In this document: piece by piece, positions 1 to 64,000 of the stretch | Position numbering within the stretch: the first letter of the stretch is position 1 | Layout of the letters: each line of letters starts with the position of its first letter | Assembly (NCBI GenBank): GCA_044337105.1 | Contig: JBIIOE010000003.1 | Location: 4,850-68,849, forward strand | Origin: Bdellovibrionota bacterium | GTDB taxonomy: Bacteria > Bdellovibrionota_C > UBA2361 > OMII01 | DNA length: 64,000 nt | Direction of reading: 5' to 3' | The notes under the pieces: model-generated | Seen by the model: the letters and a program-made list of their open reading frames with translations, nothing else | Database searches by the model: none | What the model was told of the DNA's origin: nothing | Made by a program: the position numbers and the translations under genes

Positions 1-24
1 CACTGCAGACACGCCTGTGTTCAT

Positions 25-1575
25 GTGAGGATGATGAGCGGCAATCTGGCGTCAACAACGTTCAGCCAGAGTGACTCCGGACAACAGGGGTCAGCGGCAC
101 CGTCATCCCCAAATTCCCCCTCTGATATTCCCTCTCTCGAACAGTGCTGGGCCCTTGCTATCGCTGATGTGTGCGGTGAAACGAATCAACATATCGTCGC
201 CGCGTACATAGAACCCTTGTACCTCGATATCGCGGCATCAACTCCCGATCGTCTAATAGTACGCGGACCATCAAGGCTCATCTGTAACTATGTGACGGCT
301 AACTACGCCAACCGCCTTCAAGCTCGACTTTCGCATTTCCTTCAGAGCCCTGAGCTTCAACTCTCTATTATTCCCCGAGAACCAACCGCTCAAGCAGGCG
401 ACGGCCAAGGTCAAACTCTGCGCAGACCGGCGACTCCATTTATCGTCAAACGTCTCAGACCATCTGCGGTTGAGCAAAAAGAAACCCTTGAAGAGCTTCA
501 AGGAGCAGCCTCCAACCCCGCTAGTGGTGCTTCTGGGGGCTCCAACTCACCGGAAATTTCAAATATCAATCCGCGCTACACCTTCACTGACTTCGTAGTC
601 GGCAATAGCAATCAGTTCTGTCACGCCGCTGCAATGCGGGTAGCGGAGAACCCGGGCGGAAGCTACAACCCACTCTTCATTTATGGCGGAGTCGGTCTCG
701 GTAAAACTCACCTTCTGCACGCTATCGGTAATGCCGTGCTCCAACGCTCTCCAGAGGCGCGAGTGTTGTACCTCTCCTCTGAGACGTTCACCAACGAACT
801 CATCCTGGCTCTTCGTCACGCTAAAATGGAGGAGTTCAAGCGTCGCTTACGCACGATAGAGGTGCTTCTCATCGATGATATTCAGTTCATTGCAGGCAAA
901 GAGCGAACTCAAGAGGAATTCTTCCACACCTTCAATGCTCTCTACAGCGCTAAGCGTCAGATAGTTATCACTTCGGACAAAATTCCGACCGACATTCCCG
1001 GAATTGAAGAGCGGTTGCAAACCCGTTTCTCGTGGGGTTTGACCGCCGATCTCCAAGCGCCGGACTTCGAAACTCGAGTTGCCATCCTGAAGCAAAAAGC
1101 TCTCCTTGAAAACTTTCACTTACCAGAAGAGGTAAGCCACCTAATCGCCGAGAGGATCTCTTCCAACGTCCGCGAATTGGAAGGCGCGCTCACAAGGTTA
1201 CACGCTGTCAGTACGATTCAGCACGTCGATATATCGATGGACATGGCTCGAATGGCTCTCAAGCCTCTATTGCAGCCCAAGGTGATCAATATAACTGTTG
1301 ATGACATCAAGAAGGCCGTTGCCAACCACTTCAATATCAAGGTCAGCGAGATAATTTCGAAGCGACGTACGAAGAATCTCTCCTTTCCACGCCACATCGC
1401 CATGTATCTGTGTCGAAAACACACAACGGCTTCGTACCCAGAGATAGGTGAACACTTCGGCGGACGCGACCATTCAAGTGTTATCCACGCTGCTACCGTC
1501 GTTTCGAGCAAGTTATCCACAGATGCTCAGGTTAAGGTTTTGGTAGAAGAAATCGAAAGGCAACTCTTCGGTTAA
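25..1575 (+). CDS. dnaA: Chromosomal replication initiator protein DnaA
   Basis: 516-aa ORF. Has Walker A GGVGLGKTHLL, Walker B LLIDDIQF and the C-terminal DnaA DNA-binding region (RHIAMYLCRK...GGRDHSSVIHA). Classic dnaA-dnaN-recF-gyrB synteny. Start is ambiguous (GTG 25 or ATG 31/34). Confidence 0.97.
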   Translation: MRMMSGNLASTTFSQSDSGQQGSAAPSSPNSPSDIPSLEQCWALAIADVCGETNQHIVAAYIEPLYLDIAASTPDRLIVRGPSRLICNYVTANYANRLQARLSHFLQSPELQLSIIPREPTAQAGDGQGQTLRRPATPFIVKRLRPSAVEQKETLEELQGAASNPASGASGGSNSPEISNINPRYTFTDFVVGNSNQFCHAAAMRVAENPGGSYNPLFIYGGVGLGKTHLLHAIGNAVLQRSPEARVLYLSSETFTNELILALRHAKMEEFKRRLRTIEVLLIDDIQFIAGKERTQEEFFHTFNALYSAKRQIVITSDKIPTDIPGIEERLQTRFSWGLTADLQAPDFETRVAILKQKALLENFHLPEEVSHLIAERISSNVRELEGALTRLHAVSTIQHVDISMDMARMALKPLLQPKVINITVDDIKKAVANHFNIKVSEIISKRRTKNLSFPRHIAMYLCRKHTTASYPEIGEHFGGRDHSSVIHAATVVSSKLSTDAQVKVLVEEIERQLFG

Positions 1576-2003
1576 TTATTAGCAAAATCAAACACTTGTG
1601 GTATTTACCAACAGTTTATACCATGCTGTGGAATGTGCACTGTTCAAGGATTTTTCACAGCTTTTTCCACAATGGGGCTGTGGATATCAACACTCTGTCG
1701 ACAGCTGTTTCCTTGCATGAGTGTGCTGTGCGGTTGAGCCGGTCCCGAGATGGTTCGGCTACACCACAAACTCAGACGGTAAAAAGCTGTGGATAAGTTG
1801 GGGGTTTACGGGGTGAAAAAGGGGCGTTGTGGGGGAAAAAAATTTGCCTGTGGAAAGTTGGAAAAGTTATCCCGATCTTAACAACACGTTGTATACGTAC
1901 TATGTCATTTCAAAACACGCCGTTAACTAACTTACCCACAGAAAATGGCCTGACTATTCACTATTCACTAACTTTTAATATTTAAGAGAATAATAGGGGG
2001 ACA
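1481..2003. promoter_or_regulatory. Putative oriC: DnaA-box cluster plus AT-rich unwinding region
   Basis: DnaA-box-like 9-mers: TTATCCACG 1481-1489 and TTATCCACA 1513-1521 (both in the dnaA 3' end), TTTTCCACA 1663-1671, TGTGGATAT 1679-1687, TGTGGATAA 1788-1796 (perfect, reverse), TGTGGAAAG 1849-1857, TTACCCACA 1932-1940. An AT-rich stretch at 1941-2000 with tandem TATTCAC units lies directly upstream of dnaN. The 1596..1796 ORF here looks non-coding. Confidence 0.7.
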
Positions 2004-3164
2004 ATGGAGATTACGATTCCCAAATCTGAGCTCGCTAAACTTCTTCACGTCACATTGGCAATGGCGGAGAAGAAAGCAACGATGCCGATCTTGGCCAACG
2101 TCCTTCTCTGTGCAGAAGAGAAGAGTTTGAAAGTAACAGCGAGTGATTTAGAAATTACCGCGATTGCTTTCTCGGCAGCTTCCGTTAAAAAGCAGGGAGC
2201 GATAACTATTAATGCAAAGATGTTTGGAGATCTCGTTCGAGAGCTTCCCGATGGAGATGTGACCATTCGAGCTACAGATCGCGACCGTGTGGAGGTTGTG
2301 GCGGTTAGTTCTAAACTCAAGGTGGTTGGAGTAGGTGCTGAAGAATATCCCGTTCCTCCTGGATTGTCGCTGAAGACGAAGTGCAAGATCCCCGCCCCTA
2401 CCCTGATCGAGATGATCAACAAAACGCTCTACGCCGTATCTCTCGATGAGGGCAGATACAACATGAACGGCGTGTGCTTGGAGATGTCAAAGGAGGGTAA
2501 GAGCAGTGGGCTGCGCATGGTGGCAACCGATGGTCACCGACTTGCACTCATCACTCGCCCAATCGAAGGGGTAGAGTTCACAGGGTTGTCGGCGAAAGGT
2601 TCACAGAAAACCGAAACGTCGGCAGATCACGTCATCGTTCCTCGTAAAGGAATCGCTGAAGTTCGTAAGGCGCTCGAAACCGCTGGTGATGTATCGGTTG
2701 GGGTCGATGTCAGTGAAGGCTTTATGGTCGTAGAGGGACCGACCTGGAAGTTGGTTGTTCAACTTCTCGATAGCGAGTTCCCGAATTACTCGCAGGTTTT
2801 ACCGAGTGCCCCAGGCAACAGGATGACCGTTTTGAGTTCACAGCTATCACAAGCATTAAAGCGTGTGTCTCTTGTGGTGAGCGACAAAAACAAAGGTGTT
2901 CGATTCGACTTCTTCCCGAATCTGCTCCGTATCTCGAGCTCTTCGCCCGAAGTGGGAGAGGCGCAAGAGGAAGTGGAGATTCAGTATACCGGTAAGGAGT
3001 TCTCTGTTGGTTACAACGCGCGTTACATCATCGATTTGCTCGCAGCGGTAAGTGAGAATCAGCCCTTCGTGATGGATCTCGCGGGAGAAACAGGACCGGG
3101 TAAATTTTACTCCGAGTCCGATGAGTCGTGCTTCGGTATCGTGATGCCTCTCAGGCTCGATTGA
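2004..3164 (+). CDS. dnaN: DNA polymerase III beta sliding clamp
   Basis: 386-aa ORF of typical clamp length. N-terminus reads MEITIPKSELAKLL...KATMPILANVLL and the C-terminus ends ...GIVMPLRLD. Lies between dnaA and recF. AGGGGG Shine-Dalgarno before the ATG. Confidence 0.96.
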   Translation: MEITIPKSELAKLLHVTLAMAEKKATMPILANVLLCAEEKSLKVTASDLEITAIAFSAASVKKQGAITINAKMFGDLVRELPDGDVTIRATDRDRVEVVAVSSKLKVVGVGAEEYPVPPGLSLKTKCKIPAPTLIEMINKTLYAVSLDEGRYNMNGVCLEMSKEGKSSGLRMVATDGHRLALITRPIEGVEFTGLSAKGSQKTETSADHVIVPRKGIAEVRKALETAGDVSVGVDVSEGFMVVEGPTWKLVVQLLDSEFPNYSQVLPSAPGNRMTVLSSQLSQALKRVSLVVSDKNKGVRFDFFPNLLRISSSSPEVGEAQEEVEIQYTGKEFSVGYNARYIIDLLAAVSENQPFVMDLAGETGPGKFYSESDESCFGIVMPLRLD

Positions 3165-3272
3165 TCGCACAGCTTTCAATGCGGCGGAAACAGCCCCGGT
3201 GGTCAACGAGTTCACCGGAGCTGTTCTCGCCGATGAACGCTCCACTCCAGTAAGGTTAGTTCAGGACTTCAC

Positions 3273-4379
3273 TTGTTCGTCTCTCAAGTAAGAGTTTTCA
3301 ACTTCAGGAATTTAAGCGACCAGTCGGTTGAGCTCTCTAGTGGCCCTATCTACATCACCGGTCTCAACGGTAACGGTAAGACGAACTTCATCGAAGCGAT
3401 CTATCTGCTCTCGGGATCACGGTCTTTCAGGACCAACGTGTCGAACGAACTGAGCAGATGGGGCGAATCTCAGTGCTCGGTGTTTGGGACAGTTACCCAC
3501 AAACTGGGAACCGAAGAGCTTGGGGTAGCTCTGACCCCTGGTAAGCGCGAGGCTTTTTTAAACGGGAACCCTTTGAGCTCTATCAGTGAGCTGCTTGGCC
3601 GGCTGACGATCGTGGCGTTCTCGCCAGCAGACCTGCAACTCATCAAGGGTTCGCCAGCGGGACGTCGCCGGTTTTTAGATCGTCACATGGTCGATATGCA
3701 GCCCGCTTTCTTAAAGACTTTGATGGCTTATCAACGAGCTTTAGCAAGTAAAAGTGCTTTACTTAAGCAGTCTTACGTTGATTATCAACAGCTTTTACCG
3801 TGGAACTCTCTACTTGCAGAGTACGGTGGAAAAATTGTTGAAAACAGATATAACTTTCTGAAATCGTTGACTGATAAGGCTTCTTCTTTTCACCGATCCT
3901 ACGCCCAAATGGATGGTGACTTGGGGCTTGAGTTGGAATCAGACCTGCTCGATCCAAGCGGGAAGGTCGATCCAACCTACATCGCTCATCAGTTTGAACG
4001 CTCTGCCCAGCGAGAGATAGCCACGAGAAGCCCTGTAGTTGGCGTTCAGAGGGACGATCTCAAGGTAACCTTGGGCGGAGTCGACAGTCGAGCTTATGCC
4101 TCACAGGGGCAAACCAGGAGCATCGTGCTCTCTTTGAAGTTGGGGGTTATCGATATGCTCGAGGAGATCAAGGGGGAGTCACCAGTGGTGCTCCTCGATG
4201 ATGTGGACTCTGAGCTCGACGTGGCTCGCTCGGAACGACTCTTCAGCACCCTGCTGGAGAAACCACGTCAGATGATAGTCACCGGAACCACAACCCCTCC
4301 TAAACCCCTCGAAGGTCACCTTTTATTGCAGATTTTGCAGATGATTAGTGGCCGCATCTCTGTCGTCGCAGCGCCCTGA
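3273..4379 (+). CDS. recF: DNA replication and repair protein RecF
   Basis: 368 aa with a TTG start. Walker A GLNGNGKTNFIEA, signature-like ASQGQTRS, Walker B VVLLDDVDSELD. Synteny supports the call. Confidence 0.94.
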   Translation: MFVSQVRVFNFRNLSDQSVELSSGPIYITGLNGNGKTNFIEAIYLLSGSRSFRTNVSNELSRWGESQCSVFGTVTHKLGTEELGVALTPGKREAFLNGNPLSSISELLGRLTIVAFSPADLQLIKGSPAGRRRFLDRHMVDMQPAFLKTLMAYQRALASKSALLKQSYVDYQQLLPWNSLLAEYGGKIVENRYNFLKSLTDKASSFHRSYAQMDGDLGLELESDLLDPSGKVDPTYIAHQFERSAQREIATRSPVVGVQRDDLKVTLGGVDSRAYASQGQTRSIVLSLKLGVIDMLEEIKGESPVVLLDDVDSELDVARSERLFSTLLEKPRQMIVTGTTTPPKPLEGHLLLQILQMISGRISVVAAP

Positions 4380-4450
4380 GCGAGGCAAAAAAGGGGCAAA
4401 AAAAGTAGCTTTGATTTGATTAGATCGAATGCTGGTTTGGGCTTTGCTAA

Positions 4451-6940
<2,490 letters not shown>

Positions 6941-7184
6941 GCGAAGGGGCAAAAGCTTCGAGTCTTCAGGGATTCGAATGGGTGCTTTCGGCGGAGAGCG
7001 TGCTCGCAAACGCGGAAAGTTTAATTCGCCTGTATAAACAATTGGTTACGGCCTATTTGGACACCCTCGTATGCGCGTGCTTTCGCGAAGCTGCGAAACT
7101 TCTTTTCTGTGCCTAGGCCCTAAAAGTTGACCCCGAGCAGTAACTTAGGTACCTTTTCCCCAGTTAAAACCTAGGAGTTGTACT

Positions 7185-7301
7185 ATGGCTTCCCCAACCA
7201 AGATCACCTGGAACAAGAGAAACGCCCGTGATGCCAAGAAGATAGCCCGGCGTAATAAGCGAGTTAGAGTAGCTGCGCGCAAGGCTACTACTGCCGCATA
7301 A
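7185..7301 (+). CDS. Small, highly basic 38-aa protein (hypothetical)
   Basis: Below the ORF-track cutoff. TAGGAG Shine-Dalgarno at 7172-7177, 7 nt before the ATG. Translation: MASPTKITWNKRNARDAKKIARRNKRVRVAARKATTAA (13 of 38 residues are K or R). A strong hairpin terminator follows. Confidence 0.45.
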   Translation: MASPTKITWNKRNARDAKKIARRNKRVRVAARKATTAA

Positions 7302-7330
7302 CTGAAAAGCTTTCTTTTCGATTGAGTAAT

Positions 7331-7359
7331 GGGACCACTGGGTGGTCCCGTTTCTTTTT
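7331..7359. terminator. Intrinsic terminator shared by convergent genes
   Basis: GGGACCAC-TGG-GTGGTCCC perfect 8-bp stem at 7331-7349, followed by GTTTCTTTTT. It sits between the small ORF (stop 7301) and the minus-strand gene ending at 7365. Confidence 0.65.
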
Positions 7360-7364
7360 GGCCG

Positions 7365-9410
7365 TCACATACTAGGTGACAGCAAGACCCGCAAAATCTG
7401 CTTGAGAGTTTCGGTTGCGGGGCCTTCCGCATGAATGACATGAAATGCCGGATGCGATGTCGCTACATCCAAGAACCGAGCTCGATAGTGGGTTAGGTCC
7501 GTTTCTGTGTGATATTTCTCAGTCAGTGATTTGCCTGCTTTGACCAGGCGCTCTTGAGATGTCGCTACAGGAGCATCCAAGATGAAGTGGAATTCTTTCT
7601 CTCCCGGTAAGGGTGCTGTCGGATCGTCAGTCAGTTTGGTGGCAACACCCCTGTCAGCAACGCGCCATCCAAGCTCTTTGAGTTTCGCAACAACGGTGGA
7701 TTTACCAACCCCATCGTTACCATCGATAACTATCAGGTTCTCCTGTTGCTTGGTTATGAGCTGAGAGATCCATGCAGAAAACTTTCGAAGAACCTGACGA
7801 CGATGAGAGCGTAGGTTCTTGCGCTGTGGGTCGAGCTCCGCGAAAGAGACGCCATCGGTACGATCGGCGATAAAAAGACTATCATATCCGAATCCATGCT
7901 GCCCGGATTGGCCAGTGGCGATCTTTCCGCTACAGGTAGCTTTATCTTCGAAGAGTATAATCCCATCGGGTGTTGCCACAACAAGAGCTATCTCGAAGTA
8001 TGCTTCCCGGTTGCCCTCGGGGATATGCGTCATCATCTCGAGTACGCGCATGTTGTTGGCTTGGTCGATCTCATCGCGGAGGCGTTTTGAGTTGGTGTGC
8101 GAGACAAGTTTTCCATCGTGAGAGAATTCGCAATCAGAGAAACGAGCCGACCAAACTCCAGGGAGGCCGTTAAGGGCAGGGATAACGAGACCAGAATCCT
8201 CGGAGATCGCTATCCTGCCGGACGCTTTTGCATACTCGACCGCTTTTATGCGGGCGTTCTCGAGGAATGTTTCACCGCTCTCTTCAGGCTCTTTATCTGT
8301 ACGTATGACCTCCAAAGGGACATCGAGTGCGTCTAAGATCGCCTGAAATTCATGAACTTTGTGCGGGTTGCCGGTACCGAGGGAGAATCGAAGCTCAGGG
8401 TTAGTGTTGTGCGGAATAGCGTAGTACCGCTCCTCTTCGAGCGCCGGACCTGCGACGATCTCAGCCAGAAGTCGCCACTTCTCGAGCACCTGATTCGAAG
8501 AACCGCCGCTTCTCCACACGTCCTTGTCGAGGGAGCCCAAGAAGAAGTGTCGGAATCGGCCACAGTCGGGACTTACCTCGCCATATACGAGCTCCCCGTC
8601 CTCGGCGATAAAGAGGCACAGATCGTAGAGAACGATATCGCGCGCGCCTAAGAATTCGCTTAAGGCGTGGTTCATACGAAGAGCCGTGTGCCGAGCCTTT
8701 TCGACATCCAGAAAGTAATCGGCTAGGCGATCGGGAAGTATCTCGTCTGCTACACGTTTGCCGGTCTCTGGGTGTTCGAGAGGATTGCGCCAGTCGAAGC
8801 GAACGAGAGTGGTTGGATAGGGAAGTTCGTTGGCTATCGTGCTTCCCGCAAGGGTAGGATGGGTTGAACGGATCATGGCACCGCCCATGCCGAGGTAGCG
8901 ATGTTTTGAGGTTCCTGTGTGGGTGTTCTTTACGATCGTTTCAATTGGAGCAGCCTTAGGCAGGCGACTAATCTCTTCGCGGGAGAGATCCTGTGGGGTA
9001 AAGGGAGGAATCTTATACTTTTTAAACTCGGCCTCTGTGGGCATGACAAGCTTGGAGATAATCAGTTTCTGGTCTAGCAGGACCTCCTGGTATGCATGCT
9101 TGATACCGGCACGCTTTAAAACCTCTAGAAACGACCTCGAAGTTTCGAGGCGGATATGATCTGAGCCTGGGACCACATCGCAGCGGTTGTGAGTGAACGA
9201 ATACACCGTCGGCTTGAAGCGGATCGCAACGAGACCTTTGCCGAGATACCGAACGTCTTTACTCTCTCCTTCGATCACTTTAGGAAGTTGCTCGAAATCA
9301 ATGAACGATGAGGTAATAGATCCGCTTATCTCTCCCGCTGCGAGCTGTTTGAAGTTGTCAGGAAGGCCAGAGAGAGAAGCAGATTCGTTATTTGATGATG
9401 GAGAGGCCAT
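7365..9410 (-). CDS. Three-domain fusion: SAICAR-synthetase(PurC)-like, RdgB/HAM1 non-canonical NTP pyrophosphatase, P-loop nucleotide kinase-like
   Basis: 681 aa. Residues about 50-305 are PurC-like (IETIVKNTHTGTSKHRY; IVLYDLCLFIAEDGELVYGEVSPDCGRFRH). Residues about 340-548 are RdgB-like (SLGTGNPHKVHEF, EESGETFLENARIKA, SEDSGLVIPALNGLPGVWSARF, GFGYDSLF, RSHRR). Residues about 556-681 are P-loop (IVIDGNDGVGKST). Confidence 0.85.
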   Translation of the reverse strand: MASPSSNNESASLSGLPDNFKQLAAGEISGSITSSFIDFEQLPKVIEGESKDVRYLGKGLVAIRFKPTVYSFTHNRCDVVPGSDHIRLETSRSFLEVLKRAGIKHAYQEVLLDQKLIISKLVMPTEAEFKKYKIPPFTPQDLSREEISRLPKAAPIETIVKNTHTGTSKHRYLGMGGAMIRSTHPTLAGSTIANELPYPTTLVRFDWRNPLEHPETGKRVADEILPDRLADYFLDVEKARHTALRMNHALSEFLGARDIVLYDLCLFIAEDGELVYGEVSPDCGRFRHFFLGSLDKDVWRSGGSSNQVLEKWRLLAEIVAGPALEEERYYAIPHNTNPELRFSLGTGNPHKVHEFQAILDALDVPLEVIRTDKEPEESGETFLENARIKAVEYAKASGRIAISEDSGLVIPALNGLPGVWSARFSDCEFSHDGKLVSHTNSKRLRDEIDQANNMRVLEMMTHIPEGNREAYFEIALVVATPDGIILFEDKATCSGKIATGQSGQHGFGYDSLFIADRTDGVSFAELDPQRKNLRSHRRQVLRKFSAWISQLITKQQENLIVIDGNDGVGKSTVVAKLKELGWRVADRGVATKLTDDPTAPLPGEKEFHFILDAPVATSQERLVKAGKSLTEKYHTETDLTHYRARFLDVATSHPAFHVIHAEGPATETLKQILRVLLSPSM

Positions 9411-9486
9411 AATACCTATATTTTTGGGGAAATTCTCGCGCTAGCTGGAATGATACTGAGCCTGTAGGTGTAGTCAATGCTCAGCA

Positions 9487-9640
9487 GGCGGCCTGTTCCG
9501 GACCGCGGAGCTTCCGCTCCGCTTGCTAGCATCGCTACGATCCTAAGGGAAGGCGGACTAGAAAGTCCGCGGTCCGTGTTCGCTCCGCTTGCGAGGAGCG
9601 CTACGCGCCTTGCAGAATGCGGACTCGTTTGTACCGGGCC
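9487..9640 (-). repeat. REP-type palindromic repeat cluster (2-3 units, inverted relative to the arrays beside the RAYT gene)
   Basis: GGACCGCGGAGCTTCCGCTCCGCTTGCTAGCATCGCTACGATCC and GGCGGACTAGAAAGTCCGCGGTCCG are reverse complements of the unit found at 19.5-21.1 kb. Confidence 0.75.
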
Positions 9641-9820
9641 GGCAGGAGCTATATCCGTCCTTGAGCGAATGTCAGGCTCATTATCAGAATGGCATCGCGG
9701 CGCATGAATCAAAGAGTCCGAGCACATCATAGTTCTTCTTGAGAGCTATGGCAGGGACGATAGATCTGCTCCGTAGAATCATCCTCCTACGAGCACGCGC
9801 AGCTCGTTCTGTTAATCTAC

Positions 9821-11776
9821 CTACTGATTTACTCGTACGGCCAAGGCTCCAGTAGCTTTCTCCCCGTTCTGCATCATCCGCAGCGCGGTAGTGAGCTCTT
9901 TCGGAGCCCCGTTCGATGTATTGATCGCCGCTGAGCGTTTAGTGCCGAACGTAATTATGCCGAGCTGTGCAAGTTGCGCCTCTTGAGCTCGTATTTTCTC
10001 TTTGGATGGGATTGGGCCAGCAATACCGCTGTATAAGCGATTATAGCGTGCTGATTCGGGGATCGATGCACCGACAGGATACTCCTCACCGCGCAGAAAG
10101 CCGAACTTGAGAATGGCATACGTAAGCCGAGGTGACGATACGCCCGCCGATTCAATGACCCGAGCTATGTGAGCTTCGGGGTGCTCAGGTACGTTAGAGA
10201 GCTCCTCACCCTCGCTCTCGATAAGATTTTGTAGCGCCTTAGCAGAGCAGAAGTGTCGAGGGGCATACGTTCCCTCTGAGAGAGTGGCGGTTATAACTGG
10301 GGTAACGGTTGATAGAGTCTTGAGGTACTCCTTGAACTGCTCTGGTATGGTGATCGCGTCCACGAGTAGTTGCGGGTTCTCCTGCAACAAGTCCAGTGCG
10401 ATCTGTGGGCCGACTATCTCGGAAATCTGCTCTTCGACATCGACTGCAATCAAGGCAGCTCCTAGCTCGTTTCTGCTCAGTTCACGGTATATCTGGTGCT
10501 GCAGATCTTCGTTTTCGACAAAGCGAGCGATGGGCGCTAGCTCAGCAGCAGCGATAGCGTTGTTTGGGGCTTCTTGCGCGCGCTCTCTCTCCTCTTGAAG
10601 AGCCTCGGCCGGCCCGATCGATGAGGCACGATTTAAAAGTGCCCGCAGTCGGGTCGCTCGCTCGCTGAGCTTAGCAGCGTCGCAATCCAGGAGATGCTGT
10701 GTGAGTACGCTGTCGAGCCCAGTAAGAGCTTTCTGCCGTTCTGCGAGCGTTGCTGACAAGAAGCGTTTTCCCAGGATCTCAAATGACGGCAGGTTCTCTT
10801 GTGAGAGGTAAAAGTCCATCGCAGCAAGCATCACCTTGGGGTCGGAGATCCTCTCAACGTCGGGACGAATACGCTCAAATCTGGTGTCCATCTCCTTGGC
10901 AAGCGCTTGTGAGGCGGCTTGTAATTGTTGCTCAGTAATCTCGCGCAGCGCTTGGTGGTATAGAGCTTCGGATTGGTCACCGTTGTTCGGAGAGAGGTCA
11001 TCAGAAAGCGTCGCCGCATCTGCGCAGAGCCGACGGAGTGAGCGCCAGTCAGAGAGATCGTTGGCTTGAGATAGCTCACGCGAGGCTTGCGATGCGCGGG
11101 CGGCGAGCTCTTGTGCACGATCGTTCACACCATCCAATGAATAGCGTGCCAAATCTTGCCCGGCTCTGGTCAGGTCGCTCAGCGTCCGGAGGACAGGAGC
11201 TATGAGTTGGGCGTATTCCTGCCGGATCGTGACTAATTTTGCTTTTACTAGCGTTCTCGCACGATTCTCATAGATGCCGATAGAGGCGCCAGGTACTTTG
11301 ACCAAATCCCCTTTTATCATAGCGGCGAAATCAGCATATAGGCTCCTGCTTACCGCAAGTCCTTCCCGCTCGGCGATTTTCACAAACAGCTGCTCTAGGG
11401 TCTTGCTATGTATTGCACTGAGAATCGTCACTTGTGCAAAGTACTGCGGTACTTTGGACATCTCGTCGAAAAACATAGCCTTTCGCAGTAGATCTGCAGC
11501 TTCGTTGTCCCTTGTATAGAGCGCGTCAATCGAGCTTTTGAGTGAGTCCACTGAATCAGTGAATTTCCTTATGCCGGAGCGTATATGTTGTATAGAAGCG
11601 AGGCGCGTATTCTTGCCGTCGCAGATGAGCTTCTTGCGTAAGTCTGAGAGGCCGCTTGAGAGAGCGGTGTGGAGCGTCGAATCGTCATAGATTCGGGCTG
11701 GAAGAATAGTGCAATGGCTCAAGGAGTCATCAGAGACACGAGATTGTTGTGAGTGATTTGCAGTCGTGGTTTTCAT
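9821..11776 (-). CDS. Hypothetical 651-aa protein, predicted mostly alpha-helical (island gene 6)
   Basis: Long uninterrupted ORF with protein-like composition; only short antisense ORFs overlap it. I recognise no motif. No clear Shine-Dalgarno at ATG 11776. Confidence 0.7.
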   Translation of the reverse strand: MKTTTANHSQQSRVSDDSLSHCTILPARIYDDSTLHTALSSGLSDLRKKLICDGKNTRLASIQHIRSGIRKFTDSVDSLKSSIDALYTRDNEAADLLRKAMFFDEMSKVPQYFAQVTILSAIHSKTLEQLFVKIAEREGLAVSRSLYADFAAMIKGDLVKVPGASIGIYENRARTLVKAKLVTIRQEYAQLIAPVLRTLSDLTRAGQDLARYSLDGVNDRAQELAARASQASRELSQANDLSDWRSLRRLCADAATLSDDLSPNNGDQSEALYHQALREITEQQLQAASQALAKEMDTRFERIRPDVERISDPKVMLAAMDFYLSQENLPSFEILGKRFLSATLAERQKALTGLDSVLTQHLLDCDAAKLSERATRLRALLNRASSIGPAEALQEERERAQEAPNNAIAAAELAPIARFVENEDLQHQIYRELSRNELGAALIAVDVEEQISEIVGPQIALDLLQENPQLLVDAITIPEQFKEYLKTLSTVTPVITATLSEGTYAPRHFCSAKALQNLIESEGEELSNVPEHPEAHIARVIESAGVSSPRLTYAILKFGFLRGEEYPVGASIPESARYNRLYSGIAGPIPSKEKIRAQEAQLAQLGIITFGTKRSAAINTSNGAPKELTTALRMMQNGEKATGALAVRVNQ

Positions 11777-11905
11777 ACATCAACTAGTACAGCGCATTAG
11801 AGCGATATTGTTTGGGGGGTGTTGGTTTTAAAAACCTTCGGTAAAACGCAGCGCGGATCTCTCCCCCCAAAGAAGATCAGCGCGGCATGCCTTAACAGGT
11901 TAAGG

Positions 11906-12424
11906 CTATCTAAATCGTAGTGTTACCACCACGCCTTCTGCTGAGAGCATGGCAGAGACCTCCAGTTCTTTCGGCAGGACGATCATTGGTTGACCGTTTA
12001 TGCGCCGAATTGAAAAGAGTTCATTGCTATCGCCTGGGGGAATATCAGGCATAATCAATGACTCCAGGGCTGTCGGAGAAGCCGCTGAATTTGCTACCGC
12101 CTCGGTCTTAGCAGGTTTCTTAGCTGACCCCCTTTTCCTCGAAGCTCGCCGTGATGGCGAACTCTCAATTTTCTTGGGGTTCAACAGGCAGCTCGGGTCG
12201 TGAAACTCGGCCTGGTTGCCCAGGTCGCGTCTCAAGCCGTCGACTTTTTCTGGAGCGAGGTGCCCGCGGCATAATTTTATGCTGCTGATGCTCCTCGCAG
12301 AAAGGCCGAGCTTTTCGCCCAACAAACGAGCCGCATCAGCCCATTTGTTGCTGGCCCAGCCAAGCTGCTTCGCATAGGTGGTCAGAAACTCCCGCCTAGC
12401 TTTTTTGAGTTTTTGCGAACTCAT
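11906..12424 (-). CDS. Small HTH-like protein with basic linker and possible AbrB/MazE-like C-terminus (island gene 5)
   Basis: ATG 12424 is preceded by GAAGGAAG. 172 aa. The HTH-like segment LGLSARSISSIKLCRGHLAPEKVDGLRRDL is paralogous to the upstream gene. Basic linker RRASRKRGSAKKPAK. C-terminus reads RRINGQPMIVLPKELEV. The ORF-track start (TTG 12484) is less likely. Confidence 0.6.
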   Translation of the reverse strand: MSSQKLKKARREFLTTYAKQLGWASNKWADAARLLGEKLGLSARSISSIKLCRGHLAPEKVDGLRRDLGNQAEFHDPSCLLNPKKIESSPSRRASRKRGSAKKPAKTEAVANSAASPTALESLIMPDIPPGDSNELFSIRRINGQPMIVLPKELEVSAMLSAEGVVVTLRFR

Positions 12425-12755
12425 GTCTTTCACTTCCTTCGTTAGAGCCACGTGAGCCCCAGACACCGCGTCCGAGGTCGTCAATGTTGATAAACTCCGA
12501 ATGGGCCGCTAGGGCTTTTCGAAGTTCCTCAAGTTTCTCGTCACCAAGATTCTTTTCCCCGAGTCTGACCCGGGTTAAGTGGCGAGTTCCCAACTGTAGC
12601 GTTTCAGCGAGCTGCTGATCACGCTGTGGCCAGGAATCGACTGGCGGCAGGTTGAGGATGCTTAACACGCAGTTAATGAGCCCCTCTCGTTTTTGGCGTA
12701 CCTGCTGACGAGAGACAGGTAGCTTGTTTAGCCGCGCTTCTCTTGTCGAAGCCAT
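12396..12755 (-). CDS. Small HTH-like protein (island gene 4)
   Basis: ATG 12755 is preceded by GAAAGGAAAGGA. 119 aa. Segment LQLGTRHLTRVRLGEKNLGDEKLEELRKAL. Its 3' end overlaps the next gene by 29 nt. The ORF-track N-terminal extension to 12938 crosses a large hairpin and looks non-coding. Confidence 0.55.
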   Translation of the reverse strand: MASTREARLNKLPVSRQQVRQKREGLINCVLSILNLPPVDSWPQRDQQLAETLQLGTRHLTRVRLGEKNLGDEKLEELRKALAAHSEFINIDDLGRGVWGSRGSNEGSERHEFAKTQKS

Positions 12756-12863
12756 GGGTCCTTTCCTTTCTGTAAAACAATTAAAAAACATGAACCAACA
12801 CCCATCACACGTCTCAACGAAAGAGGTGTGATTGGTACTGTTTGGTGCTTCTTGGCCTCGGTT

Positions 12864-12949
12864 AATCGGAGGTGGTAAGGAGTAAAACCTTAACGTAGGT
12901 AAAGGATACTCCTCCACCTCCGATTGTAATCTCTGCACGAGTGGCAGAG
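12864..12949 (-). terminator. Two stacked hairpins downstream of the 560-aa gene
   Basis: CTCTGC/GCAGAG stem at 12931-12949 directly after the stop codon. A long hairpin at 12864-12925 follows: AATCGGAGGTGG..AGGAGTA pairs with TACTCCT+CCACCTCCGATT, 19 bp in total. No U-tract. Confidence 0.4.
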
Positions 12950-12950
12950 C

Positions 12951-14633
12951 TTACTGAGTGCTGAGCTTGCGGCATAATGCGTTTAAGTCAGCTCTAATTT
13001 TTTCGAGCTGAGAGTCGAAGAGAACTTCAGGATCCTGTAGTGAATCCCAGGGTTCGTCCGAATCAGTCCCGGTTTGCGACACCTTCACGAGTAAGGGCCG
13101 CTGAGCAACAGGACGAGTTTCTGAGCTATCGTTCCGTGGAGGCGTCGCCTCTGCGGAGGAATGCTCGATGGAATCCGGCTCTGCCTCCGCAGGCAAGTTC
13201 TCGTCCGACGAAGACGACACCTCCACAGGTGGAGTTACACTCTCAGGTAGCTTGGTTTGGAGAGGTAGGACCTCGTCTAAACCGGCCTCAGGAGAGAGTC
13301 GTCTCCACAGCTCCACTGCGTCCTTGAGAACCGAGCCATATGCATGTGCTCGGCGGTCACTCGGATTTAATGGGTCTGAAAGAACTAGGAGCGCCATTTT
13401 AGCGAGCTCCTCTTTCGTCCAGCGTGGATTGTCCTCCTGTGCTCCCGTTGAGAACGAGAAACCGTAGGGAGGCGTGTCCCGCAAGCAGATCGTTCCTACG
13501 CGAGGAAGAAGTGGCGGCGAAGCGGCTGCTCCGTCGCTATGACTCTCCGAGAAAGATTTTTGGACGCTCTTTTGGATAGCGGCCCATGAATCTTTCTGCG
13601 ATCGCGTAGCCTTGTTGCCACTTGGTAGCCAGGCGTGGAATGTCTGGTTTTCTTGTGGGAAAACCTGCACTGCATAGCTTGAGAACTCTGGCCCCAGCAC
13701 GACGGTCGTGAAGAGCTCCACGAGATCAGAGAACCTTGGAAAGAGCACCCGATCCGCAGTACTACCCCAGTAGCGAGTACTATCTTCCTCGAGGTTTTCG
13801 TTTGTTATAGTGGCGAGCTGATATTGCTCGCCAACTTTAACTAAACCAATTCCAAGGGATGAAGTATCTCCGTCTGGGAGATAGAGAAGAGACACTACGT
13901 TGTCCAGGGTACCTTCAGAAGCGTTGGGCGGCTCGTCGGGCGAGTCGCTTTGCTCCGTAGGTCCAGAAGTAGGGGTATCCTCAGCGAACACGGCAACACC
14001 GATGCTTTTTGGTGCCTCCTCCTCAGACAGGGGAAAAGGGACTGTCCAGCCAGCAATCGGCTCTACCAATGTTTCTGAAACAAGGTAGTTGCCCGTGAAT
14101 TTCGAGGATGGGGTGAGCATAAGCCACGGTATCCATACCCTCTTGTCGAAACGCCGCGTGAAGTTGTCGCTGATAACTATGGCTGCAAACTCTAAAAGAG
14201 TTCTCAAGCTACAGTTACAGTTGGTCAGTCTCCACGGGCGCTCTTCGCCTTCCGCATACCAGAGCGTTGACTCTCCTAGGGTTATAGCCTCCTTTCTTAA
14301 CAATCTTGATCGATCGTCGAGAGAAGGAATGCCGTATCTTCCCTCCTGCGAACGCAGCTTGCGTCGTAGTTCCGCAGCTGCCGGTCCCCACTTCCTCATT
14401 CCTCGTGGGATTTCAAACCCCTCAAGGTAAAGGTGTGGACAAAGCCTCTCTGTCGTTGGGTTGTTGAGCAACTTCACGCTCAAGGACAGTAATCCCCAAG
14501 CGTCTAGTGCTAGCTCGTCGAGAGCGGAACGCCTGAGTTTTCCCGAAGGGCTTGAACTCACGACCGAGAAGCTAACATTGTCTTCAAGTTGCCTTACCAA
14601 AACTCGCATCGCGCCAACGATAATTTCGTTCAT
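12951..14633 (-). CDS. Hypothetical 560-aa protein with acidic and Pro/Ser-rich linkers (island gene 3)
   Basis: Long ORF. ATG 14633 is preceded by AGGAAGG, 4 nt upstream; the ORF-track ATG 14723 has no Shine-Dalgarno. I recognise no catalytic motif. Confidence 0.7.
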   Translation of the reverse strand: MNEIIVGAMRVLVRQLEDNVSFSVVSSSPSGKLRRSALDELALDAWGLLSLSVKLLNNPTTERLCPHLYLEGFEIPRGMRKWGPAAAELRRKLRSQEGRYGIPSLDDRSRLLRKEAITLGESTLWYAEGEERPWRLTNCNCSLRTLLEFAAIVISDNFTRRFDKRVWIPWLMLTPSSKFTGNYLVSETLVEPIAGWTVPFPLSEEEAPKSIGVAVFAEDTPTSGPTEQSDSPDEPPNASEGTLDNVVSLLYLPDGDTSSLGIGLVKVGEQYQLATITNENLEEDSTRYWGSTADRVLFPRFSDLVELFTTVVLGPEFSSYAVQVFPQENQTFHAWLPSGNKATRSQKDSWAAIQKSVQKSFSESHSDGAAASPPLLPRVGTICLRDTPPYGFSFSTGAQEDNPRWTKEELAKMALLVLSDPLNPSDRRAHAYGSVLKDAVELWRRLSPEAGLDEVLPLQTKLPESVTPPVEVSSSSDENLPAEAEPDSIEHSSAEATPPRNDSSETRPVAQRPLLVKVSQTGTDSDEPWDSLQDPEVLFDSQLEKIRADLNALCRKLSTQ

Positions 14634-14773
14634 AAAACCTTCCTCTAAAAAGTGAAAACATCTCTTACCACCACCCTGCACGGTAAACCCGTCCAGGGTG
14701 TGGCAAGAAGCACATCTACTCATATTGAATTGTTAAAGAGGGTAAGACCTCGACCGTAGTGGCCGTGTGCCTA

Positions 14774-14881
14774 CATCCTTATACCCTCTCGCTTCACTCG
14801 TAAGGTGAGGAGATAAGGATGCAGGGTGGTTGTGTTAAACGAGCCCTGCAAAGGTCTCAGTGTTTCTTTCGTCGCACTGAG
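14774..14881 (-). terminator. Cluster of three hairpins downstream of the GHKL ATPase gene
   Basis: Inverted repeats CATCCTTAT/ATAAGGATG (14774-14821), GCAGGG/CCCTGC (14821-14849) and CTCAGTG/CACTGAG (14856-14881). No clear U-tract. Confidence 0.35.
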
Positions 14882-14896
14882 TTACTACAGGAAACC

Positions 14897-16408
14897 TCAG
14901 AAAAGTCTGGCAGAGTACATTCCGTTGAATGCCGCATCTAACGCCTCTTGCCCTGGCACTTCGTCATAGGCGTTGTAGTGCCGAGCCCAGGCGATGATAA
15001 GGCAGAATGCAGCCCGCGCACGGATTTTCATCCGTTCTTGATCAGACTTTGCTGCAGTGAGCAGCCGCCCCAGATCTTCACCTTCCTTGCTGATGAGAAT
15101 ACGGTGCTGTGCTGCATCGTACTGGAGCTTTTTCCCTCCAATCGCCCTTGAATCTACGAATGCATAGCCGGGGATACCCCTGCTTCGCTTTCGAGTAGGT
15201 CTAGGGGGTTTTCCTGGCTCATCATCATCATCGGGCGGAGGCGGAGGATCGTCGGCGCCTGGTTTCGGCTTCGGCTGCTTCGGAGGCTTACTGGGAGGCT
15301 TGCCATCAGGACTGTTCGCCCCTTGAAAGCCAGCCAGCTCGTCTCCGAACTTGACGAGAAGTTCTTGTACCAATTGTTCTTCCATCGGTTGATTCCGATC
15401 GAAGTATTGCGCCTCGTACGTTTTCATCCACGCCAGAAGCCGGTCGGGCAAATTATTTACCACTTCTGCCTTAGCGCCCTCCTCGTCCCATTCGGTGATC
15501 GCCGACCGGTCGAACGTATGCGCTACGTCCGTCCCGGTAGCCTCTACAATCAGCATCAGCTCCGCGGTGCCTGCATATATCCCCCATTGAGAGAGACTGT
15601 TTGCATGCATCGGAAGGTACCATTTGTGGGCCTCCCCATTGTGGCCGATTGCCAGTGGAGCATGCGGGAATTCTTCTTGAAGAGCTTTGTCAGGGCTCTC
15701 CTTCCTGACTCCCCACCAGAGCTTGCAGCTCTTGTACTCCTTTTCGCCGTAAAACTGAGACCGAGCCACTAAACAATCGATGCCGCCGCGTACGGTGCGC
15801 CAGCTAGCTTCTCGCCCTGTTACGCCGTTTTCGGCCACGAGGATCGTAGTTGGGAGTCGTAGGTACCGCTTATTGAGGTACTGCACGATTCCCTTCCAGT
15901 CGACTCCGAGGCCTTGCAGCTTGACAACGGTTGAGTACTCTTTCCAGGTGGGAGGTGCCTCGACGCTGGTTGTCGTATCGCCGCTCGCTGATTGGTGAAG
16001 CACTCCGTGCCTTCCCGTATCATCAACTTGGCCAAGGCTGATTTTTTGGAATCGGCTGCGATTACCTTGGGGTCTGGAAAATACTTCGATTCCCGTTCTG
16101 GTAATCATGCTTGCGAGTTTCAATCCGACGCCGAAGTTTTTACCTCGGCCCTTCGTTTTGGAACCAGCACCCAAGTCCTTGTTGAACTTGAGCAGCTCTT
16201 CAGCCGTCATTCCGACTCCGTTGTCGGCAACGCAGACGTCTCCGTTTGCGTCTACCCAGAGGTGAATCAGGGCGCTAATTCCCCGCTTGGCCTCGAGGCT
16301 GTTCTGCACAGCCTCGCGGAGAGGAATGAGGGGGTCCGTTCTAAGGTTTTCCACTAACCATTTCTGGTTTTCTAAACCAAACGCTTTTCCTCCGTACGAT
16401 TTTTTCAT
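14897..16408 (-). CDS. GHKL-superfamily (HATPase_c_3 / MORC-like) ATPase with poly-proline linker (island gene 2)
   Basis: 503 aa. Bergerat-fold motifs: N-box REAVQNSLEA, G1 ADNGVGM, G2 GKNFGVGLK. Linker GKPPSKPPKQPKPKPGADDPPPPPDDDDEPGKPPRPTRKRSRG, followed by an unassigned C-terminal domain of about 90 aa. Confidence 0.88.
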   Translation of the reverse strand: MKKSYGGKAFGLENQKWLVENLRTDPLIPLREAVQNSLEAKRGISALIHLWVDANGDVCVADNGVGMTAEELLKFNKDLGAGSKTKGRGKNFGVGLKLASMITRTGIEVFSRPQGNRSRFQKISLGQVDDTGRHGVLHQSASGDTTTSVEAPPTWKEYSTVVKLQGLGVDWKGIVQYLNKRYLRLPTTILVAENGVTGREASWRTVRGGIDCLVARSQFYGEKEYKSCKLWWGVRKESPDKALQEEFPHAPLAIGHNGEAHKWYLPMHANSLSQWGIYAGTAELMLIVEATGTDVAHTFDRSAITEWDEEGAKAEVVNNLPDRLLAWMKTYEAQYFDRNQPMEEQLVQELLVKFGDELAGFQGANSPDGKPPSKPPKQPKPKPGADDPPPPPDDDDEPGKPPRPTRKRSRGIPGYAFVDSRAIGGKKLQYDAAQHRILISKEGEDLGRLLTAAKSDQERMKIRARAAFCLIIAWARHYNAYDEVPGQEALDAAFNGMYSARLF

Positions 16409-16665
16409 CTTTTCGCCTTTTTCGCCGGAATTCGGTCCGTCATCCGTGCAAAAATGGAGAGAAGTTCAAAACCTTCTCTAACAACCACCATGCAGCGCAG
16501 GCCGAACGGACTCCACTGCATGATGGTCTTTACCCTCTTTACCCATAATATTTTTTTCAAAGAGCTTTGTGCGCGTACCGCCACATGAAATCGGCGGCGC
16601 AGGATTATGCTGTTAAGTCATAAAACCTTCGCCAGTGGGCAGCGGCATGATGAGATTTTCTCTCA

Positions 16666-17913
16666 TTAGCCGTTGCCGTTCTTGTAGAGGCTCTTGAGGA
16701 GATCCTTGGCCGAAGCTGCTTGTGCTTTTTGAAGCGCAGCTTCTCCTTCGGAAAGACCGTTCTCTCGCTCCTTCAGGTCTGCCTCGCGGCGATCGAGCGT
16801 TTCGGTTTCAGACTGCATGAGCTGATCCCATTCCTCTTGATCTTCTTTTAGAGCCTGTCGCTCTTGCTCCACCTTTTGGCTTTGGGCTTCTATTTCTGAA
16901 GCTAGGGCCTTGAGGTTTGCGATGTGAGTCTCGGCGAGCTCTTTTGCCTCCGTCGCCTTGGCTATCTGCTCCTGCAAGAGTATGCGAAGAATCCCCGCAT
17001 GCTTTGCGAAGAGCAGCTCGGCCTGCTGATCAAGCTCAGCTGTAGAAACTCCGTCGGGTGCGGGTTGTACCCCCGCATCCGTTAGTGCTTTTGCAGCCGC
17101 TTGCACCATAGCCACCAGGGGGGGGATCAATAGAGCCAGCGGCCCAGCTTGATCGCTGCTTGAGAGCTTTTCTACATCGAGCAGAGCTCTCAGTAGATTC
17201 CCCGCGCCGTCCTGACGTGGCTCTGTCGCTGCAGGCTCTTTCGGTGTGACGACGTTGTCTGTCGGCGAAACTGGTGGTTTCGCAACAGTCGCGTCGCCTA
17301 GAGGCTGTTCCCAGATGTCATCTGGAAGCTCCCTCGTCTCCAGCAAGCTACGTGCAGGCTGATCTCCCTCCCAATACTCGGGCCGCAACGAAGGCGCCCA
17401 CGGTACATGGTAGCTGGGAAGATTCTCGCGCACCCACTCATCGCGTAATGCGATGCATGCGAGGGCCAGTATGATTTCCGGTCCTACTTTGAGCGGTCCT
17501 CCATGATCGGTGCTGAGTGTCCACCGGTTCCCGTCTACCTTGCGAAAGGTGAGGTTTCCGAGGACAACATCTTTCCCGTGGTTGAGCAGGCTCCTTTGTT
17601 GGGGGGCCAAGCTAGGACGACCCTTGCGGGCCGCTTCGAGCTTTTGCGCGAGAGCCCGCAACTCATCCTTCGAGTTTGGGTTAATGGTGTTCATCGGCAA
17701 AGCCAAAGACTCCATCAACCCGTTTCCCTCAACCTTGATGGGTGATCTGGCCCCCAACAGGTGGATGAAAAAGATTATCCAACTCGTCAGCGGAGCAGTC
17801 GGCGCTTTCGTCGCCTTCTTATCCTGGCCGAGATAGAAACCAAATTTCTCCCCCTTTACGGAACCGAAACTATACCCCTCGAGCTTGAGATCCCGCGCTT
17901 GGGTTTGAGTCAT
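16666..17913 (-). CDS. Hypothetical 415-aa protein with C-terminal coiled coil (island gene 1)
   Basis: ATG 17913 is preceded by AAGGAG, 9 nt upstream. The C-terminal ~110 aa are heptad-like and E/Q/K/A-rich (EAKELAETHIANLKALASEIEAQSQKVEQERQALKEDQEEW...). The ORF-track start at 18147 reads through a repeat element. Confidence 0.7.
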   Translation of the reverse strand: MTQTQARDLKLEGYSFGSVKGEKFGFYLGQDKKATKAPTAPLTSWIIFFIHLLGARSPIKVEGNGLMESLALPMNTINPNSKDELRALAQKLEAARKGRPSLAPQQRSLLNHGKDVVLGNLTFRKVDGNRWTLSTDHGGPLKVGPEIILALACIALRDEWVRENLPSYHVPWAPSLRPEYWEGDQPARSLLETRELPDDIWEQPLGDATVAKPPVSPTDNVVTPKEPAATEPRQDGAGNLLRALLDVEKLSSSDQAGPLALLIPPLVAMVQAAAKALTDAGVQPAPDGVSTAELDQQAELLFAKHAGILRILLQEQIAKATEAKELAETHIANLKALASEIEAQSQKVEQERQALKEDQEEWDQLMQSETETLDRREADLKERENGLSEGEAALQKAQAASAKDLLKSLYKNGNG

Positions 17914-17998
17914 CTTTGGTGACTCCTTTCTTAACTGATGCCAACCTTCGAAATAAAAATCACAGCATCTCGCTGCGCCGACCTGGCACTCCGTTCGG

Positions 17999-18180
17999 GG
18001 AAGCAAGGCAAAACCCTTCCCTGCTGCGAAGGTGGATCTTGGGTTGCTCTTCGATGTTGGCGACATGGACAAATCCTCAGGGGATCGCGGCGGATACACC
18101 TGCGGTTTTTCCACATCGAGAAGATCGAATATCAACCCAACCTCCACCTTTTCGCTACGGGTAGGTTTTGCTTTGCTTCC
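17999..18180 (-). repeat. MITE-like repeat element, about 182 bp, with terminal inverted repeats (copy 2)
   Basis: Terminal inverted repeats GGAAGCAAGGCAAAACC (17999-18015) and GGTTTTGCTTTGCTTCC (18164-18180). Roughly 80 percent identical by eye, in inverse orientation, to 28385-28568. Confidence 0.75.
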
Positions 18181-18523
18181 TTAGGCGCTGCCAGGTCGGC
18201 GCTGAGAGATGAACTCTTTGAAATGATCTAGTTGTTAAAGAGCGAGTATGAGGGCTTGTGGTATGTGCACTTTGAAAGTGACACGCGAGAGCAAAAGCTT
18301 TCGTTACGCTGAAGTTCCTCGTTGGAGATAGTATAGGGGGTCGGTGACTTGCTAGTAAACGAAGGTTTGAAAGTGAGTGTGCGACCAGTGAAAAAGCGTA
18401 GAGCAGGGGCTTGTCTGGTGGGCAGACTAGCACTGAGAGCGACCCATACGAGCAACCTTCGATTGATTAAGCCCTATAAGGCTCGCAGGCTAGTTTTCAG
18501 ATCTTAAATCGACAGGTTGTTAG

Positions 18524-18555
18524 CAGGCTGCGGAAGAATATCTTTTCCCAGCCTG
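18524..18555 (-). terminator. Hairpin immediately after the GDPD stop codon
   Basis: CAGGCTG/CAGCCTG 7-bp stem extended by an inner GGAA/TTCC pairing. Abuts stop codon 18556-18558. No U-tract. Confidence 0.4.
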
Positions 18556-19410
18556 TTAAAGATCCGCGCATGTGGCGGGAGCGTAAAGAGCTTGGAGCTC
18601 TACGCACGCTGCATGATCGGTCATGATTATATCCACTCCGCGAGACCTGAGTAGGTTCCACACCTGGCGATCGTCGTAAAAGGGGTGTGCGATGTTGACC
18701 AGTACTCGGGCGCGTGCGTGGTGGCTTGATTCGATGGCGTGTGCGCTCGCCCATCCTTCGAGCTCGATGAACTCGGCGCCGACATCGAGCGCTCGTTTTA
18801 CATCGTCGTCGCTGGTGCACCGTGCGAGGGCGTGTAGGGTCGGATAACGTTCGAGCATCGTTTGCATTCGATTGAGGTTGCGGAATTGGATGATGATCCT
18901 GTCGAGCATCCCTTTTGATAGCGCCTCTTTGATCACGGCCTCTGCGAGTTGATCTGACTCACCCTTTAGATCGACCTGTAAGACAGAGGCTCTGTCCCTC
19001 ATTACTTCCAATGCTTCTGAAAAAAGCGGGATGGCGATCGTGCCCTGTGGATCGAGTCGTACGGAGCTGCGTTCCTGCGGTGTGAGTTCCTGCACGATTC
19101 GACCGCAAAGGTTGCGTGGTGAGTGATAGTTGGAGCGGTTCAAGCTGCCATCGTGGAAAAGGAAGAGGTCGCCATTGGTAGCTTGTCGCACGTCGATTTC
19201 GAGGTGTGGAATGTTGTAGGTGAGCGCTTCACGAATTGCAGGAAGGGAGTTGTCTGGAAGGCCGATGTGGAGGTTCGCACGGTGAGCGGTAACGAGTCGA
19301 GAGAGGGGGGCATTCTCCGGTAGTCGTTTTACCTGTCGCATCTTCCACGGGGAGATGCATCCGGAGAGGATCAGAGCGAGGGAGAAAAAAGTAACTAACG
19401 GGTGCTTCAT
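18556..19410 (-). CDS. Glycerophosphodiester phosphodiesterase family lipoprotein
   Basis: GDPD motifs HRANLHIGLPDNSLPAIREA, EIDVRQATNGDLFLFHD. Lipobox signal MKHPLVTFFSLALILSGC from ATG 19410; the ORF-track start at 19476 is upstream. Confidence 0.85.
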   Translation of the reverse strand: MKHPLVTFFSLALILSGCISPWKMRQVKRLPENAPLSRLVTAHRANLHIGLPDNSLPAIREALTYNIPHLEIDVRQATNGDLFLFHDGSLNRSNYHSPRNLCGRIVQELTPQERSSVRLDPQGTIAIPLFSEALEVMRDRASVLQVDLKGESDQLAEAVIKEALSKGMLDRIIIQFRNLNRMQTMLERYPTLHALARCTSDDDVKRALDVGAEFIELEGWASAHAIESSHHARARVLVNIAHPFYDDRQVWNLLRSRGVDIIMTDHAACVELQALYAPATCADL

Positions 19411-19523
19411 TCTGGCCAACTTGATAGTGAGGAGCGGCGTTCGGGTATTAGTAACAGTGACCGCCCGGCGGTTCAACCGAAAACCTACGGACTGTGGGTT
19501 GCTTGGTGTTTGGAGCGCGTTGC

Positions 19524-19876
19524 GGATCGCTGGTGGAGTGGAGGTTCCGTGGTGCTTGGGGGGCGCTTTCTGTTTGGATCGTGGCGCTGATATCTGGCGG
19601 AGCGGCAGCGGACCGCGGACTTTCTAGTCCGCCTGCTGCTTGGATCGCGGTGCTGATATCTAGCGGAGCGGAAGCGGACCGCGGACTTTCTAGTCCGCTT
19701 GCTGCCTGGATCGTGGTGCTGATATCTAGCGGAGCGGAAGCTCCGCGGTCCGTGGGGGTCCGCTTGCTGCCTGGATCGTGGTGCTGATATCTAGCGGAGC
19801 GGAAGCTCCGCGGTCCGTGGGGGTCCGCTTGATGCTTGGATCGTGGTGCTGATATCTAGCGGAGCGGAAGCTCCGT
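19524..19876 (+). repeat. Tandem REP array (about 5.5 units, 65-bp period) at the 3' side of the RAYT gene
   Basis: Unit GGATCGTGGTGCTGATATCTAGCGGAGCGGAAGC + (GGACCGCGGACTTTCTAGTCCGC or TCCGCGGTCCGTGGGGGTCCGC) + TTGCTGCCT. Internal hairpins GCGGACT-TTCT-AGTCCGC and CGGAGC-GGAA-GCTCCG. Confidence 0.88.
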
Positions 19877-20512
19877 TATGTCTGGTAGCCAGCCTGCTGA
19901 ACCGAATCTCCAATCGGCTTCTCTCTCTACTAAGCCAGCCCGTACTGGATTGGTGTCGATGTATCGAACGACTCTTGAGAGGTGCTCCGCATCGCGGATG
20001 TATCGGTCGAAGTATTCGGGAAACCAGAACGGACCTGCGGTTCCTAGGATCTGATTGGCTCGTTTTGCGGTGAATCCTTTAAATGAACGTAGGACAGATG
20101 AGAGTCTTACAGTGGGATGTGCTGCAATCAGCAGATGGAGGTGGTTTGGCATAATCACCCATCGTGCAATGGTGTGTCCTCGGGCACACAGGAACTGCAT
20201 GGACTCTATGACTACGTAGGCAACTTTTGATTGTCTCAATACGCATGAGCCGTGACCTGCATCGATCATTTTCTCGAGCTTGAGTTGACGGGCTTGGCCG
20301 AGGTCGATTGAAGGTGTGCCACTGGCTTTTAGTTCAGCAAGTTCGTTACGCAGGGCGTCATGCATACTCTGTGGTAATGAGTCGGCGAGGCGTATGGTAA
20401 CAAAATGCAGAAGGTTGCCGGCATCGAAGTGGGGAAGATAGCCTCTGCTCCACCAGCCATGGGGATTCCTAAAGGAGTGGCTGTATCTGTTTCGGTGGTC
20501 TCGCTCTTTCAT
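19856..20512 (-). CDS. REP-associated tyrosine transposase (RAYT; IS200/IS605 Y1 HUH family)
   Basis: 218 aa. HUH motif in VIMPNHLHLLI; catalytic Tyr region RVVRYIDTNPVRAGLV. REP arrays flank it on both sides. The last codons (ITELPLR-stop) are encoded by a REP unit. Confidence 0.9.
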   Translation of the reverse strand: MKERDHRNRYSHSFRNPHGWWSRGYLPHFDAGNLLHFVTIRLADSLPQSMHDALRNELAELKASGTPSIDLGQARQLKLEKMIDAGHGSCVLRQSKVAYVVIESMQFLCARGHTIARWVIMPNHLHLLIAAHPTVRLSSVLRSFKGFTAKRANQILGTAGPFWFPEYFDRYIRDAEHLSRVVRYIDTNPVRAGLVEREADWRFGSAGWLPDITELPLR

Positions 20513-20574
20513 GCTCGGAGATATCGGCGAGAGCAGGAGAAAGTTTCTTGGGGTTGGTGGGGGGGCTGCTGTTT

Positions 20575-21069
20575 GGATCTCGTTGCTGATTGCTGGCGGA
20601 GAGGGGGGCGGACTGTGGACTTTCTAGTTCGTTTGCTGGTTGGGTCGTGGTGCTGATAGCTGGCGGAGCGGGAACGGACCGCGGACTTTCTAGTCCGCCT
20701 GCTGCTTGGATCGTGATGCTACTAGCTAGCGGAGCGGGAGCTCCGCGGTCCGTGGGGGTCCGCCTGCTGGTTGGATCTCGTTGCTGATTGCTGGCGGAGT
20801 GGAAGCGGACTGTGGACTTTCTAGTCCGCCTTCTGGTTGGGTCGTGATGCTGATATCTGGCGGAGCGGGAGCTCCGCGGTCCGTGGGGGGCCGTCTACTG
20901 TTTGGGTCGCGGTGCTGATTGCTGGTGGAGTGGAAGCGGACCACGGACTTTCTAGTCCGCCTGCTGTCTGGATCGTGATGCTACTAGCTGGCGGAGCGGG
21001 AGCTCCGCGGTCCGTGGGGGGGGGCCGCCTTCTGGTTGGATCTCGTTGCTGATGGCTGGCGGAGCGGGC
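20575..21069 (+). repeat. Tandem REP array (about 7.5 units, 65-bp period) at the 5' side of the RAYT gene
   Basis: Same unit and orientation as 19524-19876. The two hairpin variants mostly alternate. The array ends 4 nt before the rnhA stop codon. Confidence 0.88.
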
Positions 21070-21072
21070 GTG

Positions 21073-21546
21073 TTACAAGGTTGCTCTTGACCAGGCGGTC
21101 GCAAGGGAATCGGCATACTCGTTCCAGAGCCAACCGTTGTGCGCTTTGATCCACTTTAGGCGTACCTTCGGGCGTGAGAGGTGGAGGTCGTAGAGTTGTT
21201 GCACGAGTTCGAGGTTCGCTATCGGTCCAGTGCTGCGTTTCCAGCCGCGCGCCTTCCACTTGGCTGCCCATTCGTTTATCGTTTTCACGCATAGGTCGCT
21301 ATCGGAATAGATGTCCACATCCGCGTCGGGTGAGAGGTAGGAAAAGGCCTCGATGAGAGCCGTGAGCTCCATGCGATTGTTGGTCGTGTCGGGAGAGTGT
21401 CCGTGCTTCTGGTGAATGATCTCGCCGTTTACGACGTGTACGAATCCCCACCCGCCAGGTCCTGGATTCGGAGAAGCTCCACCATCGGTGAACACACCTG
21501 TCTGGGGACCTTCGGAGTGGGCCTGTAAAACGTCTTGCAACTTCAT
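21073..21546 (-). CDS. rnhA: Ribonuclease HI
   Basis: 157 aa. Catalytic DEDD context: VFTDGGASPNPGPGGWG, NNRMELTALIEA, IYSDSDL, NEYADSLA. Confidence 0.93.
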   Translation of the reverse strand: MKLQDVLQAHSEGPQTGVFTDGGASPNPGPGGWGFVHVVNGEIIHQKHGHSPDTTNNRMELTALIEAFSYLSPDADVDIYSDSDLCVKTINEWAAKWKARGWKRSTGPIANLELVQQLYDLHLSRPKVRLKWIKAHNGWLWNEYADSLATAWSRATL

Positions 21547-21559
21547 AGGGGCTTTTACC

Positions 21560-22150
21560 TTAGGCGATCTTCTGACGGAGGCGGTCCATCAAACCGGAGA
21601 AGGTGTCTTTGCGAATGATACCTGCAAACTCGTTGCGATAGTTGGCAACGAGGCCGATGTTCTCGATGACGACGTCATACACTTGCCAACGTCCATCGGT
21701 GAACATCAGCTTGTAATCGATCGGGAAGTTGTCCCCTTTGCTCGTTACCGTGGTTTTGACCACAGCTTTGTTGGCATCTACGCTCTCGCCATCGACCTTG
21801 ACCATCCCTGCTTTGACGGTCTCGATCTTCGAAAGGTAGGTGCGCGCGAGGAGCTCGGAGAACACCTCGGTGAAATCGTTTTGCTGTTCGGGGGTGAGGT
21901 CCTTCCAGTTCGATCCTAGTGAACGCTTGGCCATCTCGGCGAAGTTGAATTTAGGATTGATGAGCTCACGGAGCTTCGTTCTTCGTTGACCTTTACTCCC
22001 GTCGTCGGGGTTGGCTTCGCAGATCTTGATGATTGAATCGATCGTCTGAGCTATCTCCGATTTGGGAGAAGAGCTAATCGGTGTCGCCCAAGCCGCAGGG
22101 AGGTACAGTGAGCCAACGAGACCAACTAAAAGCGCAATTCGTGCCAGCAT
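21560..22150 (-). CDS. mlaC: MlaC/Ttg2D-family periplasmic phospholipid-binding protein
   Basis: Signal peptide. MlaC-like core: MAKRSLGSNWKDLTPEQQNDFTEVFSELLARTY...GRWQVYDVVIENIGLVANYRNEF. Follows mlaD. Confidence 0.85.
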   Translation of the reverse strand: MLARIALLVGLVGSLYLPAAWATPISSSPKSEIAQTIDSIIKICEANPDDGSKGQRRTKLRELINPKFNFAEMAKRSLGSNWKDLTPEQQNDFTEVFSELLARTYLSKIETVKAGMVKVDGESVDANKAVVKTTVTSKGDNFPIDYKLMFTDGRWQVYDVVIENIGLVANYRNEFAGIIRKDTFSGLMDRLRQKIA

Positions 22151-22176
22151 GAGTCCATCTCTCCTTTCGGTAGGGG

Positions 22177-22722
22177 TTACTTCTTGTTTTCTTTGTCTTG
22201 AGTCTTCGTTTCGTCTTCGTCTTTGTCGCCGCTCAGGCTGTGAACGACTTTTCCGATGACGTCTTCGATATCCACAACAGATTCCGTTTCGGTGGTGGTG
22301 CCGTTTTCAGGAATATATGTGTCTGATGCGCCACGAGAAACCTTAACGTAGCGGTCGCCGATGATTCCCTTAGTGCGGATTGAGAGGATGTCGTCATCCT
22401 TGATCTGCATCTCACGACTCAGCTTGATCGTTACGATGGCTTTAGGATCCTTGAGGCTGATCGCCGAGACCTCACCAATCGGCACCCCGGCTATCTCTAC
22501 CGACGCGCCGTATTTCAATCCGGAGATGTTGTCGAACTCGGCGTGTACGTAATACGTGTTGCTCGTTCCGAGTTCGAGACCTGCGAGGCCCACGGCGAGG
22601 TAGCCGGCGGCTGCAACACCTGCCATCGTAAAGATCCCCACGAGGAATTCGAGGGTGAAGGTGCGCTTTGGCACGGGTAGCTGCGGATTTGCAGGGGCGT
22701 TATTGAATTTTGATTGGTCCAT
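22177..22722 (-). CDS. mlaD: MlaD (MCE-domain) protein
   Basis: N-terminal TM helix and an MCE domain (YYVHAEFDNISGLKYGASVEIAGVPIGEVSAISL). Confidence 0.88.
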   Translation of the reverse strand: MDQSKFNNAPANPQLPVPKRTFTLEFLVGIFTMAGVAAAGYLAVGLAGLELGTSNTYYVHAEFDNISGLKYGASVEIAGVPIGEVSAISLKDPKAIVTIKLSREMQIKDDDILSIRTKGIIGDRYVKVSRGASDTYIPENGTTTETESVVDIEDVIGKVVHSLSGDKDEDETKTQDKENKK

Positions 22723-23452
22723 CCGTTCTCCCGTTCAGAAACTGCTGCACCGCAGGGTTTGTTGAAGCGATCATCTCGGCTGGCGAACCTTCTGCGATAA
22801 TTTTACCGCCGAGAATCATCGCCACGCGATCCGAGACCTGAAACACTTCGGGAAGCTCATGGCTAATTACCAAGCCGGTGAAGCCCCACTGCGTTTTGCA
22901 TGCATTAATTAAATCATACACCTCTTGACCATCAAGGGGATCGAGGCCGGTGTTGGGCTCGTCGACGAGCAGCACCTTTGGCTCGGTAATGAGCGCGCGA
23001 GCCATGCCGACCCTTTTACGAATTCCGATTGAAACCTCTTCGGGGAAGTTTCTGAGGTATTTGGTCAAACTGAGCGAGTCGGCAACGTCGAGCACCTTCG
23101 AATGTAAGCGTGCAGTTCCCACACCGCCGCGGGCATGCAAGGGGAACGCGATGTTGTCGAAGATGGTGAGTGAGTCAAAGAGTGCCGCTGATTGGAATAG
23201 AACTCCGAGAGAGCGGCGAATTTTATTCTTTCTACTCTCCGATCGAGCAGCGGTGATGTTCTCGCCGCCGATGTAGATCTCTCCCGAATCTGGTTGCATG
23301 ATACCCATGATAAGCTTCAGGAGCACAGACTTCCCTACCCCGCTCGGCCCTACGACAGCTGTGCTCTTGCCGGGCTCGATGTCGATACTCACTCCATCGA
23401 GCACGACCTGAGGACCGAAGCGTTTGTGAACGTTGCGTACCGAGATCACCAC
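22700..23452 (-). CDS. mlaF: MlaF ABC-transporter ATP-binding protein
   Basis: Walker A GPSGVGKS, signature-like EVSIGIRKRV, Walker B LLVDEPNTGLD. Likely GTG start at 23452 or 23449, overlapping the mlaE stop. The ORF-track N-terminal extension to 23602 overlaps mlaE and is rejected. Confidence 0.9.
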   Translation of the reverse strand: MVISVRNVHKRFGPQVVLDGVSIDIEPGKSTAVVGPSGVGKSVLLKLIMGIMQPDSGEIYIGGENITAARSESRKNKIRRSLGVLFQSAALFDSLTIFDNIAFPLHARGGVGTARLHSKVLDVADSLSLTKYLRNFPEEVSIGIRKRVGMARALITEPKVLLVDEPNTGLDPLDGQEVYDLINACKTQWGFTGLVISHELPEVFQVSDRVAMILGGKIIAEGSPAEMIASTNPAVQQFLNGRTDGPIKIQ

Positions 23453-24243
23453 TACTCCATGAAGACTCGGGTTAGCACACTGGTGAGGAAGTAATCGACT
23501 ATCAGCACCGCGACGGAAGCGGTTACTACTGATTGAGTCGTTGCTTTGTTCACGCCTTGAGCGCCGAATCCGCACGTGTACCCTTTGTAGCAGCTGACCC
23601 ATCCGAAGATCATTCCGAAGACCGTCGCTTTGATGAAGCCTGAGTACACGTCAACGAAACCAACAGCCGAGGTTATCTGCGTCATGAAGGTTCCTGAGCT
23701 GAGGCCGAGAAGCCCGACCGCAACGATGTAGCCGCCGAATATGCCAACAACGTTGAAGATGCCACACAAGAGGGGCATAGCGATGACGCCAGCGGCAAAG
23801 CGTGGGGCCATGAGGTACTTCATCGGATCCACGGCCATCGAGCGGAGGGCATCTATCTGTTCGGTGATGCGCATGATCCCGATCTCTGCCGTTACCGCGG
23901 AACCGGCGCGACCAATAACCATCAGCGCCGTTAGTACGGGGCCAAGCTCTCGAATGAGGCTCAAGGCGACCGCAGGTCCGGTGTACGCATTGGCGCCGAA
24001 CTTCGAGAGTGTGTATTCACCCTGTACCGCTAAAACTGCGCCGGTGAAGAGACCTATGAGAGCTATGACGAGGGTGGAGTTAACCCCGATCTGTTGAAGC
24101 TGTGTGAGGTAGAGGTATGGCCTGTACGGCGGCTTGAGAAGGGCCGCGATGGTTCGATACAGAAAGATCCACGCGCGCCCCCACTGCTCGGTTCTCTCGA
24201 TGACAAAACTTCCAAGATTTTGAATGGTCGCAGCAGGGTTCAT
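23452..24243 (-). CDS. mlaE: MlaE ABC-transporter permease
   Basis: 263-aa polytopic membrane protein with the MlaE/Ttg2B pattern (QIGVNSTLVIALIGLFTGAVLAVQ...). Adjacent to mlaF/D/C. Confidence 0.9.
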   Translation of the reverse strand: MNPAATIQNLGSFVIERTEQWGRAWIFLYRTIAALLKPPYRPYLYLTQLQQIGVNSTLVIALIGLFTGAVLAVQGEYTLSKFGANAYTGPAVALSLIRELGPVLTALMVIGRAGSAVTAEIGIMRITEQIDALRSMAVDPMKYLMAPRFAAGVIAMPLLCGIFNVVGIFGGYIVAVGLLGLSSGTFMTQITSAVGFVDVYSGFIKATVFGMIFGWVSCYKGYTCGFGAQGVNKATTQSVVTASVAVLIVDYFLTSVLTRVFME

Positions 24244-24257
24244 GAACGAGTGGAGCG

Positions 24258-24848
24258 TTAGCCTTTAAATCCGAGCCCTATCACATAGAACTCATTGGAG
24301 GTATTTCTGGTCGATTTCAGCTCAGACCTGAGGACCTTATTAAACATGGGCCGCGTCGATTTGACAAACCCTTCCACCTCGCCACCTTTAAATACCTTGA
24401 CGACGAAGTTGCCTCCTTTCTTCAAATTCTCCTGAGCTACGTAGCGAGCCAGCTCCGCTATCCCAACTATTGCTGCCTGGTCGGCTTCCTTGATGCCAGT
24501 GAGCTTGTGCGACATGTCTGACATGACCACGTCGAAACGCATCTCGGGATCCTCGAGGTACGAAGAGAGGTCGCGGGCATCGCCGGTAATTAATCTGCAA
24601 CGAGGGTCGTTAATCGGTTCCATCTCCACGAGGTCGATGCCCGTGACAGAACCGCTGGGGCCTACGAAGTCGAGAGCAACCTGTGTCCAACCTCCTGGCC
24701 AAGCCCCTACATCGAGAACGTGGTCGCCAGTGTGGATCAGTTTGTGGCTCTGTTGGAGCTCTATGAGTTTATACGCCGCGCGGGAGCGATATCCCTCTTC
24801 TTTCGCCTTCTGGTAAAGGTGATCTTTGCGGTTGTACTGCGAAGCCAT
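24258..24848 (-). CDS. rlmE: 23S rRNA (uridine-2'-O)-methyltransferase RlmE/FtsJ
   Basis: 196 aa. YRSRAAYKLIEL, SAM-binding VLDVGAWPGGWTQV, then VMSDMSHKLTG. Confidence 0.93.
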   Translation of the reverse strand: MASQYNRKDHLYQKAKEEGYRSRAAYKLIELQQSHKLIHTGDHVLDVGAWPGGWTQVALDFVGPSGSVTGIDLVEMEPINDPRCRLITGDARDLSSYLEDPEMRFDVVMSDMSHKLTGIKEADQAAIVGIAELARYVAQENLKKGGNFVVKVFKGGEVEGFVKSTRPMFNKVLRSELKSTRNTSNEFYVIGLGFKG

Positions 24849-25242
24849 GGGCTAACCTTATCAAGACACTCACATTTTTGCATCACATGCCGACAAAAGG
24901 TCCTAACGTGCTGATTTGTCTAGTGTTGGGTGCAAGGGAAGCGAAATACGGGGCCCCTCAAGAGTAAATAAGGGCCCGAATCGAACTGCGTTTTCAAGGC
25001 TAAGTTCCTGATGACTCGGGAGGTGAAGCAACTTTTTCATGCACGTGCCGATTGGATATAGAAAAAGACTTGAAGCGGCATTTCTTCTGGTATAGAAAAA
25101 CTATGAAAACAGAGCTCAACGGAAACCTCCTCGTGAGAGCGCCGCTTCGGCGAAACGTTAGGGAGCTGCCAGCGGGTAAGCCTAAGCAGGGCACACCACG
25201 ACGGAGCGTTTCTGAGCTGAGCACATCGCAAAGGAGTAAATT

Positions 25243-25416
25243 ATGGGAAACGGTATGTTGGTTACAGGGATCGATTTCATCTGTGCAGCGCTTACGTTGG
25301 CCTATGTCGGTAGGCTCCTCTTGCAGGCGATTGCAGCGCACGAGTCTGTTTCGATGGCGTGCGGTGTCGCAAAGATCTCTCTGCGTGGACAACAGATCGC
25401 TCCTCGAGCTCGCTAA
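25243..25416 (+). CDS. Possible 57-aa single-TM small protein (hypothetical)
   Basis: AAAGGAG Shine-Dalgarno 7 nt before the ATG. Begins MGNGMLVTGIDFICAALTLAYVGRLLLQAIAA..., a hydrophobic helix. Below the ORF-track cutoff and has no other support. Confidence 0.3.
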   Translation: MGNGMLVTGIDFICAALTLAYVGRLLLQAIAAHESVSMACGVAKISLRGQQIAPRAR

Positions 25417-25711
25417 GAGCGAAGAGTCCAGGGAATCGAGGCAAAACCTCCCTTTCGTCGAGGTTCGGAACTTTCGCAGTGCTACCCCTCGGGGTTCATC
25501 GAGACGCATTCTGAATCTCACGGCGCGCAAAGTGGTGAAACCCAGCGTGCACAACAAAGGGAAGTTTTGCCTCGCTTTCTTGGTAGTTGTTTTTTCGCAC
25601 TCGGGGCCCCTGCGATTGTCAGCACTCTTCAATCTAGGTATCGTTTAGGTAGGTCGACCGGGGAGATTGTAATGCTCCCTATTTCATTTATTTCATCGTT
25701 ACGTCAGCCCC

Positions 25712-28150
25712 ATGTCCAGTAATCAAACCGCCTTCCCCTTCGGTGGCAACACAGCACAGTCGGCTCAAGATCTTCTTACGGGACTCAACTCTCCTCAGCA
25801 GGAGGCGGTGTTGCATGGAGATGGCCCAATCCTGGTGTTGGCAGGGGCTGGTAGTGGAAAGACTCGCGTACTGACACATCGGGTTGCGCAGCTCATTTCA
25901 GAGAGGGGAATTTCGGCTGACCGGATCTTAGCGGTTACATTTACCAATAAAGCCGCCGAAGAGATGCGCTCGCGATTGAAGGGGCTCTTAGGTGAAAAGG
26001 CGGAGCGGCTCTGGATCTCGACGTTTCACTCGGCAGGCCTCCGTATTTTGCGACACAACGCAGCGAAGCTCTCATTCTCGAACCAGTTCGTGGTGTATGA
26101 CGACCAAGACTCTAAAGGTGTGCTCAAAGAGGTGTTGAAAGAGCTCAACGTCAACGAGGAGAAGTATCCGCTAGACTCCTTCTCAAGAGCTATCGACAGG
26201 TTCAAGAACAATTACATCCTTCCCGCCGAAGCAGCGAAGGACTCCTACAACGTGGAAACAGATCTCCAGGCACAGGTATACGATCGGTATCAAAAGGTAC
26301 TCCTCGCCACCAACGCGATGGACTTCGGAGATCTCCTCGTTAATGCCGTGCGTGTTTTGAGAGAGTTTCCAGAGGTGCTCGAGTATTACCGCAGAGCGCT
26401 TCACTACATCTTGGTCGACGAGTTTCAGGATACGAACAAGGTTCAGTACATGTTCATTCGGCTCTTGGCTGAGCCCCGACGTAATCTCTTCGTGGTGGGA
26501 GATGACGACCAGTCGATCTACGCATTTCGTGGCGCTACCATCAGTAATATTCTCGAGTTCGAGAAGGATTTTCCGAACACGCAGGTCGTCAAGCTCGAGC
26601 AGAACTACCGCTCGACATCCAACATCTTAAATGCGGCGCACGCTGTCATTGAGAAGAACAAGGGGCGTAAGCCTAAGAAACTCTGGACCTCCGGAGATTC
26701 AGGCGAGTGTATTCGGACCTTCATCGGGTACGACGAGAACATGGAAGCGGAGTTCATCGCCTCTGAGATCCGTAAGCTTCACACGCAAGGATACAAGTTC
26801 TCGGACATGTCGATCCTGTATCGCACGAACGCACAAACCCGCGCATTGGAGGAATCGCTCGTGCGGGCACGTATCCCGTATCGCATCTTCGGAGGTTTGA
26901 AATTCTTCGATCGCAAGGAGATCAAGGATATTTTGGCGTACCTACGTCTCCTCGTTAATCCATCCGATAACCAAGCATTTCAGCGCGTCGTGAACACTCC
27001 GCCACGCGGTATCGGGGCTCAAGCGGTTCAAGCAGTGCTCGAAGAGGCTCGTCGTACTGACATGCCTTACCTGCATGCGGCGGTGACTGTTGCGGAGACT
27101 AACAAGAGTTTGAAGAAATTCATTGAGCTCATGGCCGATCTCAAAGGCGAGCTTGAGAAAACTAGGCTGGGCGCATTCCTCGGTTATGTAGTGGAGAAGA
27201 CGGAGTATGGGCCGCGGTTGGCGACCATGAAGGATCCGGCAGCGCAATCGCGTATAGAAAACTTACAGGAGCTCCAATCTATTGGGCGCACGATGGAGCG
27301 CGAAGGGAGCGAACATACCCTTGTGGTTAAAGATTTCCTCGATCGTGTGTCGCTGACCTCGAGCGCCGATCTCCCTGTAACTGAGAGTGGAACAGCTAAC
27401 CCGAATGAGAAACCCGAGATGGTTTCGCTCATGACGCTTCACCTCGCCAAAGGCTTGGAGTTTCCGGTTGTGTTTCTGGGTGGTCTCGAGGAGGGACTTC
27501 TTCCACACTACCGCTCGCTCGACGATGCAACCGGCCTCGAAGAGGAGCGGCGTCTGTGTTACGTCGGAATCACGCGTGCCATGAAGCTCCTGTACCTCAC
27601 GCGCGCGTACTCGCGTGGAATGTTCTCCAGTGGAGGAAATTCCGGAGGTGGTGGCGGAGCCAGAGTGGTGAGCCGCTTTGCAAAGGATCTCAGCCCTGAC
27701 CTCATGACGGCGGTAGGTATTGAGCGCTCACAAGGAGCGACCTTCCTCGAAGGGTATCCGCGCTTTCGATACGAAGATGATGCCGATGATGGTGGGTACG
27801 ATGGAGGAGGATGGGGTACTGGACCTGGGCGCTTCTCCAAGAATAGGCGCGCGGTAGAAGATACCTCTGCTCCGCGCGTGCAGATGTCGCTCGATCAGAT
27901 GAGGAATCTCTTGGCTCCTGCAGATGCCCTAGCCAAGAAGCCCGAAACTCCCAAGGAGTATTTCGGGAAGAGCACGGCGGCTTTAGAGCAGCTTGCGGCA
28001 GGTGTTGAGGTCATTCATCCGACCTTCGGAAAGGGAGTGGTAGAGGACATCAAAGGAAGTGGCTCTTCGGCAACCGTAGAGGTGCGCTTCGATGGGTTCG
28101 ATGAGTCGAAGAAGCTGGTGTACCGTTTCGCGAAGCTGGTGCTTGCGTAG
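25712..28150 (+). CDS. uvrD: UvrD/PcrA-family ATP-dependent DNA helicase
   Basis: 812 aa. Motif I AGAGSGKT, motif II VDEFQDTN, also FVVGDDDQSIYAFRGA, YRS, TLHLAKGLEFPVVF and YVGITRA. Has a Gly-rich C-terminal extension. Confidence 0.95.
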   Translation: MSSNQTAFPFGGNTAQSAQDLLTGLNSPQQEAVLHGDGPILVLAGAGSGKTRVLTHRVAQLISERGISADRILAVTFTNKAAEEMRSRLKGLLGEKAERLWISTFHSAGLRILRHNAAKLSFSNQFVVYDDQDSKGVLKEVLKELNVNEEKYPLDSFSRAIDRFKNNYILPAEAAKDSYNVETDLQAQVYDRYQKVLLATNAMDFGDLLVNAVRVLREFPEVLEYYRRALHYILVDEFQDTNKVQYMFIRLLAEPRRNLFVVGDDDQSIYAFRGATISNILEFEKDFPNTQVVKLEQNYRSTSNILNAAHAVIEKNKGRKPKKLWTSGDSGECIRTFIGYDENMEAEFIASEIRKLHTQGYKFSDMSILYRTNAQTRALEESLVRARIPYRIFGGLKFFDRKEIKDILAYLRLLVNPSDNQAFQRVVNTPPRGIGAQAVQAVLEEARRTDMPYLHAAVTVAETNKSLKKFIELMADLKGELEKTRLGAFLGYVVEKTEYGPRLATMKDPAAQSRIENLQELQSIGRTMEREGSEHTLVVKDFLDRVSLTSSADLPVTESGTANPNEKPEMVSLMTLHLAKGLEFPVVFLGGLEEGLLPHYRSLDDATGLEEERRLCYVGITRAMKLLYLTRAYSRGMFSSGGNSGGGGGARVVSRFAKDLSPDLMTAVGIERSQGATFLEGYPRFRYEDDADDGGYDGGGWGTGPGRFSKNRRAVEDTSAPRVQMSLDQMRNLLAPADALAKKPETPKEYFGKSTAALEQLAAGVEVIHPTFGKGVVEDIKGSGSSATVEVRFDGFDESKKLVYRFAKLVLA

Positions 28151-28384
28151 ATCTACCTCTATCGCGGGTCGCGACCTTTGGGTTGGAACTGGCGGCTCAA
28201 CTGGTTCCTTGTTGCTCTATGTCGTATTTCTCGTGTCCTCAGTGAATGGCTTCTTGAACCACAACCTCTGTGCTCCTCTGAGTCCTCTGCGGTTCCAAAC
28301 CTATCCGTTTGAGTAGCCTAGATCGCCGGTCAGAGCGATTATTTGGGGTAGAACAAAACAAGGCAATCGGACCACCTTCCGCGA

Positions 28385-28568
28385 GGAAAGCAAGGCAAAA
28401 TCTACCCGTCGCGAGAAAGTGGAGGTTGAGTTGATATTCGATTTTCGCGATGTGGAAAAGCCGCAGGTGTATCCGCTGCGATACACTGAGGATTTATTCC
28501 ACATCTCAAAAATCGAAGAGCCACCCAAGATCCGCTTTCGTAGCAGGCAGGGGGTTTGCGCCGCTTCC
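28385..28568 (+). repeat. MITE-like repeat element (copy 1), abutting the TonB-dependent receptor stop codon
   Basis: Terminal inverted repeats GGAAAGCAAGGCAAAATC (28385-28402) and GGTTTGCGCCGCTTCC (to 28568). The interior matches the inverse of 17999-18180, including GTGGAGGTTG.GTTGATATTCGAT and GATGTGGAAAA.CCGCAGGTGTATCCGC. Confidence 0.75.
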
Positions 28569-30923
28569 TTACAGATCGAACTTAATACCAGCCAAAGCCG
28601 TAAACGGCATTCCCGGTCTTGCGCCCGAGGGTCTCCACGACACGATGTACTCGTTGTCGAAGAGGTTCGTAGCGTCGAGGAAGAGTCGCACACCCTTCTT
28701 GATGTCGGGTGATTCTACGTGCATGTCCACCACGAAGTACGAATCGGTTTGTGGTGCAGATGTAGCTGTTGGGCTGCTCGGCTGTGTGGACATCGAATCC
28801 ACGAAGTACGAGCGGAACAGGAGCTGTCCGTACTTGTCGTGTTCGATGCCCGCACCGACGGCAAACTGGTGCTCTGCGATGTAGGGAATACGCGCCCCGG
28901 ATTGCACATCACCATAGGCATCGCTCTTGAAGGTCGAGCGGAACTCCGCGTTGGTGTACGTGTAGGTTGCGTACACAGGGAGGCGATACGAGGTCTGGAA
29001 GAGCTCTCCCATGTTGTATCGCACGCTGGACTCCGCTCCATAGGTGAGGGCTTCTCCGAGATTGAACTGATCTCCCGTTCCACCGCCACCGCTGGCGAGT
29101 GAATCAACGCCGAGGAGGTTGTCGTAGTCGTTGATGAAGAAAGTGAACTGTGAAACGAGCGAATTCTTGGTGATGTTCGTTCCGATCTCGTAGGCGATGC
29201 TCTCCTCTTCTTTGATGCCGTCTTTGTCGCTTGGTCCTGGAGGAGAGAACCCTTTGTGAACGCCAGCGAAGGTGGAGAAGGTGTCGTTGAAGCGATACTC
29301 TGTTCCGATACCAGGGATCCAGACGTTCAAGCTGGACTCGTTTTCGACGAGAGCTGCGCCTGTTCTGTCGGGATCGTTTTTACCGTAATCTTTCCTCTGG
29401 AGCTGGATGTTCTCGTAGCGTAGTCCGGGGAGAAATTTCCACGAGCCGATCGAGATCGTGTCCTGGAGATAAAGAGCCGTGGCGTCAGCGGAAGAAACGC
29501 GGTTGGCGTTACTCTTGGGCGCGCCTTGGCTTGTTTGCACCAAAGAGCCGTTGGTCATCTGGTAGCCGGCATCTTGCTGTTGTCGATCCTCTTCGTCTTG
29601 GTGGTAGCGAGCGCCGAACTCGAAGCGGTGATCGAGGGAGTCGCCCTTGACGGTGGCTACCATGACCGACTGCACACCAGCGCCGTAGTAGTCACGATCT
29701 GCATCGCGAAGAACGAGCGCATTTGCAGGGCTGTTCCCCGCACCGGTCAGGTACGAGAACGCATCGGGATACGCCGATGGATTGTCGAGCACCGATGGCA
29801 GAGAGACGCCACTCACACCATCGAGCTTGTTCCAGCGCCTAGCGGTGTCGTTATAGTAAGCGGTAGTCGTGACGTCGATGTTGTCGGTCGCCTCGATGTA
29901 GTGCTGCGCTTGATACTGCCTCTGACTGACGTTGAGTTTGTCGCGTTGCGAGGCTGCGTAGAGGCGATTCGGGGTGTTGCCAAAATCTTCACGTGAGAGT
30001 CCGAGGTAGGTCTCGTTTGAGTCCTGCTCGTAGTAGCCAAACTTCAATTGTAGCTGTTGATACACCTCGCTGTCTCGGTCGGTGTTGAAGCGCAGCTTTC
30101 CGACGTAGTCTTGTAGGTCAAAGCCGGTGTCCCCGCCTCCATCGAGATCTTTAAATCCGTCGGTGACGATCTGGAAGGTCTCGAGCAAGTATCCGAAGTT
30201 CTCGAAGGACTCACCGAGGTACACGTGGCCGCGAGTTGTGTCGTGGCTTCCCGTAGCGAGGTTGCCCTTCAACGTGAACTGATCCGGAATCGCTGTCGAA
30301 AGCAGGTTGAGCGAGCCGCCGGTCGTGCGAGGGCCGTACTTAATTTGACCTGCCCCTTTGAGCACTTCAACGCCGGACATGCGCGCAAACGAGGGGAAAT
30401 AGTATGCCGCCGGAGCCGCATACGGCGCAGGGGCTATCAGCACACCATCCTCCATCAAGGTGATCGAGTTGCTACGCTCGGAGGGGGTGCCGCGCATGCC
30501 GATATTTGGTCGAAGGCCGTAGCCCTCCTCTTCGACGATGTTGAGGCCTGGAACTGTGCGAAGTGCACGGGTTATGTCCCCTAGCCCGGTTTTGGCTTGC
30601 TCGAGCTCCGGGCCCTCGAGCAGGGCGGCTGAGCCTGGGACTTCGGAGATCTTCTTGGAGCTTCCAACAACCGTAATTCGCTCTAGGATCTTCTCGTCCC
30701 GGCCTGTGCGCTGTGCGGCGGTATCGGTATCTCCGACTTTGGAGGTGTCCGCTTTCTTGGTGTCCCCCTCTTCGCTCTTGCTTGGGGAGTCCTCGGCGTC
30801 TGCTGCCCGACAGGGGGTCGCCGTACTGACGAGCATGAGGGCTGCAGTCAGGGAGATGGCCCAACATGTTGACCTAAAAAGGGTTTTCCCCCGCCACCTG
30901 TTCAAAGTACTAAACGAAACCAT
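28569..30923 (-). CDS. TonB-dependent outer-membrane receptor
   Basis: 784 aa. Signal peptide, plug domain (ITVVGS..., PGLNIVEEEGYGLRPNIGMRGT), long beta-barrel, C-terminal ...FTALAGIKFDL. Confidence 0.93.
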   Translation of the reverse strand: MVSFSTLNRWRGKTLFRSTCWAISLTAALMLVSTATPCRAADAEDSPSKSEEGDTKKADTSKVGDTDTAAQRTGRDEKILERITVVGSSKKISEVPGSAALLEGPELEQAKTGLGDITRALRTVPGLNIVEEEGYGLRPNIGMRGTPSERSNSITLMEDGVLIAPAPYAAPAAYYFPSFARMSGVEVLKGAGQIKYGPRTTGGSLNLLSTAIPDQFTLKGNLATGSHDTTRGHVYLGESFENFGYLLETFQIVTDGFKDLDGGGDTGFDLQDYVGKLRFNTDRDSEVYQQLQLKFGYYEQDSNETYLGLSREDFGNTPNRLYAASQRDKLNVSQRQYQAQHYIEATDNIDVTTTAYYNDTARRWNKLDGVSGVSLPSVLDNPSAYPDAFSYLTGAGNSPANALVLRDADRDYYGAGVQSVMVATVKGDSLDHRFEFGARYHQDEEDRQQQDAGYQMTNGSLVQTSQGAPKSNANRVSSADATALYLQDTISIGSWKFLPGLRYENIQLQRKDYGKNDPDRTGAALVENESSLNVWIPGIGTEYRFNDTFSTFAGVHKGFSPPGPSDKDGIKEEESIAYEIGTNITKNSLVSQFTFFINDYDNLLGVDSLASGGGGTGDQFNLGEALTYGAESSVRYNMGELFQTSYRLPVYATYTYTNAEFRSTFKSDAYGDVQSGARIPYIAEHQFAVGAGIEHDKYGQLLFRSYFVDSMSTQPSSPTATSAPQTDSYFVVDMHVESPDIKKGVRLFLDATNLFDNEYIVSWRPSGARPGMPFTALAGIKFDL

Positions 30924-31112
30924 TCTTCTCCCCGGCTCTTAGCTACAGCATACAAACGACTTAAACGCACAGTTGTCTTCTGGTATGCCAGAATTGAGGA
31001 AGAGATATATCGAGGATGTTTGGCATGTCAATATGTCCTATTGCTATTAAACATCGCTTTTTTTATTATTCCCTCATAACGCCCGGTAGTTCATTAAGAA
31101 GGCTCTGTTCCC

Positions 31113-31970
31113 GTGTCAGCGGCAACTGCATCCCAGATACAATTTGAAGCTGTTCCTGCGCCTCACCCGTTTGACCAACTGGCGGCGGTGGTGCCGGCGA
31201 GCCTTGCGGTCTGTCGGAGATCGCGAGCGGAGGATGCGCGGAAGTTCTTCAGAGCGGGTTTGTGTGCATCCCTCGGGGTGCACGCCGCGGTGGCGTTGGC
31301 GGGGTGGCTCTTCGTAAATGTCTACTTTCCACCCAAGGAAGAGGTCATCTTACCTCAGGCACCACAGCTTTTTGATATCTCGATCGTTCCACTCTCGGCC
31401 CTCGAAACGGTTCTTCCCCAGGGCGCTCCTGTAGAGAAAAAGATGGAAGCTCCCCCAATCCCAAAGGAGGAGCCGCCAGTTAAGGAAAAGCCGCAGCCTC
31501 CCGAAGTTGTCGTGACCAAGAAAAAGATCGAGAAACCCAAGGCGGTAAAGGAGAAGCCGGAGCACAGGTCTTCAGCTGAGCCACAGGCCACGTCTCTTGC
31601 ACCTGTGCGCGATGGTGCGGATGCTCCGTCCACAAATCAGCCGCCGGGGTTCGTCAACGGAACAGGTCCGTCGAACGAGAAGGCGCGCCTTAACTACCAA
31701 GAAGCTGTTGCGATGATTTTGGCCCGCGCTAAGCGTTATCCCGAGAGGGCGCTACGACGTGGTGTCACTGGTGAGGCAACGATTCGAATAGAGATCCTTT
31801 CAGATGGGTCGCTCTCTGACTTCGAGATCCTCCGTTCGGCTGGAGCTAGCGTGTTGGACGAGGAGCTCCGAGCGATGGTGGATCGTGCGGCGCCCTTTCC
31901 GAGTTTTCCGGGAGATCTCAAGCGACCCTTTTTGGCGCTTGTAGTGCCGGTGGCGTTTACCATTAAGTAG
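31113..31970 (+). CDS. tonB: TonB-family energy transducer
   Basis: TM anchor, Pro/Lys/Glu-rich spacer (KEEPPVKEKPQPPEVVVTKKKIEKPKAVKEKPE), TonB_C motif YPERALRRGVTGEATIRIEILSDGSL. Divergent from the receptor gene. GTG start. Confidence 0.85.
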   Translation: MSAATASQIQFEAVPAPHPFDQLAAVVPASLAVCRRSRAEDARKFFRAGLCASLGVHAAVALAGWLFVNVYFPPKEEVILPQAPQLFDISIVPLSALETVLPQGAPVEKKMEAPPIPKEEPPVKEKPQPPEVVVTKKKIEKPKAVKEKPEHRSSAEPQATSLAPVRDGADAPSTNQPPGFVNGTGPSNEKARLNYQEAVAMILARAKRYPERALRRGVTGEATIRIEILSDGSLSDFEILRSAGASVLDEELRAMVDRAAPFPSFPGDLKRPFLALVVPVAFTIK

Positions 31971-31998
31971 CGGCTCATCGTGGAATCGAGTGAATGGT

Positions 31999-32029
31999 AA
32001 CGCGGGAGGAAATGACGCAAGCCCGCGTT
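31999..32029 (+). terminator. Hairpin downstream of tonB
   Basis: AACGCGGG...CCCGCGTT 8-bp stem with a 15-nt loop. No U-tract. Confidence 0.3.
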
Positions 32030-32168
32030 CTCATCCCCCACCCGATTTCACAAAGAGTCCAAACAGTACGAGCTAACTATGAAAGCGTTTCGGCTTCCGG
32101 AGGGGGCGCGGTCTCACCTGATCTTCTTAGCCGATGAGTCGGCTTTGCCATCAGGTGGTGTGCGCAGG

Positions 32169-34727
32169 CTATGCGGCAGAGGAGCGACGCAATCGTCGAC
32201 CGAACTCGCGTACGAGGATCTCTATGAACAGCAGCGCCATAGCGAGTAGCACGAAGAGGTGCTCTCGGTTGTGCTTGTCGGATAGCACGGTCAGTGAGCC
32301 CTTGAGGTCATCGGCGGAAGGATTCACTACACCACCGGTTCGTGACGCTATCTGTTCCAGGAGCGCAGTGTTCGGCTGCTTGCGTGTCTGTTCGCCGAAA
32401 AGTTCACCTGAGAGGGTCCACGCTATGGTGGGGAGTGCTGTGTCACCCACGCGAACGGTGGCTTTGTAGGTCCCCGCAGTCGGGCGATCGAGCCTTGCTT
32501 GGTAATGACCAGGGCTTACGCTCTGAAGATTGAGTGTGCGCTCCTCTCCAAGGGGTGTGACAATTGTCCCAGTTATGCGGTCTGCTCCAGTATCTTGATA
32601 GATCGAGAGGTCAAATACGAACTCTCCGCCCTCGAGCCACGAGCGTGCGTCGAACGGAATGGCAGCCCCTTTGCTGGCGCCTTTGGGGAGGGTCGATTCG
32701 ATGATGTCGGACCAGAACTCATTGATGCTTTGCCAGCGCATCCAGTTCGACGACCAGCGCCCGTTTGCATCGGAGGTGAAGGCAACAGCTTTTCCTTTGC
32801 CGATGCTCCACGAGGCGAGCAACGGATAGGCTTTGTCGCCCTCTGCGATGACGAGCTCGGTGCTGGCAGCGTCGCGAGCGAGTGTTTGAACGAATCCGCG
32901 CAGTGACGGAAAGCTCGAGAGTGATGTGCTTACGATACCGCTCGGTCCTGGGCTGACGTACAACTCGGAGACCTCTTTGAGCGTTTGTTCGCCGGAGGCT
33001 ACCTTCACATCAGAGAGGAAGATCTTGGGCAGATTTGATGGGTCGTATGTTTGATAGAACGATCCACCGCCTCGCTGCGCCATTTGAGAGAGGAAGCCCT
33101 GATCGTCGTCGCTTCCGATAAGAACGGTGGACACGGTGATACCTACACCGCGCATCTGCCGAATCAGTTCGAAGTAGTACTCACCCGCATCGGGAAGTTT
33201 GCCGTCGGTCAGCACTATCACGTGTTTTCGGCCCGCGTTGACGCGCATCAAACCGTTTCGTGCTTCGTCCAGCGCAGGAAAGAGATTGGTCTTGCTGCGA
33301 GGGAAGAGACGGCTGATGCGATCCTTTGCGATGCTTCGCGATTGTCCGACGGGTGAAAGCGGTAGCGCGAGAAACGGAAATTCATCGAATCCGATAATTC
33401 CCAGGTAGTCTTCATCTTTGAGTGAGTCGAGCACTTCGGCGCTCGCGGATTTGGCGAAATCCAGCTTGCTCTCGGCGGCCATGCTGCGGGATTTGTCGAT
33501 GACCAATTGCACCGCGACATTCAGGCGTTTCTTCTCGGTATGTGGCGGCACGAGCTTCACTGGTAGAACTGATTCGATGGGGGTGTCGATGTATCCACCA
33601 AGTCCAAAGCTTTTGTTTCCGCCGACCATTATGAGGCTTATCCCGTTTCGAACTGCGCTCGGGAGGGAGTCCGCGAAATCGCTCGGCAGAGAAGAGCGAG
33701 GAATATTGTTCAAAATGACGACGCGGTAGTCTGCTGGGGAGCCAAGGCCCGAGAGGGTGCCCGAGCCGTTGTGTGCACGAAGCTGGTATGCCTGGTTGTT
33801 CAAGATCTGAGGAAGATAGCGCTCGTCATCAGCAGAGCCCGAAAGGAGTAGTACTTTGTCGCGCTTTTCGCTGGAGAGCCAGCTTGCTTTAGATACCGAA
33901 TGTTGACCGTCGTCGTCGCTCCAGGAAAAGGTAGCCACGATTGAGTTTAGCCCCTCGAGAGACGACTCGCTTTGAGCAGAGATAGTGAGGTCGCTACTGG
34001 AGTTAACAGTAACCTGTTTCGAAAGGACACTTTTGTCGCCATGCTTGATCGTCAACGTGCCGCTTCGGGGTGTCGAAGTCGAGTTGGTAAGGGTCGTTCG
34101 TATATCCGCACTCTTCTGCGCTTTTACCGTCAGTGGGGCATGGAGCTGAGAGATAATAATCGCTTCGTCATCTGCGCTTCCTCCTACAGCGAGCGGGTAT
34201 ATTCGAGCGGTAGTCGCCCCAGAGAGTATCTGAGCTATGCTCCCTTCGGTTTCGTACCCATCTGACAGGAGAAGAGAGAGAGCTCCTTGGCCACCGGTTA
34301 CACTGGAGAGGGCGAGTTCAATATTCGTTGCTCCGCTGTCGAGCTTCTCCCATGCGGAGCGGAGCTGCTGATACGACCCGCCAGAGTGTGGTACTGCGAC
34401 GGGAGCTGCGGTCTTCGCGAATGGAAGCACGAGCAGAGGGATGCCGACCTCACGACTCAGGGCTGTCGCGCGGCGTAGGAGTTCCTCTCCTGTGGTCTCT
34501 GATACGCTCGCAGATGTGTCGACCAGGGCCAAGAGATTCTCTGCGGGGCGCTGCTTGGTTGTATACGGACCAGCAAGAGCGACGATGGCAAGGCTCAGAG
34601 CGAGGAATCGTAGGAGAGCAACGAGGAAGTTCGATGAAGTACGACTACCTCGGTGGCGGAATGTCATAAGCACAAGTGCTGCGCACGCTAGGATCGTATA
34701 GAGGACGGCAGGATATTCAAAGTTCAT
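32169..34727 (-). CDS. Large membrane-anchored VWA-domain protein (Bat-like operon)
   Basis: ATG 34727 overlaps the upstream stop (ATGA). N-terminal TM segments. VWA motifs LALVDTSASV, VIDKSRSM and VIVLTDGK. C-terminal TM. The ORF-track start at 34796 is upstream. Confidence 0.85.
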   Translation of the reverse strand: MNFEYPAVLYTILACAALVLMTFRHRGSRTSSNFLVALLRFLALSLAIVALAGPYTTKQRPAENLLALVDTSASVSETTGEELLRRATALSREVGIPLLVLPFAKTAAPVAVPHSGGSYQQLRSAWEKLDSGATNIELALSSVTGGQGALSLLLSDGYETEGSIAQILSGATTARIYPLAVGGSADDEAIIISQLHAPLTVKAQKSADIRTTLTNSTSTPRSGTLTIKHGDKSVLSKQVTVNSSSDLTISAQSESSLEGLNSIVATFSWSDDDGQHSVSKASWLSSEKRDKVLLLSGSADDERYLPQILNNQAYQLRAHNGSGTLSGLGSPADYRVVILNNIPRSSLPSDFADSLPSAVRNGISLIMVGGNKSFGLGGYIDTPIESVLPVKLVPPHTEKKRLNVAVQLVIDKSRSMAAESKLDFAKSASAEVLDSLKDEDYLGIIGFDEFPFLALPLSPVGQSRSIAKDRISRLFPRSKTNLFPALDEARNGLMRVNAGRKHVIVLTDGKLPDAGEYYFELIRQMRGVGITVSTVLIGSDDDQGFLSQMAQRGGGSFYQTYDPSNLPKIFLSDVKVASGEQTLKEVSELYVSPGPSGIVSTSLSSFPSLRGFVQTLARDAASTELVIAEGDKAYPLLASWSIGKGKAVAFTSDANGRWSSNWMRWQSINEFWSDIIESTLPKGASKGAAIPFDARSWLEGGEFVFDLSIYQDTGADRITGTIVTPLGEERTLNLQSVSPGHYQARLDRPTAGTYKATVRVGDTALPTIAWTLSGELFGEQTRKQPNTALLEQIASRTGGVVNPSADDLKGSLTVLSDKHNREHLFVLLAMALLFIEILVREFGRRLRRSSAA

Positions 34728-36595
34728 GTTCGGCTCCATCGCGAAACTCGGATGATTCGACGGAAGAGGTCGAAGAGTAATGCCACTAGAGCGCACACGA
34801 TTAGCCAGTAGGTCATATCGAACGACTCCCGCGAGGGTTTTGTCTCTGCCCGCTCGATGAGAGGTATACTAAGAGGTGGATTACGTGAGAGGTCTGATTC
34901 GTGATCGGAGAAGAGATTGATAGCTTTCGTAGTGCTCGTCCCGAGTTTCGAATTAGAGAGTTGAATAACTCCTGCTTTGGTGGGAACGATCGTGTTTGCT
35001 TGGGATATCGTTATTGCGCTCGTATCGGGGGCAACATAGGCCGCCTCGGTTACTCCGCGAGGTATCGTCATGGATTCGTACGGAAGTGCTCGTAAAGAAG
35101 ATGCGGTGCTCTCGAATATCCATTTGAAGAGATTCAGGGTAAGGATGCTGAGTGTCGGTGTCTTCGCCCCGTCGAAGGGAAAAATCTCGAATCCGACTAT
35201 CGCGTAACGCACACCTTGTTGTTCTCCGACGCAGGCTACCGTTCCAGCCGTGGTCGTGAGCAGCGGAGTTGCCGATGGCGGACAGGAAACTAGACGCGTG
35301 GCTCGAATGTCGAGTAGCGTCGGGTTTACGTACGTCAGCACAGGGTGAGCGTTGTCCCAGCGTGACATCTCAGTAGCGCGACTTTCTGATTCGCGCACCG
35401 CTCCTCCCCACGGGAGTGGGCCTGGTTGAGGAAACACCATCAGGGTTGGAGACTCAGGTTCGCTCGACACGGAAGAGCGGTGAATGATCTTTGGTAGAGG
35501 TGCTCCAGGCTGCGTCGAAGCGTCACGAGGGCTCGCGACAACTGATACGCTACCCAAGCGCCCAATTTTGAGCTGTTCTGGGGAGAGGGGGCCTGTCAGC
35601 TCTACGCGTGAGACGACCGATTCGGATGTGACCCATCCGTCGTTGTCATCGGCAAGCAGGTCTGAGGCATTCGTGGAGCCGGACGCAGCGACAACTCGAC
35701 AATGCGACCAGGAAAAGTCCAGCGGCCCAAGCTGCGTCGTAATCGGGACGCCGTTGTGCACCTCTATCGTTACGTCGGGTAACATGCGAGGACGCGAAGG
35801 TGCACCAGTGCTGCTATCGTAACAGAAGGTAGAAAGAGTTACCGGAAGTGTTGGGGTTCCGACCTCTTGCAGAGTTGCGGAGAGGTAAGTTTTTCCTTCG
35901 CTTGTCTTAGGGGTCAGGTTCCTTAGCCAGAGGTTTGCCACCGGACGTCCGCCGACATCTCCGGTAACGGAGACGATTCGTAATTTAGGAGGCATGGTGG
36001 AGGCCTCCAATACTCGGTCGGTGTATACCCATACCGAATCGTACTGCCCGCCATTGATCAGGGAGTTAAGGTGGTTTTGCAGGCGGTCTTCGGTCTGCAG
36101 AGTATTTAGCGCAGAGATCACCGAAGCCGCTTCGAGAGCTGAGACCTTAGCCGAGGAGATAGGTGTGAGGGTTGAGTGAGCAGAAAAAACGGAGAATCGC
36201 GTCGTGGGAAGACTGTTGGTCAGGTCTGCCACAGCGAGACGTTTGACGGTTTCGAAACGGGTTGCGCCATCCTTCCCGGGGGCTTGCATGCTGAGGGATT
36301 GGTCGATCACGATAGCGATTGTGCTGCCGGTGTTGGCGAGAAAGAGTCCCGCGGCCGCAAGAGACAGGAGCGACAAGGCCGCGAGCTCTATCCAGAACTG
36401 CAAAGGAGGCTCGAACTTTTTCCTACTGGTTGGTCGGTTCGGTAGCTCTCGTAGAAACAGCAAAGTAGAAACGACTGCGTGCTTTGATGTCCCTTGATTG
36501 CGATATACATACACGAGTAAGGCTGTTGCCAGCGGTACTCCCAAGAGAAGTAGAGGTGCTGTGGCGCCGAGGCTCGTGCCGAATACCGAGATCAT
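34724..36595 (-). CDS. BatA-N-like (N-terminal double-TM) membrane protein
   Basis: ATG 36595 overlaps the DUF58 stop (ATGA). N-terminus MISVFGTSLGATAPLLLLGVPLATALLVYVYR resembles the aerotolerance-regulator N-terminal domain. C-terminal TM. Confidence 0.78.
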   Translation of the reverse strand: MISVFGTSLGATAPLLLLGVPLATALLVYVYRNQGTSKHAVVSTLLFLRELPNRPTSRKKFEPPLQFWIELAALSLLSLAAAGLFLANTGSTIAIVIDQSLSMQAPGKDGATRFETVKRLAVADLTNSLPTTRFSVFSAHSTLTPISSAKVSALEAASVISALNTLQTEDRLQNHLNSLINGGQYDSVWVYTDRVLEASTMPPKLRIVSVTGDVGGRPVANLWLRNLTPKTSEGKTYLSATLQEVGTPTLPVTLSTFCYDSSTGAPSRPRMLPDVTIEVHNGVPITTQLGPLDFSWSHCRVVAASGSTNASDLLADDNDGWVTSESVVSRVELTGPLSPEQLKIGRLGSVSVVASPRDASTQPGAPLPKIIHRSSVSSEPESPTLMVFPQPGPLPWGGAVRESESRATEMSRWDNAHPVLTYVNPTLLDIRATRLVSCPPSATPLLTTTAGTVACVGEQQGVRYAIVGFEIFPFDGAKTPTLSILTLNLFKWIFESTASSLRALPYESMTIPRGVTEAAYVAPDTSAITISQANTIVPTKAGVIQLSNSKLGTSTTKAINLFSDHESDLSRNPPLSIPLIERAETKPSRESFDMTYWLIVCALVALLFDLFRRIIRVSRWSRT

Positions 36596-37482
36596 AAGAA
36601 AAGGCTCATCGTGGTTAAGGTCTCTATTCCGCATTCGGTCAGGGGCTCGCGAACCTCCTGAGAGACGAATTTTATCTGATGAGAGAGGCAATGCTTCCGA
36701 ACAGCATCGTTGTGCTCGCCCAGGAGTAGAGCGTAGCGCGCACGATCCTCGGGCTCGAGTGAGATGCCTAGCTCCTCGCCCGTTTCGCTGTCTGTGAGCG
36801 TCGCGCCTGCAGAGCCGGGGCGAGGCTCCAGATCTGAAGGCCCCAGGACCTGTATCGCGTGCACTTCCATATTGCGCGCTCTAAGAGCGCCAAGAGCCTC
36901 GGCAACGGTATCGAGTGGATAGAGGAAATCAGAGATGACCAGACACACTCCTGGAAATTGAACTCGAGTGGCGATACGACGCGACTCCTCGACGATGTCT
37001 ACGGTGCGTGGTGCTTCATCAACGAGGGTCTCTGTAGCTTGGTCGAGGAAACGCTTGACCGAATTGAACGCCTTTGCACCCCAAAATGTGGAGCTATGCG
37101 CCCCCCCGAGTACTGAGATAGTGACAGGATCCTGCGCAGAGAGTGCGATGTACGAGGAGAATGCCGCTATATAGGTTGCGAGGTCCCATTTACTTCGCAG
37201 ATCAGGATGGGTCAACGAGCGCGAGCCGTCTATAATTACGAAGAGAGAGACGCTCTCTTCTTGGAGATAGCGACGGATGTAGAGCTTGTCGCTGCGAGCG
37301 AAAAGGTTCCAGTCGATATATCGGGGATTGTCTCCGATCTCGTATTTTCGGTATTCGGCGAACTCTACGCCGTGACCACGGCGTGGCGAGCGGTGCGCTC
37401 CCTGCCGCATTCCGAAGAAGGAGCGACGAGTTCGCAGGGCAAAGGCGTCGAGAACGCGTAAGGTGTCGGCATCGATGAGCAT
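36592..37482 (-). CDS. DUF58-family protein
   Basis: RRGHGVEFAEYRKYEIGDNPRYIDWNLFARSDKLYIRRYLQEE...VIIDGSRS, the typical DUF58 signature. Directly follows moxR. Confidence 0.88.
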   Translation of the reverse strand: MLIDADTLRVLDAFALRTRRSFFGMRQGAHRSPRRGHGVEFAEYRKYEIGDNPRYIDWNLFARSDKLYIRRYLQEESVSLFVIIDGSRSLTHPDLRSKWDLATYIAAFSSYIALSAQDPVTISVLGGAHSSTFWGAKAFNSVKRFLDQATETLVDEAPRTVDIVEESRRIATRVQFPGVCLVISDFLYPLDTVAEALGALRARNMEVHAIQVLGPSDLEPRPGSAGATLTDSETGEELGISLEPEDRARYALLLGEHNDAVRKHCLSHQIKFVSQEVREPLTECGIETLTTMSLFL

Positions 37483-37493
37483 GAGAGTGCACC

Positions 37494-38507
37494 TTACTTG
37501 GCGTTACGGACCTCCTCGATCAGATCGTCCGCGGTGACTGCGTCGGCTTCTGCTTGAAAGTTAACAATCAGACGGTGGCGCAGAGCGGGTTTTATTACCC
37601 CTCGAATATCTTCGAACGAGAGATTGATTCGACCATCGAGGAGAGCTGCGACCTTTGCCGCAAGCACCACCGCTTGAGCTCCGCGAGGGCCTGGGCCGAA
37701 GCGAAGGTATTGCTTGACCTTTGGGGTAGCAAATGGAGATGTCGGCGTGAGCGCGGCGATAACTCGAACGATTACCTCCTGCATCGGATCAGAGATGACG
37801 ACATGTCGGACGATGTTTTGCATCGCCAAGAGATAGGTGTGCGCCTCTTCACGCGGAAAGACGGGGGTGACCTCATAGGCCGATGTTCCCGTGGTGCGCG
37901 AGAGGATCTCCTTGAGCTCCTGGGAAGTTGGTGCCGGCACGACGAGTTTAAAGAGAAAGCGATCGAGCTGCGCTTCGGGTAATGGATACGTACCCTCGAG
38001 TTCGATCGGATTCTGAGTGGCAAGAACAAAGAAAGGTTTCGGTAGAGGGTGTGTTTGATCGAGGACCGTGACCTGACGCTCCTCCATCGCCTCGAGCAGA
38101 GAGGATTGAGTCTTTGCAGTGGCGCGATTTATTTCGTCAGCGAGCACGATGTTGGCGAACACAGGACCCTCTTTGAATACGAAGCGACGAGCACCGTTTT
38201 CGTCCTCGGTAAGGATCTGAGTGCCGGTTACGTCAGAGGGCATGAGGTCGGGGGTGAATTGAACGCGCTTGAAGGTCAGTCCAAGAGCCTGGGAGATCGA
38301 TTTGACCAGGGAGGTTTTGCCGAGGCCAGGTACCCCTTCCAGAAGTACGTGTCCACGGGCGCAGATTGCGGAGAGCGTTCCCCTGACGACATCTTGCATA
38401 CCGACGATGGCTTTGCCGACCTCCTGTTCTATCTTGAGGAAAGAGGTTTGAAAGTCTTTTATCGACCGTTCGAGGGAGGCTGAGTCGCGAATGTCTGCAT
38501 CGTGCAT
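37494..38507 (-). CDS. MoxR-family AAA+ ATPase
   Basis: Walker A LLEGVPGLGKTS, Walker B VLADEINRA. MoxR-typical length of 337 aa. Confidence 0.95.
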   Translation of the reverse strand: MHDADIRDSASLERSIKDFQTSFLKIEQEVGKAIVGMQDVVRGTLSAICARGHVLLEGVPGLGKTSLVKSISQALGLTFKRVQFTPDLMPSDVTGTQILTEDENGARRFVFKEGPVFANIVLADEINRATAKTQSSLLEAMEERQVTVLDQTHPLPKPFFVLATQNPIELEGTYPLPEAQLDRFLFKLVVPAPTSQELKEILSRTTGTSAYEVTPVFPREEAHTYLLAMQNIVRHVVISDPMQEVIVRVIAALTPTSPFATPKVKQYLRFGPGPRGAQAVVLAAKVAALLDGRINLSFEDIRGVIKPALRHRLIVNFQAEADAVTADDLIEEVRNAK

Positions 38508-38714
38508 AGATCTCTCAATCTAGCCTTAGAGCGGAGAGGGGGCAACGGAAGATGAGATGGTGTAGCTGGAGGATGATAAGAAGGAGGATTAACGGTAGCA
38601 ATAGGATCGTGCTACGGACGCCTTCCCTAGCGCGCTCCACTGATATTGATAAACGGAGCAAATGATTGCTACTATCCACGCAAATTTCTTGAGAAAAAGC
38701 GCGCAGCTTACCCC

Positions 38715-40796
38715 ATGACAACCGCTGTTCAACCCGTTGGTCCTGCAGAAGCGAATCACCTCGTGAACAACTCTATCGAGCAGAGATTCAGGGATTATGT
38801 GAGCATATCCGGTGCGCCGAAGGTGATACTCACCGATTTTTTTGACACCTTGATAGGTCGCACTGTAGAGCCTGAGTACGTCAAGCAGCTATGGGCTACC
38901 CGTGTGCGGCATGCGGCGGGGATCTTTACGGACGCGCAAAGGATTCACGCGCTGCGAGTCGAGTCTGAGGCGGCGCTGTGCAGAGCTAGCGTCGCGAACG
39001 GGTATGACGATGAGTTTAGGTATCTTGATCTCTGCAGGGAGATTCATGCGTCACTCAGGCGCCTAGGGGGTATAACCGAGGGGCTCACGCTAGCTGAGTT
39101 TACCCACATCTCCGAATGCGTTGAGCTTCAGATAGAGCGAGAGGTTCAGTTCGTCTATCCGCGCATGCTTGAGTTCTTGAAACAGAGAAAGAGCGAGAGG
39201 ATCCCTATTTTTGTAGTCTCTGACTCTTTCCTCTCTCCTCGGCAGTTTCGCGGTATTCTCGAGCATCACGGTCTTTCGAGTCTGATCGATAATTTTTTCC
39301 TCTCCTCCGATAAGCTACTCGCGAAACGGAGCGGTCGAATGTACGGGAGTGTTCTGGAGCTCCTTGACCTGCAGCCGAGCGACGCTTTGATGTTTGGCGA
39401 TAATCTCATATCTGATATCCAAAGGTCGGGACAGAACGGAATTTGTTCCATTCACGTCAGCCACGACATTGAATCGGAGGCGAGGCGTAATCACGCAACG
39501 GCCCAAGGGATCCTAAAGCAGGTTCTCATAGGAGATTCCTGGTGCCGATCGCCCCTGTTTCCAGAGCTTCCTCTCTCTGTGTTGTTTTTTATTAGAGTTC
39601 TGCACCGTCGTGCCGTGCAGCTTGGCTTCAAGGATTTGCTGTTTTGCTCTCGGGAGGGATTAATCCTCAAGGAGTTGTTCGAGGATTATCAAAATCACTT
39701 GGGCCTACGAGATAGAATCCGAACCCATTACTACTATACATCGCGACTAGCCTCTTTCTTGCCATCTCTTTCCGACCTCAAGGAAGAGACCTTCGAGAGG
39801 CTGTTTCGTCAATACCGACAGCTTTCTCTCCGAACCTTTCTCCTGAACCTTCAGTTTAAGGATGACGATATCGCTCGCCTTGCGGATGATTTGGGCGAGG
39901 ATTGCAGTAGAGAACTAGACGACTTTCCATCTTCGGAACTCTTTCATCGACTGAAAAGTTCGCAACGTTTCGCTGATGTGTACGAGCGCAATCGCTCTGA
40001 GCAGGCTCAGCTTTCCCTCAAGTATCTTCGCAGCTTTTTCCCCGCTAATACGCTTCCGGCGCAGATTGGATTGGTAGACATTGGATGGAAGGGGACTATC
40101 CAAGATAACGTGAGGGCACTTGTCCCCGAAACCACGCACCTTCATGGTTTCTATTTGGGACTAGTCGCTCTTGGAGCAGCCTCTCCATGTAATTACAAAG
40201 AAGGGCTCCTTTTCCACTTTACGCCCACTACCTCGCCGTTTGCGAAGATATTCAGTGAAACCTGCGCACTTTTTGAGATCCTTCTTTCCGCCCTGCACCC
40301 GGGAACCGAAAGATATCGCGCACACGATGGTCGAGTTGAGGCAGTTTTCGGAAAGACCGAAAAGCCGGCACTTCTGCAAGCTCAGTTGTCGAGCTATCAG
40401 GAGACGCTCAGAGCCGCATTTCGTGAGCTGCTCCGAACATCCGCAGCCGGCCATCTGGATGACGACATGTATTTGGAAGCCGTAGCGCGCCGACATGCGC
40501 GTATGGTCTTTCAGCCCACGGCTGAGGAATTGAGGCTAATTTCTTCGTTGGAGCATTCCGAAAATTTCGGGATCTTCAACGAGACGAGTTTTTTCATTCC
40601 TGAGTCTATCTCTTTGGGCCAGCGCCTTCACAATACGGTGCGCTACTTTAAGAGCCCTTCGTCGGTTCTACATTCGTCCCTGTGGCCGGCTCTTTCATTG
40701 TCGAGGCATGGTTTGGGATGGATACAACCTCTGTATGCCGGAGTTAGCGCCTTCAAGGTGTTTAATGAGCCATTCATAAGGATGCGAAAGCTGTGA
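38715..40796 (+). CDS. HAD-superfamily hydrolase domain fused to a large uncharacterised C-terminal region
   Basis: HAD motif I ILTDFFDTLIGR, motif II VVSDS, motif IV MFGDNLISDI. The following ~450 aa are unassigned. ATG 38715 is preferred over the TTG at 38646. Confidence 0.72.
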   Translation: MTTAVQPVGPAEANHLVNNSIEQRFRDYVSISGAPKVILTDFFDTLIGRTVEPEYVKQLWATRVRHAAGIFTDAQRIHALRVESEAALCRASVANGYDDEFRYLDLCREIHASLRRLGGITEGLTLAEFTHISECVELQIEREVQFVYPRMLEFLKQRKSERIPIFVVSDSFLSPRQFRGILEHHGLSSLIDNFFLSSDKLLAKRSGRMYGSVLELLDLQPSDALMFGDNLISDIQRSGQNGICSIHVSHDIESEARRNHATAQGILKQVLIGDSWCRSPLFPELPLSVLFFIRVLHRRAVQLGFKDLLFCSREGLILKELFEDYQNHLGLRDRIRTHYYYTSRLASFLPSLSDLKEETFERLFRQYRQLSLRTFLLNLQFKDDDIARLADDLGEDCSRELDDFPSSELFHRLKSSQRFADVYERNRSEQAQLSLKYLRSFFPANTLPAQIGLVDIGWKGTIQDNVRALVPETTHLHGFYLGLVALGAASPCNYKEGLLFHFTPTTSPFAKIFSETCALFEILLSALHPGTERYRAHDGRVEAVFGKTEKPALLQAQLSSYQETLRAAFRELLRTSAAGHLDDDMYLEAVARRHARMVFQPTAEELRLISSLEHSENFGIFNETSFFIPESISLGQRLHNTVRYFKSPSSVLHSSLWPALSLSRHGLGWIQPLYAGVSAFKVFNEPFIRMRKL

Positions 40797-42088
40797 AGAT
40801 AGCCATACTTTTGGGCTCCGCGCACGTGGGCGGAGGAACATATGTCATTTTCCAGCACGCATTGTTTCTTGCGAGAGCGGGTTGGGATGTGACCATCGTA
40901 GGAATGGCGCCCGTCGAAAAGGGGCAGCTTGACTGGCATCCTGAAGCCAAGGCAGGGCTCGTCTTCAAGACCTTTGATGATGTAGCCACAGAAAGCTTCG
41001 ATATAGCCATGGCAACGTGGTGGAGGACCGCTTATTGGCTTCATCGCGTGAAGGCGCGCTCCTACCAATATTTTGTGCAGTCTATCGAATCTCGATTTTT
41101 TGAGAGCTGGGATCTGGCAGCGATATCATATGCGGAATCCACATATTCGCTGCAATTGCCGGTGGTAACTGAAGCAAGGTGGATCAAAGGGTATTTAGCC
41201 GAGAAGTTTCACACCCAGGCACAACTCGCTCCAAACGGAATTAGGAAGGATCTCTATGCCCCCCAAGGGCCGACGATTGCCCCTCGTGATCCATCGCGTT
41301 TGAGGATTCTTGTAGAGGGTCCATTGAGGGTGTTCTTTAAAAATGTCGAGAAGACGGTAGAGCTGTGCAAGAAGTCGCGAGCCGATGAGATCTGGCTGCT
41401 AACGTCGTCGCGCGACTGCATGGAATATCCCGGTGTTGACCGAACGTTCTCCTGCATACCGATTACAGAGACGCCCTCTATCTATAGGTCGTGCGATGTG
41501 ATCATAAAATTGAGCTACGTGGAGGGGATGTTCGGTCCCCCACTGGAGATGTTCCACTGCGGAGGCACCGCTATCGTCTACGATGTGACGGGACACGACG
41601 AATATATTTGTCACGGTGAGAATGCTCTCGTACTGCGCAAGGATGACGAGGAGGGCGTTATCCAGACGATTAATAGCCTCAAGGACGACCCAACATTATT
41701 GTCACGGCTAAAGAGGGGGGCGCTTGATACAAGTGAGAAGTGGCCCGATTGGCAGCACTCTTCGGCCCGATTTCTCGAGGCGGTCCGAGATAATGCCAAC
41801 CTTCCATCGGAATCCCAGGTCTCGGTACGCGCTAAGTCAATTGTCTTGACCGAGTGGTACGAGAAGCACCTTCAGATGCAGCAGGCGCACTATCAGTTAA
41901 TTCCTCAATTAGAGAGTGCGAGGGCGGAATCCACAACGTATGCGCACACGCTGTCCGTTATCTATAATTCGAGAGGATTTCGTCTCATAGAGCGTCTTCG
42001 ATCGTTCTTGCCCAGAAATATCGTAACAGGTTTGAGGAAGACGCGACTCTGGCGCAGGCTCCGATCTTTCGGCGTCAAACGAGGATAA
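40793..42088 (+). CDS. Glycosyltransferase (GT-B fold, GT4-like)
   Basis: MKIAILLGSAHVGGGTYVIFQHALFLARAGWDVTIV, and an E(x7)E-type region EGMFGPPLEMFHCGGTAIV. Its start overlaps the previous stop. Confidence 0.82.
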   Translation: MKIAILLGSAHVGGGTYVIFQHALFLARAGWDVTIVGMAPVEKGQLDWHPEAKAGLVFKTFDDVATESFDIAMATWWRTAYWLHRVKARSYQYFVQSIESRFFESWDLAAISYAESTYSLQLPVVTEARWIKGYLAEKFHTQAQLAPNGIRKDLYAPQGPTIAPRDPSRLRILVEGPLRVFFKNVEKTVELCKKSRADEIWLLTSSRDCMEYPGVDRTFSCIPITETPSIYRSCDVIIKLSYVEGMFGPPLEMFHCGGTAIVYDVTGHDEYICHGENALVLRKDDEEGVIQTINSLKDDPTLLSRLKRGALDTSEKWPDWQHSSARFLEAVRDNANLPSESQVSVRAKSIVLTEWYEKHLQMQQAHYQLIPQLESARAESTTYAHTLSVIYNSRGFRLIERLRSFLPRNIVTGLRKTRLWRRLRSFGVKRG

Positions 42089-42107
42089 AAGTCCACAAAG
42101 GCTTCTG

Positions 42108-44585
42108 TTATTGCTGACGGAATGCTCTTTTGAACCAGCGCTTGGCTCGACTGGTAGGAGTGCCTGCGGAGAGCATATTCTCCAAAGTGTTGTACCTATT
42201 AGTTAGGTCATGTAGCTGAGCGTACACGTCATTTAATACTCTTCGCGTTTCATCGAGACGTGACTCTGTATCACGAATAAGGTCATCTTTTCGGTCTACA
42301 AGTGCTTCGGTGTCACGAATGCGAACATCTTTGTGGTCTATAAGTGCTTCGGCTTCGCGAATAATCAGGTCTTTTTTCTGTAGAAGCGCTTCGGTGTCTT
42401 GAATGATGGAATCCTTGTTTCGTACGCGGGCCTCAGTATCTCGAATGATTGCATCCTTGTGCTGAACAAGCTCCTCAACGGCTTTAAGAGCTTCTGCGCG
42501 CTCATCAATCATCCATTTCCAGTTTTGGCGTGCCTCGCCATATAGACGGTCACGTACCCAGCGCTCCGAGGGGGCGATTTGTCGCAATGCTCTTAGAGCC
42601 TTGACGGTGCAATCAAGAAACTCAACACCACCCACAGTTGGAAATATCAGGGGATTCTCGGGATCGCCGATGAATTCTCCTTGCGGACTCTTGAGCAGCT
42701 CGAAGCTGCGATCGACGGCAAGCTGCCAATACTTTCGCGACTCCTCTATGCGGTTCGCGGCGTAGTGTAACAGGCCGGATTCATACGCGGCGTTAATTAC
42801 TTTAGTACCGAGGCTAGGACTAAAGTTTTCCACCGAAGCCTGCGCCACGCCTTCGAGCATACGCAGCGCGGAAAGCTGATCTCCAATTTTGAGGAAGAGT
42901 TGTCCCGCCAGATATTCGAGCGAGATCTTCCACCGCTGCGCATGGCCCGTTGCACATGTGAGCTCAATATGAGGGCGCATTCGTTCAATGAGCTTCTGGA
43001 CTGAGAGAGCCGAAGCTCTAGAATCCTGAAGCAGTTGATAGCCGCGAACGCAGAGAGCTGCTGCTTCATCTGGGAGTCCATTGTTGGAGGAATCGGCCAG
43101 CACTCGCGCGGCGATATCTCCCAGCACGCTTGAGTTCGTTGCTCTGGTAGGAAATTCAACCAGAGTCCTCACAAGCCAGGGGTTTCGGTAGTCTCGCGCG
43201 AATTGTAAAAGGTGCTTCGGTCCATCCGAATAGCGATAGAAGGTTTCTCGGTAGGCTTGAGTTGCTCCAACCGGGTCCTTTAATCCAACCATGAGACACC
43301 ACTCACTATTGGGATATGACTCCGTCTCCAGCGAGACCGGCCTTAGGGTGCGCGGCTGTCTGTGCCAGCGATTGTCAATCTCGCGTAGTTTACACCCGCT
43401 GGCGATCTGTTGATAAATCGCCTCTACCAAGAATTCCTTGGATACCTGCTGCTTGAGCTTCTCAAAGGAGTACACATGCAGGTGATAGGGGTTGGGGTCT
43501 TTCCCTGAGTCGTCAGTCCAGTCGTTCGGTACGCTTACGATTACGCGACCACCAGGCGAGAGGAGTCTCTTGAACTCACGAAGCAGTCCCTCTGGATCTT
43601 CAACGTGCTCGAGCGTCTCAAATGAGAGAATCGCGTCGAAGCTACCGTCTGGGTATTGCGATAGACACTCCGGAAGGTATCCTTCGTGGAATGTTAGTCC
43701 AGGATCGAGTTGCGCGAAGTTCTTCGTAGCATAATCGATAGCATAAGGGCTGCCGTCTATTCCCACCACAGAAGCAGCTTGCCCTCGTTGTCGAATGACA
43801 TAGCTACCGTACCCAAGACCGCACGCCGCATCGAGCACCGCATCGCCTCTCCGAAGATACTGAGCGGCCCATTCGTAGCGAATAATATGGGCGTCTGAGC
43901 GTTCTCCAACTTCGCGGGTCATATCCATGTGGAGGTTGCGTTCGTCAGCAAGACTTGTCAGCGGGTAGCTTTCTAAGGCTTCGACGGGGATTTTCTCCAG
44001 CGGAATAATGATGGTTGGTCCCTCTTTGTGTAGAGCCTCGTACTTGTTGACTTCGTAGTAGAGCGGGTGTTTGCGAAACCCTGCCTTTAAGCATTCTGCC
44101 TCCCACCAGGCCCTCTCCTGCTCAATCTGAGCCGGGGAGTTTTCGTCCATTCGCTTGGTTTGAATTTGAAGTATCAAAAACCGTTGAGATACTCGGTAGA
44201 ACTCAGCAAGCGCTTTAGGGAGATCTTCCGCAGAGAGGTATTCGCACAGCATTGAAGCTACGATGGTGTAGCTGCTGCTCGTCTCGAAGGGGAGCGCGCT
44301 CGCAGGGGCAGTGCTAAACCGCCCAGGAGTTAGCGAGTTCGCATATGCGACAGCGACTGTCGAGATATCGACCCCTTTCGCGTCAACTCCTGTGCTGAGG
44401 AGTTCCCGAACAAGTTGGCCGTTTCCTGAGCCAACATCGAGAACTGAAGAGACGCCGCATAGCAGCATAACTGTGCTAGCGAGTCGTCGGTTCTCGGGAG
44501 TCGTAGTTTCGCAGCGCCCAGCGTCACTCCAGTATTGATCGAAAATATCTTCAAATTGCGCCGATGTTTCCACAGAGTGCCCCAC
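42108..44585 (-). CDS. Dual class-I SAM methyltransferase with TPR-like region and C-terminal repeat coiled coil (WbdD-like)
   Basis: 825 aa. Two SAM-binding motifs: VLDVGSGNGQL and VLDAACGLGYGS...ILSFETLEHV. C-terminus has five 14-aa repeats and a basic amphipathic tail RAKRWFKRAFRQQ. Directly downstream of wzm/wzt. Confidence 0.85.
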   Translation of the reverse strand: MGHSVETSAQFEDIFDQYWSDAGRCETTTPENRRLASTVMLLCGVSSVLDVGSGNGQLVRELLSTGVDAKGVDISTVAVAYANSLTPGRFSTAPASALPFETSSSYTIVASMLCEYLSAEDLPKALAEFYRVSQRFLILQIQTKRMDENSPAQIEQERAWWEAECLKAGFRKHPLYYEVNKYEALHKEGPTIIIPLEKIPVEALESYPLTSLADERNLHMDMTREVGERSDAHIIRYEWAAQYLRRGDAVLDAACGLGYGSYVIRQRGQAASVVGIDGSPYAIDYATKNFAQLDPGLTFHEGYLPECLSQYPDGSFDAILSFETLEHVEDPEGLLREFKRLLSPGGRVIVSVPNDWTDDSGKDPNPYHLHVYSFEKLKQQVSKEFLVEAIYQQIASGCKLREIDNRWHRQPRTLRPVSLETESYPNSEWCLMVGLKDPVGATQAYRETFYRYSDGPKHLLQFARDYRNPWLVRTLVEFPTRATNSSVLGDIAARVLADSSNNGLPDEAAALCVRGYQLLQDSRASALSVQKLIERMRPHIELTCATGHAQRWKISLEYLAGQLFLKIGDQLSALRMLEGVAQASVENFSPSLGTKVINAAYESGLLHYAANRIEESRKYWQLAVDRSFELLKSPQGEFIGDPENPLIFPTVGGVEFLDCTVKALRALRQIAPSERWVRDRLYGEARQNWKWMIDERAEALKAVEELVQHKDAIIRDTEARVRNKDSIIQDTEALLQKKDLIIREAEALIDHKDVRIRDTEALVDRKDDLIRDTESRLDETRRVLNDVYAQLHDLTNRYNTLENMLSAGTPTSRAKRWFKRAFRQQ
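42261..42470 (-). repeat. Five tandem 42-nt (14-aa) coding repeats
   Basis: LVQHKDAIIRDTEA / RVRNKDSIIQDTEA / LLQKKDLIIREAEA / LIDHKDVRIRDTEA / LVDRKDDLIRDTES. Confidence 0.8.
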
Positions 44586-44589
44586 CTGC

Positions 44590-45969
44590 TTACCAAGCAG
44601 CCGACATGCCTAAGTCGACTACTCCTCCGAAAAAGTTATCGTCTCGCCGTATGATGACCTGGAAGAAGGCCGCTTCGTCAACCCAATGAAGGATAGATTG
44701 GTTCAAATAATCCGGGGTATCCTCATACGAAATACAGGCTTGAATCTCGTATAAGTTCGCTCCTAAAGAGCATGAGCACTCGAGCGTCACGTTAAAGTCC
44801 TCTTGAGCGCGTAGTGCTCGCTCCCAGAAGATCTCTCCGCCCTTGCCAGTTGAGAGCGCTTTCATGTCTTGGTTGAGGGTGCCCCACGAAAAGATCTTGA
44901 TCCCCTCTTTATTGCGAATTCGGATCGAAATGTTGAGCCGTTGAGTATCTATGCTCGAATGACCATGAACGCGAATTTTAATCGTCTCACCTGGGTGAAA
45001 GACAGAGGTTGTATTCTCCTCAGCATTGAGGACCTCGACTTTGGTCACGCGGACACCGAGGCCGCCGAATTCTCGGGAGTCGGAGGCTTCTTTGACGGGG
45101 GCTGGGGTCAATGAGAGCTCGGCAGAGTCGGTTATCGGTGGCTCCGTCGGTGAGGGAGGCTCGACGTCTTTTAAGCCTTTTACCACAGATGCAAGATATG
45201 CGCATTCGTCGGCGTGGTTTTGCCTTCGATACTCGAGAACGACATCTGAGCTTGAGCCATAGGCAACCATTCTACCATCTCGAAGTAGGATTGCCCTGTT
45301 GGTCAACGTTCTAACGCTTTCTTGGTCATGGGAAACGAACAGGAGGGTGACCCCTCGGTCTATCATCTGGTGAAGGCGCTGGTAGCAACGCTTCTGGAAG
45401 AGAGCGTCTCCCACCGCGAGGGCCTCATCGACAATTAGGATATCCGGCTCAAGTTGTACCTGCACGGCAAAGGCAAGACGTACCAACATGCCACTGGAGT
45501 AAGTTTTTACCGGTTGATCGAGGTGAGAGCCGATGTCTGCAAAGGCGGCAATCGAGTCAAATTTTGCTTCGATGTTCTCTCGAGAGAGCCCCAAAATGGC
45601 GCCATTTACAAAAACATTTTCGCGGCCAGTAAATTCAGGATTAAACCCTGATCCAAGCTCGAGTAAGGCCGCAATTCTTCCGCGCGTTTCAATCGTTCCA
45701 ACGCTCGGGAACAGCGTGCCTGTGATGATTTGGAGAAGAGTGCTCTTTCCGGATCCGTTTCGACCGAGAATCCCCACCGACTCTCCTTTTTTAACCTCAA
45801 AGGAGATATCTCGAAGTGCCCAGAATTCACGATAGTAGTTTGCAGGCTGCGCTCCCACAAACCTCTTTACCTTTGGGACCAGAAACTGTTTGAGGCGATC
45901 TGACGGCGTGTCGTACAGCTGATAAACCTTACTAACATCTTGAACGGAGATTGCGCTGTTAGATGACAT
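44590..45969 (-). CDS. wzt: Polysaccharide ABC-transporter ATP-binding protein Wzt with C-terminal extension
   Basis: Walker A GRNGSGKST, signature YSSGMLVRLAFA, Walker B ILIVDEALAVGD. A ~200-aa C-terminal domain follows, in the position of the Wzt glycan-binding module. ATG 45969 overlaps the wzm end by 11 nt. Confidence 0.9.
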   Translation of the reverse strand: MSSNSAISVQDVSKVYQLYDTPSDRLKQFLVPKVKRFVGAQPANYYREFWALRDISFEVKKGESVGILGRNGSGKSTLLQIITGTLFPSVGTIETRGRIAALLELGSGFNPEFTGRENVFVNGAILGLSRENIEAKFDSIAAFADIGSHLDQPVKTYSSGMLVRLAFAVQVQLEPDILIVDEALAVGDALFQKRCYQRLHQMIDRGVTLLFVSHDQESVRTLTNRAILLRDGRMVAYGSSSDVVLEYRRQNHADECAYLASVVKGLKDVEPPSPTEPPITDSAELSLTPAPVKEASDSREFGGLGVRVTKVEVLNAEENTTSVFHPGETIKIRVHGHSSIDTQRLNISIRIRNKEGIKIFSWGTLNQDMKALSTGKGGEIFWERALRAQEDFNVTLECSCSLGANLYEIQACISYEDTPDYLNQSILHWVDEAAFFQVIIRRDDNFFGGVVDLGMSAAW

Positions 45970-46783
45970 CTGCAAACCCTTTTCTTGTCTTCTGAAACCA
46001 CGCAAATCCCAGCCATGCAACCGTCAAGCTCCCTGCTAGGTACGCGAGATAGAGCGGGACGCTTGGCAGATTACCCCAGAGAAGTACGTCGCGGGCTCCC
46101 TCGACTACCTGAGTAATTGGATTGAGCAAGAGCCACGGCTGCAACTGCTGGGGCAGGGCAGATAGTGGATAGAAGATCGGAGACATGAAGAGAAGGATAC
46201 TGGTAACCACACCGATTATCTGTCCAATGTCTCTGACATACACTCCTAGTGAGGCGAGGAACCAACTAACCCCAAGTGTAAAAAACACCAGAGGGACAAC
46301 GGTGAGACCGAATAGCCAAGCTGTGGCAGGCGGTAGCCCCACAAAGCAAAGATAGAACAGTAACCACACCCCAAAATTGATAATTAGGTGGAACAGAGAT
46401 GCTCCCAGTGATACAGCGGGTAGAATCTCGAGGGGAAACACGACTTTTTTGACGTAATTAGCCGAGGACTGGATAAGAAAAGGGGCGCGGGTGATCGTCT
46501 CGGCAAAGAGATTGAACACCATGAGGCCCGCGAACAGCACGAGCGCGAACTCTGTTTTTGATTGGGAGTCTGTCGACCAGCGAGCTTTGAAGACCACGCT
46601 GAATACGAAGGTGTAAACCGCCATCATGAGCAGCGGTGTCATAAAGGACCACAGAACTCCCAGTGCAGAGCCTTTGTACCGAGCAGAAACCTCTCGTAGC
46701 ACCAACTCGCGTATCAGCCCGCGGTTCGAGATAAGGCTCCGAATAAGAGAGCTAGCTGATATACTGAATTGACTCATGATCAA
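45959..46783 (-). CDS. wzm: Polysaccharide ABC-2-type transporter permease Wzm
   Basis: 274 aa with about 6 TM segments and an ABC-2 pattern (RELVLREVSARYKGSALGVLWSF). Upstream of wzt. Confidence 0.9.
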   Translation of the reverse strand: MIMSQFSISASSLIRSLISNRGLIRELVLREVSARYKGSALGVLWSFMTPLLMMAVYTFVFSVVFKARWSTDSQSKTEFALVLFAGLMVFNLFAETITRAPFLIQSSANYVKKVVFPLEILPAVSLGASLFHLIINFGVWLLFYLCFVGLPPATAWLFGLTVVPLVFFTLGVSWFLASLGVYVRDIGQIIGVVTSILLFMSPIFYPLSALPQQLQPWLLLNPITQVVEGARDVLLWGNLPSVPLYLAYLAGSLTVAWLGFAWFQKTRKGFADVI

Positions 46784-46919
46784 CGAATTTCCGCATTACG
46801 GGGAGTGCTAAGTATACCTTTCTATTGGTACGGGGCAACGTCCGTATGTAGATCGAGTGCTACCGCTCGGCCACCTCAGTCAGCGTCTGCCGTAGCGTTC
46901 GTTTTCGCCGCCCCCATGG

Positions 46920-49454
46920 TCACAAGCTCCAGCCTCTTTTCATCCTCGGAGGATAGGCAAGTACAAAATCCTCGCTCAAGTTCGTTAGGTTGGGATTGTA
47001 GTACGGGTCGCTGTTAAGAGCGCGCCCCCAGCGCTTCTTCATGAAGTCCACCTCGCGCTCGAACCGGGCGAATTTCTCCGGGGTGTTCTCGTATCCTCGA
47101 CTTGCGGATTCATGGTGGTACAGCTCCGCCTGAGGTTCGTACACTATTTTGTAGCCCTCTTTTCGGATGCGCAGGCAGAGATCTACATCGTTGAACGCCA
47201 CCGACAAGAGCTCGTCAAACCCATTTATCTGCTCGAATACATCTCTTCTCATGAGGATACACGCAGCTGTCACAGCGCTCAGGTTTTGACTGAGAATGGC
47301 TCTGTTGAAATACCCCGCAGCTTCCTTCGGTTGTCCCTTGTGGTTATGGCCGGCTACGCCCCCTATTCCCAGAATCACACCGCCATGCTGGAGCAGGTTG
47401 TTTGGAAACAAGAGTCGAGCACCCACAGCCCCTACCTCTTTCCGCACGGCCTGGGCCACCATCTTTTCCAGCCACGCAGCGCTCGTAAATTCGAGATCGT
47501 TGTTGAGGAACCCAAGGATTTCGCCGCTGCAGTGTTGTACTCCGACGTTGTTCAAAGCAGAAAAATTAAATGGGCGATCGTCTCTGACAACCTTCACATT
47601 CGCGCGCTTTTTCAAGCTGTCGAAGTAGGTGAAGGTCTCCTCTTCGATACTGCCGTTGTCGATGACGATAACTTCGAAGTTTTTGTAGGAAGTTCGATCG
47701 AAAAGGCTCTCGATGCACTGCTTAAGAAGGGAGACCTTGTCTCGTGTCAGGATGATGAGAGAGGTCTTGGGTGATCCTTTCGGCAGCGGTCGTTCTACAG
47801 AGATATGAGAGATCGCATGCCAGATGGAAGCTTTACCCGGCTGGCCGGTGCGGTCGAGATGTTCTTGTACTGCACGGCGTTGAGCCTCGAGCACGTAGGG
47901 CTTGGCGGAGGTTGATTGCGCCGTTGAACTCGGAAGAAGTGTCCAGTGATACAATACATGGGGAATGTGTCGGATCTCATCCTCACGGAGGTTCTCGCTC
48001 ACGCGCAGGATCAAGTCCCAATCCTGTGCTCCATCGAAACCTGTTCGCAGTCCGTCGACTCTGTCTATCTCGGATTTCCTGATCACGAGCAGGTGGCATA
48101 TGTAGTTCTGCTGGAGTAACAACTCCGGATTCCAGTCAGATTTAAAATGGGGATTAACCCTCGAGCCGTGCGAGGTCTTCTTATCCTCGTCGCTATAGAT
48201 CAGTTTGGTGCTCGGGTAGCTATTCAACTCTCGCGCGACCAGATAGAGGGCATCCGGCGTCAATTCGTCATCGTGGTCCAGAAATGCCACATACTCACCG
48301 CTAGCGAGCGTAAGGGCCGAATTTGTAGCAGCCGAAATGTGGCCCGATGAATCGCGAAATACGGCTTTTATGCGAGTATCTTTGGCGCAGTACTCTTCGA
48401 TGGTCTTTCGAACCTCTGGGTCCGTCGAGCAGTCGTCGGCAAGGCATAACTCCCAATTTTGATAGCCTTGATTGAGAACTGAATCTAGGCACGCGCGAAA
48501 ATGATGGATCGGAGGGTTGAAGACCGGTGTCACTACCGATACCTTCGGTTTGAGCTCCAGCTTGTCGGCCGCAGCGCGGATGCGCTCATTGTCTGCCTCG
48601 GAGAACGAGTCGAATCGAGCAACCCACTCATGATAATTGTCAGTGACGCGCGAGCCGAAGATTTTGGCTTTGAGAGCGACGAAGCCCCCCTCTCTCACAC
48701 AATGAAATGCCTTTCGCAGTTTTGTTAGTAGGAGGCGAGGATCGGAGAGGAGCGGTCGTATCGTGTTGCTAAAAAGTAGCGATACGAGATTGAGGCTCCC
48801 TAGGTGGCGAATGGTGATGTCGGAGATCGAAAACTGTCCATCAAAGTCGTACACCTGCAGCTGCAGATCGTGTATTCCCTGTGGAATCTGGATCAGTTGT
48901 CGGCGTGTCTTGTTGGAGTCGAAAGAGAGCAGAAACCGCTCAGTCTCACTGAAGCCTTTGACGGAGCCGTTTCTCCGGCCCAAATAGAGAAAAAAGAAGA
49001 GCGTACCCTTGGGGGTCCCTACACCTGCTTCAAAGGAATAGAATCCAGGTTTCAATCCGCTCTTCTCCACCTCGTTGTTCTCGAATATCAGGTCGAAGGT
49101 GGGGGTCGGTCCGTTGATGACGTAATGGTCTCCTTGGAGCGCAAGGCTACGCAGGACGACCGGTGTTGCAACGTAGTTCCTTCGACCCAGCAGGGGGAAG
49201 ATGCATCTCTTCGCGTTGCTCAAGCCACGCAGGGGCGCCGTCGCTCTCCATGAGAGCGAATGAGTGATCAGATTAACCTGACGCTTGTATTCATCCCGCT
49301 CCTTTTCTAGCCGTTTGATGTCGTTGAGGGCCTTCTCGAGACGCGCTGCGGCCAGTTGCTCCGATTCACCGGATGTGTCGTTGCCTTGTGGATTGGTGGA
49401 TATCAGGACCGAATCAACGCCTACCTCGGCTTTATGAGCTACCTCGTTAGCCAT
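46920..49454 (-). CDS. Multidomain glycosyltransferase with two GT2 domains and an N-terminal coiled coil
   Basis: 844 aa. First GT2 domain: VSVVTPVFNPP...DDCSTD...FLDHDDEL. Second GT2 domain: TSLIILTRDK...VIDNGS...LNNDLEF. Confidence 0.88.
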   Translation of the reverse strand: MANEVAHKAEVGVDSVLISTNPQGNDTSGESEQLAAARLEKALNDIKRLEKERDEYKRQVNLITHSLSWRATAPLRGLSNAKRCIFPLLGRRNYVATPVVLRSLALQGDHYVINGPTPTFDLIFENNEVEKSGLKPGFYSFEAGVGTPKGTLFFFLYLGRRNGSVKGFSETERFLLSFDSNKTRRQLIQIPQGIHDLQLQVYDFDGQFSISDITIRHLGSLNLVSLLFSNTIRPLLSDPRLLLTKLRKAFHCVREGGFVALKAKIFGSRVTDNYHEWVARFDSFSEADNERIRAAADKLELKPKVSVVTPVFNPPIHHFRACLDSVLNQGYQNWELCLADDCSTDPEVRKTIEEYCAKDTRIKAVFRDSSGHISAATNSALTLASGEYVAFLDHDDELTPDALYLVARELNSYPSTKLIYSDEDKKTSHGSRVNPHFKSDWNPELLLQQNYICHLLVIRKSEIDRVDGLRTGFDGAQDWDLILRVSENLREDEIRHIPHVLYHWTLLPSSTAQSTSAKPYVLEAQRRAVQEHLDRTGQPGKASIWHAISHISVERPLPKGSPKTSLIILTRDKVSLLKQCIESLFDRTSYKNFEVIVIDNGSIEEETFTYFDSLKKRANVKVVRDDRPFNFSALNNVGVQHCSGEILGFLNNDLEFTSAAWLEKMVAQAVRKEVGAVGARLLFPNNLLQHGGVILGIGGVAGHNHKGQPKEAAGYFNRAILSQNLSAVTAACILMRRDVFEQINGFDELLSVAFNDVDLCLRIRKEGYKIVYEPQAELYHHESASRGYENTPEKFARFEREVDFMKKRWGRALNSDPYYNPNLTNLSEDFVLAYPPRMKRGWSL

Positions 49455-49768
49455 TACTGCTGCTGCTCCTCATCTGCTGCCAAGAACGTCGGGGAACCGT
49501 CGGATCGATCGCTCGCCTGCTCCCAAGCCCCGAGACGTGGGGCGGTGTGGTTCGTAGGGGTTTGCCTTGATTCCTCAGGTTTACGGGACGTGTCACGCAT
49601 CCACGTTGCCGGGGTGATTAACTCATAAAAAGGTTTTGCATAGCAAGGTTTCCTGTCAGAATCTAAAGGAAGGGTGGTACCCCCCTGCCGGCTAGCTTTT
49701 GTAGTGTAGGAACAGGGCGAGCATCGCAGGCTACACACACGGAAGTTCATGCTCAGTATGTTTTGTAG

Positions 49769-52700
49769 GTGTTCGCATTGAAGGGTTTTTTCAGCTATCT
49801 CACGAGCGGGATCTTTTGCACGTTGAGCCTCTTGGTCTCGATTACCAGCGCCGCTGCTCAGGTCACTATCACGTCTCCCTCTACAGCGACCAGGATTCGA
49901 GCCTGTGACGATCTTGCAACCGACATGTACGGCGATCCGTGGGACATGTCGAACTCGGCAGATATCAATAACTTCATCTCGGGTGATATCTCTGCCCTCG
50001 GGAATCCACGTTTCGTTGGGGGGCGCTTCTCCGCGGTTATCGAGGCGAACAACGCCGCGACCTTTTATCTCTTCTCTCCGAAAATAATCGGTACCACGCT
50101 CTCTGGTGGCAGGTATGGACAGGATCTCGATCTGACCGCCTCGCGTGCTCAGAAGTACCGTCAGCTCGCTATCCGTATGTATACTGATACGGCTGAACCG
50201 AACAGCGGCCTGCGCTTCATCTTCAATCGAGGTACTGACTATGTACCGAATCGTACGGTCACTCAGAGGTTCGCCTCGAAGGCTGGCTGGCATGTGTATC
50301 GATTCGACATGCCGACGATCCCCATTAGCGTTGGTGAATCCTCGAATGCAAATCCTTGGAGCGCCGGATCAATTACGAGCCTAGCGGTCATGCCGGCTGC
50401 GCTTTCCGGTGCGCAGATAAGCATCGACTACATTCGTCTCGAGGATCCAGCATCGTGTCCTACGGTCAACGTGACCTATCAAGCGTCGCCGAACGCCGAC
50501 GGTACGCGACACAGTTTGTTCCTCGATGACAACGATAATCCCTTGGATGGGTATATCTCTCGTTTGGTTCACAACCAGCCTGCAACAGGGATAGGTGCTA
50601 CGATCTCAGCTGCAACTCATGGTCTGGATCGTGGGGTTCCTTATCGGATCGTCGGGTTTCTCCACGACGATTATGCAACCCTAACTAACGAAGACCCGTG
50701 GGATATGCAGAGCCTCAACGACGTGTTGGTGAGCGGCGGCCTCTCGAGTCTCTCGAGCAATGGCTCTGTGCTGAGCGGCACTGCAAACTCGTCAGTACCT
50801 TCGGTGTATCTCCGTGTCGGTTCCTCAGGAATCGATGCCTCGGTCTTTAAGCATTTTTCGATGAAACTCTCTCAGAGCTCTCCGAGCACGGCAGCTCTGT
50901 TTTGGAACACTACGACAGGAGCAAGTGGGGTCTCGGAGCTAACTGATTCGAACGCCGATGGAGTGTACGAACTCGATTTGGGGGCGGTAGGTTCGTGGAG
51001 TGGCACCATTCGAGAGCTGATTGTGCGCCCGGTAACTGTCCCTGGGCAGTCGTTTTCAATCGACTTCGTTTCGCTCAGGGCGAATGGTTTCGTCAGCACG
51101 CTTGCTGATCCTGTGGTCTACTCCTCGTCGGGAACGATCACGCAAAATGCCCCTCCGCTCATATCTATCCTGCGACCCGACAAGCAAGGGGGGGAGGCGT
51201 TTCAGAGTTGGAACATGAATGTCGGCGATGCAGTGCTGACGAGTAATCTTGCCAAGGATATAGACCCGTCTTTTCCAGCCGAGTCCCTCACGGCGTACTT
51301 GCCCGACGTTCGCATCGTGGAAGGGAATCGAGGAGATTTCTTAAAGGGCACGAACCTTCTCGGGAACGATGATCCCAATATATATTTTACCTTCCCTTAC
51401 AGCAGTGACCCATCAATCATCGACGCTATATCGTACCGCAACCTCTGCATGAAGCTTCTGATCCAGAGAGATCTCGATGTGTGCCTCGGCTCGATAGTAA
51501 AACCGGTGTGGCTCAACGCCGATAACACCTTTACCGACACCCAAGCAGCGATCTCTATTTATGATCGGTGGGGCGGTAGTCGATGGTATGAGTACTGCTT
51601 CGATTTGCCGAAGATGAATCTTCTCGGGGAGGCTCCACAAGCCTGGGCAGGAAACGTCACCGGCTTCAGGGTAGATCCGCACGAGTTTTCTCGCGATACC
51701 TGTGGTTCAGAGGGGGCTCCTGTTGGTAATCCGACTCAAACGACCTTCATGCTCGATTGGGTGAAGCTCACCAAGGATGTAACGGCCGATACAGGATCGA
51801 CGAGTATCTTGATTGAGACGGTCGATGCTGATGATACCCCTTTAGTCGATCTCTTCTTGGCGACATCGGCTAGCGCATCTGGGGGTATCAAGGTCGCCAG
51901 TGGGATTCCCTCTGGGAAGCGGGTGCACATACTGCAAACTAATGGGATAGCGGACGGCTCCTACTACCTCTACGCCGTAGCTCAAGATGGTTTGAATACT
52001 GCAACTCGCCTCGCTAGTGGACGGCTGGTTATTCGCAACCAAGGCGCAGCTCAGCGTGCTTCGCCGGTACTCAATGTGGAAGCGCCTTTTAATGGACAGA
52101 GTGTGTGCTCGTCCATTCAAGTCAAAGGCTTCACGCTACTCACCGATAAGGTCGAGCGAGTGACGGCAGTCGAGCTGCTTCGAGGAGGTGTGTCGGTGGG
52201 AATTCTCGAGCCGCGCGAATTCTCTCTAGCTGCAAGAGACGCCTTTGCTCCATCTCAGTATGAATCGAGCAACAGCGGGTTTAATGGTGCCTTTGATGTC
52301 TCTTCTTGGCCCCTTGGAGAGAACGTCGTTGAGGTAAAGGCGTACTCTCCCGATGGAATGGTGACCTCGAGTGGTCCCATACGTGTCTCAAGAGTGGTGT
52401 CGGGGTGCCCCGATCCACTCTTTGATCCGCAACCAGCGGGTGCAGCGCTTGCTATGGATGCCCCGGAAGTTACCCAACCGAGGCCCACGGCCACGCCACG
52501 CTTTCAGCCGCCGATGATAAAGAGAGCAAGCATATCTTCGGCGGGGGCCTTTGATCTTGTCGTGTCGTCGGTGAACGACCGGTCGGGTGCGTGTTCGTCT
52601 GAATTAGCTGTCAGTGCCAAGCCTACCGGGGTCTTCAAGAGGGTAAAGTCGCTCGTGGCTGAAGGTACGACCTATTCAGGTAAATTAAGGAACAGCGGCA

Positions 52701-52858
52701 TAGGGCGAGGTTCGCTCAAGAGGGCCTATCTGAGGGTTTCGAAGAGCTGTCCATATGGATCCGGGGCAGCGACCGCACAATTGAGGTTCAAGCAATCAGC
52801 GAGTGGCAGGATCAGATCGCTTTCCCAGCTGATCTCGCGGTTGAAGCGGCTTCCCTAA
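49769..52858 (+). CDS. Large secreted protein, function unknown
   Basis: 1029 aa with a GTG start. Signal peptide LSLLVSITSAAAQV. Composition is rich in beta-type residues. I recognise no catalytic motif. Confidence 0.72.
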   Translation: MFALKGFFSYLTSGIFCTLSLLVSITSAAAQVTITSPSTATRIRACDDLATDMYGDPWDMSNSADINNFISGDISALGNPRFVGGRFSAVIEANNAATFYLFSPKIIGTTLSGGRYGQDLDLTASRAQKYRQLAIRMYTDTAEPNSGLRFIFNRGTDYVPNRTVTQRFASKAGWHVYRFDMPTIPISVGESSNANPWSAGSITSLAVMPAALSGAQISIDYIRLEDPASCPTVNVTYQASPNADGTRHSLFLDDNDNPLDGYISRLVHNQPATGIGATISAATHGLDRGVPYRIVGFLHDDYATLTNEDPWDMQSLNDVLVSGGLSSLSSNGSVLSGTANSSVPSVYLRVGSSGIDASVFKHFSMKLSQSSPSTAALFWNTTTGASGVSELTDSNADGVYELDLGAVGSWSGTIRELIVRPVTVPGQSFSIDFVSLRANGFVSTLADPVVYSSSGTITQNAPPLISILRPDKQGGEAFQSWNMNVGDAVLTSNLAKDIDPSFPAESLTAYLPDVRIVEGNRGDFLKGTNLLGNDDPNIYFTFPYSSDPSIIDAISYRNLCMKLLIQRDLDVCLGSIVKPVWLNADNTFTDTQAAISIYDRWGGSRWYEYCFDLPKMNLLGEAPQAWAGNVTGFRVDPHEFSRDTCGSEGAPVGNPTQTTFMLDWVKLTKDVTADTGSTSILIETVDADDTPLVDLFLATSASASGGIKVASGIPSGKRVHILQTNGIADGSYYLYAVAQDGLNTATRLASGRLVIRNQGAAQRASPVLNVEAPFNGQSVCSSIQVKGFTLLTDKVERVTAVELLRGGVSVGILEPREFSLAARDAFAPSQYESSNSGFNGAFDVSSWPLGENVVEVKAYSPDGMVTSSGPIRVSRVVSGCPDPLFDPQPAGAALAMDAPEVTQPRPTATPRFQPPMIKRASISSAGAFDLVVSSVNDRSGACSSELAVSAKPTGVFKRVKSLVAEGTTYSGKLRNSGIGRGSLKRAYLRVSKSCPYGSGAATAQLRFKQSASGRIRSLSQLISRLKRLP

Positions 52859-53096
52859 GGTGGCAGTTTTTATTGAGAAATTATCGGTCCTTTGCGCTTC
52901 GAAGAGGCCTCTTGGCACTCGAAATCTAATCGCCTCAGTGTGGAGCCTCCCCTTACTTTAAGCCGCGTATGAGGGGGGCGAAAGTCAAGCAGACAGCATT
53001 CCATTGAAGGCGGCTGGCTGCTAGACTGCCGACTCGGTGGGTGGCTTTAATCCCGGCTAGCTCTCCGGCAACCTTTTTATCTTTCAGGAAGCGCGT

Positions 53097-54149
53097 ATGA
53101 GCGAGCGCCGCAGGATCGTTCTTATAGGCTTTGGGAGAATGGGCCGAAATCACTTTCGAGTGATGATGGAACATCCCCTTGTGGACGTGGTTGCCGTTGT
53201 TGACCCGTTCGTCTTGAATCCCGCAACTCGTCCCCTGATACCAGAAGGAGTGCTCGCGCTCACCACTTTGCAGGAGCTGCTTGGGGTCGATTTTGATGCG
53301 TTTGTTGTGGCGACCCCTACCCAGACCCACTTCAAAGTGGTGAAGGAAGCGATCTTTTTCAAAAAGCCGATCCTCGTCGAGAAGCCCATTTGTAGCTCTG
53401 TGGAAGAGGGTGAGGAGCTTGCGCGACTTGCGAATCACGCTGAGATACTGCTCGCTGTAGGTCACGTAGAGCGACAAAACCCTGCGATTAGAAAATTGAA
53501 GGAGGTCGTCGATTCCGGAATTATCGGCGAGCCTATTCACTGCAGCGTCACCCGCGTGGGTGGTTATCCTGATGACGTTCGAGAGGGGAACAATGTGCTT
53601 CTCGACCTCGCCGTTCACGATCTCGATGTTCTCCAGATGGTTTTCGGTCCTTTCGAGTACCAATCGAGCTTTGTGCACAGCACAGTAAAAGAGGGGATCT
53701 TCGATACCGCACAGATTATGGGCGTCTGTTCAGGGCGCGTGAGTGCTGACATTCACGTCAATTGGATCACGCCGACAAAGATCCGAGCTATTCGTCTCAC
53801 GGGAACGCATGGTGTGTGCTTCGTTGATTACATGCTGCAGACCTGCTCGTTGATGGGAGGCAATCTGCTGAAGCATCGGCCTGATGTCCACTTCTCGTAC
53901 AACGAGCTGATAGAGATGTATAGAGGATCGGACAAGATAGAGTTCGGAGTAACTCGACAGGAGCCTCTGCGTGTTCAATTGGAGCAGTTTCTCAAAGGTC
54001 TTGATGGCAAGCCTCATTCGTTGTGCCTTGCACCTGAGGCTTCTCGGATCGTTGCACTGGCGGAGCAATCGCTGGATGAGGCGAGAAAAATGCATGTGGC
54101 ACGCGTACCGGTTAATCAGGACAGCTCGCCGCGTCGAGTGGTGGCATAG
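53097..54149 (+). CDS. Gfo/Idh/MocA-family NAD-dependent sugar-nucleotide oxidoreductase (GnnA/WbpB-like)
   Basis: Rossmann N-terminus IVLIGFGRMGRNH, plus EKP motif VEKPI. Confidence 0.9.
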   Translation: MSERRRIVLIGFGRMGRNHFRVMMEHPLVDVVAVVDPFVLNPATRPLIPEGVLALTTLQELLGVDFDAFVVATPTQTHFKVVKEAIFFKKPILVEKPICSSVEEGEELARLANHAEILLAVGHVERQNPAIRKLKEVVDSGIIGEPIHCSVTRVGGYPDDVREGNNVLLDLAVHDLDVLQMVFGPFEYQSSFVHSTVKEGIFDTAQIMGVCSGRVSADIHVNWITPTKIRAIRLTGTHGVCFVDYMLQTCSLMGGNLLKHRPDVHFSYNELIEMYRGSDKIEFGVTRQEPLRVQLEQFLKGLDGKPHSLCLAPEASRIVALAEQSLDEARKMHVARVPVNQDSSPRRVVA

Positions 54150-54166
54150 CTTCGAGGTATATTGCG

Positions 54167-55312
54167 GTGACAGATCTCTCAGTGCCATTCATTAATCTGG
54201 GCCGAACCGTAACGCGCATCCGTGGTAAGGTGCTCGAACAGTGGGAGACCGTCTTGGACAACCTCGAGTTCGTGGCCCCGCCGCGTGTAGGTAAGCTCGA
54301 GAATGAACTCAAGGAGTCGCTTAGCGTTGAGAACGTATTCTGTTGCGCTAACGGAACTGACGCGATTACTTTGGCGCTTCAGGCTGCGGGGATTGGTACT
54401 GGTTCAAAAGTCGGTGTTCCGAATCTCACCTTCTGGGCAAGTTACGAAGCGATCGTGAGCGTAGGTGCCACACCTGTGCTTATCGACATCGATGCAGAGG
54501 ACCTTCAGCTGTCCTTCGAGGAGCTTCAGGTAGCACACTCGCAATATGGGCTCAGCGCCATCGTGTTTCCACACCTGTATGGCTTCGCGTCCCTCAATCT
54601 CGAGAAGATCCGCTCTTTTTGCCGCGCGAATGAGATCAAGGTGATTGAGGATGGGGCGCAATGCTACGGCGTCAGGGTAAGGGGAGAGGAGATCCTCTCA
54701 GGGGCTGAGATAGGTACGCTCTCCTTCTATCCTGCCAAGGTAATAGGTGGCTGCATGGATGGTGGTGCCGTGCTTGGGGCAAATGCGGAGATGGTTGCCC
54801 TCGCTCGTAAGCTCGGTAATCACGGTCGTAGCCACCATTACTCCTACTCGCACGTAGGATGGAACTCCCGCATGGGAGGGCTACAAGCTGCCTTTATCAG
54901 CGAAATTCTCACCATAGAGAGCGAGATTTTGAGCAGTAGGCGCTCTGGGTTACAACTCTACAAGGAGCTGTATGATTCGACGCCAGCTATTCACGACCAG
55001 ATTGAAATGAAACTTCCCGGAGATGGGGTGCTTGGTAACGGCTACCTCTCGGTATTTTTGTTGCGCGATCGAGATGCAGACCCGATCAAGGAAGCGCTCC
55101 AGGCTAAGGGAATCGGGTGTGGGCGCACGTATCCAGAGACGATCTCGCAGCAGGTGTGTTGTGCACAGGATCTGAAGGCCTCTGAGCTACTCGTTTCGGG
55201 CTCTGTGTGTCGAAAGGTTCTCAACCTACCGCTTTTTGCGTTCATAACCGCAGAGGAGTGCGAGCGATCTTTCAAGGCGCTCGTTGAGGTGCTGTCGCAC
55301 CAGAAGGAGTAG
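54167..55312 (+). CDS. DegT/DnrJ/EryC1/StrS-family PLP aminotransferase (GnnB/WbpE-like)
   Basis: 381 aa. Typical start (PFINLGR) and fold-type I sugar aminotransferase pattern (NGTDAITLALQA; SFYPAKVIG). Confidence 0.9.
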   Translation: MTDLSVPFINLGRTVTRIRGKVLEQWETVLDNLEFVAPPRVGKLENELKESLSVENVFCCANGTDAITLALQAAGIGTGSKVGVPNLTFWASYEAIVSVGATPVLIDIDAEDLQLSFEELQVAHSQYGLSAIVFPHLYGFASLNLEKIRSFCRANEIKVIEDGAQCYGVRVRGEEILSGAEIGTLSFYPAKVIGGCMDGGAVLGANAEMVALARKLGNHGRSHHYSYSHVGWNSRMGGLQAAFISEILTIESEILSSRRSGLQLYKELYDSTPAIHDQIEMKLPGDGVLGNGYLSVFLLRDRDADPIKEALQAKGIGCGRTYPETISQQVCCAQDLKASELLVSGSVCRKVLNLPLFAFITAEECERSFKALVEVLSHQKE

Positions 55313-55317
55313 TTGTA

Positions 55318-56013
55318 ATGATTGGTGCCGGTAACATTATCCATCCAACTGCGGTCATTGGGCAGAACGTCAAGCTTGGAAGGGATAATTACATCGGTCC
55401 TTACTGCGTTTTGAGCGGTGATGTCGATATCGGAGACAATAACAAATTCATCTCGCATGTCTCAGTAGGTTCGCCACCGGAGCATCGTGGATTCAAGATG
55501 GACCCGGAAACATTTGATTCGATCGGCAAGATTACGATCGGATCAAACAATAGTTTTTTCGAATTTGTCACTATAAATCACCCGTTCAAAGATCTCACTG
55601 CGATAGGCTCGGATTGCTTCATACTGGGGCACGTGTACCTTCCTCATGATTGTATCATCGAGGATGGCGTAACTATCGCCAATGGATGCACGATCGGTGG
55701 GCATTCGATACTCATGAAGGGATGCAATCTCGGTTTTTCGGTGAGTGTTCATCAATTTTCGACTATTGGGCCCTACTGCATGGTCGGGATGGGTAGCATA
55801 GTTTTGGAGGACCTCCCCCCTTTCTGTGTCTACGTGGGGACAGGGCCTCGGCGATTGCGCCTCAATTCTGTGGGCCTATCTCGTAACGGCTTTGACGAGG
55901 CAACCGTTCAGCAACTGCAGCAGTGGGTCGAATCGGGGAGCAACGAGTTACCAGAGATAGCTGCGGTGCAAGCGGATATCAGGCGCTACAAGGAAAATAG
56001 TGGAAGGCGTTAG
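55318..56013 (+). CDS. LpxA-family hexapeptide acyltransferase
   Basis: Aligns by eye to E. coli LpxA: IHPTAVIG, IGPYCVLSGDVDIG, SHVSVG, LPHDCIIE (catalytic His), VHQFSTIGPYCMVGMGSIVLEDLPPF, LNSVGLSRNGF. At 231 aa it is shorter than canonical LpxA. Confidence 0.85.
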   Translation: MIGAGNIIHPTAVIGQNVKLGRDNYIGPYCVLSGDVDIGDNNKFISHVSVGSPPEHRGFKMDPETFDSIGKITIGSNNSFFEFVTINHPFKDLTAIGSDCFILGHVYLPHDCIIEDGVTIANGCTIGGHSILMKGCNLGFSVSVHQFSTIGPYCMVGMGSIVLEDLPPFCVYVGTGPRRLRLNSVGLSRNGFDEATVQQLQQWVESGSNELPEIAAVQADIRRYKENSGRR

Positions 56014-56025
56014 CTTTGAGAATCT

Positions 56026-56769
56026 ATGGAAATAAGTAGACAGAAACACGCTATCGATAGCGGCCTGCTCATCGTTGCAAACTATAATCAAATGGCCGAA
56101 ATCGGCAGCGTGCTCGAGCGTTGTGAAACATACTTTCCCAAGAGCAATACGGTCGTAGTGGACGATGGCTCGACAGATGGTTCCTGCGAGTATGCCGAAG
56201 AGCGCGGGTTCCGGGTGATACGCCATGAAAGGAACATGGGAATCGGAGCTGGAATTCGCACAGGAATAGACCATGCGATTGCCAACGGCTACACCTGGGT
56301 ACTAATCTCGTCTTCGAATGGAAAGATTCGACCAGAGGATTTCGCAACTGTATATACTCCTCTGATTAGCGGAGAAGCAGACTACGTCACAGGTAGTCGT
56401 TTTGCTCGAGGAGGAAGCAGTCCGGGTCTGACGCCCTTCAGGCGATTCGCTATTCCGATATTTTCGCTAGCCACCTACCCGTTCCTTGGCCAACGCTTCA
56501 GTGACATTACCTGTGGCTTCAGGGCGTATTCCCTGGAGCTGTTTAAGGATACCAGGTGTAATCTTCACCAAGATTGGCTCAATCGTTACGAGCTCGAGTA
56601 CTACATACATTATTGGGCATGTAGACTTGGAGTTCGTATCAAGGAAGTTCCCGTCATGATCCCCTACACGCACCTGGCCAAGGGGAGAAAGAGCAAGATA
56701 CGCCCGTTTGTCGGGTGGTGGTCCATGATTCGCCCCTTTGTATATCTACGCTTGGGATTGCGAGCCTAG
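56026..56769 (+). CDS. GT2 glycosyltransferase, polyprenyl-phosphate sugar transferase-like
   Basis: LLIVANYNQ...VVVDDGSTDGS...GIGAGIRTG. Size and motifs are typical of DPM1/ArnC/GtrB-like enzymes. Confidence 0.85.
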   Translation: MEISRQKHAIDSGLLIVANYNQMAEIGSVLERCETYFPKSNTVVVDDGSTDGSCEYAEERGFRVIRHERNMGIGAGIRTGIDHAIANGYTWVLISSSNGKIRPEDFATVYTPLISGEADYVTGSRFARGGSSPGLTPFRRFAIPIFSLATYPFLGQRFSDITCGFRAYSLELFKDTRCNLHQDWLNRYELEYYIHYWACRLGVRIKEVPVMIPYTHLAKGRKSKIRPFVGWWSMIRPFVYLRLGLRA

Positions 56770-56770
56770 G

Positions 56771-56810
56771 GAGGCAAGGCATCGCAGCAGGGAAGGGGTT
56801 TGCCTCGCTT
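56771..56810. repeat. Miniature copy of the MITE-family ends, forming a hairpin after the GT2 stop
   Basis: ATCGCAGCAGGGAAGGGGTTTGCCTCGCTTC matches the right end of the 182-bp element. GAGGCAA/TTGCCTC can pair. Confidence 0.5.
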
Positions 56811-57108
56811 CTCTGGCTGCTCCCTCTGTGTACCTCTGCGTCCTCCGTGGTTTCATCCCTACATGCATGAGTTGAATACTCATGCGTCGACAGGACTGTC
56901 GCTCGTCAAGCAAGCGTTCTCCGCTTTAGCTAACTTTGATCGGCAGCCTAGCTTTTTGGTTAATGAACGCAGAGGCCCGAAAAAAGCGGAGGGCGCAGCC
57001 GATAGCAATTCGCCCGGTTTCGCTCTTTGAGTGTATGTCATGTAAGTTCAAGAGTAGTTCAACTTGCTAGCAAGGGGGGGGGTGGCTGCAATACACGACT
57101 CGGTAACG

Positions 57109-59088
57109 TCACCTCTCATGAGGCGGCTGCGGAGTAGAACGCTTACGCATGAACACTCGGAAAGAGGCCCCAGTTTGGCCCTTTCCGATGTGTTGCAGGC
57201 ACGCTACTTCGTGAGGTGCAGGTTTGTAGGTGAACACGAAATAGTTGACTCCAATGTTTTCAAAGCCCGGGTGACACGGATGGGCCTTCATGAGGAAGCT
57301 GTCATTTTGAATGAGGTGAAAGGAAGCCGGTGTCTCAGGGGAGCTGTTTGATGCAACTCCCACGTGCGCATACCGATTGTAGATACTTCGACTGTGCCCC
57401 TGCATGTCGAAGGCTCGGTAATCATCGAGCCGTGGGGCGTAGACCACACCGTTGACGACCCGTACGCCAGCAACCTTGAGTAAGTTCGCGTGACCACCTT
57501 CGCCAAAAACTACCCAGCGACTGTTGGGGTCGTCCTTTCCGATCTTTGAGGCGAAAGCGAGGATCTTGCGATCCGTTATTGGACGAATCCCCCGAGAGAC
57601 CGGATTAATGAAGGTATTGGGAAGCACAAGCCACACTATCGGACACCACAACATCCAGGATACCGAGCTCAGAAGCCCTGTGATGGCAACACCCAACGCA
57701 ACCGCTAGCAGTGTCAATTCGGCGCGTGAGAGGAATTGAGGCATCGATTGTTCGATGCTCCATCCCACGACGATGGCGATGAGTGTGCTTGCGATACCGA
57801 GCCACCAGAAGGTCGAAGTGTTGAGTAGACGTCGAATGGGCAACGCCGAGAGCATCGCCACTACCAATATCCCCAGCAAACCTTGAGCAGCGTACACTCG
57901 CTGTCCCGCCGCCAAGAAGAGCCCAGTAACGCTACCGATCCATTGGGGTACATCGAACGACATCCACGCCAGGTGACCGATGAGCACGAGCAGTAGCGGA
58001 ACAAAGAGGAGTAGCTCTCTACTCGGTAGCTGCTTCCTGAGCCAACGATAGAGAAGCGCCGGTATCACCAAGGGCCACACAACGATGAATCCAGCGGCCT
58101 CGCACACATTCCCAAGCCATAGCGGAAATCTTTTATCGGTGAAGAAAACATCGGCCAAATTGTTCAAGTAGCGATAGGGGGGGAAGGAGCCTGACACAGA
58201 GATACGGCGGCCAGGATAATCAGTATTTTGCACGATCTGAATTATGGGGGAGATCTCTTGATAGACGAGAAACATAATCGCGCCAAAAACTGAGAGGCTG
58301 CCCGTCAGTAACGCGCCTCGCGCTGCCAAGGCCCCTCCCTCTGCCACACCATATTTGAGCGTCAGAGCAATTCCGATGGCTAGTGCAGCATGAGCTACCG
58401 GAACCATAAAGGGCGGATAGACACACATTGTAAAGTCAACCAGCGAGACAACCAGTACGACGGCAGACCCGAGCGCGGTAAGCCGAGAGCGGGTATAGAG
58501 AAGTACCCACGCTGCCAATGCAGACAAAAGACCGGTCGCGACGATCTCTGGTAAGCAGATACTGAACCACCACTGAAAGAAGCTTGAAAAACACAACCAG
58601 ATGGTCGCGCACAGAGCGATTACTGCGCTCTCACAGAGCAGTAAGGTGATACAGAAAAAAACAAACCCGAGCGCAACTAGTTTGGTCGCATACAGGGCGG
58701 AAAATGCTCGATCCCGATCAAAGAGGAAAAAGCCCCAGAACTGCGGGCGAAAGAGTGACGTGAAATGCGGGGCAGGCTGATTCATGAGGAGCTCAGCCCC
58801 TGGAGGTCCGGCAAAATCCTCAATTCCGTTGACGTTCGTTTTCCAGCGCGCGCCATAGGCGAGCATGATGGGTGAATTAACTAGCCATTCATCACTGCGT
58901 ATCGGCCTGGGCTCGCCGAGGACCAGGTGGTCCTTGTCTATCTGTGGAAGAAGGCGGTCCCACATCCCGATAGAGGAGAAGTTCAGGGAAAAGGCTACAA
59001 TGACTACCCAGACAGCGACCGCACACAGCGCGCCGAGCTTGAGTCCCCTGATAACGTGAGGTTGAATCGCTCTGCGCGGCCCAAGCAT
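57109..59088 (-). CDS. Large polytopic membrane protein (possible GT-C-like glycosyltransferase)
   Basis: 659 aa from ATG 59088, which has AAGGAG 8 nt upstream. More than 10 hydrophobic segments, then a ~150-aa soluble C-terminal region. No family assigned. Confidence 0.75.
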   Translation of the reverse strand: MLGPRRAIQPHVIRGLKLGALCAVAVWVVIVAFSLNFSSIGMWDRLLPQIDKDHLVLGEPRPIRSDEWLVNSPIMLAYGARWKTNVNGIEDFAGPPGAELLMNQPAPHFTSLFRPQFWGFFLFDRDRAFSALYATKLVALGFVFFCITLLLCESAVIALCATIWLCFSSFFQWWFSICLPEIVATGLLSALAAWVLLYTRSRLTALGSAVVLVVSLVDFTMCVYPPFMVPVAHAALAIGIALTLKYGVAEGGALAARGALLTGSLSVFGAIMFLVYQEISPIIQIVQNTDYPGRRISVSGSFPPYRYLNNLADVFFTDKRFPLWLGNVCEAAGFIVVWPLVIPALLYRWLRKQLPSRELLLFVPLLLVLIGHLAWMSFDVPQWIGSVTGLFLAAGQRVYAAQGLLGILVVAMLSALPIRRLLNTSTFWWLGIASTLIAIVVGWSIEQSMPQFLSRAELTLLAVALGVAITGLLSSVSWMLWCPIVWLVLPNTFINPVSRGIRPITDRKILAFASKIGKDDPNSRWVVFGEGGHANLLKVAGVRVVNGVVYAPRLDDYRAFDMQGHSRSIYNRYAHVGVASNSSPETPASFHLIQNDSFLMKAHPCHPGFENIGVNYFVFTYKPAPHEVACLQHIGKGQTGASFRVFMRKRSTPQPPHER

Positions 59089-59313
59089 GATTAAAGCTCC
59101 TTTGTCGCAATTCTTGATAACAAAGCTTGCTTCCCTACTAGATCGAGAAATCACGCTCGTTGCGAAACGATAGTGCAACTTTGACTGTTATGTAAACTGG
59201 GGCAAGGCGCTGTCTTCTGTATGCAAAGTACAGGTGAGGAGGTTCTGTATCATTGATGCATCCCGTGCTAGTTTTCTCAGGAAGCGAAGAGTACTAGCCG
59301 AATAAAGGTGCAT

Positions 59314-60378
59314 ATGAGCGCAGAAGATGTACAGAAAGAGGGGATGACCTACGAGAAAGCTGGGGTAAGCATCAGCAACGCCGATGATACCAAGAAGCTG
59401 ATGTCGAAGTCGCTCGAGACGAGTAATCCTCGTGTGCTCAACAAATTCGGAGCTTTCGGTTCGTTGGTTGATGGAGTGTTCGCCGATTGTAAACACCCCG
59501 TCCTGGTACTCAAGATGGAGGAGCCGGGGTCGAAGCAGCTCCTCGCAGCACAGCACAAGCGCCTCGCGGGTGTAGGATACGATCTCGTCAATCACCTTAT
59601 TAACGATGTCGTCGTCATGGGTGCGCGGCCTATCGCTGTTCTCGATACGATCGTGTGCGGAGCTCTCGAGAAAGAGGTTGTCGTTGAACTCGTCGCGGCG
59701 GTCGCCGATGCATGTAGAGCACAGGATTGCGATCTCGTGGGCGGTGAAACATCCGAGCAGCCGCGAGTGCTTCCGGCAGGTTCCTATATCTTGAGCGCGG
59801 CAGCTCTTGGTGTTGTAGACAAGGACAAGATCGTCGACGGCTCTGCGATACGAGAGGGCGATGTCGTGCTTGCAGTGGCCTCGAATGGCTTGCACACGAA
59901 TGGATACACCCTCGTAAGGAGCTTGCTAGATGCCAACCCGACGCTAGCAGCATCGGAGGTTTCCGGCGGCCAGAGCTTCCTTGATGCGGTGCTCGAGCCT
60001 CACACCTGTTACAGCAAGGCTCTTCAGGAGCTGTTCGCCCAGGTGCGCGTGACTGGTCTCGCGCACATCACCGGAGGAGGAGTGGCAGGGAATCTGGTGC
60101 GCGTATTGCCGACAGGAGCGCATGCAGAGATCGATGCTTCGAAGATCAAGGTTCTCCCAGTATTCAGGGTGATTCGTGATATCGGTTCGGTTAGCGACGA
60201 GGAGATGTTGCGGTCGCTTAACTGCGGTGTCGGTCTCACTGCGGTGGTGAGAGCCGCTGATGTGCAGAAGACTATAGAGATTTTGGAAAAGCACGGACAC
60301 CATACCTACCCTATCGGTGTCATCAAGGCTGGAAAGGCCGAGGTGTCGTTTGTGGGCAGACTGGCTTGGGGGGCCTAA
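59314..60378 (+). CDS. purM: Phosphoribosylformylglycinamidine cyclo-ligase (AIR synthetase)
   Basis: TYEKAGVSI, DLVNHLINDVVVMGARPIAVLD, GGETSE, SNGLHTNGYTL, AHITGGG. Start is ambiguous (GTG 59308, ATG 59314 or ATG 59344). Confidence 0.95.
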   Translation: MSAEDVQKEGMTYEKAGVSISNADDTKKLMSKSLETSNPRVLNKFGAFGSLVDGVFADCKHPVLVLKMEEPGSKQLLAAQHKRLAGVGYDLVNHLINDVVVMGARPIAVLDTIVCGALEKEVVVELVAAVADACRAQDCDLVGGETSEQPRVLPAGSYILSAAALGVVDKDKIVDGSAIREGDVVLAVASNGLHTNGYTLVRSLLDANPTLAASEVSGGQSFLDAVLEPHTCYSKALQELFAQVRVTGLAHITGGGVAGNLVRVLPTGAHAEIDASKIKVLPVFRVIRDIGSVSDEEMLRSLNCGVGLTAVVRAADVQKTIEILEKHGHHTYPIGVIKAGKAEVSFVGRLAWGA

Positions 60379-60438
60379 GCCGCCGATGCAATGACGTGCG
60401 TCCTTGCTTTGACCGGTAAATAGCACCTTTCTCGACTG

Positions 60439-60885
60439 GTGATAGGTCCGTCGGCGATTTGGTTATGTCGTTATCTAGGACCCGGATTACTCGAGTCAGC
60501 TTACGAAAAATGCCTTGCCCATGAACTTAAACTCGCTGGGCGCCCTTTTATCGGTCAGACGCCTACTGCCTTCCCCCTCTCTGCTCTCGCCGTCCTCTTT
60601 GTAAAAATTTCCTTTGTCACGCAACTGATGCGGTATTTCACTGATACTGGCTCCATGTATTTTAACAAAGAGGGCGGTGAGATTAACAAAGAGAGCGGTG
60701 AGAACAGAGAGGGGGAAAAGCCCCTCTTACCCAACAGGTCATCGGCTGTGCTTCTGAGGTACATCGAACCAAGCGCAAGTTATCAACTCGCCGAGGCTCC
60801 GGTCGTGCTTAATGAGAAGTTACTCAAAGACGGTATAAGGAGCCTATTACCCTCCCCCTCTCTGCTCTCGCTGTCCTCTTTGTAA
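60439..60885 (+). pseudogene. Decayed GxxExxY-family (PD-(D/E)XK-like) gene interrupted by repeats
   Basis: N-terminal signature GPGLLESAYEKCLAHELKLAG and a C-terminal-like segment AVLLRYIEPSASYQLAEAPVVLNEKLLKDGIRSL are both present. The central core (expected D...E.K) is replaced by repeat-derived sequence, yet the frame stays open. Confidence 0.5.
60573..60613 (+). repeat. 41-nt direct repeat, copy a
   Basis: CCCCCTCTCTGCTCTCGCCGTCCTCTTTGTAAAAATTTCCT. Repeated at 60854-60894 with one mismatch. Partial inverted copies at 60662-60715. Confidence 0.8.
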
Positions 60886-60931
60886 AAATTTCCTCCACTT
60901 TCTCGCGACGGGTAGGTTTTGCCTCGCTTCC
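60854..60931. repeat. 41-nt direct repeat copy b, fused to a 40-nt fragment of the MITE-family end
   Basis: 60854-60894 repeats 60573-60613. 60892-60931 (CCTCCACTTTCTCGCGACGGGTAGGTTTTGCCTCGCTTCC) matches the left end of the MITE-like element in inverse orientation. Confidence 0.75.
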
Positions 60932-60942
60932 CTAGCTGCGCG

Positions 60943-63075
60943 CTACTTCAAAATATCCCGATACTCGAGCGGTATTGGCTGCTCGTCTTTCTCCTTCGAT
61001 CCCTTTGGCTTTGCGAGTGTCACATCCTCTATCGAGGTCTTTGGTTCAGCCGGAGCTTTGTTCTTTTCGAGAGACGAGTCGTTACCGGTGTAGCGCGTGT
61101 CGAACATCTCGTCTTGCGAGGCTATCTCGGACTCTTTAAACGCGGCGTTCGGGCCTAGACCCGAACCGCTTGGGCCGTCGCCCATGTCACCTGCTTCTTT
61201 CGCTTTTGCGTTGCGATCGGGCATTGAGGACTTTGCACCCGTTCCATCATCGCGCCCCTCTGGGCCTTGTTTCTGTTGTTCCCTCGACTCCTCTTTGCTG
61301 CGTGAATCGTTACTACCTTGTGAGCCTCTCTCTCCTTTGTCATCGCCTTTGCTCTGGGATGGCGATTGGTCGTTCGCGTCGTTCTTGGCGTCGTTCCCCT
61401 GCTTAGAGGATTTTTGCTGCGATTGCTCGTTTGGTTTTGCGCCGCTCCCCGCGCCTTTCGAGCCGTTCTGTGAGTCTTTGTTGCTCTTGGAGGAGCTCTC
61501 CTTCGGTGACTCTTTTTGTCCGCTTTCGCCCTTCTGTCCGTGCTGCCCTTGTTGCGCTTTCTGCTCTTTGGCGTCTCCGGAGGATTCCTTGTCACCCGCG
61601 CCTCCCTGACCTTGAGATCCCTGCTCTTGCTGTTCGAGCTGCTCGACCGCTTGCTCCATCTGTTGAAGCGCTTGGTCTAGTTGGTTTAGCGCTTGAGCTA
61701 CACCCTGCTCGCCTGACTGTGAGGGCGATGAGCCGGATTGGCCTTGCTGCTGTGAACCGCTGGACTCTCCGCTCTTCTGGTCTCCCTGTCCTTGCCCCTT
61801 ACCGGAAGATGAGGGCGAACCTTTGGAGCCCTCTTGTTGGGAATCATTTTGACCTTGAGCAGATCCGCTCCCCTGCCCTTGTCCCTCGCCCTGCTGGCCG
61901 CCCGACTGCTGATCTTGTGACTTCTCTTGCTGTCCGCTACCACTCTGCTGCGATTGCTGCTGCTCGGAGCTTTTTTGTTGACCAGAGCTGTCCTGCCCGG
62001 ATTGAGACTCTCCCTGTTTCTGCTGTGACTTCTGATCTTGGGAGCCCTGTTGTTGGCCGCGTCCCTCTTTTTGAGACTCGGACTTCGAATCCTTCGAGGA
62101 GTCCTGCGAGGGAGACTGTGAATCGTCTTGTTTCTCTTGTTGTTTTTCTTCCCTTTGCTGCGTGTTGGTTTGCTGTGAATCGCTCGGGCGTTGTTGCTCG
62201 CGGGGGTTCTTCGCTGGACTAGCTTCTTTGCGGTCATCCTTCGGATCGCTCTCGCGCTGAGGAGATGTGGAGTTTCTCTGCTCGGGCGGAGTTTTGGGCA
62301 GTTCATTTTTCTTTGGAGAGCTTTGTGGCTTATCAGAGCTGGGTTGTTGAGAGGTTTCGGAGGAGTCGGATTGAGTAATATCGCGGGCCGAAGAGGCGCT
62401 GTCTTGTAGCGCTTCGCTCAACTCTTGTCGGGTGCGCTCCAGTGCTTCCGATATTTGATTGGCATCGGAGGGAGATCCCAGAGTTGTGAGAGCGAGATCG
62501 AGAGCTCTCTCTTGAAGCGGAATCGGGAGCTCTGGGTTTTGTGCCACGATCTCTTGAATCGCTTGTGCAGCTAGTTCGAGGGGGGATCGTGGGCGGAGCC
62601 ACGCGAGCGTGAGCGCGGCCGAAGCACATACGAAGAAGGTCAGGGCCGCGTTTCGGTCCGTGTTAGAAAGTTTGAATGCGCAGATAGATTTAAGATCGGG
62701 GAGCTTAGAGATGATTGAGCCGAGCTGGAGAGAGATGAGCTCACGACGTGCAGTGTCGATTTCGAGTGTGGACTCTTTCAGGTGAACGAAGGATGCGAGC
62801 CTGTCTTTGGTGGAAAAAGTTTTCTCTACAAGAGCGGACGCTTCAGCGGGAGAGATGGAGAGTGAGGGAAAGCCGTTTCGAGAGATGAGCCACAGGGTAG
62901 CTGCCACCACTGGTGTCAGTGCAAGCACGAGCCATGATTGGTACCAGTATGCGGAAACGAGAAGCAGAGTTAGTGCAGACAGGTATGCGGCGAACAGCAG
63001 CACGAGAGAAATCGCACGATTTCTACGCTCCTTGGTTTGAACGGTGTGTAAGAGAGCGTCTATCGAATCGGACAT
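60943..63075 (-). CDS. Membrane-anchored protein with very long Gln/Gly/Ser/Glu/Lys-rich low-complexity region (DUF4175/TIGR02302-like architecture)
   Basis: 710 aa with 2-3 N-terminal TM helices. About 450 aa are low complexity (QQGSQDQKSQQKQGESQSGQDSSGQQ...). C-terminal tail reads QPIPLEYRDILK. Confidence 0.78.
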   Translation of the reverse strand: MSDSIDALLHTVQTKERRNRAISLVLLFAAYLSALTLLLVSAYWYQSWLVLALTPVVAATLWLISRNGFPSLSISPAEASALVEKTFSTKDRLASFVHLKESTLEIDTARRELISLQLGSIISKLPDLKSICAFKLSNTDRNAALTFFVCASAALTLAWLRPRSPLELAAQAIQEIVAQNPELPIPLQERALDLALTTLGSPSDANQISEALERTRQELSEALQDSASSARDITQSDSSETSQQPSSDKPQSSPKKNELPKTPPEQRNSTSPQRESDPKDDRKEASPAKNPREQQRPSDSQQTNTQQREEKQQEKQDDSQSPSQDSSKDSKSESQKEGRGQQQGSQDQKSQQKQGESQSGQDSSGQQKSSEQQQSQQSGSGQQEKSQDQQSGGQQGEGQGQGSGSAQGQNDSQQEGSKGSPSSSGKGQGQGDQKSGESSGSQQQGQSGSSPSQSGEQGVAQALNQLDQALQQMEQAVEQLEQQEQGSQGQGGAGDKESSGDAKEQKAQQGQHGQKGESGQKESPKESSSKSNKDSQNGSKGAGSGAKPNEQSQQKSSKQGNDAKNDANDQSPSQSKGDDKGERGSQGSNDSRSKEESREQQKQGPEGRDDGTGAKSSMPDRNAKAKEAGDMGDGPSGSGLGPNAAFKESEIASQDEMFDTRYTGNDSSLEKNKAPAEPKTSIEDVTLAKPKGSKEKDEQPIPLEYRDILK

Positions 63076-63082
63076 AGCTTCC

Positions 63083-64000
63083 CTAGGAAGACGGATTTCT
63101 CTGGTAGGTGTTCACTGAGTTGTTGTGTGCATCGAGTGTTTCGGAGAACACGTGGCCTCCCTGTCCGTTAGCGACGAAATAGAAGTAGTTCGTCGTTGCT
63201 GGATAGAGCGCAGCTTTGATGGCGCTTAATCCGGGGTTGGCGATTGGGCCGGGAGGGAGTCCGGTAATTACGTACGTGTTGTACGGTGTCGGAGTTTGAA
63301 GATTCTCCTTCGTGATGTTGCCGTTGAAGTTTGGAATTCCATAAATGACGGTAGGATCCGCTTGGAGTTTCATCCCCTTCTTGAGGCGGTTGTGAAAAAC
63401 TGAAGAGATAATCGGTTGCTCGTCAGTACTACCGGATTCCTTCTCGATAATTGAAGCAAGGGTGAGTAGCTGGTGTTTGGTCATGGATAGCTGCTTCAAG
63501 CGCTCATCCCATTCAGGCCGCCAGCGCTTTTGAAGCTGCTCGTGCATCGCGAGGACGATCTTCTTGGCCGGTGTGTTGCGTGGAAACTGGTAGGTATCGG
63601 GGAAAAGGTACCCCTCCAGGGTGGCGCCGGCTATTTCGAGCTCTTTCAAGAGGCTCGAATCGGAAAGTAGCCTCTCGAATTCGATGCGTTGGAGTATGCC
63701 TTGCTTTTCGAGGTCAGGACCGACCTCCCACATCGACTCGCCCTCCTTGAGGGTTATCTTGCGAAGGAACATCTTCCCTGAGGCCATCTTCTCGAGAATC
63801 TCGTTCGGGCGCATTGAGGGTGAAAGTTCGTACTCACCCGCCATGATGGAGGTGTCCTGGCCACGGATCTTTGCAAAGGCAATGATCGACCAGCGACTGC
63901 GTATGAGGCTTTGGCTTTCAAGGGTCTTGGCGATCCCTTTGAAGGTCGACTGAGGGGGGACCTCGAAGATCGTCGCGCTTGTGTCCGTGGGGTTCAGCGG
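63083..64000 (-). CDS. mltG: Endolytic murein transglycosylase MltG (YceG-like), 5' end beyond the window
   Basis: LASIIEKE (catalytic Glu), VFHNRLKKGMKLQADPTVIYG, YNTYVITGLPPGPIANPG. The frame stays open upstream of the ORF-track Met to position 64000 (...IFEVPPQSTFKGIAKTLESQSLI...). Confidence 0.92.
   Translation of the reverse strand, partial: PLNPTDTSATIFEVPPQSTFKGIAKTLESQSLIRSRWSIIAFAKIRGQDTSIMAGEYELSPSMRPNEILEKMASGKMFLRKITLKEGESMWEVGPDLEKQGILQRIEFERLLSDSSLLKELEIAGATLEGYLFPDTYQFPRNTPAKKIVLAMHEQLQKRWRPEWDERLKQLSMTKHQLLTLASIIEKESGSTDEQPIISSVFHNRLKKGMKLQADPTVIYGIPNFNGNITKENLQTPTPYNTYVITGLPPGPIANPGLSAIKAALYPATTNYFYFVANGQGGHVFSETLDAHNNSVNTYQRNPSS

Follow-up and report, generated by a model that had tools for sequence, protein, structure and literature searches.

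A fused PurC-like, HAM1 and P-loop protein and its possible role in diazepine nucleotide synthesis

A minus-strand gene in the 64,000-nt stretch of DNA analysed here (the window) encodes a PurC-like domain, a HAM1/RdgB domain and a short Tmk-like P-loop domain in one polypeptide (Table 1). The PurC-like part is a re-tooled relative of the fungal protein Cns3 and most likely helps to turn ATP into a coformycin- or pentostatin-like nucleotide rather than to make purines. In agreement with the initial annotation, a non-canonical purine nucleotide is very probably what the protein acts on, and we lean towards reading it as an enzyme for a coformycin/pentostatin-type 1,3-diazepine nucleotide, with its substrate drawn from the histidine pathway of the host. 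The novelty of this gene lies in the HAM1 fusion; no mention of the PurC-like/HAM1/mini-kinase form was found in the literature searched.

Table 1. Features of the gene and its flanks, in window positions
Feature	Positions	Strand	Basis
Whole ORF, 681 aa plus stop codon (protein P0001)	7365–9410	minus	Open frame; full-length homologs
PurC-like (Cns3/CofB-type) domain, residues ~41–320	8451–9290	minus	Pfam PF01259, AlphaFold2/Foldseek, BLASTP to Cns3, residue map
HAM1/RdgB domain, residues 339–550	7761–8396	minus	Pfam PF01725, PDB RdgB/ITPase matches
Short Tmk-like P-loop (kinase-like) domain, residues ~556–681	7368–7745	minus	Pfam/NCBIfam, AlphaFold2/Foldseek, Cns3 alignment, motifs
Promoter-like site TTGACT, 16 nt, TATCAT	9450–9477	minus	~40 nt upstream of ATG; consensus scan only
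GC-rich hairpin	7328–7352	.	Between the ORF and a convergent small plus-strand ORF; T-run on plus strand

The three domains

The presence of all three domains on one chain, as first annotated, is borne out by Pfam, by AlphaFold2/Foldseek and by full-length homologs. Residues 1–31, ahead of the PurC-like domain, are predicted to be disordered. Pfam SAICAR_synt (PF01259) matches residues 45–303 with 29.7 bits against a cut-off of 20. The AlphaFold2 model of residues 1–330 has a pLDDT of 86, and its top Foldseek hits are SAICAR synthetases throughout (E 6e-17, TM to target 0.81–0.85). Profile and structure thus both identify the N-terminal domain as PurC-like. It scores 32.7 bits with the TIGR00081 equivalog, below the cut-off of 189.9.

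The domain was mapped residue by residue onto E. coli PurC, whose numbering is used for that enzyme. Glu179 and Asp191, the latter of which we take to be a conserved functional position, have no acidic counterparts in this alignment. Lys177 is replaced by Cys265, which, like Cys283, is invariant across the family; the segment DFKLEFG reads DLCLFI, and GDEFSPD reads YGEVSPD. Glu179 is conserved in PurC and contacts ADP (PMC3261824). With Glu179 and Asp191 lacking acidic counterparts and Lys177 exchanged for an invariant Cys, the sequence makes an ATP-dependent ligation of Asp unlikely, and the ligation chemistry that the PurC likeness had been taken to imply is not upheld. The CAIR ribotide contacts of E. 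coli PurC are R94, S100, D175, R199 and R215 (PMC3261824), which align with K161, T167, D263, R285 and R300. This contact set is found in the domain: D175, R199 and R215 are retained, as are E192 and D196, with changes of R94 to K and of S100 to T/S. Thus, as to whether the catalytic residues of PurC are kept, the ribotide contacts are and Glu179, Asp191 and Lys177 are not.

Canonical PurC (EC 6.3.2.6; TIGR00081; E. coli 2gqr/2gqs, M. jannaschii 2yzl) therefore shares with this domain its fold and ribotide-contact residues, and differs from it at Glu179, Asp191 and Lys177 and in passing the equivalog threshold. A separate true purC, for which the initial annotation had advised a search, is encoded elsewhere in the same genome (contig C69, 204 bits). 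At E<=1e-30 the PurC-like family has no more than 206 representatives in 1.84 billion, and it stands well away from canonical PurC.

The assignment of the middle domain to the RdgB/HAM1 pyrophosphatases is confirmed. Pfam Ham1p_like (PF01725) matches residues 344–547 over its full length (E 1e-43, model positions 3–186 of 186), and PDB RdgB/ITPase entries match with E about 1e-22. The motifs TGNxxK, EExGxTFxENA, (D/E)DSGL, PGxxSAR, GFGYD and SHR can be aligned, including to E. coli RdgB (1k7k), and the catalytic Asp is present; by its motifs the domain looks catalytically intact. With 138.2 bits it narrowly misses the TIGR00042 equivalog cut-off of 145.35. The domain has in common with the RdgB/HAM1/ITPA (d)ITP/XTP pyrophosphatases the full length and all catalytic and substrate-binding motifs. 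Unlike the housekeeping enzymes, it is fused, and its lineage accompanies the PurC-like gene in various phyla and in phages. In a quick tree that included nine sampled housekeeping HAM1s, the HAM1s linked to the module, which comprised fused, adjacent and phage copies, split from eight of the nine with an SH-aLRT of 97%.

KomB (8zsg), a HAM1-like protein that senses dITP in Kongming defence, likewise places a HAM1 fold in a non-housekeeping context, and it matches the present domain weakly in the PDB search (E 2.6e-6). In KomB, which is inactive, the catalytic Asp is exchanged for His (bioRxiv 10.1101/2024.12.20.629578), whereas the present domain retains the Asp of its EDSGL motif, for which reason a KomB-like sensor role is rejected. 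The neighbours of the ORF include no SIR2 or deaminase partner of the Kongming type.

The initial annotation called the C-terminal part a dTMP/deoxynucleoside-kinase-like P-loop. The fold is indeed Tmk-like: the AlphaFold2 model of residues 551–681 has a pLDDT of 94 and finds thymidylate kinases as best Foldseek matches (Tmk 2pbr, 4s2e), with a TM to query of 0.72–0.76 and a TM to target of only ~0.5, as the domain spans about half of a Tmk. The scores of a true Tmk are not reached, either with Pfam Thymidylate_kin (PF02223) at residues 556–672 (weak, 25.6 bits against 27) or with TIGR00041 (23.5 against 83.25), and neither is the size, ~126 aa against the ~200 aa of a full-size Tmk with its NMP-binding and LID parts. 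Because it has only some half of the aligned Tmk length, the domain may be regulatory rather than catalytic. Its motifs DGNDGxGK, DRG, ILD and YHTxxDLxxYR are invariant. PADLOC matches only the P-loop, at chance level, and does not class the ORF as a known defence system.

Relation to Cns3 and to the early histidine genes

In BLASTP the PurC-like domain aligns to residues 241–543 of Cns3 (E 5e-24) and the P-loop domain to the N-terminal 'NK' domain of the same protein (E 6e-10). Pfam SAICAR_synt is also matched in the middle of Cns3. Cns3 (CCM_04438) belongs to the cns1–cns4 cordycepin/pentostatin cluster of Cordyceps militaris and is tied to pentostatin (PMC8719641, PMC12648386), a tie that is genetic (PMC8719641). 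Published descriptions give it an NK and a HisG part and leave the PurC-like middle unmentioned (PMC8719641). As in the present ORF, a small P-loop is combined with a re-tooled PurC-like domain, the active-site substitutions match, and the motifs EGESK, KPTxYS, VRFDWRNP, DxC, DC(G/M)R and DKDxWRxGGS are common to both proteins. The domain order differs, being kinase, PurC-like and HisG without HAM1 in Cns3, and PurC-like, HAM1 and kinase without HisG here; identity is only ~27%.

The actinomycete pentostatin, coformycin and adechlorin clusters have among their core genes one for a HisG homolog and one for a SAICAR-synthetase homolog, the latter being PenC, CofB or AdeA (PMC12648386, PMC13055916). 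Their gene logic is that of the present family, in that a PurC homolog is recruited together with HisG and the early histidine-pathway steps (PMC12648386, PMC13055916). Their PenA is a HisG homolog and their PenB/CofA an SDR; the present family has HAM1 and the mini-kinase as partners in place of a conserved SDR. The present protein is connected to the bacterial diazepine enzymes PenC and CofB only via Cns3 and this gene logic. In a motif scan, a classical SDR of the PenB/CofA type was found within 6 kb at only 3 of ~95 loci, and the neighbourhood of the ORF within the window contains no SDR reductase. Since no such SDR is conserved near the module, the end product may be other than coformycin or pentostatin; a partner SDR may also lie elsewhere in the source genome.

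The initial annotation knew of no description of this three-way fusion. The architecture does not stand alone: PurC-like protein, small kinase and HAM1 form a recurrent module, with or without HisG and HisA-HisI-HisE, which is homologous to Cns3 and of which the present gene shows one arrangement. Within it, the small Tmk-like domain accompanies the PurC-like family universally. In relatives whose PurC-like part is 44–60% identical, the three parts are adjacent genes. The same parts are adjacent to or fused with hisG and hisA-hisI-hisE in CPR, Woesearchaeota, Myxococcota, megaphages and giant viruses. hisG precedes the three-gene module at about 15 loci, and a fused hisA-hisI-hisE precedes it at 11 by BLAST and 15 by clustering. 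In other members HisG and/or adenylate kinase is joined to the PurC-like and HAM1 parts, and giant-virus and rotifer proteins join kinase, PurC-like, HisA, HisI, HisE and HisG in one chain. In Bradyrhizobium the PurC-like part is fused to a HAD phosphatase, which fits a phosphorylated product that is dephosphorylated later. HAM1 as a plain replacement of HisE is rejected as a general rule, because CPR operons carry HAM1 alongside a HisE domain.

Four module-bearing genomes of 0.7–1.6 Mb were searched for further histidine genes. No hisD was found in them, nor, apart from the gene in the module, any other confident member of the HisA/HisF family: two hold the module copy only, one holds none, and in one there is a 20-bit match of borderline score. 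Therefore the early his steps there cannot serve histidine synthesis.

A candidate pathway and its alternatives

We propose that the gene was acquired horizontally and encodes, in a single polypeptide, a module of three parts that remodels nucleotides. The N-terminal domain would be a SAICAR-synthetase-fold enzyme of the Cns3/PenC/CofB type that keeps the pocket for an aminoimidazole-carboxamide ribotide. Its substrate would most likely be the histidine-pathway intermediate PRFAR (or ProFAR), for which the housekeeping HisG, HisE, HisI and HisA of the genome would be the source here. Cyclisation of this intermediate by the domain to an 8-keto-coformycin-type 1,3-diazepine nucleotide 5'-phosphate would be the committed step toward coformycin/pentostatin-type inhibitors of adenosine/AMP deaminase. 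Ren et al. 2020 (PNAS) are said to describe the CofB reaction as a Dieckmann cyclisation of a branch-point intermediate.

The HAM1 and Tmk-like domains would handle the phosphorylation state of the pathway nucleotides. The Tmk-like domain may either feed (d)ATP to the pathway or phosphorylate the product. The HAM1 domain would convert an inosine-like non-canonical NTP, which could be the diazepine nucleotide triphosphate or ITP/dITP, to the monophosphate, and would in this way supply the monophosphate form and/or protect the RNA and DNA of the producer. A kinase and a pyrophosphatase on one chain look futile unless they act on different nucleotides.

It is possible, if unlikely, that the module draws on the early histidine pathway and that its PurC-like enzyme makes a different ATP-derived nucleotide, such as another ring-remodelled purine, an AICAR/ZMP-related compound or a signalling nucleotide, with the kinase and HAM1 domains setting the level of mono- versus triphosphate. 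The hisG and hisA-hisI-hisE linkage, like the lack of late his genes, reveals the family of the substrate only, not the product, and the lack of a conserved SDR nearby points the same way. In the megaphage version a cytidylyltransferase-like nucleotidyltransferase lies between ham1 and the PurC-like gene, which hints at a further nucleotide conjugation, and a more distant branch of the family has as partners uncharacterised proteins of 453 and 106 aa. Against a different product stand the homology of two domains to Cns3, with its genetic tie to pentostatin (PMC8719641), and the match of the combined HisG and SAICAR-synthetase-homolog logic to the known pentostatin and coformycin clusters (PMC12648386, PMC13055916).

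A role in purine salvage or house-cleaning along the lines of the initial annotation, in which a working SAICAR-synthetase-type ligase, an ITPase and an NMP kinase act apart from the histidine pathway, is improbable. The SAICAR_synt score does exceed the Pfam gathering cut-off, the HAM1 domain is intact and PurA adjoins the module at 5 loci; however, the conserved partners are his genes and not pur genes. The TIGR00081 score, the missing Glu179/Asp191 counterparts, the change of Lys177 to Cys, the canonical purC elsewhere in the genome and the separateness of the family from canonical PurC also speak against it.

If the diazepine reading holds, the coformycin/pentostatin pathway reaches beyond a few actinomycetes and fungi and is a rare, very widely transferred module that is shared by ultra-small symbionts among the bacteria and archaea, by bacteria of predatory type, and by megaphages and giant viruses. 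The module is found in CPR and DPANN episymbionts, Myxococcota, a Herpetosiphon, a Bdellovibrionota-like genome, megaphages and giant viruses. Predatory members are known in the Myxococcota, Herpetosiphon and Bdellovibrionota-like lineages. Pentostatin is an adenosine-deaminase inhibitor in clinical use, and adenosine-deaminase-based immunity of the RADAR/Kongming type acts through ITP or dITP. It is a doubtful but conceivable extension that the module is a weapon or counter-measure of organisms living off other cells. A deaminase-blocking diazepine nucleotide would then be made from ATP and the ITPase would destroy (d)ITP, so that scavenged adenine nucleotides would be protected and/or host immunity of the RADAR/Kongming type would be disarmed. 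The literature searched for phage or HAM1 links to the coformycin/pentostatin pathway contained nothing relevant.

The gene also suggests an unstudied link between the synthesis of a toxic nucleotide analogue and the cleaning or control of its triphosphate, and it marks the 'NK' domain and unannotated middle of Cns3 as an ancient conserved pair. Because the host's own histidine enzymes would supply the substrate, the ORF offers a compact one-gene target for tests of the chemistry.

Integrity, genomic setting and flanking signals

The 681-codon frame has no internal stops, and ~20 independent metagenome proteins with 44–77% identity carry the identical domain order. Because the fusion recurs in these proteins, it is genuine and no assembly artefact, which settles the concern that a frameshift or misassembly had joined separate genes. 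It is hardly credible that the fusion is such an artefact or a decaying pseudogene without function, as might be thought from the 225-contig, metagenome-type assembly of the source genome, from the occurrence of the three parts as separate genes in many genomes and from a congener in which 104 nt of the 3' end of the gene persist as a relic, since the fused order is unchanged down to 44% identity, the frame is intact with all HAM1 and P-loop motifs retained, and the PurC-like and P-loop models both have high pLDDT.

The gene had been placed on the core side of its neighbourhood, and this does not hold. With the 681-aa protein as query, a search of 40 related genomes, 24 from the same genus and 16 from the same order, did not find the gene and matched only ordinary HAM1 genes of ~200 aa. 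The gene is thus accessory, not core. The 77% homolog lies in an unrelated gene context, and a metagenome scan with the whole protein gave one true homolog locus (L089), without synteny to the window. The source genome has three other HAM1 genes, a true tmk (contig C107) and, on another contig, a fragment of a housekeeping his operon with hisG and hisI; the window has no his genes beside the ORF. Of the HisG homolog and early his steps to which the family is linked or fused, this genome thus shows only these housekeeping copies.

Two neighbours were considered as partners and rejected. The 104-aa ORF at 9416–9730 overlaps REP-like repeats, has no family match and is absent beside homologs. The 651-aa ORF at 9821–11776 and the genes beyond form a separate GHKL-ATPase island that is likewise absent beside homologs.

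The count of promoter-like sites in the consensus scan is not above shuffled expectation. The hairpin downstream of the gene had been described as a terminator shared with the small basic ORF. It looks like the terminator of that convergent ORF, because its T-run sits on the plus strand; for the 681-aa gene it would be at best a weak one.

Domain structure and active site of P0001

Window 7365–9410 on the minus strand is a single uninterrupted open reading frame for a protein of 681 residues (P0001). In Pfam, SAICAR_synt matches residues 45–303 (29.7 bits, cut-off 20), Ham1p_like covers its whole model at residues 344–547 (E 1e-43), and a weak thymidylate-kinase/P-loop signal lies at residues 556–672; NCBIfam and PDB sequence searches also back these assignments. 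AlphaFold2 models of the parts, built from family alignments, are of high confidence. All best Foldseek matches of the model of residues 1–330 (pLDDT 86) are SAICAR synthetases (E 6e-17, TM to target 0.81–0.85), showing that the N-terminal domain is PurC-like in structure. Residues 551–681 (pLDDT 94) have thymidylate kinases as top matches and cover only about half of a Tmk. The same domain order is shared by about 20 independent metagenome proteins, 44–77% identical to P0001; therefore the fusion is not an assembly or frameshift artefact. The initial annotation's reading of three domains in one polypeptide is borne out by the domain searches, the models and these homologs.

P0001 is not the PurC, RdgB or Tmk of the source genome. 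A canonical purC is present on contig C69 (204 bits), as are a normal tmk and three further HAM1 genes elsewhere in the genome. With 32.7 bits, the N-terminal domain of P0001 stays below the PurC equivalog cut-off (189.9).

The N-terminal domain was mapped onto E. coli PurC (whose numbering is used), with contact residues as listed in PMC3261824. The PurC residues are retained in part: the ribotide contacts D175, R199 and R215 are unchanged, R94 becomes Lys and S100 Thr, but Lys11 is replaced by Glu and Lys177 by an invariant Cys. In this map the domain also lacks acidic counterparts of Glu179 and Asp191, the latter also a functional position in the E. coli enzyme. Glu179 is a conserved residue contacting ADP (PMC3261824). 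The same substitutions recur in all family members examined, those of fungi, viruses, CPR and phages among them. Since the Glu179 and Asp191 counterparts are missing and Lys177 is Cys throughout, ATP-driven ligation of aspartate is unlikely, and the ligation chemistry initially proposed loses its footing; the retained contacts make it plausible that the domain binds an aminoimidazole-carboxamide ribotide moiety. Every member of the PurC-like family has the two cysteines of the DxC and DC(G/M)R motifs, Cys265 and Cys283 in P0001 (window ~8616–8618 and ~8562–8564). At these places canonical PurC has Lys177 and a Ser/Thr-type residue; the two cysteines may act in catalysis or bind metal.

Aligned to E. 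coli RdgB, the HAM1 domain has all catalytic and binding motifs. It keeps the catalytic-motif Asp, whereas the Kongming sensor KomB has His there and is inactive (bioRxiv 10.1101/2024.12.20.629578). In a quick tree with a small housekeeping sample (n = 9), module-linked HAM1s form a lineage separate from 8 of the 9 housekeeping copies, with 97% SH-aLRT support.

The PurC-like family and its gene neighbourhoods

The PurC-like family is small, with 206 members at E ≤ 1e-30 in a profile search of 1.84 billion representative sequences, and its members reshuffle the same few parts (Table). No other partner of the PurC-like domain is as constant as the mini-kinase, which almost every branch has as a fusion or as a neighbouring gene; a different small kinase, of AAA_28/33 type, replaces it in the distant branch.

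Table. Family architectures, representative loci and features around the P0001 gene
Feature	Location	Strand	Composition or setting
Kinase + PurC-like			~400 aa
PurC-like + HAM1 + kinase	window 7365–9410	-	P0001 gene
Adenylate kinase and/or HisG + PurC-like + HAM1			
HisG, kinase and PurC-like			
Kinase, PurC-like, HisA, HisI, HisE, HisG joined			~1220 aa; giant viruses (e.g. Fadolivirus), bdelloid rotifers
Distant branch, 31–35% identity	L053–L087, e.g. L086:2331-5627		Arthrobacter, Chitinophaga, Aquimarina, Sphingobacterium, Nitrospirales, others
PurC-like fused or adjacent to HAD phosphatase	L040–L049, e.g. L045:9935-11443		cytochrome P450 nearby; Bradyrhizobium and relatives
Phage module	L091:3782-8795		contig 553,716 bp, 26% GC; hisG, mini-kinase, ham1, cytidylyltransferase-like nucleotidyltransferase, purC-like
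3'-end relic of P0001 gene	L115:8195-8298		congener G015, contig end
Small very basic ORF, ~38 aa	window 7186–7302	+	gyrB-proximal gap, convergent with P0001 gene
104-aa ORF	window 9416–9730	-	directly upstream of P0001 gene; overlaps REP-like repeats

Among species-representative genomes, 80 loci were obtained. In the closest group (44–60% identity) purC-like, ham1 and kinase are adjacent genes, in this or permuted order, and the members include Falkow-, Uhr-, Parcu-, Vogel- and Saccharibacteria, Woesearchaeota, Myxococcales/Polyangiaceae, Planctomycetia, Oligoflexia, Herpetosiphon and others. Upstream lie hisG (~15 loci), fused hisA-hisI-hisE (11–15 loci) and purA (5 loci). The distant branch has a conserved four-gene cassette of a 453-aa protein, PurC-like, a 106-aa protein and the small kinase; the 453-aa and 106-aa proteins have no Pfam match. 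The Bradyrhizobium-type loci look like a nucleoside natural-product cluster. The rotifers Adineta and Rotaria (P0150–P0164) carry ~1225-aa kinase/PurC-like/HisA/HisI/HisE/HisG fusions resembling those of giant viruses, and the likeness suggests horizontal transfer into animals.

Megaphage contigs of 230–554 kb (26% GC, late genes TAG-recoded) harbor hisG, kinase, ham1, a cytidylyltransferase-like gene and purC-like, and HisG-kinase-PurC-like fusions are present in giant-virus bins. The phage module at L091 has an RNA-ligase-like gene upstream. Its flanking genes are open frames only with TAG as a sense codon, and the module genes contain no TAG.

Four module-bearing genomes of 0.7–1.6 Mb were searched for late his genes. 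In these incomplete MAGs, where not found does not equal absent, none of the four yielded histidinol dehydrogenase, or any further confident gene of the HisA/HisF family besides the one in the module (module copy only in two, none in one, a borderline 20-bit match in one). Thus, as far as incomplete MAGs can tell, their early his enzymes must serve something other than histidine synthesis, with the pathway ending at the PurC-like enzyme.

Relation to pentostatin and coformycin clusters

One distant fungal match led to CCM_04438 of Cordyceps militaris. This is Cns3, a cns-cluster protein tied to pentostatin production (PMC8719641, PMC12648386). The PurC-like domain of P0001 matches Cns3 residues 241–543 (E 5e-24), Pfam places SAICAR_synt in the middle of Cns3, and the P-loop domain matches the N-terminal 'NK' domain (E 6e-10). 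The actinomycete clusters for pentostatin, coformycin and adechlorin share two core genes, one for a HisG homolog (PenA/AdeC) and one for a homolog of SAICAR synthetase (PenC/CofB/AdeA), with an SDR (PenB/CofA) in addition (PMC12648386, PMC13055916). No conserved SDR was found near the module loci, a weakness of the coformycin-type reading below. The tie of P0001 to PenC/CofB is drawn via Cns3 and cluster gene content. The literature searched yielded no description of the module outside actinomycetes and fungi, of a HAM1 partnership with the PurC-like family, or of the PurC-like middle of Cns3; the PurC-like/HAM1/mini-kinase fusion and HAM1 as a co-evolving module member are the points specific to this case.

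In work by Ren et al. in PNAS in 2020, CofB reportedly cyclises a histidine-pathway branch-point intermediate to 8-ketocoformycin 5'-phosphate, without a phosphorylated intermediate and with ATP as an activator only. Such chemistry fits the missing Glu179 and Asp191 counterparts in P0001. The housekeeping hisG and hisI of the source genome are on contig C214, and their products could provide PRFAR or ProFAR, from which the N-terminal domain would most likely form a coformycin/pentostatin-type diazepine nucleotide. For the other two domains we infer the following roles. The mini-kinase may provide (d)ATP or phosphorylate the product, or it may be a regulatory part that binds ATP. In the HAM1 domain there is a canonical ITPase pocket that would suit a 6-oxo-purine-like triphosphate, such as an 8-keto diazepine NTP or (d)ITP; N1-substituted PR-ATP would be a poorer fit. 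Given this pocket, and since HAM1 and HisE are found together in CPR operons, we think a HisE-like role less likely than a sanitising or 'return to monophosphate' one. A more speculative reading, which we consider unlikely, is that predators, symbionts and viruses use the module to block deaminases while its ITPase removes (d)ITP.

Genomic setting of the P0001 gene

The gene is convergent to gyrB, after dnaA-dnaN-recF-gyrB. A promoter-like site lies 40 nt upstream of it, and further out come REP-like repeats. With P0001 as query, the gene did not turn up in 24 genomes of the same genus or in 16 of the same order. The relic in one congener covers 104 nt with 81% identity to window 7393–7496; the remainder of the gene is absent there and a REP-like match is close by, suggesting former presence followed by loss, or a mobile 3' segment. 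The 77% homolog of P0001 has a different gene context. Because of this distribution the gene is a mobile single-gene accessory unit, and its initial placement on the core side does not hold.

The 104-aa ORF, with repeated gcaagcggagcg units at ~9487–9640 and no match in Pfam or PADLOC, is probably not a gene. The ~38-aa ORF stops just ahead of a hairpin at 7328–7352, whose T-run is on the plus strand.

Follow-up and report, generated by a model that had tools for sequence, protein, structure and literature searches.

What kind of system, if any, is encoded by the six co-oriented genes that lie beside gyrB and dnaA in this Bdellovibrionota bacterium? Within the window, by which we mean the whole 64-kb stretch of DNA analyzed, dnaA-dnaN-recF-gyrB occupy positions 25-6940, and GDPD, RNase H, and mla genes lie on the opposite flank of the cassette, in agreement with the housekeeping flanks first described. 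The six minus-strand open reading frames are likewise present as described, with starts backed by ortholog alignments: gA (16666-17913; 415 aa), gB (14897-16408; 503 aa), gC (12951-14633; 560 aa), gD (12396-12755; 119 aa, 106-107 aa in relatives), gE (11906-12424; 172 aa), and gF (9821-11776; 651 aa).

A consensus scan found only one sigma-70-like promoter on the coding strand inside the unit, TTTACT-N18-TATACT at 18330-18359 (minus strand). Its hexamers are kept in the related loci L001 and L002 with a spacer of 17-19 nt, despite unrelated upstream genes in L002, and it lies beyond position 18190, where the original prediction had placed the end of the block. At the other end, conservation stops at the gF stop codon, with none downstream. 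The cassette is a single transcription unit, which runs on the minus strand from the conserved promoter, through a leader with a long terminator-like hairpin and the six genes, to the gF stop at 9821.

Distribution and residence at the locus

The six genes are syntenic in L001, L002/L003, L087, and L088, and the same order is found in far more divergent cassettes, namely, L089, in which gB is 30% identical, and the P0014 and P0015 contigs. Co-occurrence of the genes as a block had been proposed as a check, and it was observed: at least four additional divergent lineages share the order, at other chromosomal sites, with different flanks in L002 and in the P0003, P0014, and P0015 contigs. An AbiEii gene neighbors the cassette in L002, as does bpMoxR in the P0014 contig. 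The family is patchy and extremely rare: a search of 5.8 billion proteins yielded 5 close gB clusters, and a gC profile had 12 matches among 1.84 billion representative proteins. Phage genomes and IMG/VR contigs contained no match, and a single weak match was found in plasmids. We conclude that the cassette is a real, very rare operon, the gene order of which is kept in several distant lake bacteria.

In the original prediction, the block was taken to be 8.4 kb of accessory DNA that had inserted near oriC, with a REP cluster and a MITE as its boundaries. Both repeats are real and do sit near the two ends, and the window and L001 differ in the genes that separate the cassette from gyrB, but neither repeat bounds the unit. 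The MITE (17999-18180, strand unassigned) is a true one, with 17-nt terminal inverted repeats, GGAAGCAARGCAAAACC, a second full copy at 28388-28568 (84% identity), and partial copies elsewhere. It interrupts the operon's own leader hairpin, sitting in the loop, and is missing from the same site in L001, L002, and L087; it is a passenger there, not a boundary. The REP cluster (9482-9650) shares its repeat family with the arrays that surround a RAYT gene located 1.4 kb from the unit, beyond the GDPD gene, and is one of many copies tied to that gene. Neither repeat is found at the cassette ends in L001 or L002, and both are incidental genome-wide repeats.

There is no integrase within the unit, no direct repeats flank it, and a tRNA search of the window found none, as had been noted. 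The G+C content of the cassette (0.51-0.57) is like that of its flanks, and the dS values relative to L001 are 0.76-1.3 for the cassette and 0.55-0.82 for the flanks. Because the cassette dS is close to the flank dS, the cassette has been at this locus since before the window and L001 split; it adjoins gyrB/dnaA in the window, L088, and L001 and is vertically inherited there. A genomic island or integrated mobile element was rejected on these grounds, insertion of accessory DNA near oriC is not borne out, and the repeat-bounded island is already contradicted, leaving it next to no probability.

The cassette proteins evolve 5-20 times faster than the flanking housekeeping genes. Between the window and L001, dN/dS is 0.13-0.54 for the cassette versus 0.01-0.08 for the flanks at similar dS. 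The ratio is below 1 for every cassette gene, and all six are intact and under purifying selection; disordered linkers may be a simple cause of the speed. Low-complexity Pro/Ser/acidic or basic linkers are found in gA, gB, gC, and also gE. They had been ascribed to all four large proteins, which holds for gA, gB, and gC but not for gF, where no clear disordered linker is seen. L088 matches the window exactly over 11.3 kb; its final 415 nt, which fall within gC, then differ by 12%. This abrupt allele switch could be a metagenome assembly chimera.

Structured leader and intercistronic spacers

The leader (17914-18329, minus strand) contains a long hairpin with arms at 18189-18211 and 17966-17988, followed by a U-run at ~17951-17965 and the ribosome-binding site; the motif GCTCTTTAACAA lies at ~18243. 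In L001, L002, and L087, the hairpin and U-run are kept as a tight stem-loop of ~25 bp with one compensatory pair. The hairpin arms occur nowhere else in the window.

All of the divergent cassettes have long spacers at the four junctions that have them in the window, where each spacer, on the minus strand, folds into hairpins. The gA-gB spacer (16409-16665; hairpins at 16596-16633, 16483-16528, and 16458-16479) is 87% identical in nucleotide sequence to that of L001 and 71% to that of L002, above any coding region. It carries the motif GCTCTTTGAAA at ~16565 and an upstream open reading frame of 38 codons (16405-16521), with an ATGA overlap between its stop and the gB start. The gB-gC spacer (14634-14896; hairpins at 14845-14891, 14770-14825, and 14662-14709, with a U-rich tract after the last) is 90% identical to L001 and 75% to L002; six pairs have changed on both sides yet still pair, and three of these six lie in the first hairpin. 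An alternative pairing of ACCACCCTGCA with TGCAGGGTGGT is possible. The gC-gD spacer (12756-12950; hairpins at 12926-12954, 12865-12924, and 12796-12840, with a U-run after the last) is 87% and 74% identical to the same two loci, with five compensatory pairs, and the gE-gF spacer (11777-11905; hairpins at 11846-11888 and 11824-11836) is 81% and 67% identical. Together with the leader, the four spacers are the best-conserved parts of the cassette, and their hairpins stay paired through compensatory changes. The spacers are 81-90% identical to those of L001, compared with ~45-61% at synonymous sites and 45-61% in flanking noncoding DNA. The structured spacers are under strong constraint.

Rfam gave no match in the window at the gathering score and, at E ≤ 5, two chance-level matches only, both within coding regions. 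Operons with functional intercistronic RNA include the phage T7 early region with its RNase III sites, those with the eps-associated EAR, and those with the HK022 put antitermination RNAs. The cassette resembles them in having conserved stable hairpins between successive cistrons, some followed by U-runs. It differs in that its spacers match none of them in sequence or through Rfam and in that the leader and the four spacers, each of them unique, surpass in conservation the genes that they separate.

A GHKL ATPase and five partner families

We assigned gB on the basis of Bergerat motifs I (ExxxNxxE/D), II (DxGxG), and III (GxxGxG) together with HATPase_c/HATPase_c_3 scores above cut-off. Pfam HATPase_c_3 matches with an E value of 2.7e-10 (40.8 bits; cut-off, 25) and HATPase_c with 28.4 bits (cut-off, 26.4). 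The motif residues E32, N36, D62, G66, and N91-F92-G93-G95-K97 are the same in all 8 sequences compared, including those only 25% identical. Thus, gB is a member of the GHKL ATPase superfamily, as first proposed, and GHKL is the sole recognizable fold among the six cassette proteins. The ATPase and a second domain span residues ~1-335; a Pro/Asp/Lys linker covers 351-420, and the C-terminal domain, at ~411-503, is conserved. The top Foldseek matches of an AF2 model with a pLDDT of 52 overall (60-80 over residues 25-235) are Hsp90, GyrB, MutL, and Topo VI-B, at TM scores of just 0.2-0.35, a similarity generic to GHKL-plus-transducer proteins.

Which GHKL branch does gB resemble? The paraMORC ATPases of restriction-modification-like systems are sporadic, with a proposed clamp or DNA-looping role, and the MORC hallmark is an S5-fold domain with a GhXhhpXXRhl motif (Iyer, Abhiman and Aravind 2008, PMC2292703). 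Like these proteins, gB begins with a GHKL module in which all ATP-binding motifs are present and continues with a second domain, its G(K)NFGVGLK box resembles the MORC/Hsp90 type, and its distribution is sporadic. Unlike them, it shows neither a Pfam MORC S5 match nor a demonstrated GhXhhpXXRhl motif: at E ≤ 1, Pfam returns the two HATPase models alone, MORC structures are absent from the top 50 Foldseek matches, and GIVQYLNKRYL (residues 173-183), which by eye fits 9 of the 11 motif positions, sits inside the ATPase domain, with no demonstrated S5 domain. The MORC half of the original GHKL/MORC-like label is therefore not borne out, and gB is not placed in the MORC family. The five cassette partners are unrelated to any described paraMORC neighborhood, and we rejected a paraMORC restriction-modification-like identity because Pfam, NCBIfam, PADLOC, and PHROGs searches found no superfamily II helicase, restriction-fold or HNH nuclease, or methylase partner.

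gB has the overall layout of MutL, in which a disordered, Pro-rich linker joins an N-terminal GHKL-plus-transducer part to a conserved C-terminal domain, and MutL N-terminal fragments are among its best structural matches; it differs in lacking the C-terminal and endonuclease motifs of MutL, and neither MutS nor MutH is among its partners. A MutL assignment was rejected at 14.4 bits against an NCBIfam cut-off of 391, with no MutL match in a PDB profile search, and an Hsp90/HtpG assignment at 20.4 bits against a cut-off of 455, the Foldseek likeness being limited to the generic GHKL-plus-middle-domain core. GHKL ATPases also occur within multigene or fused defense systems, as MzaB of the MZA anti-phage system and as GHKL-Shedu (VcSduA; PMC12137116). 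MzaB is the sole PADLOC model touched by gB (E = 1.9e-4), over the GHKL core only (residues 30-115). It was nevertheless rejected, since gB scores 16-18 bits (16.2 in the direct test) against an NCBIfam cut-off of 850, no other Mza model was matched, and the cassette has no Mza partner proteins. GHKL-Shedu differs in its DUF4263 nuclease domain, which gB lacks.

Solitary GHKL proteins of ~610 aa, found in many phyla (P0006, P0007, and loci L004-L085), are ~25% identical to gB over its full length, including the C-terminal domain. They differ in standing alone, in variable and often integrase-linked contexts, and never beside gA-, gC-, or gF-like genes. Integrases are nearby in 17 of the 85 loci with these distant relatives; an AIPR gene adjoins one relative, and a distant relative also lies next to dnaA-dnaN.

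The partners gA, gC, gD, gE, and gF match nothing in Pfam, NCBIfam, PADLOC, PHROGs, or PDB. With five of six proteins unmatched and a recurring gene order, the proposal of a coherent system without a counterpart in the searched family and structure libraries stands. PADLOC-DB 2.0, which holds no defense systems described after 2023, gave no significant match for these five or for the six proteins of the divergent cassette L089; identity with any system in that database was rejected, as the signature proteins are unmatched beyond the weak GHKL-domain match. Searches of the four sequence libraries (Pfam, NCBIfam, PADLOC, and PHROGs) revealed no effector of any kind in the cassette proteins, whether nuclease, helicase, methylase, TIR, protease, or other, in line with the earlier failure to see nuclease, methylase, or helicase motifs. 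The AF2 models were too poor for testing partner folds.

Two internal paralog pairs are present in the cassette. One comprises the N-terminal domains of gA and gC, which are linked by alignment, by cross-BLAST matches, and by a gC profile that finds the gA-like proteins P0017-19 and P0021. In gA (59% identity in L001 and 46% in L002), this domain is followed by a Pro-rich linker and a C-terminal coiled coil of ~100 aa, and its weak matches are to coiled-coil proteins only. In gC, it is followed by two acidic/Ser linkers, two more conserved segments, and a C-terminal helix; the AF2 model has a pLDDT of just 40, and Foldseek found nothing with it. A profile of the shared domain (13 sequences) has as its best PDB match a ubiquitin variant (E = 0.023, over the P-QQR-L-GK-L-G segment), and hhalign gives a ubiquitin-like relationship a probability of 5%; a putative ubiquitin-like (beta-grasp) domain in gA and gC is a lead only.

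The second pair is gD and gE, which overlap by 29 nt and are paralogous (hhalign, 91%; E = 1e-6), as had been observed. gD is a small protein with an XRE-like sequence pattern and no family match; gE consists of a gD-like N-terminal domain, a basic/Ser linker, and a small beta-rich C-terminal domain and matches the small protein hD of L089 (E = 7.6e-7). Their description as HTH-like lacks statistical support: neither matches HTH_3/XRE in Pfam or NCBIfam, and when gE is compared with the P22 C2 repressor by hhalign, the expected helix-turn-helix segment is the part that aligns, but at a probability of 2.3% (E = 0.02); the value for gD is 0.3%. The largely helical gF is the fastest-evolving cassette gene (48% identity in L001 and 34% in L002), and residues 444-519, its conserved core, align with the product of the sixth gene of L089, which is 754 aa long (hhalign, 76%; E = 2e-5).

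What the cassette may do

The reading we favor, at somewhat less than an even chance, is that the cassette is a tightly RNA-gated conflict or defense module driven by a clamp ATPase of the MutL/Hsp90/MORC class, a function that we infer from the sequences. With its MutL/Hsp90 layout, in which a flexible Pro-rich linker connects the N-terminal GHKL module to a C-terminal domain, gB would be an ATP-gated dimeric clamp. gA and gC, which share an N-terminal domain, flexible linkers, and C-terminal coiled-coil helices, would be its adaptor or sensor subunits; gD and gE would serve as nucleic acid-binding regulators or specificity factors, and gF as a scaffold or unrecognized effector. The leader and intercistronic hairpins, as attenuators and/or RNase III-type processing sites, would hold expression low and graded. 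Speculatively, the whole would be a nucleic acid-directed conflict system, long resident in the lineage and acting in anti-phage or anti-plasmid defense or in foreign-DNA silencing. Fast protein evolution, the gC allele switch between otherwise identical strains, the AbiE and bpMoxR neighbors in two relatives, the integrases and AIPR gene near distant GHKL relatives, and the extremely rare, patchy distribution all hint at conflict. They have to be set against the lack of a recognized effector, the scarcity of phage, virus, and plasmid matches, dN/dS values below 1 with a speed that linkers may explain, and residence at one locus near dnaA/gyrB since the window and L001 split (dS, ~0.7), which is unusually stable for defense genes.

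That residence, vertically inherited in the window, L088, and L001, would also suit a lineage-specific chromosome, nucleoid, or origin-tied module, in which a MORC/SMCHD1-like GHKL clamp and coiled-coil partners compact or bridge DNA. The coiled coil of gA, the distant GHKL relative beside dnaA-dnaN, and the lack of an effector agree with it; however, L002 and the P0003, P0014, and P0015 contigs do not have the cassette at a comparable locus, and it is far too rare for a core function and outpaces housekeeping genes in evolution. We consider such a role unlikely. A dedicated Hsp90-like protein-remodeling machine, with co-chaperone-like gF, gA, and gC and two regulators making up a stress response operon, appears rather unlikely. 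Hsp90-family proteins are the best Foldseek and NCBIfam matches of gB, whose domain layout fits, as does the helical gF, and leader or attenuator regulation is common in stress operons; yet, the structural matches are generic, the NCBIfam score is far below cut-off, and a patchy, rare distribution with fast evolution is atypical of chaperones. The different chromosomal sites, the integrases near distant GHKL relatives, the two small repressor-like proteins, and hairpins reminiscent of the RNase III sites in the early operon of phage T7 could instead point to a mobile-element or prophage-like remnant or cargo, a phage-style polycistronic transcript surviving as a selfish or addiction module. 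No integrase, transposase, att-like repeat, or structural gene lies in or beside any cassette copy, phage and IMG/VR collections hold no match and plasmids one weak match, and six intact genes are under purifying selection, all of which make this origin very improbable.

Beyond the preferred RNA-gated conflict module, there is a long shot: the intercistronic RNAs might themselves be functional parts, which are processed and either form a ribonucleoprotein with the GHKL clamp and its paralogous partners or sense a trigger, with partners that carry unseen domains, one maybe a cryptic ubiquitin-like domain in gA and gC. If true, this would be a new class of ATP-driven system.

Rarity, in a handful of freshwater metagenome lineages, limits the immediate reach of these findings. 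GHKL clamp ATPases are central to DNA repair, chromatin silencing, and immunity, and gB adds a distinct branch to those of MutL, Hsp90, MORC, and Topo VI-B, accompanied by five protein families, including one domain common to two of them, without a counterpart in the searched libraries. Spacers that are nearly constant while the proteins diverge fast make an unusual pattern of selection, which points to testable RNA-level control or RNA components. If functional as a unit, the cassette would be a six-component system in which the only recognizable part is a generic ATPase fold.

Composition, extent and distribution of the cassette

The best-supported conclusion from our analysis is that the six genes constitute a real, very rare operon without a match in the libraries searched. 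As the original prediction had it, six co-oriented ORFs lie on the minus strand, at 9821 to 17913. With starts set by orthologue alignment, these are, in transcription order, gA (16666 to 17913; 415 aa), the GHKL ATPase gene gB (14897 to 16408; 503 aa), gC (12951 to 14633; 560 aa), gD (12396 to 12755; 119 aa), gE (11906 to 12424; 172 aa), and gF (9821 to 11776; 651 aa), with a 29-nt overlap between gD and gE. Longer ORF versions of gC (590 aa) and gD (180 aa) were rejected because their upstream parts are conserved as DNA and not as protein, relatives showing frame changes and a missing ATG. Also rejected was the 40-residue N-terminal gB extension of relatives, which is out of frame in the window, has stops upstream in the gB frame, and is absent from distant homologues. 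A 38-codon upstream ORF (MQWSPFGLRCMVVVREGFELLSIFARMTDRIPAKKAKR; 16405 to 16521, minus strand) ends with a stop codon that shares an ATGA with the gB start; in three cassette-bearing relatives (L001, L002, and L087), a 4-nt difference fuses this ORF in frame to gB, which explains the annotated 539- to 549-aa gB versions in those loci. The gA-gB spacer also contains a ribosome-binding site followed by ATG-NNN-TAA at about 16612 to 16620.

A promoter-like TTTACT-N17-19-TATACT (18330 to 18359) lies ∼120 nt upstream of a leader hairpin and is kept even in L002, where the upstream genes are unrelated; the gF stop codon is the downstream limit of conservation. Thus, the six-gene unit extends from ∼18359 to 9821 and reaches slightly beyond the end reported earlier. 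A coding-strand promoter scan within the unit returned the leader promoter only.

Close relatives of gB form five clusters with 69 to 95% identity among 5.8 billion proteins, and of 1.84 billion representative proteins, an exhaustive HMMER search with a gC profile recovered only 12; the three of these that were looked up belong to cassettes of the same order with similar gene sizes. No match was found in IMG/VR and phage genomes, plasmids gave one weak match, and the JGI metagenome contigs contained a single locus with the cassette, already known. All six genes occur in order in L001, whose synteny matches that of the window; in L088, a near-identical relative of the window; and in L002/L003, where the flanks are unrelated and include an AbiEii gene. 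Partial order is seen in L087 and in the contig encoding P0003, a protein from the database searches, whose flanks are different again.

Divergent cassettes extend this pattern. That of L089, whose gB counterpart is 30% identical, encodes proteins of 398, 517 (GHKL), 559, 97, 177, and 754 aa (hA to hF, in the order of gA to gF). Five of the six (hA, hB, hC, hD, and hF) match window proteins; support is weak for hE and for the pairing of hD with gD (hhalign E values of 0.004 to 0.007, probabilities of 5 to 9%). A contig from Lake Mendota has genes for 405, 525, 559, 98, and 214 aa, with a bpMoxR gene upstream (JGI 3300059473, one source sample, belongs to the Lake Mendota freshwater series), and a contig of GCA_041445565.1 encodes 251, 506, 477, 95, 177, and 665 aa between housekeeping flanks. 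The six genes thus co-occur outside this genome, in the same order in divergent cassettes that include those of L089 and GCA_041445565.1. Separately, four contigs of 72,463, 31,972, 40,833, and 26,797 bp, outside the known gB carriers, encode MlaE or UvrD at least 90% identical to that of L001; they may represent cassette-free relatives.

Conserved spacers and the leader hairpin

Spacers of 129 to 263 nt separate the genes at the A-B, B-C, C-D, and E-F junctions, and in all divergent cassettes, too, these four junctions have long spacers and the D-E junction is tight. Within the window clade, no part of the unit is better conserved than the spacers, which have 81 to 90% identity to L001 and 67 to 75% to L002; nucleotide identities are 62 to 78% and 48 to 68%, respectively, in the coding regions and 45 to 61% in the noncoding DNA just outside the unit. 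Synonymous positions differ at 39 to 55%, so that strong constraint acts on the spacers. Every spacer has two or three stable hairpins, some followed by a U-run, and several pairs are kept via two-sided changes, a covariation that is suggestive rather than statistical in alignments of this depth (three to five lineages). Mutually exclusive pairings are possible in the B-C spacer, as judged both by computation and by reading the sequence directly. No spacer has a second copy in the window or a match in Rfam, and nhmmer searches with the spacer alignments revealed no sequence similarity to two divergent cassettes, L089 and L090. We also observed complementarity between 18 nt of the gC-gD spacer (GGGTGTTGGTT..., 12793 to 12810) and a stretch of the gE-gF spacer (AACCAACACCC..., 11810 to 11827), which together bracket gD-gE; on this basis, long-range pairing of the two is possible.

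The motif GCTCTTTAACAA (GCTCTTT[AGT]A[ACT]A) is present only twice across the 64 kb of the window, where ∼0.3 copies are expected by chance. Both copies (∼18243 and ∼16565, minus strand) are on the sense strand in noncoding parts of the cassette, and the motif recurs in noncoding parts of L089 (1703 and 3647) and L090 (∼250) and thus in three divergent cassette clades.

In L001, L002, and L087, the leader hairpin forms a tight ∼25-bp stem-loop; a U-run comes next, and the gA ribosome-binding site lies just downstream. In the window and in the near-identical L088, a MITE (17999 to 18180) is located exactly in the loop of this hairpin, whose arms are at 18189 to 18211 and 17966 to 17988. The element has 17-nt terminal inverted repeats (GGAAGCAARGCAAAACC) and belongs to a ∼180-nt family with a second full copy at 28388 to 28568 and partial copies that include 60892 to 60935 and 56782 to 56811. 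The REP cluster at 9482 to 9650 and the large arrays around a nearby RAYT gene are of one family. The repeats that had been taken as bounds of the island are therefore real but do not delimit it: the MITE is inside the leader hairpin of the operon, and the REP cluster is tied to the RAYT arrays. We infer a single transcript governed by an attenuator in the leader and by signals for termination or processing between the cistrons.

Rapid protein evolution at a long-occupied locus

The predicted housekeeping flanks (gyrB on one side; GDPD, rnhA, and mla on the other) were both seen, as was the lack of a nearby tRNA; the window contains no tRNA and gave no Rfam match. The left flank comprises dnaA-dnaN-recF-gyrB and then a three-domain nucleotide-metabolism gene. 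This 681-aa fusion gene between gyrB and the cassette (7365 to 9410, minus strand) combines a SAICAR-synthetase-like N terminus, a Ham1/ITPase domain (E = 1e-43), and a thymidylate-kinase-like P-loop C terminus. In L001, the matching interval has a pyridine-nucleotide-disulfide oxidoreductase-rhodanese gene and a 288-aa gene instead, indicating that this spot is variable between relatives. The right flank comprises GDPD, the RAYT gene (an IS200-like Y1 transposase, 19856 to 20512) amid REP arrays of ∼65-nt units (19480 to 19870 and 20543 to 21067), rnhA, and mla genes. The RAYT/REP block (19480 to 21067) is not found between rnhA and GDPD in L001, and an identical copy is present in L088.

Compared with L001, eight flanking housekeeping genes have amino acid identities of 90 to 99.6%, dN of 0.003 to 0.058, dS of 0.55 to 0.82, and dN/dS of 0.01 to 0.08, and the six cassette genes have identities of 48 to 79%, dN of 0.13 to 0.50, dS of 0.76 to 1.3, and dN/dS of 0.13 to 0.54. 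The cassette proteins thus change at 5 to 20 times the rate of their neighbors. The similar dS values of cassette and flanks indicate that the cassette already occupied this locus when the window and L001 diverged and is not a recent insertion; G+C content does not differ between the cassette and its surroundings. Together with the repeats not being boundaries, these results contradict the proposal of a repeat-bounded insertion near oriC.

L088 is identical to the window at 11,308 of 11,308 bases (positions 1 to 11,308). From there to the contig end, 50 of 415 bases differ (L088 11309 to 11723 versus window 13325 to 12911, the 3′ part of gC). This abrupt switch marks either a breakpoint of recombination between alleles of different strains or a chimeric assembly.

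The GHKL ATPase, its partners, and a possible role

The gB protein matches Pfam HATPase_c_3 (E = 2.7e-10), and its residues for catalysis and ATP binding are unchanged even in relatives with 25% identity. The ATPase is followed by a second domain, a Pro/Asp/Lys-rich linker (residues ∼351 to 420), and a conserved C-terminal domain, an arrangement that, judged from sequence, is a clamp layout in the style of MutL and Hsp90. The predicted structure is mediocre (pLDDT of 52), and Foldseek returned only generic GHKL proteins (Hsp90, GyrB/ParE, MutL, and Topo VI-B), with low TM scores. Against the MutL, Hsp90, Topo VI-B, and MzaB equivalog models, gB scored 14 to 20 bits, with cutoffs at 274 to 850, placing it outside these families as a GHKL protein. 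The GHKL part of the earlier GHKL/MORC-like assignment is borne out by the Pfam match and the invariant motifs; no MORC-specific features were found. CapK/CapS (PMC13373217) was also considered and rejected: CapK, a small anti-sigma-factor-type kinase, has a STAS-domain partner.

The remaining proteins (gA, gC, gD, gE, and gF) have no match in Pfam, NCBIfam, PADLOC, PHROGs, or PDB sequences. When the six window proteins and the divergent L089 set were scanned against Pfam, NCBIfam, PADLOC, and PHROGs, the GHKL domain alone was recognized, and PDB profile searches with all six proteins and with the N-terminal domain of gA and gC gave nothing significant. These libraries assigned the genes to no described system. 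The two small proteins gD and gE are paralogs (hhalign, 91%), in agreement with the predicted overlapping pair; their XRE-like HTH pattern did not reach statistical support. An N-terminal domain of ∼150 residues is common to gA and gC: the gC profile recovers proteins of gA layout (N-domain plus coiled coil), the two families cross-hit in BLAST, and 18 sequences form a coherent alignment. A word-index protein search with the N-domain alignment gave zero matches and missed known members too, and was hence uninformative. The best PDB match of this domain is ubiquitin, at a nonsignificant E value of 0.023 (hhalign probability, 5%). A segment at residues ∼85 to 125 of both gA and gC (e.g., LAPQQRSLLNHGKDVVLGNLTF) resembles part of the ubiquitin core, and we treat a putative ubiquitin-like segment as a lead only. 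The predicted structure of gC is poor (pLDDT of 40), making its Foldseek output meaningless.

Solitary GHKL genes of ∼610 aa, ∼25% identical to gB, occur in many phyla; a scan of GTDB genomes gave only such distant genes. In 17 of 85 loci, the solitary gene has a tyrosine integrase no more than ∼3 kb away. In L004, the gene is beside dnaA-dnaN and adjoins a tyrosine integrase; in L005, it adjoins an AIPR gene, the sole such case. These proteins have no PADLOC or specific Pfam assignment. Neither tblastn nor HMM searches detected gA-, gC-, or gF-like genes near them, indicating that these loci are not the same system as the cassette.

In the most probable working principle, gB would be an ATP-gated GHKL clamp that works with the other cassette proteins. 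The paralogous gA and gC would be its two adaptors, gD and gE two small paralogous binding proteins, and gF a large helical protein, with the whole cassette presumably under tight RNA-level control.

The cassette may function in nucleoid organization, it may be a dedicated Hsp90-like remodeling machine, or it may be a relic of a mobile element. A conflict or defense role has two points against it, namely, that no effector is recognizable among the six proteins in the libraries searched and that, in this lineage, the cassette has kept its position near the origin. We nevertheless tentatively favor conflict or defense, which we rate somewhat short of an even chance, because the proteins evolve rapidly beside slow-evolving neighbors, alleles appear to switch within gC, the distribution is patchy across lineages and loci, two cassette copies have conflict-type neighbors, and the contexts of the distant GHKL relatives point the same way.
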